From contig CANQVV010000002.1 of assembly GCA_947627385.1 (NCBI GenBank), positions 1-43,927 on the forward strand: a DNA stretch of 43,927 nucleotides, read 5' to 3'. The DNA is from an uncultured Bacilli bacterium. Lineage in GTDB: Bacteria > Bacillota_I > Bacilli_A > RF39 > UBA660. This document shows positions 1-43,927 of the stretch, piece after piece; the first letter of the stretch is position 1; each line of letters starts with the position of its first letter. The translations under genes and the position numbers were made by a program. The notes under the pieces are model-generated. The model searched no databases. It was not told the DNA's origin and saw only the letters and a program-made list of their open reading frames with translations.

Positions 1-165
1 ACTACAAATAAATCATTTTCAAAATGGGGAGAATTATTTGGAGATAATATGATTGCCAATGCCATTTTAGATAGATTGCTTCACCATTCTCATGTAATTT
101 CCATTACTGGAAAATCATACAGAACTAAAGATATATTAACTAATTCTGAAGAAAAAAATGAATAA
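1..165 (+). CDS. istB: IS21-family helper ATPase (IstB-like), C-terminal fragment running off the left window edge
   Basis: Frame-1 translation is TTNKSFSKWGELFGDNMIANAILDRLLHHSHVISITGKSYRTKDILTNSEEKNE*. The W..F.D...A.AILDRLLHHS..I.I.G.SYR pattern is the conserved IstB C-terminus. Stop TAA at 163-165. Confidence 0.75.
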   Translation, partial: TTNKSFSKWGELFGDNMIANAILDRLLHHSHVISITGKSYRTKDILTNSEEKNE

Positions 166-170
166 ATTTT

Positions 171-236
171 GCTAATATAAAAATGTAGGTTTTCCTACAA
201 AATTATATTAGCAAAAACCTACATTTTTATATTGAC
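171..236. repeat. Terminal repeat cluster of the IS end (one forward and two reverse copies)
   Basis: 171-189 is gctaatataaaaatgtagg. 194-212 (cctacaaaattatattagc) is its imperfect reverse complement. 218-236 (cctacatttttatattgac) matches the reverse complement exactly over 16 nt. Confidence 0.7.
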
Positions 237-237
237 A

Positions 238-360
238 TTATCAGCAATTAAAAGTAAAAAAGATATTGCTAAAAATATGTTAAAAAAAGGAATATCTATC
301 TCAGAAATTTCTGAAATAACTGGTTTAGAAGAAAAAACAATTATTGAAATGCAAGATTAA
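238..360 (+). pseudogene. 3' remnant of an Rpn-family (PD-(D/E)XK, YhgA-like) recombination-promoting nuclease/transposase-like gene, cut by the IS insertion
   Basis: An open frame from 238 reads LSAIKSKKDIAKNMLKKGISISEISEITGLEEKTIIEMQD* with no start codon or SD. The ...IAKNMLKKG.S..EI.EITGL..E.I tail resembles the C-terminal helix-turn-helix tail of Rpn/YhgA-like proteins. It begins exactly at the proposed IS end. Confidence 0.45.
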
Positions 361-543
361 ATCAAATATTATTTATCTTAAAAAGTTCAATCCTATGATG
401 GTTTGAATTTTTTTATTAAGGGTTTTAGTAAAAATTACCTCTTGTTAGGTAAGATTTATTATAGTACAATTAAAGTAGCTACTAGCTTAGGTAGTAATAT
501 TTATGTTTTTTTGCATATAAGATTTAGGAAAGGAGTATGAAAA

Positions 544-1917
544 ATGCAAGTAAATGAAAAGCATAAGAAAATCATCTTAATAGTATTAGGTATTGTTATA
601 GTCCTACTTATTTTACTTTTTGCAATTAAGGGATGTTCTAAGAAAGAATATGAAATAACTTTTGATACTAATGGTGGTGGCAATATTAGTACAGCAAAAG
701 TTCAAAAAGATGGTAAAATTGTGAAGCCAACAGATCCAACTAAGGATGGTTATGTATTTGATGGTTGGTATTATAATGATGAATTATTTGATTTTAATAC
801 TAAAATAACAGATGATATGATTTTAGAAGCTAAGTGGATAAAAGCTGAGGCAGTTATGGGCATTAGTTTAGATTTAAAGGAATTATCTTTAAAACCTAAT
901 TCTTCTCATACCTTAGTAGTTACTATTACACCAGAAAATGCTCAAAATAAAAAAGTGTTATGGTCTAGTAGTGATGAAGATATAGTAACAGTTGATGAAA
1001 ATGGTAAATTAAAAGCTTTAAAAAATGGCAAGGCCACAATTACAGTAACAACCGAAGATGGAAAGTATAAAGCTACTTGTGAAGTAACAGTTACCAGTGA
1101 TATTGTAAGTGTTACTAGTGTAACAATTAAAGGTGCTAGTGAGGTATTAGTGGGAAAAACAATTAAATTAACTGCTGATATTAAACCAAATGAAGCCTCA
1201 GACAAAAGTGTTAAGTGGAAAAGTAGTGATTCTAAAATTGCCAGTGTTGATAAAAATGGTAATGTTAAAGGTTTAAAAAGTGGAAAAGTAACAATTACGG
1301 TTACAACTAATGATGGAAATAAAACAGCCAAGAAAGATATAACTATTAAAGAAAATTCTAATCCAAATCCAATTCCATCAAATCCAAATTCAGGTGAAAG
1401 TAGTAATCCCACTCCAACTACTCCAAGTGAAGTTAAAGTTACTGGTGTATCATTAAATAAAGATAAATTAACTTTAAATGTAAATGAAAGTGATAATTTA
1501 AAAGCCACTATTACCCCAAGTAATGCTACCAATAAAGGATTAAAATGGCAAAGTAGTAATCCAAATGTTGTTAAAGTTGATGATAATGGTAAAGTAACTG
1601 CTTTAAGTGAAGGAACAGCGACAATAACAGTAACAACTATTGATGGCAATTATGAAGCAAAATGTGATGTTGTCGTAAGTTCAATATATAAAATTGAATT
1701 AAAAACACAATTTAATGATAATCAATTACCAGTTGGTTATAATGTTATAGTTTACAAAGATGGTAAAAAATTTACGGATTATAAAAATGTAATTTATAAA
1801 GGATTAGAAAAATATGATTATTTTTTATCTAGTGAGATTCAAAAAGTTGAAAAAAATATAACTTTAACTTTAAAAGATGGTAAAACGATAAATTTACAAT
1901 TTACGATTGTTAATTAG
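544..1917 (+). CDS. Membrane-anchored surface protein with one Flg_new (Listeria-Bacteroides/InlB B-type) repeat and three Big_2 Ig-like domains
   Basis: N-terminal TM/signal anchor (IILIVLGIVIVLLILLFAI). YEITFDTNGGG...DGYVFDGWYYND..FDFNTKITDDMILEAKW is a typical Flg_new repeat. Three ~80-aa units follow with ...TITPENA.NKKV.W.SSD..IVTVDENGK..ALK.G.ATITVTT.DG (nt ~856-1693). SD aaggag lies upstream. Confidence 0.8.
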   Translation: MQVNEKHKKIILIVLGIVIVLLILLFAIKGCSKKEYEITFDTNGGGNISTAKVQKDGKIVKPTDPTKDGYVFDGWYYNDELFDFNTKITDDMILEAKWIKAEAVMGISLDLKELSLKPNSSHTLVVTITPENAQNKKVLWSSSDEDIVTVDENGKLKALKNGKATITVTTEDGKYKATCEVTVTSDIVSVTSVTIKGASEVLVGKTIKLTADIKPNEASDKSVKWKSSDSKIASVDKNGNVKGLKSGKVTITVTTNDGNKTAKKDITIKENSNPNPIPSNPNSGESSNPTPTTPSEVKVTGVSLNKDKLTLNVNESDNLKATITPSNATNKGLKWQSSNPNVVKVDDNGKVTALSEGTATITVTTIDGNYEAKCDVVVSSIYKIELKTQFNDNQLPVGYNVIVYKDGKKFTDYKNVIYKGLEKYDYFLSSEIQKVEKNITLTLKDGKTINLQFTIVN

Positions 1918-1931
1918 AAAGGAAGTAAAGA

Positions 1932-4841
1932 ATGAAAAAAATTAGTAAATATATATTATTAGTATTAGTAGCATTGTTAATTAATTTAACTCCTACTATG
2001 GCCAAAGAAATTAATTTAAAAACGTTGGGTGATTTAGTTTTAGAACAAGAACCAAATGCTACATCGTTTTATATTATTGGTAAATATGTTTTTACAGATC
2101 AATATGTAAAAAATTATTCTTTAAATACTAAGGATATTATGTTATCTGCACGTAGTATTAAAGTAAATACAGAAACAGATGGTGAAGTAAAAAGTTCGCC
2201 AATATATGATAAAATGAATATTTATACAGTATCAAAATATAGTGATGGCTGGAAATTTAATGATAATTTAATAGGTTCTCCAAAGCCACAAGATGATATG
2301 TTAGTAGATATAAAATATATTGATTATAGTCTTATAAAAGATGTTTATACAGTTATTTTTGTAGATGATAAAAATGCCGATATAAGAAAGCAAGAAGTTA
2401 TTTCTGGGGAAAAAGTAACTGCACCAAGTGTTGAAGTTGAAAAAGGGTATACTCTTGAATGGCATAAATGTAATAATGATAATTGTTCATCATTGGAAGA
2501 GGATGCTTTTGATTTTAATACAGAAATTACATCAGATATTAAATTAAAACAAGTTTTAGTTGGTGATGTTTATAAGTTAACATTTGAAGATGATAAACTT
2601 GAAGGTGGAAAACAAGAATTTTCTTATACTTATCCTAATGTAGTACCAAGTGATCATCAAAATTTAAAACCTAGTGATAAAGAAGGATATACTTTTAAAT
2701 ATTGGTATGATGTAGCAGTAGGTGAAGATACTGAATTTGATTTTGAACAAAAATTAACTCAAAATGTTACTTTAAAAGCAAAATGGCAAATTGAAACATA
2801 TACCGTTACTTTTATCAATGAAAGTAGTAGTGAAGAGAAAACTGTTGAATATAATCACACAGTAGAAATGCCAACTGAACCTCAAAGAAAAGGTTTTACA
2901 TTTGTTGGCTGGTTTAAATGTAGTGATGATGAGTGTAATGTCTTAGAAGAAACAGCATTTGATTTTGATACACCAATTAAAGCCAATATTAAATTAAAGG
3001 CTAAATGGACTGAAAAACAACGTATTGTTAAATTCAAAGGAATGATTGATGATGTTGAAAATAATCAATTCGTTCAAGGTAAAGATACAGTAGTATTAAA
3101 TTCTGACTATAAGTTAACAACGGAACAAATACCAAATACAAATCAAACTGGTTATGAGTTTTTAGGCTGGTTTGATGAAAAACATCCTAATACTGAAATA
3201 AAAATTCTTACTGATCGAATTTTTACCGATGAAGTTACTACAATAATTGGCAAATGGAAAGCAAATCGATATACTGTTACATTTGATAGTGATGGTGGAA
3301 ATGAAATTGGTAAAAGAATAGTTAGTTATAATAGTCAAGTACAAACACCGGGAGAAGCTCATAAAAATGCTGAGGGAGACTATAACGGCTATGAATTTAT
3401 TGATTGGTTTAAATGTAGTGATGATGAGTGTAATGCCTTAGAAGAAACAGCATTTGATTTTAACACACCAATTACCGAAGATATTACATTAAAAGCAAAA
3501 TATGAAAAAATTGTATATACAAATAAGATAGCTAATAATTTTGTTGATTCTATAAATAATAAAGACTTTTCAGCAACAGTTCAACAAGAAGAAAACAAAA
3601 TTTCATTTAATATTATTAATAAAGATTTAGGATTACAAACTAATTACTCTAAGATAAAAAATGCATTAGAAAAAGCTGTAGAAGTTAAAAATGTTACTAA
3701 TATTACTATTGAATATAATGGTACTTCTAAAAAAACAATAACATTAACAAACGATTCAGATATAGATTTAGAATTAGTAAATTTATTTAAGGAAATAACT
3801 AATAAAAATTTTGAGCAAACAAAATTAGAAGATTTATATAATAAAAGTCTTAATATAACTATTAATTTAGCTGCTGGATATAAAAACGAAGAAAAAAATT
3901 CAGTTGATACATATACTGTTGACTTTATTACTAATTTTGTTAAAGTAAGTAATATTCAAGAATTAAAAGATAATTTAACTAGTGGTAAAGAAATAATTGT
4001 TGAAAATTGGGCAGGTGAAACAATAACTAAAACAATTTATATTGATCATGATGTAGTAATAGATTTCCGCAATACAACAGTAAAATCAGCAGTTACTGAT
4101 AGTAAATATACTTTTGTTATTAGAAGTGGTAAAAATGTTAGTATTAAAGATTTAAAATTAGAAATCGATGCTATCTTACCATCTGAGTATGATAAAGAGT
4201 TAAAAAAAGCTATAACTGAAAAAAATACTATTGGTATAAAAGTAGAAGATAATGCATCATTAACTGTTAATAATTTCAATGTTATTACTCATAAAAAGCC
4301 TGATAAAGATACATTTAAAATTGGAGAAGAAGATTTTGATTCAACTAAGGTAGCAATTAATGAAAATGCAGCAATTGAATTACATGGAACATTATATGGA
4401 AGCAATATTAATTATGATGCTGAAATATATGGTAGTCCAACCGTATTAGCTACTGAAAATGCTATAATGGATTTACGAGGATTAAGTAAATCAACTTATA
4501 TTTATAATGTAAATAGAACAGATAACAAAGCAAAAGGTTCATCTGATAGATTTGACAAAGTTGAAGGATTTATTCATTATTATAAAGAGTATAATAATTC
4601 TTATATAACATTTGTCTTTTATTCAACATCTACACCACAAGCAGTATTTGCATTATTATATAATGAAAATATAATTATTCCAAAAGTATTCCAAGAAGGT
4701 GGAGATTTATATATGATAGATGGTAAACCTCTTCAAAAATGGAATTCAAGAAATTATAGTGGCTCTAAAACAACAGATGAATTAGCAAATGAAAAAATAA
4801 AAAATCATGAAACAGTTTATTTATATGCAAAATATGAATAA
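1932..4841 (+). CDS. Secreted multi-Flg_new-repeat (InlB B-repeat-containing) protein with a large uncharacterised C-terminal half
   Basis: Signal peptide (LVALLINLTPTMA|KE). At least five YT(V/L)TF...GY.F.GW...FDF.T.I..(D/N)I.LKAKW repeats occur between aa ~139 and 527. SD gaaaggaag lies upstream. The C-terminal ~440 aa have no motif I recognise. Confidence 0.8.
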   Translation: MKKISKYILLVLVALLINLTPTMAKEINLKTLGDLVLEQEPNATSFYIIGKYVFTDQYVKNYSLNTKDIMLSARSIKVNTETDGEVKSSPIYDKMNIYTVSKYSDGWKFNDNLIGSPKPQDDMLVDIKYIDYSLIKDVYTVIFVDDKNADIRKQEVISGEKVTAPSVEVEKGYTLEWHKCNNDNCSSLEEDAFDFNTEITSDIKLKQVLVGDVYKLTFEDDKLEGGKQEFSYTYPNVVPSDHQNLKPSDKEGYTFKYWYDVAVGEDTEFDFEQKLTQNVTLKAKWQIETYTVTFINESSSEEKTVEYNHTVEMPTEPQRKGFTFVGWFKCSDDECNVLEETAFDFDTPIKANIKLKAKWTEKQRIVKFKGMIDDVENNQFVQGKDTVVLNSDYKLTTEQIPNTNQTGYEFLGWFDEKHPNTEIKILTDRIFTDEVTTIIGKWKANRYTVTFDSDGGNEIGKRIVSYNSQVQTPGEAHKNAEGDYNGYEFIDWFKCSDDECNALEETAFDFNTPITEDITLKAKYEKIVYTNKIANNFVDSINNKDFSATVQQEENKISFNIINKDLGLQTNYSKIKNALEKAVEVKNVTNITIEYNGTSKKTITLTNDSDIDLELVNLFKEITNKNFEQTKLEDLYNKSLNITINLAAGYKNEEKNSVDTYTVDFITNFVKVSNIQELKDNLTSGKEIIVENWAGETITKTIYIDHDVVIDFRNTTVKSAVTDSKYTFVIRSGKNVSIKDLKLEIDAILPSEYDKELKKAITEKNTIGIKVEDNASLTVNNFNVITHKKPDKDTFKIGEEDFDSTKVAINENAAIELHGTLYGSNINYDAEIYGSPTVLATENAIMDLRGLSKSTYIYNVNRTDNKAKGSSDRFDKVEGFIHYYKEYNNSYITFVFYSTSTPQAVFALLYNENIIIPKVFQEGGDLYMIDGKPLQKWNSRNYSGSKTTDELANEKIKNHETVYLYAKYE

Positions 4842-4876
4842 CAAATAAAAAGTAGCAAAAGCTACTTTTTATTTGT
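4841..4876. terminator. Bidirectional rho-independent terminator shared by convergent genes
   Basis: Perfect 16-bp stem acaaataaaaagtagc / gctactttttatttgt with an aaaa loop. A- and T-runs flank it on both sides. It overlaps the stop of the minus-strand gene. Confidence 0.8.
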
Positions 4877-6224
4877 TATAAACTTCAATTAATGTCTTAA
4901 ATAATTTAATTAAATTATCTAAATTATTTTTATCTTTGGCTTCACATCTTAATGTTATATTTGGTCCGGTGTTACTTGCTCTTACATAAGCCCAAGCATC
5001 TTTAAACATAACTTTTAAGCCATCAATTTCTAAAAATTGATAATTTTTTTCTTGACAATATTTTTTAATATTATTAATAACTTCTCGTTTTTTAGAATCA
5101 GATGATTTAAATTTTTCCTCTGGACTATTAAAGTAAACAGGAACAGTACTAACAAGTTCACTTAAAGTTTTATCTGTTTTAGAAAGTATTTCAATTAGTC
5201 TTAGAGAAGAATACATAGCTGATTCAGTACTAAATAAACGATCGTTTAAAGATATATGGCCAACATATTGAATGCCAAATGGAATATTTTCTCTTAATAC
5301 TTTTTCTTGGGTGTAACTAGTTCCTGTTCGACATATTACAGGTGTTCCGCCCAACTTTTCAATTTCATCTTTAAAGTTATCAGAACATTTAGGATCATAT
5401 AGGAATTTTTTATTATCTACTTTATCAATTATATTTCTTAAAATAATTATAGCGTAAGCTTCGATAGAAACCATATTACCAAGTTCATCAATGATACCAA
5501 TTCGATCACCATCACCATCAAATCCAATACCAATATCAGCTTTTATTTCTTTGACTTTATCTTTTAATTGTTGTAAATTTTCTTCAATAGATGGATCAGG
5601 ATGATGATTGGGAAAATGTCCATCTGACTCTTCATTAATAATAGTTAAATCAATATTTAATTTAGAAAATATATCTTTGGCAACACAAGTAGTAGTACCA
5701 TTTGCGGGATCTAAAACTACTTTAATTTTCTTTTTACCAAATTTTAAATGGCTAATAACATACTCAATATAATCTTCTTTAATATTTTTATATTCAATAG
5801 TACCTTGACCTTTTAAAAATTTACCAGCATCAATATATCTTTTTAAATCTTTAACCATATCACCACGAGCATTAGCGTATTTATCAAATGAAAATTTAAA
5901 ACCATTTTCATCAGCTGGATTATGGCTAGCTGTTATCATTATGCCAAACAAATCATTTACATGTCTAGCATAGTAATGCATTGGTGTTGTAGTAAGTCCA
6001 TAATCAATAACATTAATTCCTGTTTCTAGTAATCCTTTAATTAAAGACTTATGTAAGCTTTCAGATGAAAGACGATTATCATGTGAAATTACACAAGCAT
6101 GTTGGTTTAATTTTTCTTGTAAATAAGAACCATAACCTAAGCCAATTTTGTAAGCGATTTTTTCATTAATATCTTTTGGTACTTGACCACGAATATCATA
6201 TTCTCTAAAAATTTTATCTTTCAC
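4869..6224 (-). CDS. Phosphomannomutase/phosphoglucomutase (alpha-D-phosphohexomutase family)
   Basis: N-terminal FREYDIRG, phosphoserine loop TASHNPADENGFKF and Mg loop GFDGDGDR are present. The TASHNP/FR.YDIRG pattern favours PMM/PGM over GlmM (SASHNP). Confidence 0.8.
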   Translation of the reverse strand: MKDKIFREYDIRGQVPKDINEKIAYKIGLGYGSYLQEKLNQHACVISHDNRLSSESLHKSLIKGLLETGINVIDYGLTTTPMHYYARHVNDLFGIMITASHNPADENGFKFSFDKYANARGDMVKDLKRYIDAGKFLKGQGTIEYKNIKEDYIEYVISHLKFGKKKIKVVLDPANGTTTCVAKDIFSKLNIDLTIINEESDGHFPNHHPDPSIEENLQQLKDKVKEIKADIGIGFDGDGDRIGIIDELGNMVSIEAYAIIILRNIIDKVDNKKFLYDPKCSDNFKDEIEKLGGTPVICRTGTSYTQEKVLRENIPFGIQYVGHISLNDRLFSTESAMYSSLRLIEILSKTDKTLSELVSTVPVYFNSPEEKFKSSDSKKREVINNIKKYCQEKNYQFLEIDGLKVMFKDAWAYVRASNTGPNITLRCEAKDKNNLDNLIKLFKTLIEVYNK

Positions 6225-6357
6225 TAGTATCCCTCATTTATATTTTAATAATATCATAAATTTGCATAAAATAAAATAGTTGAATAAGTAAATGTAAATT
6301 AAACAAACATTTAACAATGTAAAAATATGGCAACTTGACCTATTTTTACAAAATACA

Positions 6358-6386
6358 TTGAAAAAATTTACTTTTTATTGTATAAT
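6358..6386 (+). promoter_or_regulatory. Putative sigma-A promoter for the 1244-aa surface protein gene
   Basis: TTGAAA (6358-6363), a 17-nt spacer, then TATAAT (6381-6386). It lies 24 nt upstream of the ATG, with SD aaaggagg in between. Confidence 0.5.
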
Positions 6387-6409
6387 TTAACCATTAAAGG
6401 AGGGGTAAT

Positions 6410-9400
6410 ATGTCAAAATTAAAAAAAATAATTTATTCTTTTATATTTATGGGAATTTTTATTGGACTAGTTACAACTGTTAATATTTATTATAGTAATT
6501 TTAATAATGGAGATGTAAATGCTTTAAGTTTAGCTACTTTACCTTACAATTCAGATACTCATATCTATTTATCAGATATAGATTATAGAAGTGACTCCAC
6601 TGTTGAACCAGGTTACTATATAAGAAAAGATAAAAATGGTGAAGGTGGCTTTATATCTGTTAATACCAAAGATGGTAAGAAAACATTTATAAAAGGTATT
6701 TCTGCTTGGGCAACATCAAATGTTATTTATGATTTAACAAATTTAAATTATGATTATTTTGTCTCTTATGTTGGTGTTGATTCAAGTCAAATTAGTGATT
6801 ATTATAATAGTGGTGTACGCATTACTATTTATACTTCTGTGGATGGTGAAAATTGGAATCCAGCTTATACATCAGAAATAAAAAAAGGTTGGGATAATGC
6901 TGATAAAGTAGAAATCAGTTTAAAAAATGAAGATGGAAGTAAAGTAAATTATTTAAGATTATATGCTTATGAAAATGGTGATTCATGGTATAGTCAATGG
7001 CATGATGATGCTGTTTATGCAGATGCAATGTTAATTAAAGAAGGCTATCAAAATGAATTTAAAGAGTCAAATATTATTAAAACAGTTGCTGGCTATAATA
7101 ATGAATTAGAAAATTATAAAGATGCCATAAAAAATGGTGATTTTAGTAATTTAGAATCATATGAAAGTACTTTATTAAAAAAAGAGTTTGTTAAAAGAGC
7201 TAATTATGATATTTTACAAGCTTTAATTAATTATAGTAAAGATTATGAAAAAATTATTAATTGGTTATTTAATGATAAAGAAGCCCTAGAATTTTATGTT
7301 TTAGGCGGTGAAGCTGATGGTAATTATGGTACAAGTTTAAAAGTTTTAAATGAATTATATAATATGTATCACGAAGATTTTAATGATCCTGTAAATGGTA
7401 AGTTATATAAGAAAATGGCTATTACTTTATCATTAACTCACTCAACTAGTGTAGGATTGTGGGTAAGCGGCGCCCCAGAAGATCCAGATGATCCAAATGG
7501 TTCAAATGCATTTAGAAGATATCTTATTTATAAAGAATTATATTTAGCAAATAGATTAGATAATAATATATTTACAGATTTAACTGTTGAAGAAATGCGT
7601 TATGTTATGAATAATATTATTGATGATGAAGAAATAAAATGGTTAAATGATTATACCAAAAGAAATGATAAAGACAATATAGGTACTAAAACATTGTCAC
7701 AACCTAATTCAGCTAAAAATCCCTATACATACATAAATTATACATTTGATTATGATTATAGTAAGAGTATGTACTATGATGAAACCCAAAAAGATATATG
7801 GAATAATAAAGTTCATAATAATTCTGAAAAATTAGTTAATTATGGTTTTAAAAATTTTAATGTTACTTATAAAACTGGTTTTCCAAAATTATGGATAGTT
7901 TTTGAAGAAGGATCAGTTTGTGGTGGTTTATCAAAAACTGGTTCTAATATTCAAGGCGTTTATGGTGTACCATCAACTGTTATATCTCAACCTGGTCATG
8001 CTGCTTATATTTATATGTATAAAAATGCTAGTGGTGAGAAATTATGGACTATGTATAATGATGTTTCTGGCTGGGGTCAATCAGGTAAAACTGAAAAATT
8101 ATCAGTAAGAATGCCAAATGGTTGGGGTAGTGGCAATTATGTAGGAAGTTATCCTGCTACTTATATACTTTTAAGTCAATCAGCCTTAAATGAATATGAT
8201 ACTTATAAAAAGGCCGAAGAAATTATGATGACTACTGATTTATTTACAGATGATTATGTAGCAGTTAAAGGTATATATGAAAAAGCCTTAGAAGAAGAAA
8301 AAATTAATTTAGATGCTTATCTTGGTTTAATTGATACTTATAAAAAAATGAATGCAAGTGATATTGAATATCAAGAATTAGCAGTTAAAATTATGACAAA
8401 TTATAAATATTACCCATTACCAATGAATGATTTATTAGAGTTAATAATGACTAATATTAAAAGTAATGATATAAAAACAGATTTAAGTAATAAAAGAACA
8501 GCTTTATTAAATGAAGTAAAAGATTTAAAACAAGAAAAAGTAAGTGACTATAATCAAGTTCAAGCAGCTAGTCAAGTTGCTACATATCTTTTACAAGAAA
8601 ATAAACCTTTGGCTAAATTCTCATTTGAAGATAAGACAATAACTTTAAATGAAAAATATTTAAGCAATCCAACTTGGAAATATAGTGTTGATAGTAATAA
8701 TTTTAGTAAAGAAGTTTCTGGACTTACTTATACACTTACTGATGAAGAAGTAGATTTAATTCATGAAGAAACAGAAATCTTAATTAAAATTATTGGCCAA
8801 AATGATATTATTTATGAAATACCTATTGAAAAACCAATTGTTCCACCAGCCTTATCTTTTAGTGACATTGATAATAAAATTAATACAGAAATAAAAAATG
8901 CTCCAAAAGGATATAGTGCAGAGGCCTTAGAATATCGTCTTGAAGGCAGTGAAACTTGGCATAAATTAAGTGATGGCTATGATTTTTCTGGTAATAAAAA
9001 TGTTGAAATTAGAATTGGCCGTCACGGAGCATTTGTTGCTAGTGATTCAGTTATCTTTAATTTTACTGCTATTGGTGAAAGTGAAAAATATTTATATGTT
9101 AATGATTTAGGTATCAAAGATTTTTCATCAGAATATACTAAAACAGAAGATAATAAAGCCCAAAATGTTTTAGATAATAATAATGATACTTTATGGCATA
9201 CCGATTGGGATGGCAAAGATTATGATCGATATATTACTTTGGAAGTTAAAGGAGATCCTGTTTATATTACAGCCTTAGAATATGTTCCAAGACAAGGATC
9301 AACTAATGGAATTGTTACAAAAGCCCAAGTTTTAACAAGTATGGATGGTGAAAATTATACCGAAGTAGAAACTACAACTAATTTAGAGTGGGCTGTAAAT

Positions 9401-10144
9401 AATCAAAGTAAATATGCTATTTTTAAAAAGCCAATTAAAGCTAAATATGTTAGATTAAAGGCCTTAGAAAATGCTGGTGATGGTCGTAGTTTTATGAGTG
9501 CTGCCGAAATTAGATTGTTTGAAGATTCAACTGCAAAAATAATGCCAAGTGCCGAAGTTGAATATAGTACAAAGGAAAATACCACATTATCAGTTACAGC
9601 TAAATTAGTTAATAAAAATAAAGATTTTACTATAACTAGTGAAGGTGGCGATACTCATACATTTACAAAAAATGGTTCATTTACTTTTACTTTTGAAGAT
9701 GAGTATGGTAATACTGGTAGTGCAGTTGCAACAGTTACTTGGATAGTTAATAAAGAAGAAAATAATAAAACTGAAAATGTATCTGAGGAAAATAAAAATG
9801 TAGAAAATAATTCTTCTACAAATGAAAATAATAATAATACAAGCAATAATGTAACGAATTCAACAATAAATAAGCAAAATAGTAGTAGTGCATCTTCAAA
9901 TAATACAGATAATAGTAATAATGAAGAGAATATTGATGATAAGAATAATAATGAAAATATTATAGAAAATGAAAATCAAAATCAAAACAAAAATGAAGTA
10001 AATAATAATGAAGATTTAACATCTAATGAAGAAAATAATGGTTCAAGTAATTTAATTAGAAATATAATTATAATTACAATAGGAATTTTAATAGTCGGAG
10101 CCTTAATATTTGCTATAAAAACTTATCGTAATAATAGATATTAA
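6410..10144 (+). CDS. Large membrane-anchored surface protein: NPCBM-like domain, central transglutaminase-like Cys-His-Asp core (putative), F5/8 type C (discoidin) domain, Asn-rich stalk and C-terminal TM anchor
   Basis: N-terminal signal/TM. YLSDIDY...KGISAWATS.VIYDL....YFVSYVGVDSSQ...DDAVYADAMLI fits NPCBM. SVC(504)GG...GVPS...GH(530)AAYIYMY...WTMYND(551) fits a transglutaminase-like core. NVLDNNNDTLWHTDW...ALEYVPRQG...YVRLKALE...SAAEIRLFE fits discoidin. The tail is N/E-rich and ends IIIITIGILIVGALIFAIKTYRNNRY. Confidence 0.7.
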   Translation: MSKLKKIIYSFIFMGIFIGLVTTVNIYYSNFNNGDVNALSLATLPYNSDTHIYLSDIDYRSDSTVEPGYYIRKDKNGEGGFISVNTKDGKKTFIKGISAWATSNVIYDLTNLNYDYFVSYVGVDSSQISDYYNSGVRITIYTSVDGENWNPAYTSEIKKGWDNADKVEISLKNEDGSKVNYLRLYAYENGDSWYSQWHDDAVYADAMLIKEGYQNEFKESNIIKTVAGYNNELENYKDAIKNGDFSNLESYESTLLKKEFVKRANYDILQALINYSKDYEKIINWLFNDKEALEFYVLGGEADGNYGTSLKVLNELYNMYHEDFNDPVNGKLYKKMAITLSLTHSTSVGLWVSGAPEDPDDPNGSNAFRRYLIYKELYLANRLDNNIFTDLTVEEMRYVMNNIIDDEEIKWLNDYTKRNDKDNIGTKTLSQPNSAKNPYTYINYTFDYDYSKSMYYDETQKDIWNNKVHNNSEKLVNYGFKNFNVTYKTGFPKLWIVFEEGSVCGGLSKTGSNIQGVYGVPSTVISQPGHAAYIYMYKNASGEKLWTMYNDVSGWGQSGKTEKLSVRMPNGWGSGNYVGSYPATYILLSQSALNEYDTYKKAEEIMMTTDLFTDDYVAVKGIYEKALEEEKINLDAYLGLIDTYKKMNASDIEYQELAVKIMTNYKYYPLPMNDLLELIMTNIKSNDIKTDLSNKRTALLNEVKDLKQEKVSDYNQVQAASQVATYLLQENKPLAKFSFEDKTITLNEKYLSNPTWKYSVDSNNFSKEVSGLTYTLTDEEVDLIHEETEILIKIIGQNDIIYEIPIEKPIVPPALSFSDIDNKINTEIKNAPKGYSAEALEYRLEGSETWHKLSDGYDFSGNKNVEIRIGRHGAFVASDSVIFNFTAIGESEKYLYVNDLGIKDFSSEYTKTEDNKAQNVLDNNNDTLWHTDWDGKDYDRYITLEVKGDPVYITALEYVPRQGSTNGIVTKAQVLTSMDGENYTEVETTTNLEWAVNNQSKYAIFKKPIKAKYVRLKALENAGDGRSFMSAAEIRLFEDSTAKIMPSAEVEYSTKENTTLSVTAKLVNKNKDFTITSEGGDTHTFTKNGSFTFTFEDEYGNTGSAVATVTWIVNKEENNKTENVSEENKNVENNSSTNENNNNTSNNVTNSTINKQNSSSASSNNTDNSNNEENIDDKNNNENIIENENQNQNKNEVNNNEDLTSNEENNGSSNLIRNIIIITIGILIVGALIFAIKTYRNNRY

Positions 10145-10186
10145 AATGAAAAATTCGCTAAAATATTAGTGAATTTTTCATTTTTG
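10145..10186 (+). terminator. Rho-independent terminator
   Basis: Perfect 12-bp stem aatgaaaaattc / gaatttttcatt (10145-10156 and 10171-10182) followed by a T-run. Confidence 0.7.
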
Positions 10187-10187
10187 T

Positions 10188-10216
10188 TTGACTTATAATT
10201 AATTATTGCATATAAT
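10188..10216 (+). promoter_or_regulatory. Sigma-A promoter of the ileS leader
   Basis: TTGACT (10188-10193), a 17-nt spacer, then TATAAT (10211-10216). Confidence 0.65.
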
Positions 10217-10221
10217 TAGTA

Positions 10222-10446
10222 TTGTAATTAAAAACGAAAGCAAGATACGTAATTTAAACTTATTTTCAAGAGAGTTAGTGGTAGGTGTGAACTAATAAAA
10301 GATGTTTAATTTATATCACTTGTTAGTTGGTTATTGGAAAGTGTTAGTATAATAACCCGTAGATGGCGTTAACAAATGAAGATGATAAATTCATAAATTA
10401 AGGTGGTACCACGGTAATGCGTCCTTATGTTTATGAATTTTTTTAT
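10222..10446 (+). promoter_or_regulatory. T-box riboswitch leader (Ile-specific) controlling ileS
   Basis: AGAGAG box at 10269-10274 and GGTGTGA distal-loop motif at 10284-10290. Candidate specifier ATC (Ile) at 10315-10317 is followed by A. The T-box sequence AATTAAGGTGGTACCACGG lies at 10396-10414, with UGGU to pair the tRNA NCCA end. The terminator is aaattcataaa (10387-10397) / tttatgaattt (10430-10440) plus a T-run, and it competes with the T-box antiterminator. Confidence 0.85.
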
Positions 10447-10461
10447 TTAGGAAGGTGAGTT

Positions 10462-13400
10462 ATGAAAAAATTTGAAAGTTTAGATACCAGAGATGTATCA
10501 GTAGTGGAAAATACTATTTTAGAAAGATGGTTAAAAGATAAAATTTTAGATAAATGTATCCAAAATAGAGAAGATAAACCTTATTGGGTATTTTATGATG
10601 GACCTGCTACTGCTAATGGCATGCCAGGACTTCATCATATGGTAGCAAAATTTTTAAAAGATAGTTTTTGCAAATATAAAACAATGCAAGGTTATAAAGT
10701 TTTAAGAAAAGTTGGTTGGGATACTCATGGTCTTCCTGTTGAAGTTCAAGTAGAGAAGAAGTTAGGTTTTTCATCTAAATCGGATATTGAAAAATATGGT
10801 ATTAAGGAATTTAATGAAGAATGTAGGAAAGCTGTTTGGGAAAATGAAAAGGCCTTCTGTGATTTAACTAATAAAATGGGACAATTTATTGATTTGGAAA
10901 ATCGTTATATTACTTATGATAATAACTATATTGAAACTGAATGGTGGATTTTAAAGAAGTTCTTTGATGAAGGATTATTTTATGAAGGTAGTAAAATACT
11001 TCCTTATTGTCCAAGATGTGGTACAGGGCTAGCTTCTCACGAAGTTGCACAAGGCTACAAAGAGGTATCAGTTGATACGGTAATTGTTCCAATGAAGAAA
11101 AAAGATGAAGATGTTTACTTTTTAGTTTGGACAACAACTCCATGGACTCTTCTTGCCAATGTGGCTATATGCGTTAATCCTAATGAAAAATATATTAAAG
11201 TAGAATCAATGGGTTATAAATTTATAATTGCTAAGGCTCTTGCTAACAAAGTTTTAGGTGATGATTTTAAAGTAATAGAAGAATATCTAGGTAAAGATTT
11301 AGAAAATATTGAATATGAACAATTAATTCCTGAGTTAAAAGTAAATAAAAAAGCTTTCTTTGTTACTTGCGACACTTATGTAACAATGGAAGATGGTACT
11401 GGTATTGTTCATATTGCCCCTGCCTTTGGCGCTGATGATGCTATCGTTGGTAAAAATTATAATTTACCTTATTTAAATCCAGTTGGTGAAGATGGATGTT
11501 ACACCGAAGGGCCTTGGAAAGGAATGCTTGTTTTTGATGCTGATAAAGAAGTTATTAAATATTTAAAAGAAAATGATAAATTATTTAAAAAGCAAAAAAT
11601 GGTGCATAACTATCCACATTGTTGGCGTTGTAAAAGTCCTCTTTTATATTATTCTAAGCCATCATTCTATTTAGAAATTACTAAATTAAAAGATAAAATT
11701 GTCGAAAATAATAAAAAAGTTAATTGGTATCCATCATTTGTTGGTGAGAAAAGATTTGGCAATTGGCTAGAAAATTTAAATGATTGGGCAATATCTAGAA
11801 GTCGTTATTGGGGAACACCACTTCCTTTATGGAGGTGCACTTGTGGTCACGATGAAATGATTGGTTCAAGAGAAGAATTAGTCGAAAAATCTATTGAAAA
11901 AATTGATGCATCTATTGATTTGCATCGTCCTTATGTTGATGATGTTCATATTAAATGTCCAAAATGTGGAAAAGTTATGAATCGAGTTAAAGATGTAATC
12001 GATTGTTGGTTTGATTCAGGAGCAATGCCTTTTGCTCAATATCATTATCCATTTGAAAATATGGATGTATGGGAACATCAATTTCCAGCTGACTTCATTT
12101 GTGAAGGTATTGATCAAACAAGAGGTTGGTTTTATTCCCTTTTAGTTATTTCAACTTTCGTTAAAGGTGTATCACCATATAAAAATGTTTTAGTAAATGA
12201 ATTATTACTAGATAAAAATGGTCAAAAAATGCATAAAAGTAAAGGTAATGCAATTGAACCATTTACAATTATGCAAAAATATGGTGCTGATACAGTAAGA
12301 TGGTATCTTCCTTATGTATCCCCAGTTTGGACACCACTTAAATTTGATGAAGATGGTTTAAAAGAAGTATATTCTAAATTCTTCAATCCTTTAAAAAATA
12401 CTTATAATTTCTTTTCAATGTATGCTACAACTGATGGTATTGATATCGATAATTGTAATATCGAAGTTAGTAAAAGAGAAGAAATAGATAAATGGTTATT
12501 ATCAAGATATAATTCTCTTTTAAAAGTTGTAACCGAAGGCTATGAAGAATATGATTTAAATAAAGTAGTTAGAAATATCACTAATTTTGTATCTGATGAT
12601 TTATCTAACTGGTATATAAGACGTTGTCGTAATCGTTTCTGGGGAAGTACCTTAGATGATTCCAAAAAATCAGTATATATTACAACTTATGAAGTATTAG
12701 TAGGACTATCTAAAATAATTGCCCCAATAGTACCATTTATTAGTGAAGAAATTTATACTAAGTTAACAGATGAATATTCAGTTCATTTAGCAGATTATCC
12801 AAAATATGATGAATCATTAATAGATTTAGCCTTAGAAGAAAAAATGGATTATGTAAGAAATTTAATATCTCTTGGTCGTAATGTTAGAGAAGAAGCTAAA
12901 ATAAAGGTAAGAACACCTTTAAAAGAAGCTATTATTGAATCAAATGTTTATAATAAAATAACTGATTTAATTCCTCTAATTAGTGAAGAATTAAATGTTA
13001 AATCAATTATTGCCGAAGAAGATTTATCTAAGTATATGAATATTTCTTTAAAACCTAATTATAAAGAAGTAGGTAAAATATTTGGAGCTAAAATTAAAGA
13101 TTATGAAAAATTCTTAGAAAATATTAGTTTAGATGAGTTAAATAATAGAGAAGTTAAATTTGAAGATGTTATTATAACCAAAGAAATGTATGAAGTAAAA
13201 ATTTCTTCCAAAGAAGGATTTAATGTTGGTGTACTAGATAATTTATTCATTATTTTAAATACTACTTTAACGACTGATTTAATTAATGAAGGTCATGCCA
13301 GAGAATTTGTTTCTAAAATTCAAAATATGCGAAAGGTAAATGGTTATGATATTAGTGATCGGATAAAAATTTATTATAATAGTTTGGAATTTAAAGATAT

Positions 13401-13530
13401 AATAGAAGCATTTAGTAATTATATTAAAAATGAAACCTTAGCCAAAGAAATAATTTTTAAAGATATTGCCGATGAAGAAATAAATGTTAATGGTATTAAA
13501 GTAATAGTTACTATTGAAAAAACTAAATAG
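10462..13530 (+). CDS. ileS: Isoleucyl-tRNA synthetase, type 2 (IleRS2)
   Basis: 1022 aa. Motifs seen: WVFYDGPATANGMPGLHHM, WDTHGLPVE, CWRCKSPL, KMHKSKGN (KMSKS) and the DW.ISR.RYWGTP editing/CP region. Its length and lack of a C-terminal Zn-finger tail fit the type-2 enzyme. A T-box leader precedes it. Confidence 0.92.
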   Translation: MKKFESLDTRDVSVVENTILERWLKDKILDKCIQNREDKPYWVFYDGPATANGMPGLHHMVAKFLKDSFCKYKTMQGYKVLRKVGWDTHGLPVEVQVEKKLGFSSKSDIEKYGIKEFNEECRKAVWENEKAFCDLTNKMGQFIDLENRYITYDNNYIETEWWILKKFFDEGLFYEGSKILPYCPRCGTGLASHEVAQGYKEVSVDTVIVPMKKKDEDVYFLVWTTTPWTLLANVAICVNPNEKYIKVESMGYKFIIAKALANKVLGDDFKVIEEYLGKDLENIEYEQLIPELKVNKKAFFVTCDTYVTMEDGTGIVHIAPAFGADDAIVGKNYNLPYLNPVGEDGCYTEGPWKGMLVFDADKEVIKYLKENDKLFKKQKMVHNYPHCWRCKSPLLYYSKPSFYLEITKLKDKIVENNKKVNWYPSFVGEKRFGNWLENLNDWAISRSRYWGTPLPLWRCTCGHDEMIGSREELVEKSIEKIDASIDLHRPYVDDVHIKCPKCGKVMNRVKDVIDCWFDSGAMPFAQYHYPFENMDVWEHQFPADFICEGIDQTRGWFYSLLVISTFVKGVSPYKNVLVNELLLDKNGQKMHKSKGNAIEPFTIMQKYGADTVRWYLPYVSPVWTPLKFDEDGLKEVYSKFFNPLKNTYNFFSMYATTDGIDIDNCNIEVSKREEIDKWLLSRYNSLLKVVTEGYEEYDLNKVVRNITNFVSDDLSNWYIRRCRNRFWGSTLDDSKKSVYITTYEVLVGLSKIIAPIVPFISEEIYTKLTDEYSVHLADYPKYDESLIDLALEEKMDYVRNLISLGRNVREEAKIKVRTPLKEAIIESNVYNKITDLIPLISEELNVKSIIAEEDLSKYMNISLKPNYKEVGKIFGAKIKDYEKFLENISLDELNNREVKFEDVIITKEMYEVKISSKEGFNVGVLDNLFIILNTTLTTDLINEGHAREFVSKIQNMRKVNGYDISDRIKIYYNSLEFKDIIEAFSNYIKNETLAKEIIFKDIADEEINVNGIKVIVTIEKTK

Positions 13531-13582
13531 TTAATTAGCACAGAAAGAATTATTTATTCATATAATTAATTAGAGGTGTTGT

Positions 13583-13825
13583 ATGAATTTAAATGATTCT
13601 TTTTTTAATAAAGTAGAGAAAAAAACTAAGGTAGATAAAAATACTATATTAAGCTTAGCTCAAAAATTACAAAATGGTAATATGAAAGATGAAAAAACTT
13701 TAAGAGAGGTTATTGATACATTAAGTCAAATGACTGGTAAAAAAATTAGTAAGGAACAAAGTGATAAAATAATTTCCAAAGTAGTTGATGGAAATGTACC
13801 TAATAATATTGATAAAATGTTTTAA
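13583..13825 (+). CDS. spoVIF: Stage VI sporulation protein F-like (SpoVIF/YjcC family)
   Basis: 80 aa. FFNKVEKKTKV....ILSLAQKLQNGNMKDEKTLREVI....QMTGKKISKE..DKII..V........IDKM runs parallel to B. subtilis SpoVIF (FFK.IEKKTGV...LA.SLQNANFKDE.TVR.VI...). SD agaggtg lies upstream. Confidence 0.75.
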   Translation: MNLNDSFFNKVEKKTKVDKNTILSLAQKLQNGNMKDEKTLREVIDTLSQMTGKKISKEQSDKIISKVVDGNVPNNIDKMF

Positions 13826-13896
13826 TATACCTTGCATAAATAGATTTTTTATGTTAAATTATATTATAGTTAGAATAAAGAGGTGTTTTATTTAAT

Positions 13897-14856
13897 ATGG
13901 AAGATTTTTTAAATAGACTATACAGTTATGAATATTTTGGAACTTATTTAATGATTGCTATTGCTGTTTTAGTATTATTATTTGTTATAGTACTATTATT
14001 TGGTAAGAAAGATCAAAAGAAAAGAGAAATTGAGGAAACTAAACGTTTACAACAAGTTACCGGGGAAATTGCTTTTAAACAAGAAGAGAAGAAAGAACCA
14101 GTTGAAGTTCCAATGCCATCAGAAGTTAAATTAACTAATGAACAATTAGAAAATGATACCATAATTGTACCTAATATTGATGTATTAAATACTGATAATG
14201 TAACGAAGGAAGAGGAAATACCTAATCCTGTTTTACCAACTGAACCAGTAGAAAATATAGTATCACCAGTTTTAGAGTCTAAAACTGATATTGAAAAAGA
14301 TGTTGTGGCACCACAAATTGAGCCAGTAGTAGAGACTCCGGTTAGTGAAGTTGTACCACCAATTGATGTTACAAATATAGAGCCTCCACTAGAATTAAAA
14401 GATGAATTATTAAACTCTAATGTTAATCCTGAACCAACTGAACCAGTACTAACGAAAGAAGAAGAAAAACCTCTTGTATTTGAAAATCCAACTTTAAATT
14501 TTGATAATAATGTAAAGACAGATATTCCAGAAGTAAACGAAGTTAATGAACCACTTACTGAGGTACCAACCTTTAATTTTGATGAAATTATGGAAAGTAT
14601 AGAAGAAGCTAAAAAAGAACCAACCCCAGTAACGCCAAAAGCCCCAGAAGTATTTAGTTCAGTCTATGCTCCTAAAAAAGAAGAAATGGAAATTGATTTA
14701 CCACAAATAAAAGAAGAAATTAAAGAAAGTACTAATGATGATTTAGATATTGAACTTCCTAGTCTAAAAAAAGACTTAGAACAATCTAAACCAGAATTTA
14801 ATTCAACAGTTAGTTTAGATGACTTGACTGGTGAATCATACAATATTAATAAATAA
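13897..14856 (+). CDS. Bitopic membrane protein with a long acidic Pro/Glu/Val-rich low-complexity region (function unknown)
   Basis: One N-terminal TM (YLMIAIAVLVLLFVIVLLF) followed by ~270 aa rich in E/P/V/T. SD aagaggtg lies upstream. No recognisable domain. Confidence 0.6.
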   Translation: MEDFLNRLYSYEYFGTYLMIAIAVLVLLFVIVLLFGKKDQKKREIEETKRLQQVTGEIAFKQEEKKEPVEVPMPSEVKLTNEQLENDTIIVPNIDVLNTDNVTKEEEIPNPVLPTEPVENIVSPVLESKTDIEKDVVAPQIEPVVETPVSEVVPPIDVTNIEPPLELKDELLNSNVNPEPTEPVLTKEEEKPLVFENPTLNFDNNVKTDIPEVNEVNEPLTEVPTFNFDEIMESIEEAKKEPTPVTPKAPEVFSSVYAPKKEEMEIDLPQIKEEIKESTNDDLDIELPSLKKDLEQSKPEFNSTVSLDDLTGESYNINK

Positions 14857-14879
14857 CTGTAATGCAAATTACAGTTTTT
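14857..14879 (+). terminator. Rho-independent terminator
   Basis: Stem ctgtaat / attacag (14857-14863 and 14868-14874) followed by ttttt. Confidence 0.55.
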
Positions 14880-14904
14880 CTATGTAAAAATATGTCTTGT
14901 TAAG

Positions 14905-14934
14905 TTGAAACGTAAATAAATCTTGTGTTAAAAT
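14905..14934 (+). promoter_or_regulatory. Putative sigma-A promoter for parE-parC
   Basis: TTGAAA (14905-14910), an 18-nt spacer, then an extended -10 TGtTAAAAT (14926-14934). Confidence 0.45.
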
Positions 14935-14949
14935 TATTATGGTGATTAT

Positions 14950-16860
14950 ATGGCAAAGTATGATGCGTCATCAATTAAAATCTTAGAAGGATTAGAAGCA
15001 GTAAGAAAAAGACCAGGTATGTATATAGGAAGTACTGATAAACGAGGGCTTCATCATTTAGTATGGGAAATTGTTGATAATTCAATTGATGAAATAATAA
15101 ATGGTTATGGAAATTATATAAAAATTGTTTTACATAAAGATGGTAGTATAACTATTGCTGATAATGGTCGAGGTGTTCCTATTGGAATGCACGAAAGTGG
15201 TAAATCAGCACCCGAAGTTATCTATACTGTTTTACATGCTGGTGGTAAATTTGAAGAAGGTAATTATAAAGTAAGTGGTGGCCTCCATGGAGTAGGTGGC
15301 TCAGTTGTTAATGCCCTTAGTGATAAAATGGACGTTGTAATATATAGAGAAGGCGTGATATCCAATATTAGATTTACTGATGGTGGTAAAGTAGAAAGTC
15401 CTCTTAAAACAATTGGTAAAACTAATAAAACGGGAACTATTGTTACTTTTTGGCCTAATTATAATATTTTTAAAAATTGTGCTTTTTCTTATACAACTAT
15501 ATGTGAAAGAATGCAAGAGAGTGCTTTTTTAATTCCTGGCGTTACTATTGAAGTAATTGATGAAGATAGTCAAAAAGCAATAAAATATCATTATGAAGAA
15601 GGTTTAACTAATTTTATTGAATATATAAATGAAGGTAAAAATACTTTACATAAAGTATTAAATTTTACAGGTAGTAAAAATGGTATTGAAGTAAATGTTG
15701 CTATGCAATATACAGATACTTATAATGAAAATATTATATCATTTGTAAATAATGTTAAGACAACCGATGGTGGTACTCATGAAGTTGGTTTTAAAACAGG
15801 TATTACCAAAGCATTTAATGATTATGCAAAAATGAATAATTTAATTAAAGGTAAAGATAGTAGTTTTGATGGTAGTGATGTTAGAGAAGGTTTATCAGTT
15901 GTTATTAATTTAAAAATTCCCGAGGATAAATTACAATTTGAAGGACAAACTAAGGGAAAATTAGGAACTCCGGAAGCTAGAACTATTACGGAAAGTATAA
16001 CTTATGATAATATTAGATTTTTCTTAGAAGAAAATAAAGAGATTGCTCTTAATATTATGGATAAAGCAACTAAAAGTAAAGTGGCTAGGGAGGCTGCTAG
16101 AAAAGCCAGAGAAGATGCTCGTAATGGTAAAGGCAAAAATAAAATTGAAAAAAATTTATCTGGTAAATTAGCCCCAGCTACGACAAAAAATGGTAAGATT
16201 AATGAACTTTTCTTAGTTGAAGGTGATTCAGCGGGAGGTTCAGCTAAAAGTGGAAGAGACAGGAAGTTCCAAGCTATTTTACCTTTAAGAGGAAAAGTTA
16301 TTAATGCTGAGAAGACTAGTGTTGCTGATATTTTAAAAAATGAAGAAATTAATACAATAATTCATACTATCGGTGCTGGTTTAGGTAGTGATTTTATGGT
16401 GGAAGATTCTAATTATGATAAAGTAATTATTATGACCGATGCTGATGTTGATGGCTCACATATTCAAATTTTATTACTAACATTTTTTTATCGTTTTATG
16501 CGTCCTTTAATCGAAGCAGGTAAACTTTATATAGCTAAACCACCATTATATAAAATTGATTATGGTAAAAAACATTTCTATGCTTATAGTGATGAAGAAA
16601 GATTTAAAATTGTTTCTGAAAATGCTGGCAAACCAGATATTTCCAGAAATAAAGGTTTAGGTGAAATGAATGCTGATGAGTTATGGGATACGACAATGAA
16701 TCCTAATACTAGAAGCTTGATTAGAGTAAATATTTATGATGCAGCCTTAGCTGAAAAAAGAGTTAACATTTTAATGGGGGATAAAGTAGAACCTCGTAAA
16801 GAATGGATTGAAGAAAATATTGTTTTCACTATGGAAGATAATTTTAGAGTGGAAAATTAG
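14950..16860 (+). CDS. parE: DNA topoisomerase IV subunit B
   Basis: GHKL ATPase N-terminus ([18 protein letters not shown]...[14 protein letters not shown]) and Toprim motifs ([30 protein letters not shown]). It is called ParE rather than GyrB because the downstream partner is ParC-like. Confidence 0.85.
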
Positions 16861-16868
16861 GTGGTATT

Positions 16869-19361
16869 ATGGAAGAAATACTTAAAAGAATAGAAGATTA
16901 TGCCTTAGAAGAAATTATGGGTGAAAGATTTGCCTCTTATGCCAAAGAGATTATTCAAGATCGGGCTATACCAGATGTACGTGATGGTTTAAAGCCTGTT
17001 CAAAGAAGAATTTTATATGCAATGTATAATTCTGGCAATACTTATGAAAAAAAATATATTAAAAGTGCTGCCACAGTTGGCGATGTTTTAGGTAAATATC
17101 ATCCTCATGGTGATTCATCAGTATATGATGCAATGGTCAGAATGAGTCAATGGTGGAAACAAAGTACGCCTTTAATTGATATGAAAGGAAACAATGGTTC
17201 CATGGACGGGGATCCTGCCGCCGCTTATCGTTATACTGAGGCTAGACTTGCTAAAATTAGTAATGAACTTTTAGGAGATCTAGGAAAAGATACAGTTGAA
17301 TGGGCACCAAACTTTGATGATAGACTACTTGAACCAACTGTTTTACCAGCTAAATTCCCAAACCTTTTAGTAAATGGTACAATGGGTATAAGTGCAGGTT
17401 ATGCTACCAATATTCCTCCTCATAATTTAGGAGAAATAATTGATGCTACTATTAAAAGGATTGATTCACCTAATTGTTATTTAGATTCAATTTTAGATAT
17501 TGTTAAAGGCCCAGATTTTCCAACTGGTGGAATAGTTGAAGGAATTGATGGTATTAAGGAAGCTTTTAAAACTGGTAAAGGCCGGGTAATTGTAAAAGCT
17601 AAGTACAATATTATTAAAGAAAAAGGTAAAGAAAAAATCATTATTAGTGAAATTCCTTATGATGTTAATAAAGCTTTACTTGTTAATAAAATTGATGCTA
17701 TTCGTATTGATAAGAAAATAGATGGAATGGCCGAAGTTAGAGATGAATCAGACAGGGAAGGTTTAAGAATAGTTATTGATTTAAAAAGTGGGGCTAATAG
17801 TGAACTTGTTTTAAATTATTTACTTAAAAATACTGATTTACAAATTTCTTATAGTTATAATATGGTAGCAATAGTTAATAGAGTCCCTAAAACTTTGGGT
17901 ATTATACCTATTCTTGATGCTTATATTGATCATCAAAAAGAAGTTATAACTAGAAGATGTAAATTTGACTTAAAAATGAAAGAAAAGAGACTTGAAATTG
18001 TTGAAGGTTTAATTAAATGTATTTCTATTTTAGATGAAGTTATTAAGGTAATTAGAAAAAGTAAAAATAAAAGTGATGCCGAAAGTAATTTAATTAAAGA
18101 ATTTAATTTTACCGAAGAACAAGCCAAAGCAATTGTTACTTTACAATTATATCGTTTAACAAATACTGATGTTGTAGCCTTAGAAGAAGAACTAGAAAGT
18201 TTAAAGAAAATGATTGAAGGTTTAAATGCTATTTTAAATGATGAAAATGCTTTAAAATATGTAATGAAAAAAGAATTGAAATTAATAAAAAAGGAATATG
18301 CAACTCCAAGAAAAACAGAAATTAAAGACGAAATTACCGAAATTAAATTGGATATGCAAAGTATGATTCCAAAAGAGAATGTAATGGTTGTAGTTACTAA
18401 TGAAGGATATGTTAAAAGAGTACCTGCCAAATCATACTCAGCCTCTGATGGAGAAACTTTACTAAAACCAGGTGATTTTATTGCCCATTTATTTGAAACG
18501 ACAACTTTGGATAATTTAGTATTATTTACTAATTTAGGTAATTATTTATTTATTCCAGTTCATAAAGTATTCGAAGCTAAATGGAAAGAACTTGGTAAAC
18601 ATGTTAGTAATTTAGTTCCACTTCAAGAAAGTGAAAAAATAATTTCAGCCTTTATTATGGATGATAAAATTAATTTAACTTTATGTACTAAAAATGGTAT
18701 GGTTAAACAAGTTAGTATGAAAGATTTAATAGTAACTAGATATAGTAAAACTATGACTGCTATAAAACTTAAAGATGAAGATGAACTTGTTAGTGTTTGT
18801 CCAAGTAAAGATGAAATAGTGATAGTTACTAAAAATGGTTATTATTTAAGATATGCAAATTCAGAAATTCCATTAGTAGGACCAAAAGCTAGTGGAGTTA
18901 AAGGTATTAAACTTACAGATGATGTCGTTATAAATGGTACAGCTTTTAATCAAAATGATGAATATTTAGATATTTTTACAAATAATAATACAGCTAAAAG
19001 AATTAAGTTAAGTGATTTAAAATTATTAAGTCGTGCTAAAAAAGGTACAATGCTTATTAAGAAAAATAAAACTATTAATTATGAAATAGTCGCAGCATTT
19101 ATTACTATGGCCAGAGATATAATTATTATTAAAAGTGATAATGAATTAAAAGAAATAAAAAATAGTGATATACCTATTATGGATTTACAAAGTAATGGCA
19201 GTAATATTACCAAAGGTTATGTTGATAAATATACTATCAAATATAAGATAGAAACTTTTATTAAAAAAGATTCTGAAAATACTACCAATATAGTAGATGA
19301 TAATAATAAAGAGCCAAAACAAGTATCATTTGAAGATTTTACCAAAGATTTCAAAATATAA
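16869..19361 (+). CDS. parC: DNA topoisomerase IV subunit A
   Basis: [33 protein letters not shown] (PVQRRIL is ParC-type). The QRDR is [15 protein letters not shown], with catalytic [10 protein letters not shown]. No GyrA-box (QRRGGKG) follows GYVKR in the C-terminal domain. Confidence 0.85.
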
Positions 19362-19364
19362 TAA

Positions 19365-19404
19365 AATCACTTAGTAAAACATAGTATTTACTAGGTGATT
19401 TTTT
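19365..19404 (+). terminator. Rho-independent terminator after parC that overlaps the SD of the next gene
   Basis: 14-bp stem aatcacttagtaaa / tttactaggtgatt (one G-T pair) followed by tttttt. The 3' arm contains AGGTGA (19393-19398), the SD of the GTG-initiated ORF at 19405. Confidence 0.65.
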
Positions 19405-19764
19405 GTGAGTAAAAAAGAAGAGTTTAAAGAATTTATAAGAAATAAACCCGAATTAGTTGAATATATTAAAAACAAAGAAATGACTCTTCAATCATTTTAT
19501 GAATTATATGATGTTTATGGTAGTGATGAAGAAGCTTGGAGACCTTATGAAAGAAGTAGTAATCCTTCTAATTTAGTTAATCCTAGTAAAATAACTGATA
19601 TAATGAAGAATATTAATATTGATGAAATTCAAAAACATATTAATACTGCTCAAAAAGCTCTTGGAGTAGTTGAAGATCTAACTACCAAAGGAACAAGTAA
19701 TGTCACTAATGCTATTAAAGGGCCATTATCACCGCGTCCTTTAAATAAATTTTTTGAGGATTAA
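19405..19764 (+). CDS. ylbD: YlbD-like putative spore coat protein
   Basis: GTG start. EEFKEFIRNKPELVEYIKNKEMTLQSFYELYDVYGSDEEAWRPYE parallels B. subtilis YlbD (VQEFKEFVKKHPKMIQEVRK..RTWQEIYENWVLFGE.DP.WDPY). The C-terminal ...RPLNKFFED is similar to YlbD ...FSFRKD. Confidence 0.7.
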   Translation: MSKKEEFKEFIRNKPELVEYIKNKEMTLQSFYELYDVYGSDEEAWRPYERSSNPSNLVNPSKITDIMKNINIDEIQKHINTAQKALGVVEDLTTKGTSNVTNAIKGPLSPRPLNKFFED

Positions 19765-19765
19765 G

Positions 19766-19987
19766 ATGGAATATTTTTTACAACAAAAATTATTAGAAGA
19801 TAAAAAATTTAAAAAGTATTTTGATGAAAATACTAATTTTATTAAATATTTTAATCGTAATCCTGAGTATTATCGAGAATTTATGAAAGAAATGAAAGAA
19901 GTTTATAAAGAAAGAACTACTGATAAATTAAATGACGCAATTAATACAATAAATGTTGTAAGTTCAATAATTGATACTTTAAAATAA
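19766..19987 (+). CDS. ylbE: YlbE-like protein
   Basis: ATG at 19766, preceded by the SD GAGGA. The ORF-track start at 19754 lacks one. FIKYFNRNPEYYREF resembles the YlbE-family .WYRKLSRNP motif. The adjacency to ylbD is conserved. Confidence 0.55.
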   Translation: MEYFLQQKLLEDKKFKKYFDENTNFIKYFNRNPEYYREFMKEMKEVYKERTTDKLNDAINTINVVSSIIDTLK

Positions 19988-20010
19988 ATGTTAAAATTTT
20001 TTTACCTCAA

Positions 20011-20039
20011 TTGACAGATAAAAATTCCCATACTATAAT
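20011..20039 (+). promoter_or_regulatory. Consensus sigma-A promoter for rmuC
   Basis: TTGACA (20011-20016), a 17-nt spacer, then TATAAT (20034-20039). Confidence 0.7.
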
Positions 20040-20059
20040 GAAAATAATAGAGGTGCATT

Positions 20060-21175
20060 ATGTTAGAATATATTATTATTGGTCTACTTAGTTTGATTAT
20101 AATATTGCTTATTATATTAATAATTAGAAATAATGGTAGTCGAGATATAGTAGAGAGAATTGGTAAATTAGATACAAGCGTTGTTAAAGAAATAGGAGAT
20201 TTTAAATTAAATTTTAGTAAAGATTTAAGAAATGATTTTGAGAGTTTAGTGGAAAAAATTGAATATCGTTTAAATTTAATTAATGAGAAAGTTAATAGTC
20301 AATTATCAGAAAACTTTGAAAAAAGTAATAAAACATTTATGAATGTTTTAGAAAGACTTAATAAAATAGATGAAGCTCAAAAGAAAATAGATGGATTAAA
20401 TAGTGAAATTGTTTCTTTACAAAGTGTTTTAACTGACAAAAAAACGAGAGGCACTTTTGGTGAAGTTAATTTAGAATATATTTTAAATAATGCTTTTGGT
20501 TCTTCAAAAAATGGTATCTATGAAACTCAACATAAGATGAGTAATGGAGCGGTGGCTGATTGCCTTTTATATGCTCCTTCTCCTCTTGGAACTATTGCTA
20601 TTGATAGTAAATTTCCATTAGAAAATTATCAAAGAATGGTTGATAAAAATAGAACTAAAATGGAAAGGGAACTTTTTGAAAAAAATTTTGTGAATGATGT
20701 CAAAAAACATATTAATGCCATTGCTGATAAATATATTATTCCAGGTGAAACTAGTAATGAAGCAATAATGTTTTTGCCGGCGGAAGCTATATTTGCTGAA
20801 ATTAATGCTTATCATGCGGAACTATTAAATTATGCTTATCAAAGAAAAGTTTGGATAACGGGGCCAACCACATTAATTAGTACGTTATCTATTATAAGTA
20901 TGATTTTAAAAAATATTGAAAGAGATAAATATGCCAAAGTTATTCATGAAGAACTAGATAAATTAGGAGTAGAATTTGGCAGATATAAAGATCGTTGGGA
21001 TAAATTATCAAGAAATGTTAAAATTGTTAATCAAAGTTTAGATGAACTACATACAACTACGGAGAAAATAACTAAAAGATTTCAAAGTATTAAAAATGTT
21101 AAAATTCAAGAATTAGAAACAGAAAATGAATTAGATATTAAAGAGGATGATAATATTGACAATATACTTGATTAG
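20060..21175 (+). CDS. rmuC: DNA recombination protein RmuC
   Basis: N-terminal TM, a coiled-coil segment, then the RmuC nuclease-like region (TRGTFGEVNLEYIL...DCLLY....IAIDSKFPLENY...MFLPAEAIF...). Confidence 0.8.
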   Translation: MLEYIIIGLLSLIIILLIILIIRNNGSRDIVERIGKLDTSVVKEIGDFKLNFSKDLRNDFESLVEKIEYRLNLINEKVNSQLSENFEKSNKTFMNVLERLNKIDEAQKKIDGLNSEIVSLQSVLTDKKTRGTFGEVNLEYILNNAFGSSKNGIYETQHKMSNGAVADCLLYAPSPLGTIAIDSKFPLENYQRMVDKNRTKMERELFEKNFVNDVKKHINAIADKYIIPGETSNEAIMFLPAEAIFAEINAYHAELLNYAYQRKVWITGPTTLISTLSIISMILKNIERDKYAKVIHEELDKLGVEFGRYKDRWDKLSRNVKIVNQSLDELHTTTEKITKRFQSIKNVKIQELETENELDIKEDDNIDNILD

Positions 21176-21767
21176 TAATAATTTACTTTGTGATAGTTTA
21201 AATTATACTTGGGATGCTGATTTAGATACTTTGAGAAAAATTAGAGTTTTAAGTATTGAAGGTGAAAGAGTAGCTCAAAAAATTAGTGAACTAAAAATAT
21301 TAGAAGATACAGATAAAATTATATCTAGTTTTCAAAGTAGTGCTTTGGGTAGTGCTAAATATTTGAATGCTAAATTAGATTTAACTATTGATATGCATAA
21401 AGAAGTTAATGATTGTAAAGTTGGGGAACTTGGTAGTAAAAATATGAAAATGGTTAAAGGCTTGCAAGATCATGAATTTACTTATAAACTTCCTGGTGGT
21501 GAGTCTTTAATCGATGTAGGTAATCGTTTGGATAATTTTATTAAATCAATTAATAATAAACAAAAAATCGTTATTTATACTCATAAAAGAGCAATTTTAG
21601 GTTTTATTTTAAAATATTGTCAAGTAGGCTATAATTTAGATGAAAATTTAATTTTAACTTATAATAATAATGTTATTTACGATGATAGTGAATCTAATTA
21701 TGATATTTATGAATTAACAATGAATGAACAAAAAATATTAGATATAAAAAGAATTATTGTAGATTAA
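21156..21767 (+). CDS. Histidine-phosphatase (phosphoglycerate-mutase-like) fold protein with degenerate catalytic residues; putative pseudoenzyme
   Basis: Best start is TTG at 21156, 9 nt after AAGAGGA. The ATG at 21147 directly abuts the SD. (M)TIYLISNN aligns to the family signature ..YL.RHGE. LSIEGERVAQKIS, LPGGESLIDVGNRLDNFI and IVIYTHKRAILGFIL match the other family blocks. It overlaps the rmuC stop by 20 nt. Confidence 0.6.
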   Translation: MTIYLISNNLLCDSLNYTWDADLDTLRKIRVLSIEGERVAQKISELKILEDTDKIISSFQSSALGSAKYLNAKLDLTIDMHKEVNDCKVGELGSKNMKMVKGLQDHEFTYKLPGGESLIDVGNRLDNFIKSINNKQKIVIYTHKRAILGFILKYCQVGYNLDENLILTYNNNVIYDDSESNYDIYELTMNEQKILDIKRIIVD

Positions 21768-21777
21768 TAATTCTTTT

Positions 21778-23157
21778 TTATTTTTTACCTAAAAGTTTTA
21801 AACCAACTTCATTAACTGGTCCCGCTCCAATAGTAATTACTAAATCATTTGCTTGTAAATGTTCTTTTAAATATTCGACTATTTTAGCAAATGAATCAAT
21901 GTATATGACATTAGGATTATTTACTTTTATCAAATTTACTAAATCATCTTCATGAACATTATATATATTAGTTTCCCTAGCTGGATAAATCGGCGCAATA
22001 ATTACATTATCAAAATTTTTTAAGACTTCGGCAAATTCTTCTAAATGTTGTTTAGTTCGAGAAAAAGTATGTGATTGAAAAACAGCATAATTTTGGTGAC
22101 ACGAAATATTTTTAGCAGAATTATATGTAGCCTTTATTTCCGTAGGATGGTGAGCATAATCATCATAGACTAAAACATTATCTTTATATTTACCAATAAA
22201 TTCAAATCTTCTTTCAACCCCAACATATTCTTCAATTCCTTTTTTTATTGCTTCTTTATTAATATTATAAATAATACATATAGCAGTACTAGCCAAAGCA
22301 TTATAAATATTATGATTGCCTAAAATATTTAAATGTAAATGAATAAATAATTTATCATTATAATAGATATCAAATTCTGGATGACCTAATTCATCATAAT
22401 TAATATTTAAAGCTTGCAAATTAGCTTTATTTTTCATACCATAAGTTATAACATTTAAATTTTCTTTATATTTAAGACTCATTGTATTAGCATCATCAGC
22501 ATTTAAAATTAAGTTACCATTATCTGGTAAAAGATATGTATATTTAGTAAAAGAATTTTTAATTCCTTCAATGTTTTTAAAGTAATCTAAATGGTCATCA
22601 TCAATATTTAAAATAACTTCACTAGTTGGAAAAAAGTTTAAAAAACTATCAACATATTCGCAAGCTTCCATAATAAAATAGTCATAACCACCAACATAAT
22701 AATTAGAATTAATTTTAGGTAAAATAGCTCCGATTTGAATAGTAGGATTTTTACCATCTTCAATAAAGCAAGATGATATCATACCGGTTGTGGTTGATTT
22801 ACCATGTGTACCAGATATGCATATTACTTCTTTATATTCCTTAGTCATTAAACCTAAAAATTTAGCTCTTTCATAAACTTCTTTATGTAGTTCATAAGCT
22901 CTTTTTAATTCACTATGTTCAGGACTAATTGCTGCTGTATAAACTACAATATCAACATCATCAATAATAGCCGGATTTTCCCCAATTGTAACGGTAATTC
23001 CTTTATCAATTAAAGTTTGAACATTTTTAGAAAGAGAAGCATCACTACCTGAAATAATGCTACCTTTTTCAAATAATATTTCGGCAATTCCACTCATTGA
23101 AATGCCTCCAATACCAATAAAATGAATTTTTTTATCTTTAAACATAAGATAAGTCAC
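21778..23157 (-). CDS. murC: UDP-N-acetylmuramate--L-alanine ligase
   Basis: IHFIGIGGISMSGIAEIL (Rossmann), the GTHGKSTTTGM P-loop and DDYAHHPTEI are present. 459 aa. Confidence 0.92.
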   Translation of the reverse strand: MTYLMFKDKKIHFIGIGGISMSGIAEILFEKGSIISGSDASLSKNVQTLIDKGITVTIGENPAIIDDVDIVVYTAAISPEHSELKRAYELHKEVYERAKFLGLMTKEYKEVICISGTHGKSTTTGMISSCFIEDGKNPTIQIGAILPKINSNYYVGGYDYFIMEACEYVDSFLNFFPTSEVILNIDDDHLDYFKNIEGIKNSFTKYTYLLPDNGNLILNADDANTMSLKYKENLNVITYGMKNKANLQALNINYDELGHPEFDIYYNDKLFIHLHLNILGNHNIYNALASTAICIIYNINKEAIKKGIEEYVGVERRFEFIGKYKDNVLVYDDYAHHPTEIKATYNSAKNISCHQNYAVFQSHTFSRTKQHLEEFAEVLKNFDNVIIAPIYPARETNIYNVHEDDLVNLIKVNNPNVIYIDSFAKIVEYLKEHLQANDLVITIGAGPVNEVGLKLLGKK

Positions 23158-23388
23158 CTCTTTATAAATATATTATAATATTAACTAAAATATATAGCAA
23201 TAAGTCGTTGCAAATTTTCTTGACTTTGATTGACAATTTTGGCTATGTAAAACGAACAAAAAAATTTAAAAAATTTTTTAAAAATTAAAACAGCGGTAGA
23301 ATCTAATAAGAAATGTTTTTTTTACTAAAAAATTTAAAAAAATTAAAATGTTTGATTGACAAAACTAAAATTTTTTGCAAAAAAAACA

Positions 23389-23417
23389 TTGATAATTTTT
23401 TAAAGTAGTAAGATAAT
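23389..23417 (+). promoter_or_regulatory. Putative sigma-A promoter for the nrdD operon
   Basis: TTGATA (23389-23394), a 17-nt spacer, then GATAAT (23412-23417). SD ggagagg lies before the ATG at 23444. Confidence 0.5.
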
Positions 23418-23443
23418 AAATTTGTAACGGAGAGGTAGTAAAA

Positions 23444-25717
23444 ATGAAAGAAGATTTATTTAGTGACTTAGTAGTTGTTAAAAGAAGTGGTCAAAGAGTC
23501 CCTTTTAATGGCACTAAGATAGCAATAGCTATTAAAAAAGGTTTTGATAGTGTTTATGAAGAATATGATGAAAAAGTAGTTAATAAACTATATGAAAAAG
23601 TCTTAAAATATATTGAAAAAGAATATCAAGATCGAAAAACAATTGGTATTGAAGAAATTCAAGACATTATCGAAAATGAATTGAAAAAAAGTGATGAACA
23701 AGTTTATAAATCATTTTCTGAATATCGGGAAAGAAGAGCGGCATCAAGAGAGGCATTTGTTGTTAAACAACAACACAAATTTGTTAAAGCCATTGAATCC
23801 TTAGGATTAAAATCAGCCAAAGAAGAAAATGCTAAAAGAGAAAATGCCAATGTTGATGGTGATGGTCCAATGGGAACAATGCTTCATTTTGGTTCAACTG
23901 TGTCTCGTGAATTTGCCAAAGCTTATTTAATGGATGCTAAATATGCTAGGGCTCATGATGAAGGAGCTATTCATATTCATGATTTAGACTTCTTACCAAT
24001 GGGTACAACAACTTGTAATCAAATTGATTTAGATAAATTATTTGCTCATGGTTTTTCCACTGGTCATGGTTTTCTTAGAACTCCTAATGACATTATGAGT
24101 TATACCGCCTTAGCAGCTATATGTATTCAAGCCAATCAAAATGATCAACATGGTGGCCAAAGTATTCCAATGTTTGATTATTATATGGCCCCAGGGGTTA
24201 AGAAAACATTTAAAAAGCAATTAAAACAAATGTTATATGATTATCTAGATTTAGAAGGCTTTTTAGGAGAAATAAATTTTGATGAAGTTGTCGAAGAAAT
24301 AAATAAGTTAGAATCAATTGATTTAAATGTTAAAGAATATTTTGAAAAATATATAACTAGTGATAGATTAGAAGAATTATTTATTAAATCTTATGATAAA
24401 GCCTTAGCTAAAACTGATCGAATTACTTATCAAGCTATGGAAGCCTTTATCCATAATTTAAATACAATGCACAGTAGAGCCGGAGCCCAAGTACCATTTT
24501 CATCAGTTAATTTTGGAACAGATACTTCACCTGAGGGTAGAATGGTTATTAAAAATTTCTTATTAGCTACTGATGCAGGATTAGGTCAAGGAGAAACACC
24601 AATATTCCCAATTTCAATATTCAAACTAAAAGAAGGTGTTAGTTATAATAAAGAAGATCCTAATTATGATTTGTTTAAATTAGCTTGTAAAGTTTCAGCT
24701 AAAAGATTATTCCCTAACTTCTCATTCTTAGATTCTTCATTTAATAAACCTTATTTAAAAGATGGTGATCCTAAAACCGAAGTTGGCTATATGGGATGTC
24801 GTACCAGAGTTATAGGAAATATTTGTTATCCTGATAAACAAATAACTCCTGGTAGAGGTAATTTATCATTTACTACCATTAATTTACCAAGAATAGGTAT
24901 TAAACATGGTATTGCCTTAGGTGAACGTGATAAAGCTGATATGAAAGGCTTTTATGCCGAATTAGATGATTTATTAGATTTATGTAAAGGGCAACTTTTA
25001 CAAAGATTTGATATCCAATGTAGTAAAAATGTTAATAATTTTAAATTCTTACTTGGTTCTCATGTATGGCTTGATTCTGAAAAATTAGAACCTGGTCAAA
25101 AAATTAGAAAAATTCTTAAACATGGTACTTTATCTATTGGCTTTATTGGTCTTGCTGAATGTTTAAAAGCCCTTATTGGTGAACATCATGGTGAATCAGA
25201 AAAAGCGCAAAAGTTAGGTTTAGAAATTATAAAACATATGCGGGAAAAATGTGATGAATATTCCGAAGAATTAAAATTAAATTTTACTTGTCTTGCCACT
25301 CCTGCTGAGGGATTATCTGGAAGATTTGTGGGTATTGATCGTTCAATATATGGTAAACTTAAAGGTATAACTGATAGAGAATATTATACTAATTCATTCC
25401 ATGTACCAGTTTATTACCATACAACTATTCAACATAAATTAGAAGTTGAAGGAAAATATCATAAATTAACTAATGCTGGTCATATATCTTATATTGAGAT
25501 TGATGGTGATACTGCCAATAATGTAGAAGCATTTGAAAAAATTATTCGTATTATGCATGATTGTGATATTGGATATGGTGCTGTTAACCATCCAGTAGAT
25601 CGTGATCCAGTATGTGGTTATGTTGGTGTTATAAACAATGTTTGTCCAAGATGTGGTCGTCATGATTTTGAAGGGGTACCGGTTGAAACTTTAACGCATA
25701 TAGAATGTGATTGCTAA
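23444..25717 (+). CDS. nrdD: Anaerobic (class III) ribonucleoside-triphosphate reductase, large polypeptide lacking the glycyl-radical tail
   Basis: ATP-cone (VVKRSGQRVPFNGTKIAIAI), catalytic-core motifs (TTCNQIDL, GGQSIP, NFGTD, MGCRT, GNLSFTTINLPR) and a Zn-ribbon region (NHPVDRDPVCGY...VCPRCGRHD). The ORF ends ...THIECDC* with no R..GY glycyl-radical motif. Confidence 0.9.
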   Translation: MKEDLFSDLVVVKRSGQRVPFNGTKIAIAIKKGFDSVYEEYDEKVVNKLYEKVLKYIEKEYQDRKTIGIEEIQDIIENELKKSDEQVYKSFSEYRERRAASREAFVVKQQHKFVKAIESLGLKSAKEENAKRENANVDGDGPMGTMLHFGSTVSREFAKAYLMDAKYARAHDEGAIHIHDLDFLPMGTTTCNQIDLDKLFAHGFSTGHGFLRTPNDIMSYTALAAICIQANQNDQHGGQSIPMFDYYMAPGVKKTFKKQLKQMLYDYLDLEGFLGEINFDEVVEEINKLESIDLNVKEYFEKYITSDRLEELFIKSYDKALAKTDRITYQAMEAFIHNLNTMHSRAGAQVPFSSVNFGTDTSPEGRMVIKNFLLATDAGLGQGETPIFPISIFKLKEGVSYNKEDPNYDLFKLACKVSAKRLFPNFSFLDSSFNKPYLKDGDPKTEVGYMGCRTRVIGNICYPDKQITPGRGNLSFTTINLPRIGIKHGIALGERDKADMKGFYAELDDLLDLCKGQLLQRFDIQCSKNVNNFKFLLGSHVWLDSEKLEPGQKIRKILKHGTLSIGFIGLAECLKALIGEHHGESEKAQKLGLEIIKHMREKCDEYSEELKLNFTCLATPAEGLSGRFVGIDRSIYGKLKGITDREYYTNSFHVPVYYHTTIQHKLEVEGKYHKLTNAGHISYIEIDGDTANNVEAFEKIIRIMHDCDIGYGAVNHPVDRDPVCGYVGVINNVCPRCGRHDFEGVPVETLTHIECDC

Positions 25718-25746
25718 AATAAGTAATAAGGAGGAGGAAATATATT

Positions 25747-25923
25747 ATGGAAGCAGTTAAAAAAGAAAAAATGGTTGGTGAAGGAGTTGGATTTGAAAGA
25801 ATCCGTCGTATAACAGGTTATTTAGTAGGTACAACTGAAAGATTTAATAATGCTAAAAAGGCCGAAGAAAAAGACCGTGTTAAACACACTGGCCTAAATT
25901 GTCAAAAAAAAGTTGCAGAATAG
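25747..25923 (+). CDS. Free-standing 58-aa glycyl-radical peptide corresponding to the NrdD C-terminus (not in the ORF track)
   Basis: SD AAGGAGGAGG (25728-25737) precedes the ATG at 25747. The translation is MEAVKKEKMVGEGVGFERIRRITGYLVGTTERFNNAKKAEEKDRVKHTGLNCQKKVAE, with TAG at 25921-25923. RIRRITGYLVG...RFNNAKKAEEKDRVKH parallels the E. coli NrdD tail RRVCGYLGSPDARPFNAGKQEEVKRRVKH. Confidence 0.8.
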   Translation: MEAVKKEKMVGEGVGFERIRRITGYLVGTTERFNNAKKAEEKDRVKHTGLNCQKKVAE

Positions 25924-25931
25924 GCTAAATT

Positions 25932-26486
25932 ATGACAATTAGATTAGCAGCACCTCTTCAAAGAGATAGTGTTGTTGATGGTTATGGTGTAAGGACAGTT
26001 ATTTGGACACAAGGTTGTTCGCATAATTGTCCTTTTTGCCAAAATCCTCAAACACATGATTTTGATGGTGGCAAAGAAGTTGAACTTAAAGAGATATTTG
26101 AAGAACTTAAAACTCTAAAAGATCAAGATGGTATCACATTAAGTGGAGGTGATCCTTTATTTCAAATTGAACCTATTACGGAGATTGCTAAATATGCTAA
26201 ACATTTAGGTTTAAATGTTTGGTGCTATACAGGTTTTACTTATGAAAAAATATTAGAATTTGCCCAAGATAAACCAATATATTTAGAATTTTTAAAATAT
26301 ATAGATGTTTTAGTTGATGGTAAATTTGAAATTGCTAAAAAGGATTTAACATTATTGTTTAGAGGTTCAAGTAATCAAAGACTTATTGATGTTCCCGCAA
26401 CTTTGAAACAAAATAAAGTAATCATAATACCTGAAAGTGATGGTATTATAGATAACTTTAAAAATAAAAATAAATTATACATTTAG
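25932..26486 (+). CDS. nrdG: Anaerobic ribonucleotide reductase activating protein (radical SAM)
   Basis: CSHNCPFCQNP (a CX3CX2C radical-SAM cluster), GITLSGGDPL and its position immediately after nrdD. Confidence 0.9.
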   Translation: MTIRLAAPLQRDSVVDGYGVRTVIWTQGCSHNCPFCQNPQTHDFDGGKEVELKEIFEELKTLKDQDGITLSGGDPLFQIEPITEIAKYAKHLGLNVWCYTGFTYEKILEFAQDKPIYLEFLKYIDVLVDGKFEIAKKDLTLLFRGSSNQRLIDVPATLKQNKVIIIPESDGIIDNFKNKNKLYI

Positions 26487-26512
26487 TAATAGGTAACTTC
26501 TATTACTTTTTT
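26485..26512 (+). terminator. Rho-independent terminator of the nrd operon
   Basis: Stem agtaatag / ctattact (26485-26492 and 26500-26507) followed by tttttt. Confidence 0.6.
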
Positions 26513-26579
26513 ATATAAATAACTTTTAAATAAAATTTAAACATGTTAAAATAACTTTTAGAAAGGATCATTAATTTTA

Positions 26580-27668
26580 ATGAGAAAAATATATATAGTT
26601 GGATATTTTAAAAGAAATTTGGGGGATGATTTATTTCTTAATCTATTGACACATAGATATCCTAATTGTCAGTTTTATATCTGTATTAATAAAAAATATG
26701 CTAAGTACTATAAACATATTAAAAATTTACAATTAATTAAAGTTAACACTTTCATGGAAAATTTTAATAAACTTACCGCAGTTTTATTTAATGGCTTTAA
26801 AATAAGTGATATGAAAATAAAGAATGTTGATGCAGTTATTATTTTGGGCGGGTCATTATTTGATGAACAATTTGGAAGTTTATCACTTTTTAATCTATAT
26901 AAAAAATGGTTAATAAAAAACAAAAAATTATTTATAATTAATCCTAGTTTTGGGCCATGTAATACGGAAAAATATTACTTAAAAGTTAGAAGAATTCTAA
27001 ATTATGCGCAAGATATTTGTTTTCGGGATTTGTACTCTTATAAAAAATTTCATGATTTAAAGTGCGTGAGATATGCCCCAGATATGGTTTTTAAAATAGC
27101 AAATAATAATAGTTTAAATGAATCAAAAGAAAAAATTTTAGCCATTTCCGTAGTTAATTTAAAAATTTTAAAATTAACTAAATCATATAATTTTGATTAT
27201 ATAAAATTTTTAACTAAAATAATTAATAGTTATATTTCTAAAAATTATAAAATTAGATTATTAGCATTTAGTGAAGCTTTAAAAGACAATAAAATTATTG
27301 AAGAAATAATGCAAAATATAAACAAAAATAATAAAAGTAAGATAGAAATTATTACCTATAATAATACTAATATGGATGTAATGCTTAACGCTATTCAAAC
27401 TTCTTCTAAATTAATTGCCACTCGTTTTCATAGTTTAGTTTTAGGGTTAAGTTATGGTGTACCAACTTTACCGATAATTTATCACCAAAAATTATTAACA
27501 GTTTTAGAAGAATTAGGCTATGAAAAATATGCTATTAAATTAGATAAATTAAAAGAGATAAATATTAAAGAGTTGAAGTTTATTAAAATATCAAATAAAA
27601 TGAGAAAAGATTTAGCCAATAAAGCAGATAATCAATTTGTTAAGTTAGATAAATTTATTAATGATTAA
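26580..27668 (+). CDS. Polysaccharide pyruvyl transferase family protein
   Basis: The N-terminal IYIVGYFKRNLGDDLFLNLL and C-terminal ATRFHSLVLGLSYGVPTLPIIYHQK blocks are typical of CsaB/WcaK-like pyruvyl transferases. Confidence 0.65.
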   Translation: MRKIYIVGYFKRNLGDDLFLNLLTHRYPNCQFYICINKKYAKYYKHIKNLQLIKVNTFMENFNKLTAVLFNGFKISDMKIKNVDAVIILGGSLFDEQFGSLSLFNLYKKWLIKNKKLFIINPSFGPCNTEKYYLKVRRILNYAQDICFRDLYSYKKFHDLKCVRYAPDMVFKIANNNSLNESKEKILAISVVNLKILKLTKSYNFDYIKFLTKIINSYISKNYKIRLLAFSEALKDNKIIEEIMQNINKNNKSKIEIITYNNTNMDVMLNAIQTSSKLIATRFHSLVLGLSYGVPTLPIIYHQKLLTVLEELGYEKYAIKLDKLKEINIKELKFIKISNKMRKDLANKADNQFVKLDKFIND

Positions 27669-28885
27669 ATATTCCGATTATTAACAAGGCCTAAAATAAT
27701 GTAATAAGTTGGAGCAATAGTGATAGTACTTATACTAAACATACTTTGAATGAAATAACCAAGTATTGCTGATTTTAAAATAGGATTTTTTCTTTTGTTT
27801 AATGAATAAAATATTAAAATGCAATACAAAATAGGTTTAAAAATACCTTCTGTAACACACATTTGCAATATTTCATTATGAGCTTTATCAATAAAGCCAT
27901 TATTTTTCATTTCTTTTGAATCATTAGGAAAAGCATATGCAAAACAATCAATACCTATTCCGTGAATAATATATTTAGGAAGAATCTTTATTGTATGTTT
28001 CCAAATAAAGATTCTTCTGCTACCATAGCTATTATCTAAATTTTGATTAACAATAATATCATATGCTTGATAAGATAAATTTTTTATATCTTTATAAACA
28101 TTATTGTTAAAAACAAAATTAATAATAGAACCAATGATTAAAATAATTGTAATTAACAAGGCAATAAAACCAATAATTATTTTTTTTCTGATTTTATTTT
28201 GATGAATATAATAAATAATTCCACTAATGAAAATAATAAAACTGCTTAGTATAGTGCCCATTGAACCTGATAAAAAAATTCCAATTATAGTAATAATAGT
28301 AAATAATAAATATTTTAAATTTTTATAAGTAATTAAAGAAAATAATGATAAGGAAAAACAGATAACCATTTGGATACCAAAAAAATTTGAATTACCTTCT
28401 AAACCTTTAACAAACTGAGTTGAATCATACGGAGATGGTACAATTTTAAAAATTTCTAAAAAACCATAAAAAATTTGTAGTATGCCAAGTATAATAATAA
28501 CATCAATAATCATTTGATGTTTTTTTTTATTTACAAAAGAAGATAATACTAATAATGTATAATAACTTAAAAGTGTTAATAAACCTTCATATCTATTAAG
28601 ATAGCCAAAAACACTAGTTAATTTATATTTAGATAGCAAAGTTGCCAATAAAGCAATTATAATCAGTAGAATTATTATTAAATCTAAACGTTTAAAATTA
28701 TATTTAGAAGTATGAAAATTAACTATTACTAGAGGAATTGCTATTAAAGCTAATAAATATAAAATAATTGAATAGATGTAAAAAGGAACGAAGAAACAAG
28801 ATAGCAGAACTTTAGTTAAAAAAATGACACATAAGCAACCGATTATGAAAATTAAATTAATTGTTTCTAAGCTCTTTTTTTTCAT
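27665..28885 (-). CDS. O-antigen ligase/polymerase-like (Wzy_C family) polytopic membrane protein
   Basis: About 10-12 TM segments and a loop with GSRRIFIW......GIGIDCF.........KAHNEILQMCVTEGI, the family AHN..L....E.G signature. Confidence 0.6.
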   Translation of the reverse strand: MKKKSLETINLIFIIGCLCVIFLTKVLLSCFFVPFYIYSIILYLLALIAIPLVIVNFHTSKYNFKRLDLIIILLIIIALLATLLSKYKLTSVFGYLNRYEGLLTLLSYYTLLVLSSFVNKKKHQMIIDVIIILGILQIFYGFLEIFKIVPSPYDSTQFVKGLEGNSNFFGIQMVICFSLSLFSLITYKNLKYLLFTIITIIGIFLSGSMGTILSSFIIFISGIIYYIHQNKIRKKIIIGFIALLITIILIIGSIINFVFNNNVYKDIKNLSYQAYDIIVNQNLDNSYGSRRIFIWKHTIKILPKYIIHGIGIDCFAYAFPNDSKEMKNNGFIDKAHNEILQMCVTEGIFKPILYCILIFYSLNKRKNPILKSAILGYFIQSMFSISTITIAPTYYIILGLVNNRNI

Positions 28886-29010
28886 TTATTTACTCCTATT
28901 AATATATTTTACTAAATAAATTATAAAATGTCTATTATGTTAAATTATCCTCTTGTATATTAGATAGTTTTTGATATATAATATTTATATAAATAAGATA
29001 GGAGTAAAAA

Positions 29011-30042
29011 ATGAAATTATTTAAAACGAAACTTTTGAAATTTTTTAGTATTTTTGTTATAAGCTTTTTACTTATGTTATTTTCTACACTCAAAGTTAAA
29101 GCCTCAGTTATTACTTTGGAAATTGGAGAAGAATATATAATATCTAATGCTAAAAACTGTCAAACCACTGATGATAATGTTTTAATCTTCTCTAATAATA
29201 ATACTTGTTATATTGTTGGAAATAAAAGTAGTGATAATGTTGTGACAATTAGTTATAATGACGGGAACAAAGATGTAAAGCAAAATTTTATTATAAAGAA
29301 AATGAGTAATTTAAATAATCAATATGTGACTTTAAATGAATTAGCAAATATTATAAATAATGGTTCTTATACAGATACAGTAAAAAATGATTTAAAACAA
29401 TATCTAAATGGTGATATTAAGATTTGGGCAGGTGAATTAAATAATTATTTATATTTATATGTTCAAAGTGGAAATACATTAGAAACTATACAGTTTAATT
29501 ATGATCAAGAAAAAAAGGTAATCGGTAATAAATGGGATTTTTCTTGGAGCAATCATACAAATAATTATAATGATAATTATGGTAATTTTAAAGAAAAATA
29601 TAAAATATATGTTAGAAGTATGCTAATTTGGGTAATTGAAAGTTGTCATAATTTCCAAGAATTTTTAAGTGATTATCCTGATTTAGAAAAAGCTTATACA
29701 GATTTAGCAGAATATTTTACATTTACTTTAAATGATAGTAAAAGTCCTGATACTCAACAATATACTTTTATTGTAAATATAACGGGGGAAATTTCATTAT
29801 CTAAAAATATTTATAAAGAGCCAATCTTAATAGAAGTTGAAGATACAGAAGAACCAAGTGAACCTGATATCCCAGTAGAACCTGAAAAGGATAAAAATGA
29901 TGAAAATAATGTAGATTCGACAATTGAAAATCCATCAACTAATACACCATTTAATATAATTATTATAAGTTTACTAATTGGTAGTATAGTAGTGTTAGTT
30001 ATAGTATTAAAAAAATTAAAGAAAAATAATTTTATGGATTAA
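29011..30042 (+). CDS. Secreted protein of unknown function with a sortase-B-like C-terminal sorting signal (NPSTN)
   Basis: Signal peptide (...FSTLKVKA|SV). The C-terminus reads ENPSTN-TPFNIIIISLLIGSIVVLVIVL-KKLKKNNFMD, which is motif, hydrophobic stretch and basic tail. No recognisable domain in the body. Confidence 0.65.
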   Translation: MKLFKTKLLKFFSIFVISFLLMLFSTLKVKASVITLEIGEEYIISNAKNCQTTDDNVLIFSNNNTCYIVGNKSSDNVVTISYNDGNKDVKQNFIIKKMSNLNNQYVTLNELANIINNGSYTDTVKNDLKQYLNGDIKIWAGELNNYLYLYVQSGNTLETIQFNYDQEKKVIGNKWDFSWSNHTNNYNDNYGNFKEKYKIYVRSMLIWVIESCHNFQEFLSDYPDLEKAYTDLAEYFTFTLNDSKSPDTQQYTFIVNITGEISLSKNIYKEPILIEVEDTEEPSEPDIPVEPEKDKNDENNVDSTIENPSTNTPFNIIIISLLIGSIVVLVIVLKKLKKNNFMD

Positions 30043-30063
30043 TTTTTGAGAAAAAGGTTAAGT

Positions 30064-30091
30064 GAAAAAAAAGCAATATTGCTTTTTTTTC
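30064..30091. terminator. Palindromic A/T-flanked terminator
   Basis: gaaaaaaaagcaatattgcttttttttc is perfectly self-complementary around gcaatattgc. Confidence 0.55.
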
Positions 30092-30129
30092 ATATTTAAG
30101 TATATAATTTATTATGAAAAGGTGATTTG

Positions 30130-31452
30130 ATGTTAGAAAATAAAAAAATATTAATTTTAGGTTTAGCAAAAAGTGGATTTTATGCTGCTAAATTATTAAA
30201 AGATAAAAATGAAATAGTTGTTATAGATAAAAATAATCCTGAACCAGAAAAATTAACAGAATTAAAAGAAATGCCTGTTAATTTTATTCAAAGTGCTGAT
30301 GGCTCTGAAATTTTAGATGAAACATTTAATTTGGTTATAAAAAATCCTGGTATTGAGCCAAGTCAACCATGTGTTCAAAAAGCACTTAAATTAAATATTC
30401 CTGTTGTTAATGAGATGGAAGTAGCATATCATTATTTACCAAAGAATATTAAAATTATCGGAATAACGGGATCTAATGGTAAAACAACTACTACAACAAT
30501 TGTTAGTGATTTACTTAAACTGCATCATGTTCCTGTTAAATTAGGAGGAAATATTGGTTATCCTTTATGTCAAATAGTTAATGATGTTAAAGAAACTGAT
30601 GTTTTAGTATTAGAAATTTCTGATCATCAATTATATAATTTTCAAGATTTTAAAACAGATATAAGCGTTTTAACTAATTTGTGTCCAACTCATTTAGACT
30701 TTCATGGTAATTATGAAAATTATAAAAATGTTAAAAAGAAGATATTTAATCATCATACGATAAAAGATCTTGCAATTCTTAATGCTAAAAATGAAGATAG
30801 TATAGAACTTACAAAAGATATTAAATCAACAAAAATGTATTTTAATGATAGTAAAAATTATTATAATAATGAAGGTATTTATCTTGATAAAGAATTAATT
30901 ATTAAAATAAGTGATATAAAAATTAAAGGTGAACATAATTATGAAAATATTTTAGCTTCTTTAATGGTTTTAAAACAATTTGCCTTTGATAAAAAAATAA
31001 TCAATAAATATTTTCAAAATTTTAATGGGGTTGAACATCGAATAGAAGTTGTAGATAGCAATACACCAATAGAATTTTATAATGATTCAAAAGCTACTAA
31101 TCCAACCTCAACACTTATTGCTCTTAAAACAATGAATAAGCCAGTTCATTTAATATTGGGAGGAATGGAAAGAAGTCAGAATTTTAGAGAACTTGATAGT
31201 GAAATAAACAAAGTTAAATATATATATGCTATTGGAGAGGTAACAGATCGGGTAATTGCTTATGCCCAAGAAAAAAATATACCTTGTTTCAAATCCTTTA
31301 CACTAGAAAAGGCAATGTTAGAAATTCAAAAAAATGTTCAAAACAACGAGGCTGTTTTATTATCACCAGCTAGTGCATCATGGGATCAATATGACAAATT
31401 TGAGACTAGGGGGGAAGAATTTAAAAATTTAGTTGAAAAATTATTTAATTAA
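30130..31452 (+). CDS. murD: UDP-N-acetylmuramoylalanine--D-glutamate ligase
   Basis: ILILGLAKSGFYAAKLL (Rossmann), GITGSNGKTTTTTI (P-loop), FNGVEHRIE and NDSKATNP are present. ATG 30130 is preferred over TTG 30127 because of its spacing to AAGGTGA. Confidence 0.9.
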   Translation: MLENKKILILGLAKSGFYAAKLLKDKNEIVVIDKNNPEPEKLTELKEMPVNFIQSADGSEILDETFNLVIKNPGIEPSQPCVQKALKLNIPVVNEMEVAYHYLPKNIKIIGITGSNGKTTTTTIVSDLLKLHHVPVKLGGNIGYPLCQIVNDVKETDVLVLEISDHQLYNFQDFKTDISVLTNLCPTHLDFHGNYENYKNVKKKIFNHHTIKDLAILNAKNEDSIELTKDIKSTKMYFNDSKNYYNNEGIYLDKELIIKISDIKIKGEHNYENILASLMVLKQFAFDKKIINKYFQNFNGVEHRIEVVDSNTPIEFYNDSKATNPTSTLIALKTMNKPVHLILGGMERSQNFRELDSEINKVKYIYAIGEVTDRVIAYAQEKNIPCFKSFTLEKAMLEIQKNVQNNEAVLLSPASASWDQYDKFETRGEEFKNLVEKLFN

Positions 31453-31490
31453 AGTTATAATTGATATAGTAGTAAAAGGGGCCATAGATT

Positions 31491-32972
31491 ATGAATAATG
31501 ATAATAATATGAATGGAACAGTTTTAGGAAGTACGGATAATAATCCGGTTAATCCACAACCAATACCACCAGTAAATAATGGTATGAATACTGAAACATT
31601 AGGAGGTGTAAATCCAGCACCATCAGTGCCACCCGTTGCACCTGAACCAGTTTCTAATCCAATGCCAGTTCCACCTGCTAACGATTTGAATGCTAATAAT
31701 TTAAATCAAGCAGTGCCAAATCCGGTACCAAGTGAAGCCCAACCAGTTCCACCAATAGAACCAGCACCGATTTCAGCAGCTGAACCATTAGGTGAAACAT
31801 TAGATAATAATGCGCAAATGGCACCAAATCTTGGTGTTGGTGTAAATGTACCACCAATAGAGCCAATTAATGATAATCCTAATGGATTACCACCAATTCC
31901 ACCAATGGATCCTAACCAAGTAACGCCTAATAATCCAACAACAGGTACAGGTTTTACTAATCCTAATGTAATTGGTATAACTCCTCCGGTTTCATTTGAA
32001 CCAGAAAAAGAACCAAAGAAAAAACAAAATAAATTAATGTTTATTATAATAATTTTAGTTGTTTTAGCTGGTGTTGGTTTTGGAACATATTATATTTTAA
32101 ATTATACTGAAATATTTAAAAAAGCTCCGGCAGGAATTTCTATAAATACTAAGGATTTAGAAGTAGAAATTGGCAAAAGCTTATCAACTAATATAACTGA
32201 ATATGCTACAATTAGTGGTACAGAATCAACAAATTGTAGTTTAAATACCAAAGAGGTAGACCAAAATAAAGTAGGTGTTTATACATATACTATTACTTGT
32301 GGTGAAATTAGTAAAACTGGTAAGATTACAATATTTGATAATAGTGAGTTAGTTGTTAATACAAATGTTGTCTATAAAATGAAAGGTGAAACCTTAGAAG
32401 CTAGTGAGTTTGCTAAGGAAGATAGTGATTTAACTTTTGAATTAGTAGATGCTGAGGCTGCTCAAAAATTAATTGATGATAATGAATTTGGATTTCATGA
32501 AATTGACTTAAAAGTAACTGATAGTAATAATAAATCAGCTGAAATTAAAGGCAAATTATATGTTCTTGAACATCGTTTAAAAGGTTTCTATACTTGTAGT
32601 GCTAATGAACAAAATGTTCAAGATTTAGGAGCAAAAAAACAAGTTAGTGAAAGATTTGCCATAGTTGATAATAATGGTAATGCTTATGGTAATATTACTT
32701 ATGAGATAATTACTTATACATTTAGTGATGAAACAGCATTTAATAAATTATTAGAAGAATATCAAAAAAATAAAAAAGTAAAAATAGAAGATAATGAATT
32801 CGAAAATGATATTGAATTTATTGAAAATGAAAAACAAATAATTATTACAAGTGAGCGTGATAATACTGAGGTATTAGAAGAGTATGGTGCTGAAAATATG
32901 GCAACATATAAAACTATTGGTGAATACTTCAAAAATACTTTAAAATATACTTGTACTTATGCTAATAAATGA
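31491..32972 (+). CDS. Bitopic membrane protein with a Pro-rich N-terminal region, one TM and an uncharacterised extracytoplasmic domain
   Basis: About 170 aa of P/N/V-rich low complexity, a TM (LMFIIIILVVLAGVGFGTYYIL), then a ~285-aa domain with paired Cys residues. No recognisable family. Confidence 0.6.
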   Translation: MNNDNNMNGTVLGSTDNNPVNPQPIPPVNNGMNTETLGGVNPAPSVPPVAPEPVSNPMPVPPANDLNANNLNQAVPNPVPSEAQPVPPIEPAPISAAEPLGETLDNNAQMAPNLGVGVNVPPIEPINDNPNGLPPIPPMDPNQVTPNNPTTGTGFTNPNVIGITPPVSFEPEKEPKKKQNKLMFIIIILVVLAGVGFGTYYILNYTEIFKKAPAGISINTKDLEVEIGKSLSTNITEYATISGTESTNCSLNTKEVDQNKVGVYTYTITCGEISKTGKITIFDNSELVVNTNVVYKMKGETLEASEFAKEDSDLTFELVDAEAAQKLIDDNEFGFHEIDLKVTDSNNKSAEIKGKLYVLEHRLKGFYTCSANEQNVQDLGAKKQVSERFAIVDNNGNAYGNITYEIITYTFSDETAFNKLLEEYQKNKKVKIEDNEFENDIEFIENEKQIIITSERDNTEVLEEYGAENMATYKTIGEYFKNTLKYTCTYANK

Positions 32973-32999
32973 AACCCTTAAAAAGGTTTCATTTTTTTT
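32971..32999 (+). terminator. Rho-independent terminator
   Basis: Stem gaaacc / ggtttc (32971-32976 and 32985-32990) followed by atttttttt. Confidence 0.65.
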
Positions 33000-33033
33000 A
33001 AACTTTTGTTATAATTTTAGGCGGGTGATGAAG

Positions 33034-34152
33034 ATGATTTATTTAGATTATTCAGCAACAACTCCTGTAAATAAAGAAGTATTAGATACATTTAATAAAG
33101 CTTCCATAGATTTTGTCGGTAATGCTAACTCTTTACATAAATTAGGTTTTAATGCTTATAATTTAATTGAAAATGCTTCAATGCAAATAAAGAGTATTTT
33201 AAATATAAAAGATGCCGAGATTATTTATACTAGTTCTTCTAGTGAAGCTAATAATTTGGCTATAAAAGGCTTAGCATTAAAGTATCAAAATAGAGGTAAG
33301 CATATCATTAGTACTTTATATGAACATTCTTCGGTTAATGAAACCTTGCTTTATTTAAAAAAATTAGGATTTACAATAGATTATGTTCAAAGTAAAGTAA
33401 ATGGGTTAATTGATTTAGATAATTTAAAATCTTTAATTAGGAAAGATACTATTTTAGTTATTGTTAATGCTATTAATAGTGAAATTGGTATTAGACAAAA
33501 TATTGAAGAGATTGGATCTTTGTTAAAAAATTATAATTGTTTTTATTTTGTTGATTTAACCCAAGCAATCGGAAAGATAAAAGTTGATTTAACTAATGTT
33601 GATTTAGCTTCTTTTTCAGCTCATAAATTTTATGGTTTAAAGGGAATTGGCTGCTTGATTAAAAAAAATAATATTGAATTAATACCTCTTATTCATGGTG
33701 GCAAATCGACAACTATTTATCGAAGTGGAACCCCAGCTCATCCTTTAATTGCGTCATTATCCAAGGCTTTAAGACTTTCTTATGAGAATTTTAATGAAAA
33801 ATATAATTATGTTGTTGAATTAAATAATTACTTAAAAGAAAAGTTAAAAAAATATGATTTTATTAAAATAAATAGTAATGATGATTGTATTCCCCATATT
33901 TTAAATATTAGTGTTAAAGGTATAAAAGCAGAAACTTTAATGCATGCCTTAGAAAAAGATGATATATTTATTTCTACTAAATCTGCTTGTAGTGATATAG
34001 ATAGTATGAGTGAAAGTGTTTATGCTTTAACTAATGATAAAGATTTAGCAAAAAGTAGTATTAGAATTAGTTTATCTTATTTAACTACTAAACAAGAAAT
34101 AGATACTTTTGTAACATCTTTAATAAATAGTTATCAATCTCTACATCTTTAA
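33034..34152 (+). CDS. Cysteine desulfurase (class V aminotransferase, NifS/IscS-like)
   Basis: MIYLDYSATTP N-terminus, the PLP lysine in SAHKFYGLKG and the catalytic Cys loop STKSACS. Start is 33034 (alternatively 33028), after the GGGTGA SD. The ORF-track start at 32959 would run through the upstream terminator. Confidence 0.85.
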   Translation: MIYLDYSATTPVNKEVLDTFNKASIDFVGNANSLHKLGFNAYNLIENASMQIKSILNIKDAEIIYTSSSSEANNLAIKGLALKYQNRGKHIISTLYEHSSVNETLLYLKKLGFTIDYVQSKVNGLIDLDNLKSLIRKDTILVIVNAINSEIGIRQNIEEIGSLLKNYNCFYFVDLTQAIGKIKVDLTNVDLASFSAHKFYGLKGIGCLIKKNNIELIPLIHGGKSTTIYRSGTPAHPLIASLSKALRLSYENFNEKYNYVVELNNYLKEKLKKYDFIKINSNDDCIPHILNISVKGIKAETLMHALEKDDIFISTKSACSDIDSMSESVYALTNDKDLAKSSIRISLSYLTTKQEIDTFVTSLINSYQSLHL

Positions 34153-34157
34153 AATAG

Positions 34158-34184
34158 ACATTTGAACTTTTCAAATGTTTTTTC
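34158..34184 (+). terminator. Rho-independent terminator
   Basis: Perfect 9-bp stem acatttgaa / ttcaaatgt with a T-run. Confidence 0.6.
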
Positions 34185-34213
34185 TTGACATAATTTATTA
34201 ATGGGAGGGGAAA

Positions 34214-34738
34214 ATGAATAACGTTCAAAGAGCAAGATGTATAATTGAAAATTTTAATAAAAACTATCGTCCTAGTCCTTGTTGTTGTATTGCTCAACAA
34301 AATGTTGTTCCAGGTAATATGACATTACAAATAGGTACAGTTACAACCGGAGCACCTGGTAGCGCCGCAGCTGCAAGTATTACAGGAGTAGCTCCTAATT
34401 TCTTTTTAAATTTAACTATTCCACAAGGAGCTACCGGTCCAACAGGTCCAGCAGGTTTACAAGGAGAAGTAGGAGCCACTGGTCCAACAGGTCCAGCAGG
34501 TTTACAAGGAGAAGTAGGAGCCACTGGTCCAACAGGTCCAACAGGTTTACAAGGTGAAATCGGAGCCACTGGTCCAACAGGTTTACAAGGTGAAATCGGA
34601 GCTACCGGTCCAACAGGTCCAACAGGTCCACAAGGAGAAATCGGAGCTACTGGTCCAACAGGTCCAACAGGTCCACAAGGAGAAATCGGAGCCACTGGTC
34701 CAACAGGTCCAACAGGTCCAGCCGGAGCCGCAGCTTAG
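34214..34738 (+). CDS. Collagen-like triple-helix repeat protein (BclA-type spore-surface glycoprotein candidate)
   Basis: A 71-aa N-terminal region (contains PCCC and [33 protein letters not shown]) followed by 34 uninterrupted G-X-Y triplets ([15 protein letters not shown]...), ending GPAGAAA*. SD gggagggg lies upstream. Confidence 0.85.
34427..34735 (+). repeat. Seven tandem copies of a 45-bp (one 36-bp) unit encoding GATGPTGP(A/T)G(L/P)QGE(V/I)
   Basis: The direct tandem repetition is visible in both the DNA and the translation. It also explains the spurious ORFs in other frames and on the other strand. Confidence 0.9.
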
Positions 34739-34826
34739 AATAAATAAAAAAGTCTTTTAAGGCTTTTTTATTTTTGCAGAATTTCGTTTTTTAAATATTT
34801 GCATAAGATATTTTAGGTGATAAGTT

Positions 34827-35903
34827 TTGAAAAAACATAAAATTTGTGTTTATGCGATAACTAAAAATGAAGAAAAATTTGTGGAAAGATGGGTAAATTC
34901 AATGCAAGAAGCAGATAAAATAGTGGTTTTAGATACAGGTTCAACTGATAAAACGGTTTTATTACTTCAAAAATATGGAGTTGATGTTCATACCAAAATA
35001 ATTGAGCCTTGGCGTTTTGATGTAGCTAGAAATGAAGCTTTAAAATTAATACCGGCAGCATATGATATATGTGTTTGTACTGATTTAGATGAAGTAATTG
35101 AAAAAGGTTGGAAAGACAAATTATTAAATGTATGGCAAGATGATACAACTAGGGTTAGATATACATATAATTGGTCTTTTGATGAATATGGTAATCCAGC
35201 TACTACTTTTTTAGCTAATAAAATTCATAGTCGTGATGGTTATGTATGGACTCATCCAGTTCACGAAGTATTAACACCTTTATGTGAAGAAAAAGAAATA
35301 ATATGTAAAGATATAGTTATAAATCATTATCCTGATAAATTAAAATCTCGAAAAAGTTATTTGCCACTTTTAGAATTAAGTGTCAAAGAAGATCCCGAAG
35401 ATGATCGTAATATGCATTATTTAGGTAGAGAATATATGTATTATAAAAATTGGGATAAATGTATTGAAACTTTAAAAAAACATTTACAAATGGATAAGGC
35501 TGTTTGGAAAGATGAGAGAGCAGCTTCGATGCGTTTTATTGCCAGGAGTTATAAAGCCAAAGGTGATATAGATGAAGCAGTAAAATGGTATTTAGATGCT
35601 ATTGAAGAAGCCCCATATTTAAGAGAGGCTTATGTAGAACTTGCTTATATATATTATGAAATGCAAGATTATCCAACAGCATATCATTATTTAAAAAGAG
35701 CTTTAAATATTGAAAATAAAAGTGAAACTTATATAAATGAAGAATTTGCTTGGAATAGTTTTATTTATGATGTTATAAGTATTTGTGCTTTTAATTTAAA
35801 ATATTATCATGAAGCATATAATTATGCTAAAAAAGCCTTAGAACTTGATCAAAATAATATTAGAATTCAAATGAATTTAGAACAAATGGAAAAATATATT
35901 TAA
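34827..35903 (+). CDS. GT2-family glycosyltransferase fused to C-terminal TPR repeats (protein-glycosyltransferase-like architecture)
   Basis: TTG start 6 nt after AGGTGA. ICVYAITKNEEKFVERW....DKIVVLDTGSTDKT and CTDLDE (DxD) mark the GT-A fold. The C-terminal half has TPR-like A..Y..AI...P....AY.ELA.IYY....Y..A..Y..RAL repeats. Confidence 0.75.
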   Translation: MKKHKICVYAITKNEEKFVERWVNSMQEADKIVVLDTGSTDKTVLLLQKYGVDVHTKIIEPWRFDVARNEALKLIPAAYDICVCTDLDEVIEKGWKDKLLNVWQDDTTRVRYTYNWSFDEYGNPATTFLANKIHSRDGYVWTHPVHEVLTPLCEEKEIICKDIVINHYPDKLKSRKSYLPLLELSVKEDPEDDRNMHYLGREYMYYKNWDKCIETLKKHLQMDKAVWKDERAASMRFIARSYKAKGDIDEAVKWYLDAIEEAPYLREAYVELAYIYYEMQDYPTAYHYLKRALNIENKSETYINEEFAWNSFIYDVISICAFNLKYYHEAYNYAKKALELDQNNIRIQMNLEQMEKYI

Positions 35904-35913
35904 AAAAGATTAG

Positions 35914-37515
35914 TTAATCATGTAATAATACAGCATGAATAACTAATCTATTTTTTCCATTATTAGAACAAGTTGATAATGTTAATATTTTATCATCTGT
36001 TGATACTGGTGTATCAAAAACATAAATACTACGATCAGTAATAAGTGTTAAGAAATCTTGAAATTTTTCTTTGGTGCTAAAATTAGCTATTAAATAATCG
36101 TTAGTATTTGGTATTGCATAAATAGAAAATATTTTCCATTTTAATTTTTCTTTAATAGTATCAAATTCAATTATTTGATTTTCTTCTTTGGTATACCAAT
36201 TTTTTTGTTTTACTTTATATAATGTGCCAAACATAACACCACTATAATACATATTATGACCAAAAATAATTGTATTTTGACTTAAATTAACGGCATCAGC
36301 TCGATAATCCATAAATATCCAACCACTATTATCTTTTTGTTTTTTAAAGTTTCTCTTTAAGTAATAATCATTATCAGTGGCTTGGACAACGGGATAATCG
36401 ACATTAGTATTATTTACTTTAAGCCAACCAACTGTATCTTCATTTATTGCTTTTAAACTGACAATATCATTATTTAATTTTTCTTCTACTGGTTCTTCGA
36501 TATTAGGTTCATCATTAGTATTTTCAATCGGTTCTTCAATAGGTATTTCTTCCTTTTCTTCTTTATTCTCTGCAATTAAATTATCAATATCTGATTTTAT
36601 ATCTTCAACTTTTTGCATTGAGGTATAGTTAGAATAAAATACATAAAAGACCAAAGAACTTACTATAAAAAGAGAAATAAAAATACAAGTTTTAATGGTA
36701 TTTAGATGAATTTGATTCATTAAATTATCTTCAAGATATTTTTCAGAATAATCAATAACAAATTTTATGCCATTAGTATGAGCATTCTTTTTATTTATTT
36801 TTTTCAAATATTCAATTAATTCAATATCATTTATATTTTGTTCTAAATGAATTTTAATATTTTTTAATTTATATGAATAAAGGATATCTAAAACATTTTC
36901 CAGATCATTTTTATTTAATTTGTTGACATATATATGCTTTAAATATTTATTGATACTCATAAAAGCTATAAAATCATCTTCATCTTCTTTATTAAAAGGT
37001 AAATCTAAATAAATTGTTGTTTTATAATAAAGGGATGAAAAATTATTCATATTATTATTTTCCATAAATTTACTAGAAAATAATATTTCGTTACGACTTT
37101 CCACAGTAATATTAGCTTTATCTAACATTTCTAATAAAAAAGTTGGTAAATTATATAAAGATACATATTTTATATTATTAGATTTTATAATTTTTTCACA
37201 TATTTTATAGGTAAGAATTGTTTCTTCTAATAAGTATAGAGTATTAATGTTATTTATATTAGCAATTACTTGTAAAATTAAGGGAGCTATTTCAGATTCT
37301 TTAATAACTAAAATATTAATATTATAATCTTTAATTAATTCTTTTAAAAAATTGTGAAGAAGATTTTGATTACTAGCAATATATTCATCACTAAAAAGAA
37401 GTTCATTTTGACTAATGACATTAGTATTAATTAAGTTTTTTTCAGCAACTTTTAGTCTTTTTCGTTCTTGAACAAATAGTTTATTATCTTTTATTTGAAA
37501 TAATATTTTAATCAC
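35914..37515 (-). CDS. srtB: Class B sortase fused to a ~270-aa N-terminal cytoplasmic domain of unknown function
   Basis: aa ~345-533: TVGWLKVNNTNVDYPVVQATDNDYYLKRNF, IIFGH(420)NM, LTLSTC(516)S and NR(523)LVIHAV give the sortase B catalytic His/Cys/Arg and the TLxTC motif. There is a TM at aa ~273-295. aa 1-270 are Asn/Ile/Leu-rich with no motif I recognise. Confidence 0.8.
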   Translation of the reverse strand: MIKILFQIKDNKLFVQERKRLKVAEKNLINTNVISQNELLFSDEYIASNQNLLHNFLKELIKDYNINILVIKESEIAPLILQVIANINNINTLYLLEETILTYKICEKIIKSNNIKYVSLYNLPTFLLEMLDKANITVESRNEILFSSKFMENNNMNNFSSLYYKTTIYLDLPFNKEDEDDFIAFMSINKYLKHIYVNKLNKNDLENVLDILYSYKLKNIKIHLEQNINDIELIEYLKKINKKNAHTNGIKFVIDYSEKYLEDNLMNQIHLNTIKTCIFISLFIVSSLVFYVFYSNYTSMQKVEDIKSDIDNLIAENKEEKEEIPIEEPIENTNDEPNIEEPVEEKLNNDIVSLKAINEDTVGWLKVNNTNVDYPVVQATDNDYYLKRNFKKQKDNSGWIFMDYRADAVNLSQNTIIFGHNMYYSGVMFGTLYKVKQKNWYTKEENQIIEFDTIKEKLKWKIFSIYAIPNTNDYLIANFSTKEKFQDFLTLITDRSIYVFDTPVSTDDKILTLSTCSNNGKNRLVIHAVLLHD

Positions 37516-37642
37516 TTTAATCTACTCCTTATTATTATAATAACACAATTTGACACATTTTAATAAAAAAGTTTTAAAAAAATGTAGATTTTTGTATTTT
37601 TATGATATAATATTGACATAATAGAGAGTAGGAGAGGATAAA

Positions 37643-38185
37643 ATGAAAAAAATATTTGGTTTAATGGTTATGTCATTAGTTGCACTTTTACCATTATCTG
37701 CTAAGGCCGCAGTGGCTATTTCAAAAAATTGTGGTACTGCTGATGCCAATGGTGTAATTACTTGTACACTTGGTTATTCAATAACCGATGAGGAAGGAGC
37801 TTCCAGTTTAACTGTTACATTAACAGAATTAGGCGGAGCCGAAATAGTTGATGTAATGGATGCTAATGATTCTGAATGGTCAGTAAGCAATAAAAATGAA
37901 AGTAATGGTGTTTGGACAGTAATTCTTGCATCTCCTGGTGTTAATGGTGAAGGAAGTTTATTTACTTTCACTTACAAACCATCTGGAATGGAAGGATGTG
38001 GTATTGAAGTAGCTCTTGATGATGCAAAATTAACAGTTACTCCTGATGAACCAACGCCTGATACTCCAACAGATAATAAACAAACTGGTGCAACATTACC
38101 TTATATTGCTCTTGGCTGTATAGCAGTACTTGCTACCGGAGCATATTTAGCAACTAGAAATAAATCAAAAATGTATAAAATATAA
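37643..38185 (+). CDS. Small cell-wall-sorted surface protein (NKQTG sorting signal), probable substrate of the adjacent sortase B
   Basis: Signal peptide (LLPLSAKA|AV) and a ~115-aa beta-rich domain. The C-terminus reads DNKQTG (nt 38075-38089)-ATLPYIALGCIAVLATGAYLAT-RNKSKMYKI. It is divergently adjacent to srtB. Confidence 0.75.
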   Translation: MKKIFGLMVMSLVALLPLSAKAAVAISKNCGTADANGVITCTLGYSITDEEGASSLTVTLTELGGAEIVDVMDANDSEWSVSNKNESNGVWTVILASPGVNGEGSLFTFTYKPSGMEGCGIEVALDDAKLTVTPDEPTPDTPTDNKQTGATLPYIALGCIAVLATGAYLATRNKSKMYKI

Positions 38186-38200
38186 TAACTTTTAAAATTG

Positions 38201-38231
38201 ACAACCTTTTACTTTGAAAGGTTGTTTTTTT
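38201..38231 (+). terminator. Rho-independent terminator
   Basis: Perfect 9-bp stem acaaccttt / aaaggttgt followed by ttttttt. Confidence 0.7.
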
Positions 38232-38241
38232 ATGCTATAAT
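38214..38241 (+). promoter_or_regulatory. Putative sigma-A promoter for lysS, overlapping the upstream terminator
   Basis: TTGAAA (38214-38219), a 16-nt spacer, then an extended -10 TGcTATAAT (38233-38241). Confidence 0.5.
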
Positions 38242-38259
38242 CTTCGTAGGTGGTAATTT

Positions 38260-39744
38260 ATGCGTGAATTTACAGAACAAGAATTAGTAAGAAGAGAAAA
38301 AGCTGAAAATTTAAGAAAGTTAGGTTTAGATCCTTTTGGTCATAGTTTAAAAATAACTAGTAATTCTAAGGAAATAAAAGAAAAATATGGAGCATTTAGT
38401 AAAGAAGAATTAGAAAATAGTAAAAATGAGGTTACTATTGCTGGTCGAATTATGAGCAAAAGAAGAAGTGGCAAAGCAGGATTTATGGATATTCAAGATA
38501 AATTTGGCAATATGCAAATTTATATTAGTATTAGTGATGTTGGTGAAAGTGAATATGAACTTTATAAATCTTGTGATATAGGCGATATTATTGCCATTAC
38601 AGGTTGGATTTGTAAAACTAATACCGGGGCATTAACAATTCATGCTACTAAATATATTCATTTGGTTAAGGCTTTAAAACCTTTACCAGAAAAATTCCAT
38701 GGTTTAACAGATATTGAGGAACGATATAGAAGACGTTATGTTGATTTGATTATGAATGATAAAGCCAAAGAAATAGCTTTTATTCGTCCAAAGATTATTC
38801 GTTGTATTCAAAATTTTATGGATAGTAGAGGTTTTGTAGAAGTTGAAACACCAATTTTAACCACTCTTTTAACTGGTGCTGCTGCTCGTCCATTTGCTAC
38901 CCATCATAATACCCTTGATTTAGATATGTATCTAAGAATTGCCTTAGAACTACCGTTAAAAAGACTTTTAGTTGGTGGTATGGAAGCTGTTTATGAAATT
39001 GGTCGGACTTTTAGAAATGAAGGAATGGATCCTAAACATAATCCAGAATTTACAATGATGGAAGCATACTTAGCTTATTCTGATTTAGAAGGTATGATGG
39101 ATTTAACGGAGAATATGTATCAAACTATTGCCAATGAAGTTTTTGGTAAAATGACTTATAATTGGTATGGCAATGAAATTCATTTAGATGGTAAATGGAA
39201 AAGAATTAGTATGGTTGATGCTATTAAAGAAGTAACAGGTATTGATTTTAAAAAAGAAATGAGTTTAGAAGAGGCCTTAGAACTTGCTCAAAAACACGAT
39301 ATACCAGTGGAAGAACATCAAAAATCTTATGGTCATATTGTAAATTTATTCTTTGAAAAATATGTAGAAGAAACTTTAATTGAACCAACATTTTTATATG
39401 GTCATCCCATTGAAATTAGTCCATTAACTAAAAAAGATGAAAATGATCCAAGGTTTACCCAACGATTTGAATTGTTTATTGGTGGCAAAGAATTTGCTAA
39501 TGCTTATACAGAATTAAATGATCCAATTGATCAATTAGAAAGATTTGAAAATCAACTAAAAGAGAGAGACTTAGGCAATGAAGAAGCCAATGATATTGAT
39601 ATGGACTTTATTGAAGCCTTAGAATATGGCATGCCACCAGCTGGGGGAATAGGTTATGGCATTGATCGACTTGTGATGTTATTTACTGAAAGTGATTCAA
39701 TTAGGGATGTAATTTTATTCCCGACTATGAAGCCAAAAGATTAA
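38260..39744 (+). CDS. lysS: Lysyl-tRNA synthetase, class II
   Basis: OB-fold N-terminal domain and class II motifs (RYRRRYVDL, FVEVETP, IGRTFRNEG, GGIGYGIDRLVML). 494 aa. Confidence 0.92.
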   Translation: MREFTEQELVRREKAENLRKLGLDPFGHSLKITSNSKEIKEKYGAFSKEELENSKNEVTIAGRIMSKRRSGKAGFMDIQDKFGNMQIYISISDVGESEYELYKSCDIGDIIAITGWICKTNTGALTIHATKYIHLVKALKPLPEKFHGLTDIEERYRRRYVDLIMNDKAKEIAFIRPKIIRCIQNFMDSRGFVEVETPILTTLLTGAAARPFATHHNTLDLDMYLRIALELPLKRLLVGGMEAVYEIGRTFRNEGMDPKHNPEFTMMEAYLAYSDLEGMMDLTENMYQTIANEVFGKMTYNWYGNEIHLDGKWKRISMVDAIKEVTGIDFKKEMSLEEALELAQKHDIPVEEHQKSYGHIVNLFFEKYVEETLIEPTFLYGHPIEISPLTKKDENDPRFTQRFELFIGGKEFANAYTELNDPIDQLERFENQLKERDLGNEEANDIDMDFIEALEYGMPPAGGIGYGIDRLVMLFTESDSIRDVILFPTMKPKD

Positions 39745-39829
39745 TAAACGAATTTAAAAGGAAAAAGCAATAAAATGCTTTTTTTTTATTTTTTCTAGTG
39801 TTATAATTTTATTAGGAGGTAAGTAAAAA

Positions 39830-41314
39830 ATGACAATAGCTCAAATTATTGGTCTAGTAGTTGTATTGCTTTTAGCAATTCTTGGTGGATTTTTCATTAT
39901 TAAAAAATCTAAGAAAAATGATTTAGCAAAATGGCTTTTATTATTTATTGGCTTAGCTATCGCATTAACTTGGATTTTTGAGTATGGATATTACCAAGGT
40001 GCCGAGTTCTATGGAACTGGTATGCATCAAGAAGGTATTACCGATATACCAAACTTGATATATTACGCCATAGGTTTTTCAACTGATAAGATTATTTTCT
40101 TATTAGCCTTAGGAGCCTTTTATGGTGTATTAAGTAAATGTGAGGGTTATAAAAAACTTGTTAAGAGATTAGCTGAAAAATTAGAAGGAAAAGAAATTTT
40201 AACTATTTTGATTTCATCACTTTTATTTACAGCATCTGCTTCAATGTTTTCTCAAACATTTATTACTTTAATATTTGTACCATTTATGGTATCAGTACTT
40301 TTATCTATGAAATTAGATAAGATTACCGCTTTTTGTGCTACATTTGGTTCAATATTAATTGGTGTACTTGGAGCAACTTATGGAACAGAAGGATTATATT
40401 GGTTTAATCAATATGTAACTGCTACAATTACAACAGGTATTTTATATCGTTTAATTGTTTTAGTAGTAGCATTTGTTTTATTTAATTTCTTTACTGTTCT
40501 ACATGCTAAAAAAGTATTAAAAGATAAAAAATTAAATGAATTAGAAAGTGATCCATTTAAAGTAGAAAAATTGGATAAAAAAGCAAAAGCTTGGCCTGTG
40601 GCAACTTTACTAATAATAATGTTTATCTTTATTGTTTTAGGTTACATTGCTTGGGAAGCTGACTTTGGTATTACAATTTTTAATACTTTCCATGAAAAAT
40701 TAATCGGTTTAAAAATAGGTGAATTTTCACCATTTGGAACAATATTAGGTTCACTTGCTTCGGCATTTGGTACTTGGACAGAGGATATTCATATTGGTTC
40801 TACTATCTTATTTGTATTTAGCATTTTAATTGCCCTTGTAGGTAGAGTAGGACTTAATGATTATCTTGAAGGTGCAGGAGAAGGAATAAAGAAATTTCTT
40901 CTACCTATTGGTTTATTCATTGGTACATATATTTTAATGGTTGCAGCTTATGTTAGTCCATTTGTTCCAACAATAACTAATTTTATGTTTAAAAATTTAA
41001 GTGCCTTTAATCCATATTTAACAGCATTAGATGCTTTAATAGCTAATATCTTCCATGGAGATTTTGCTTTAACTGGATTAATAGTAGCACCTTACTTTAC
41101 AACTACTTTTGCTGATAAACTTCCAGTAATTCATACTATATTTACAACTATGTATGGTTTTGTTGGTTTATGTATTCCAACAAGTGCTATTCTACTAATT
41201 GGTCTATCTTATTTAAAAATAGATTATAAGAGTTGGATTAAATATATCTGGATGTTTGTTTTAGCAATATTAGTAATATTACTAGTATTATTTACAGTAA
41301 TGACTTATATTTAA
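39830..41314 (+). CDS. Polytopic membrane protein, possibly a YfcC/DcuC-like transporter
   Basis: About 11-12 TM segments. LALGAFYGVLSKCEGYKKLVKRLAEKLEGKE resembles the YfcC-family GGAFG.L.KTGA......L....KG.E block. The assignment is tentative. Confidence 0.4.
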   Translation: MTIAQIIGLVVVLLLAILGGFFIIKKSKKNDLAKWLLLFIGLAIALTWIFEYGYYQGAEFYGTGMHQEGITDIPNLIYYAIGFSTDKIIFLLALGAFYGVLSKCEGYKKLVKRLAEKLEGKEILTILISSLLFTASASMFSQTFITLIFVPFMVSVLLSMKLDKITAFCATFGSILIGVLGATYGTEGLYWFNQYVTATITTGILYRLIVLVVAFVLFNFFTVLHAKKVLKDKKLNELESDPFKVEKLDKKAKAWPVATLLIIMFIFIVLGYIAWEADFGITIFNTFHEKLIGLKIGEFSPFGTILGSLASAFGTWTEDIHIGSTILFVFSILIALVGRVGLNDYLEGAGEGIKKFLLPIGLFIGTYILMVAAYVSPFVPTITNFMFKNLSAFNPYLTALDALIANIFHGDFALTGLIVAPYFTTTFADKLPVIHTIFTTMYGFVGLCIPTSAILLIGLSYLKIDYKSWIKYIWMFVLAILVILLVLFTVMTYI

Positions 41315-41379
41315 TAAAATAACAAAAAAGGCTATTAAATTAGTCTTTTTTTTATGTGTTAAAATTATGTCTAATAATG

Positions 41380-42471
41380 TTATTTTGTTTTTAATAATTT
41401 TAAGATAATAGCTAAAAATAAGTAATTTATTAGTGTATTAGTTCCTCCATAAGAAAGAAAAGGTAAAGGTATACCCATAATAGGTAATAATCCTAAATTC
41501 ATAGAAATATTATAAATTTGATGAAAAATAAATATACTTAAATAAGAATAACTGAATATTTTAATTTTTGTACTTTTAGAATTATTAGTCATATGCATTA
41601 AATATATATCGATTATTATAAATGATATACAGATTATTATGGCACTAATAAGGCCATAATTGCCAATTGAAAATGCTAAAAAGAAATCAGTCGGGGCCTC
41701 AGGAATATATAAAAGAATTTTATTTAAACCAACACCCCAAAATGAAGAAGAACCAATAGTTATTAGGGCATTTTTTAACTGATATGAATTACCACTTGCA
41801 AAGTTAATTAAACGGTCCATTCGGTAGAAAAATGATGTACCAATTATTTTAATTAAAAAATCTTGATAAAAAAAGTAAAGAATAAAAAAGGTTGCTAAAC
41901 TAAATGTAGCAAAACTAAAAAAAGATATATACCACCATTTATTTAATTTTAAGGCCATGATTACTACTAAAAGAATAATTAAAAAATTAATAATTGCTCC
42001 GGTATCAGGTTCTAAAAAAACTAATATTGAAGGTATTAAAGTTATTAAAACTAACCTTAATAATAATTTAAATTCATCTAATGGATTCTTTAATTTAGCC
42101 TTAGTGGCTATTTCTACTAAATAAATAGCTAATGATAATTTAGCAATTTCACTTGGTTGAAAAGAAAAACCAAAGATATTAATCCAACATTTAGCACCAT
42201 TGACATTATCACCAACAAATAAAACTAGTAAAAGCAGAAAAATAGAAAAAATATAAATATATGGAGCATATTTAAATATTTTTTTTAAATTAATTTTTTG
42301 AATTATAAAAATAATAAAATAACCTAAAATAAACCAAATAAGTTGTTTATAAAAAGCATTTTGATAAACTGGACTAATTAATTTAGCATTAAGCATATTA
42401 AAAAGACTTATTATATTTAAAATAAGTAAAGGAATAAATAATAATAAGTTTTTATGTTTTAAAATCTTCAT
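41380..42471 (-). CDS. FtsW/RodA/SpoVE (SEDS) family peptidoglycan polymerase
   Basis: Ten-TM pattern, with QPSEIAKL, PDTGAII, PEAPTDF and LPFLSYGGT motifs. The start is taken at the internal ATG (MKILKHKNLLLF...). The ORF-track GTG at 42543 would overlap the divergent gene, so the start is uncertain. Confidence 0.8.
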   Translation of the reverse strand: MKILKHKNLLLFIPLLILNIISLFNMLNAKLISPVYQNAFYKQLIWFILGYFIIFIIQKINLKKIFKYAPYIYIFSIFLLLLVLFVGDNVNGAKCWINIFGFSFQPSEIAKLSLAIYLVEIATKAKLKNPLDEFKLLLRLVLITLIPSILVFLEPDTGAIINFLIILLVVIMALKLNKWWYISFFSFATFSLATFFILYFFYQDFLIKIIGTSFFYRMDRLINFASGNSYQLKNALITIGSSSFWGVGLNKILLYIPEAPTDFFLAFSIGNYGLISAIIICISFIIIDIYLMHMTNNSKSTKIKIFSYSYLSIFIFHQIYNISMNLGLLPIMGIPLPFLSYGGTNTLINYLFLAIILKLLKTK

Positions 42472-42527
42472 AATATTATTATGTTTCAAAATTAGATTTT
42501 TATCATAAAATATGGTGGAGGTATATA

Positions 42528-42821
42528 ATGAAAGATTTACCACATGTATTTGCTAATAAAATAGCTGAAAATATTAATAATGATCAAGAATTTTTTTATG
42601 GAAATGATCGGGAAGTAGTAAAGAAAGATAGTTTAAGTGTAATAAAAAAGATTAATAATATATTTGCATCAACTTCTCATGTTTATAAAAGTAAAGTAAG
42701 AATAACCCTAAATGATAAAACTGTGGATAAAGTGATTGTAGGTAAAACTAGTACTGATTTAATTACAATGGATGGTGAACTTATCAAGATAGTTGACATA
42801 TTAGATGTTGAAAAAATTTAA
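42528..42821 (+). CDS. Hypothetical 97-aa protein
   Basis: Good SD (ggtggagg) 6 nt before the ATG. No recognisable motif. Confidence 0.5.
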   Translation: MKDLPHVFANKIAENINNDQEFFYGNDREVVKKDSLSVIKKINNIFASTSHVYKSKVRITLNDKTVDKVIVGKTSTDLITMDGELIKIVDILDVEKI

Positions 42822-42835
42822 AATAAAAAAATATA

Positions 42836-43162
42836 TTAAACGATTTCGTCAATATATTTTTTTAATTGCTTAGCATTACTATCAAAAATTATTTTAAGTT
42901 GATTATCTATTTCTACAATTCCCTTAGCTCCTAATTTTTGAATAGCATCTTTATCAACTATTTTAACATCATGTAATATAACTTTAAATCTACTCATATT
43001 ACATTCAGCATTAACTATATTATCTTTGCCACCAAGATAGTTTATTAATTTATTTTCTTTTATTGCAAAATCTTTTCTTGTAAGTTTAATAGCAACAGCT
43101 AAAATAATAAGAATCACTATGGCAATAATAATATATTGTAGTGCTGTATTCAAATTTATCAC
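42836..43162 (-). CDS. Membrane-anchored orphan PTS EIIB-like domain protein with a degenerate active-site loop
   Basis: N-terminal TM (IIIAIVILIILAVAI). YLGGKDNIVNAECNMSRFKVILHD...GAKGIVEIDNQLKIIF parallels the glucose-class EIIB pattern .LGG..NI....HC.TRLRF...D...GV.G......Q.I.G. The Cys is kept but TRLR is altered. Confidence 0.55.
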   Translation of the reverse strand: MINLNTALQYIIIAIVILIILAVAIKLTRKDFAIKENKLINYLGGKDNIVNAECNMSRFKVILHDVKIVDKDAIQKLGAKGIVEIDNQLKIIFDSNAKQLKKYIDEIV

Positions 43163-43226
43163 CCATAATAATTATACTATAAAATAGTAATAAATAAAAG
43201 CAAAAGATAAAAATTACTTTGTACTC

Positions 43227-43253
43227 ACTATTTTAAAAATTAAACATAAATTA
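43227..43253 (+). promoter_or_regulatory. Candidate sigma-K-type (late mother-cell) promoter for the cotZ-like gene
   Basis: AC (43227-43228), 16 nt, then CATAaatTA (43245-43253), which matches AC-N16/17-CATAnnnTA. It is placed ~30 nt before the ATG with the SD downstream. Short AT-rich motifs like this can match by chance. Confidence 0.35.
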
Positions 43254-43282
43254 ATAATGAGAATACATGAAAGGGTGAAATA

Positions 43283-43735
43283 ATGAATAATAATTCAAAT
43301 AATTCAAATAATGCTGGAAATTGTATTAATGAAATTTTAAGTATTATCTTAGTATTACAAGAAAATGCTTGTCCAGATAATTGTTTAGACACTTGTGATA
43401 GACCTATGCTTGGTGGAGGAAGTAATTGTTTAGTTTGTAACACACGTCCGGTAATGCTTTATACTTGTTGCGGTAATGGTACACCTTGGAGTATGCCTAT
43501 AACCAAAGATGTAACTACAAATTGTAGTGAACAACCAATTGGTGCAAATTGTTCAACAGTATTTAGAGTTGAAAAAATAGAAGGAAATTGTTGTACATTT
43601 AGAGTTCTTGCCGAAAATACTGATCCAACTTCACTATATCCATATGTTACAACTAACTCATTCTTTACAATGGATTGTGGCTGTTTATGCGCTATTAGAT
43701 GTTTATCAGATACTTATGTTGATTGTGTTTGTTAA
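43283..43735 (+). CDS. cotZ: CotZ/CotY/ExsY-family cysteine-rich spore coat/exosporium protein
   Basis: 150 aa with 20 Cys by my count. NCINEILSIILVLQENAC...C.DTCDRPMLG......NTRPVMLYTC.G.PW...FRVEKIEGNCCTFRVL follows the CotZ/ExsY pattern (C...I...I..Q......C...LG...DT.P..LY...G.PF....FRVE....CCA.LRVL). Confidence 0.75.
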   Translation: MNNNSNNSNNAGNCINEILSIILVLQENACPDNCLDTCDRPMLGGGSNCLVCNTRPVMLYTCCGNGTPWSMPITKDVTTNCSEQPIGANCSTVFRVEKIEGNCCTFRVLAENTDPTSLYPYVTTNSFFTMDCGCLCAIRCLSDTYVDCVC

Positions 43736-43755
43736 TTTAAGCAAAATGTAAATAG

Positions 43756-43780
43756 AAACCATACTAGTTATGGTTTTTTT
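43756..43780 (+). terminator. Rho-independent terminator
   Basis: Stem aaaccata / tatggttt with loop ctagt, followed by a T-run. Confidence 0.65.
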
Positions 43781-43878
43781 GTACTTTATTATTGCTATTA
43801 TTGAATGTAAAGTAGTTATATTAATTGTTTACCCTAAGTATCAAATATATTCTCAACTTAAACACTTTTTAAAAAGCA

Positions 43879-43918
43879 AAATCTCTCAAACTCAGTATTT
43901 AAGCTGAATTGAGAGATT
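43879..43918. terminator. Long hairpin flanked by A- and T-runs; probable terminator of a convergent gene beyond the right edge
   Basis: aatctctcaa ... ttgagagatt (10-bp perfect stem) with aaaaagcaaa upstream and ttttt downstream. Confidence 0.4.
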
Positions 43919-43927
43919 TTTATGTGT

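Follow-up and report, generated by a model that had tools for sequence, protein, structure and literature searches.

Organization of the locus

We analyzed a window of 43,927 nucleotides from the genome of an uncultured Bacilli bacterium, whose forward strand carries a compact cluster of genes for a class III ribonucleotide reductase (RNR). The first of these, nrdD (23444–25717), encodes a large subunit of 757 residues that comprises an ATP-cone and the class III RNR catalytic barrel. Its reading frame ends with ...CPRCGRHDFEGVPVETLTHIECDC, followed by the stop codon TAA (25715–25717). Together with the stop codon, a 29-nt spacer takes up positions 25715–25746 (+) and includes a strong Shine-Dalgarno site, AAGGAGGAGG (25728–25737, +), in front of a small ORF. 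This ORF of 58 residues starts with ATG at 25747 (25747–25923, +) and corresponds to the glycyl-radical loop and the C-terminal helix of NrdD. Eight nucleotides past it lies nrdG (25932–26486, +), which encodes a radical-SAM activase of 184 residues (NCBIfam TIGR02491, 157 bits against a cutoff of 126). A preliminary description of this DNA had given the same ORF coordinates, stop, Shine-Dalgarno site and start codon, with nrdD and the small ORF in different frames, and all of this matches the sequence; nrdG was likewise found directly after the small ORF, as described. The further claim that no single indel could re-fuse the two ORFs agrees with the stops that we found in all three frames between them.

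The nrdD–small gene–nrdG cluster is probably a single operon. A scan for promoters and terminators revealed nothing above the shuffled background and no terminator-like site in positions 23100–26700, and inspection by eye found no obvious NrdR box in positions 23158–23443.

The large subunit lacks the radical glycine

The catalytic core of the large ORF matches curated NrdD models above their cutoffs. NCBIfam PRK07111 is matched with 992 bits (cutoff 764) over model positions 4–715 of 746, and TIGR02487 with 559 bits (cutoff 326); the scores against Pfam are 615 bits for NRDD and 55 bits for the ATP-cone. According to Pfam and NCBIfam, the ATP-cone spans residues 10–99 and the catalytic barrel residues 133–742. 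Alignment with the P. copri NrdD structure (PDB 8P23) identified the catalytic residues as Cys191, the thiyl-loop Cys452 (within YMGCRTR), Asn473 and Glu622. By our reading of the alignment, the P. copri equivalents are presumably Cys171, Cys416, Asn435 and Glu581. Cys452, Cys191 and Asn473 are invariant across 30 homologues. The roles assigned to these residues are those given for P. copri NrdD (PMC11226230). The 120 closest homologues of the large ORF share 77–91% identity with it, and every one of them is 753–765 residues long.

The barrel is followed by the zinc-ribbon half of the glycyl-radical domain (H716–G738, HPVDRDPVCGYVGVINNVCPRCG; 25589–25657, +), which aligns with 8P23 chain positions of about 680–706, NRCLDCGY...CPKCG. 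As seen from sequence, the first Cys of the usual CxxC...CxxC pattern is replaced by Asp (DxxC; DPVC...CPRC), so that the zinc site would have three Cys and one Asp instead of four Cys. This DxxC ribbon is typical of the split-type proteins described below (47 of 58 representatives, compared with 10 of 51 fused ones). Past CPRC, the large ORF continues for only 20 residues, among which there is no Gly-Tyr, and it has no radical glycine. Since there is no Gly-Tyr after the zinc ribbon, the large subunit should be unable to form its own radical. Profile searches thus agree with the earlier reading of this ORF as ATP-cone, catalytic core and zinc ribbon without an RxxGY motif.

The small ORF encodes the missing glycyl-radical loop

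The radical motif, RRITG24Y, is located on the separate 58-residue ORF. This ORF covers positions 711–744 of PRK07111 and positions 533–562 of 562 in Pfam NRDD (32.7 bits, cutoff 26.2). Taken together, the profile coverage of the two ORFs amounts to a clean split at about position 711–715 of PRK07111. The small ORF maps to 8P23 chain positions 707–740, which we take to be about 703–736 in the numbering of the structure paper, assuming an offset of +4. Of the NrdD chain, it retains just the buried glycine loop and the short helix at the C-terminus, which ordinary NrdDs have as the last 35–40 residues of one and the same chain. Gly24 (25816–25818, +) is the counterpart of P. copri Gly711, whose loop has been characterized by EPR and cryo-EM (PMC11226230), while Tyr25 and Arg32 correspond to Tyr712 and Arg719. 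These matches to PRK07111, Pfam NRDD and 8P23 corroborate the initial assignment of the ORF as the extreme C-terminus of NrdD with the radical-bearing glycine. At E ≤ 1, the small ORF retrieved only NrdD models, with neither Pfam Gly_radical (PF01228) nor a GrcA model among them. The peptide is therefore outside the GrcA family.

Free-standing homologues of the small protein number at least in the hundreds, and the best 120 database matches to it are all free-standing proteins of 51–75 residues. The conserved core of the small protein (residues 11–47; 25777–25887, +) shows 82% amino-acid identity as against 40% identity at third codon positions. The corresponding dN/dS is about 0.10, with third codon positions near saturation, and the core is thus under purifying selection.

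The split is conserved across a large clade

The 141-nt junction (25660–25800) is exactly the same in five independent assemblies and, in a sixth represented by a short contig, over the 73 nucleotides of overlap. A search of species-representative genomes gave at least 598 matching stretches, and we kept the best 80 loci. The split architecture is found in all 80, with a recognizable intact large ORF upstream in 77. In these 77 loci, the small gene is distributed over the three possible relative frames (30/27/20), and its distance from nrdD ranges from −1 to 469 nt with a median of 31. The small gene starts with ATG in 75 of the 77 and is preceded by a Shine-Dalgarno-like motif in each of them. 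In 62 of the 80 loci, nrdG follows the small gene at a distance of no more than 150 nt. Two Desulfovibrionaceae contigs carry orphan small genes with no adjacent nrdD, so the peptide can be encoded apart from the large subunit.

Could the break simply reflect a mistake in sequencing or assembly, or a gene that has recently become a pseudogene, while the true or ancestral gene is fused? Indel errors do occur in such assemblies, as illustrated by frameshift-fragmented large ORFs in two related MAG loci (L009 and L027). However, six independent assemblies agree on the junction, stops close all three frames there, and the same architecture recurs in every one of the 80 loci with variable spacers and frames. 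Moreover, the small gene is under purifying selection, and the score of the large ORF exceeds the curated cutoff for equivalogs. Together, these observations leave such an explanation with almost no credibility.

The split layout defines a large NrdD clade of gut Firmicutes and some phages. Split-type proteins account for 58 of the 150 best representatives at 50% identity. A crude neighbor-joining tree places the fused proteins P0134, P0135 and P0253 within or beside the split clade, which complicates any reconstruction of splits and re-fusions. One cluster member of 480 residues (P0123) turned out to be an unrelated protein, a clustering artefact. Cultured carriers include Allofournierella massiliensis DSM 100451, Scatolibacter rhodanostii Marseille-P3890 and bacterium 1XD42-1. 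A split nrdD in this DNA, as originally described, is therefore upheld, but it is not peculiar to this genome: the 80 best species loci are all split, and their small genes come with a Shine-Dalgarno-like motif and start codon of their own.

We also considered whether the two ORFs might be rejoined on expression by programmed frameshifting, translational readthrough, ribosomal bypass, RNA splicing or protein trans-splicing. There are precedents for interrupted phage nrdD genes present as more than one ORF, among them T4 sunY, Lactococcus phage 949, Clostridium phage c-st and Aeromonas phage phiAS4, some with group I introns or inteins (PMC3653736). Inteins are also found elsewhere in the nrdD gene in many relatives. 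In the phage cases, however, RNA or protein splicing restores one chain, or else the fragmentation is lineage-specific and falls at other positions. The locus described here differs in having no element between the two pieces, the second of which is served by a ribosome-binding site of its own. The spacer of 29 nt in the window and its variation elsewhere, the near-even use of frames, and the Shine-Dalgarno-like motifs and ATG starts of the small genes likewise argue against rejoining. The sequences flanking the junction are short and variable with no obvious intein block, and no Rfam family matched in the nrdD region. We therefore regard rejoining as highly unlikely.

The tail of the large subunit resembles a decayed copy of the radical segment

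Between the zinc ribbon and the stop codon, the large ORF has a tail of 16 residues (FEGVPVETLTHIECDC; 25667–25714, +), analyzed with MAFFT and hhalign. It is a decayed, truncated version of the beginning of the glycyl-radical segment (compare GEGVGFERIRRITGY) and breaks off at the place of T-G-Y. Fused relatives read CGRxExDGVxFERIRRITGY, a motif that MAFFT divides between the tail and the small ORF. Their ...EDVPFERIRRI falls on the large-subunit tail, in which FEGVPVETLTHI corresponds to the EDVPFERIRRI of the nearest fused relative. Consistent with this, hhalign aligned the tails with the small peptides at E = 2.3e-5 over 43 collinear columns. When tails were taken by class, the E-values were 4.8e-5 for short, 8.7e-3 for medium and 9.8e-6 for long tails, all in one shared register.

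Short Cys-rich stubs are found in Bacilli such as the one in this window, and long pseudo-domain tails in many Clostridia-type loci (e.g., Oscillospiraceae). Homology of the long tails extends over the entire radical segment, with the distal EExDR motif included, and this requires a duplication of about 40 codons. Some of them retain a G-Y dipeptide (KIKGY), and in these lineages the resident copy may keep residual function. The alignments support the interpretation of large-subunit tails as decayed copies of the glycyl-radical segment, left by duplication of the 3′ end and subsequent decay of the upstream copy. The nrdD 3′ end would have been duplicated in tandem, the downstream copy would have become an independent gene, and the upstream copy would have lost its glycine before decaying into either long pseudo-domains or short stubs. 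The preliminary description had already suggested that a duplication or insertion created the split and that the tail may be a decayed relic, and the in-register alignment of the tail with the radical segment favors this view.

That suggestion had drawn on an imperfect 20-nt direct repeat bracketing the junction. The repeat is indeed identical at 13 of 20 positions, and both pieces encode E-G-V-x-x-E. At the DNA level alone, however, it is compatible with chance: 13 matches of 20 occur in 0.18% of placements, so that about 6 are expected in 60 × 60 placements. For this reason we rely on homology at the protein level, where the E-G-V-x-x-E repeat is conserved across the family. A short direct repeat around the stop, Shine-Dalgarno site and start also resembles a target-site duplication, as if the split had resulted from an insertion of foreign DNA, for example a mobile-element remnant, and not from duplication of the gene's own 3′ end. 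The homology of long tails, however, spans the whole radical segment, far beyond a repeat of six residues, and a mobile element could not persist in a spacer so short and so variable. Foreign insertion is thus very improbable as the source of the split.

Structural modeling

An AlphaFold2 model of the two pieces joined in series as an artificial single chain reached a pLDDT of 86 and a pTM of 0.81. In this model, the junction is disordered and the core of the small protein has moderate confidence (58–83). The model matches 8P23 chain B (a longer chain model, 715 residues) over 811 columns. It is homology-driven and only moderately confident around the glycine loop, and hence does not constitute independent evidence of docking. 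A run on the joined pieces with close homologues only was uninformative (mean pLDDT of 60, C-terminus below 50). Several MAFFT block alignments were left out as well, either because the small peptides were misplaced onto residues 626–705 (A3 and A6) or because large-subunit C-termini were shifted (A5).

Comparison with known systems

In canonical NrdDs, such as those of E. coli, T4, P. copri (8P23), S. thermophilus (9D3X) and T. maritima (4U3E), the core, ATP-cone, thiyl loop and zinc ribbon are likewise present, the glycine-loop sequence is shared (QRITGYLVGTTDRWN here, RRITGYLVGTTERFN there) and the activase NrdG is also adjacent. The canonical enzyme, however, is one chain, whereas here a break separates the zinc ribbon from the glycine loop and thereby divides the glycyl-radical domain itself. 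Further differences are that the large piece ends in an additional decayed tail, that the small one has a variable leader at its N-terminus, and that the first zinc ligand is Asp instead of Cys.

The closest analogs of the small protein are GrcA/YfiD of E. coli and Y06I of phage T4, which are likewise small free-standing carriers of a glycyl-radical loop and serve pyruvate formate-lyase. Activation by the partner's radical-SAM activase and insertion into the partner's barrel are presumed for the 58-residue peptide, too. GrcA, however, has about 127 residues and belongs to a different sequence family, and its gene, unlike the one described here, does not sit between nrdD and nrdG. The partner of GrcA has a radical glycine of its own, which GrcA replaces after cleavage by oxygen. 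In contrast, the large partner has no radical glycine in this window, nor has it in loci with short or medium tails. With no resident glycine in the partner, the peptide would be needed constitutively. Reviews name formate lyases as the only enzymes for which spare-part proteins are known (PMC13450708, 2026; PMC8683613).

Might the small protein nevertheless be an optional GrcA-like part or a regulator, with another RNR (such as a second intact nrdD, nrdJ or nrdAB elsewhere in the genome) serving the cell and the truncated NrdD being inactive or having another role? Our view covers 44 kb of the genome, and the orphan small genes of Desulfovibrionaceae would fit such a reading. On the other hand, the large ORF is highly conserved, keeps the ATP-cone and every catalytic residue checked, and without Gly-Tyr could not form its own radical. 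The window ORFs that we scanned include no further RNR gene. Tight nrdD–small gene–nrdG synteny in most loci argues that the three genes act together. On balance, an optional role for the small protein appears unlikely.

A catalytic subunit encoded by two consecutive ORFs, with a C-terminal module on the second polypeptide, is also known for the class II RNR NrdJa/NrdJb of Pseudomonas aeruginosa and Thermus phage phiYS40 (PMC9669993, PMC3653736). That enzyme belongs to another RNR class with B12 chemistry, and NrdJb is a large folded domain with a Cys pair and a zinc finger, not a radical-bearing element. Among glycyl radical enzymes, benzylsuccinate synthase (alpha-beta-gamma) and 4-hydroxyphenylacetate decarboxylase (HpdBC) combine a large subunit with small accessory subunits, but the radical glycine is on the large subunit and the small ones are unrelated Fe-S proteins. 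Our literature search, in agreement with the preliminary description, found no two-piece NrdD or separately encoded glycyl-radical domain; it retrieved nothing beyond phage genes split by introns or inteins and split RNRs of class II.

A probable two-piece class III RNR

From the sequence data, we infer that the small ORF is translated separately and that its product forms a complex with the large subunit. The conserved split and purifying selection favor what had been proposed from this one stretch of DNA, a class III RNR consisting of one catalytic polypeptide and a glycyl-radical peptide that is translated separately. It is very likely that the nrdD–small gene–nrdG cluster encodes a functional class III RNR made of two polypeptides, most likely an obligate heteromer. 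In such an enzyme, NrdG would abstract a hydrogen from Gly24, on either a free or a loosely bound peptide. The glycine loop would dock into the barrel beside Cys452, and the radical would pass from Gly24 to Cys452 and on to the substrate, as in fused enzymes.

Oxygen cleaves a glycyl-radical chain at the radical glycine. A plausible benefit of the split is that oxygen damage would cost only a cheap, replaceable subunit of 6.5 kDa. A more speculative possibility, which we consider rather doubtful, is that the 58-residue protein is a dissociable, sacrificial "radical cartridge", activated by NrdG off the enzyme, loaded into a large subunit that never has a glycine of its own, discarded after cleavage by oxygen and replaced. 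If so, what was once an optional spare part would now be the sole carrier of the radical in an essential enzyme throughout a large clade of gut Firmicutes, and phages (Eggerthella phage EL753P1) and some Desulfovibrionaceae would carry cartridges of their own or orphan ones.

The small genes that have a name in their source records are labeled "hypothetical protein" and most are unnamed, while the large genes look truncated; annotation pipelines may for this reason draw wrong conclusions about the RNRs of many gut MAGs. To our knowledge, every glycyl radical enzyme studied carries the radical glycine on the catalytic chain, and whether free-standing radical peptides exist for other enzymes has been openly wondered about in the field. 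If our interpretation is correct, a natural and widespread RNR that always receives its radical loop in trans would give an answer to this spare-part question in the case of an essential enzyme. Such an RNR would also make a simple model in which to examine how the activase recognizes and activates the glycine loop, how the loop enters the barrel, and how anaerobes limit the cost of oxygen damage.

The glycine loop of NrdD is carried by a separate gene

The nrdD gene of the window (23444–25717, forward strand) encodes a large subunit of 757 aa, whose C-terminus, ...NHPVDRDPVCGYVGVINNVCPRCGRHDFEGVPVETLTHIECDC, is followed by TAA. A 29-nt spacer, carrying AAGGAGGAGG at 25728–25737, separates it from a small ORF on the same strand (25747–25923), which is in a different frame and encodes 58 aa, MEAVKKEKMVGEGVGFERIRRITGYLVGTTERFNNAKKAEEKDRVKHTGLNCQKKVAE. 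The gene for the radical-SAM activase, nrdG (same strand; TIGR02491, 157 bits), starts at 25932, 8 nt past the small-ORF stop. Stops are present in all three forward frames between the large and small ORFs, and the coordinates and sequences reported for this junction in the preliminary description were exact on re-check. NrdD profile coverage breaks cleanly between the two ORFs: the NCBIfam equivalog PRK07111 matches the large ORF over model positions 4–715 of 746 (992 bits, cutoff 764) and the small ORF over positions 711–744. Pfam agrees, with the small ORF above the NRDD gathering score.

The arrangement is conserved across species

Contigs of independent runs and assemblies encode the identical 58-aa protein. 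Five of these contigs share the 141-nt junction unchanged, and a sixth, short contig agrees over 73 overlapping nt. When the 58-mer was searched against 5.8 billion proteins, the best 120 matches were exclusively free-standing proteins of 51–75 aa with a near-invariant core. A scan with one genome per GTDB species gave at least 598 confirmed stretches; in each of the 80 loci kept, the radical motif lies within a short stop-to-stop segment of 52–167 codons. Within the 37-residue core of the small protein, amino acid identity across these loci is 82%, vs 40% at third codon positions, and dN/dS is ~0.10. Junction identity, species-wide conservation and dN/dS rule out both assembly error and recent decay.

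We also considered recoding. An upstream large ORF of >600 codons was recovered for 77 of the 80 loci, and these were used for spacing and frame counts. Relative to the large ORF, the small gene is in frame 0, 1 or 2 in 20, 30 and 27 loci, respectively, at a distance of −1 to 469 nt (median 31). It has an ATG start in 75 of the 77 loci and a Shine-Dalgarno-like motif in all of them. The mixed frames, variable gaps and own starts argue strongly against recoding that needs a fixed frame relation. In 62 of the 80 loci, nrdG lies no more than 150 nt downstream of the small gene.

Among the matches listed, carriers of the split nrdD are mostly Firmicutes MAGs of gut origin, with labels that include Bacilli, 'Tenericutes' or Mycoplasmatota, Erysipelotrichaceae, Oscillospiraceae, Acutalibacteraceae, Lachnospiraceae and Butyricicoccus. 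The split gene also occurs in a few cultured strains: Allofournierella massiliensis DSM 100451, Scatolibacter rhodanostii and bacterium 1XD42-1. The best 120 homologues of the window large subunit are each 753–765 aa long, one being labelled 'anaerobic ribonucleoside triphosphate reductase [Bacilli bacterium]'. We then surveyed the best 150 large-subunit representatives at 50% identity, taking as split-type those with a zinc ribbon followed by a 20–120-aa tail without the glycine motif; 58 were split-type, 51 fused, and 41 were fragments or other forms.

The window is an ordinary Gram-positive chromosomal segment. It contains gyrB, gyrA, polysaccharide genes and genes for a sortase-domain protein and two Mur ligases, one MurC-like and the other MurD-like. 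A class I aminoacyl-tRNA synthetase gene, probably ileS (10462–13530), is preceded by a T-box leader (10228–10429; Rfam RF00230, 100.7 bits). No further RNR gene was found among the window ORFs scanned. Other window genes (coding regions 544–4841, 6410–10144 and 34214–34738) specify large surface-type proteins containing Big_2 and Listeria-Bacteroides repeats, along with an NPCBM/F5_F8 type C protein and a small protein of collagen triple-helix repeats; such a set fits a host-associated Gram-positive organism.

The break lies inside the glycyl-radical domain

The glycyl-radical domain of P. copri NrdD (residues 676–739) consists of a zinc site, a buried Gly711 loop beside Cys416, and a short helix (723–730) with a tail (PMC11226230). 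The window large subunit can be aligned with the structure of this protein (PDB 8P23) up to the zinc-ribbon end, at chain position ~708, and residues 16–49 of the small subunit align with positions 707–740 (IDKLQRITGYLVGTTDRWNSGKLAELHDRVTH). This places the break within the glycyl-radical domain: as judged from these alignments, the barrel keeps the zinc ribbon and receives loop and helix in trans. Assuming that 8P23 chain numbering runs ~4 ahead of the paper's, window C452, C191, N473 and E622 are read as counterparts of Cys416, Cys171, Asn435 and Glu581. The small-subunit alignment pairs Gly24, Tyr25 and Arg32 with Gly711, Tyr712 and Arg719.

An AlphaFold2 model of the two pieces joined in series, based on a diverse alignment, had a mean pLDDT of 86 and a pTM of 0.81, with a disordered junction (747–770) and moderate confidence (58–83) for the small core. 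Of the 8P23 chains, it matched chain B, whose model is longer (715 residues), over 811 columns and the shorter ones over ~711. The joined model is consistent with canonical docking, as a homology-driven result and not an independent proof.

The first zinc-ribbon ligand is Asp, not Cys (DRDPVCGY, DxxC; 25604–25615, D721–C724). DxxC ribbons occur in 47 of the 58 split-type vs 10 of the 51 fused representatives, and thus the Asp ligand either arose before the split or has no connection with it. The window large tail, the stretch past the ribbon, ends with C755-D-C757 (25706–25714). Bacilli-type large tails have C-terminal Cys pairs (CDC, CCE, CGC, CCGR), as do small proteins at several loci (CSC, CCEN, CEKC, CDC, CCG; L002, L008, L014, L019, L053, L061). 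These pairs might form a putative intersubunit metal clasp or redox pair.

Origin of the split

The nearest fused relatives, such as P0134 (59% identical) and P0276, carry CPxCGR-x-E-x-[DE]-G-V-x-F-E-R-I-R-R-I-T-G-Y. The start of this segment is retained on both pieces of the split genes, as GR-x-x-G-E-G-V-x-x-E-x-L... in the large-tail consensus and ...V-G-E-G-V-G-F-E-R-I-R-R-I-T-G-Y in that of the small protein. At several Clostridia-type loci (such as those labelled Hydrogenoanaerobacterium, Butyricicoccus and Oscillospiraceae), long tails are collinear with the entire radical segment, for example GEGVSVEVLRKLGVYRGNTDNCGYCGDINEEKDRTINAV vs GEGVGFERIRRITGYLVGTVDRFNNAKRAEEHDRVKHGL of the small protein. 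In profile–profile comparison, long tails matched the small proteins with E=2.3e-5 over 43 columns, and independent runs with short, medium and long tails kept the same register throughout, at E=4.8e-5, 8.7e-3 and 9.8e-6, respectively. Global MAFFT alignment placed ...EDVPFERIRRI of fused relatives on the window tail FEGVPVETLTHI and TGYLVGT... on the small ORF. The window tail end (ECDC) coincides exactly with the expected T-G-Y position, so the earlier proposal that this tail is a decayed relic is right in register; the 13/20 DNA repeat also put forward is not significant by itself.

The simplest history is that the last ~40 nrdD codons were duplicated in tandem; the downstream copy would have gained or retained a start, and the upstream copy would have lost its glycine and then been progressively shortened. 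In a crude NJ tree, a single large clade holds most split forms, and a few fused sequences branch next to or within this clade; the flanking repeat would offer a route back to a fused gene, by deletion. Some long pseudo-domains keep an in-register G-Y at the radical site (KIKGY, KLHGY, KLNGY) together with a conserved GNPDEEADR motif (P0140, P0142, P0145, P0149, P0154, P0185, P0225, L048), which suggests that these tails are under selection of their own in those lineages.

Insertions, a phage locus and possible orphan genes

Many split-type representatives are 900–1778 aa long (P0136–P0169 and others), and 41 of the 58 exceed 860 aa. The match of the long forms to the window protein is interrupted at about residue 450–453, the thiyl-cysteine loop. 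In Eggerthella phage EL753P1 (L081, 1691–4573), the insertion sits exactly between AYMGC and CRTRV, a position at the predicted catalytic Cys that is typical of an intein. This isolated phage (OP172808.1, 1691–5152) has a split-type nrdD with the tail ...CPQCHRKEFEAVPEEYRDMVDEIRKSGMR, then a 102-aa ORF and a small glycine-loop gene, which is interrupted by a one-base frame change (...GEGVGFERIRRI, stop, and TTGYLTGSADRWNDAKKAELRDRVKHGK); the pieces are labelled 'hypothetical protein' in GenBank. Decay, a frameshift or an error in sequencing may account for this frame change.

The conserved small protein is also encoded on two MAG contigs of Desulfovibrionaceae (L041, 1020–1139; L076, 4001–4117), next to an Amidase_2 protein and a FIST-GGDEF-HD protein, respectively; neither nrdD nor nrdG was found in their fetched DNA. 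These genes may be orphan 'cartridges', or their DNA may be mobile or mis-binned. Finally, some NrdD-like proteins of 660–713 aa (P0184, P0187, P0217, P0221, P0241, P0246, P0251, P0252, P0271, P0273, P0277) align over nearly the whole core and end right past its last strand, lacking both zinc ribbon and glycine loop. They may be non-RNR paralogues, or products of another type of truncation or split.

Proposed mechanism and relation to known systems

By analogy with fused NrdDs and GrcA/YfiD, NrdG would generate the radical on Gly24, and the glycine loop would be placed in the barrel against Cys452. Catalysis would proceed as in the usual enzyme, with formate as the probable reductant (Asn473 type). 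With a separate loop, the domain would no longer need to swing out for activation, and oxygen damage (chain cleavage at the glycine) would be confined to a 6.5-kDa subunit.

GrcA/YfiD and T4 Y06I, spare parts of pyruvate formate-lyase, are the closest functional analogues of the small protein; its membership in the GrcA/YfiD family fails the sequence test. The logic also differs, as the partner here has no glycine of its own. According to a 2026 review (PMC13450708), such proteins are known for formate lyases only; spare parts beyond formate lyases have been only a speculation in earlier work (PMC8683613). Literature reports of 'split' RNRs concern class II NrdJa/b, or phage genes interrupted by an intron, intein or endonuclease, and full-text searches turned up no account of an NrdD glycine loop translated on its own. 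No dedicated family for the small ORF appeared among NCBIfam, Pfam and PHROG matches, all of which are NrdD models, an absence that does not prove that the protein was never noted elsewhere; the few source names for similar proteins are 'hypothetical protein'. The two-gene architecture of this well-known enzyme is real, conserved and widespread, and it is of clear interest to specialists in RNRs and glycyl-radical enzymes.
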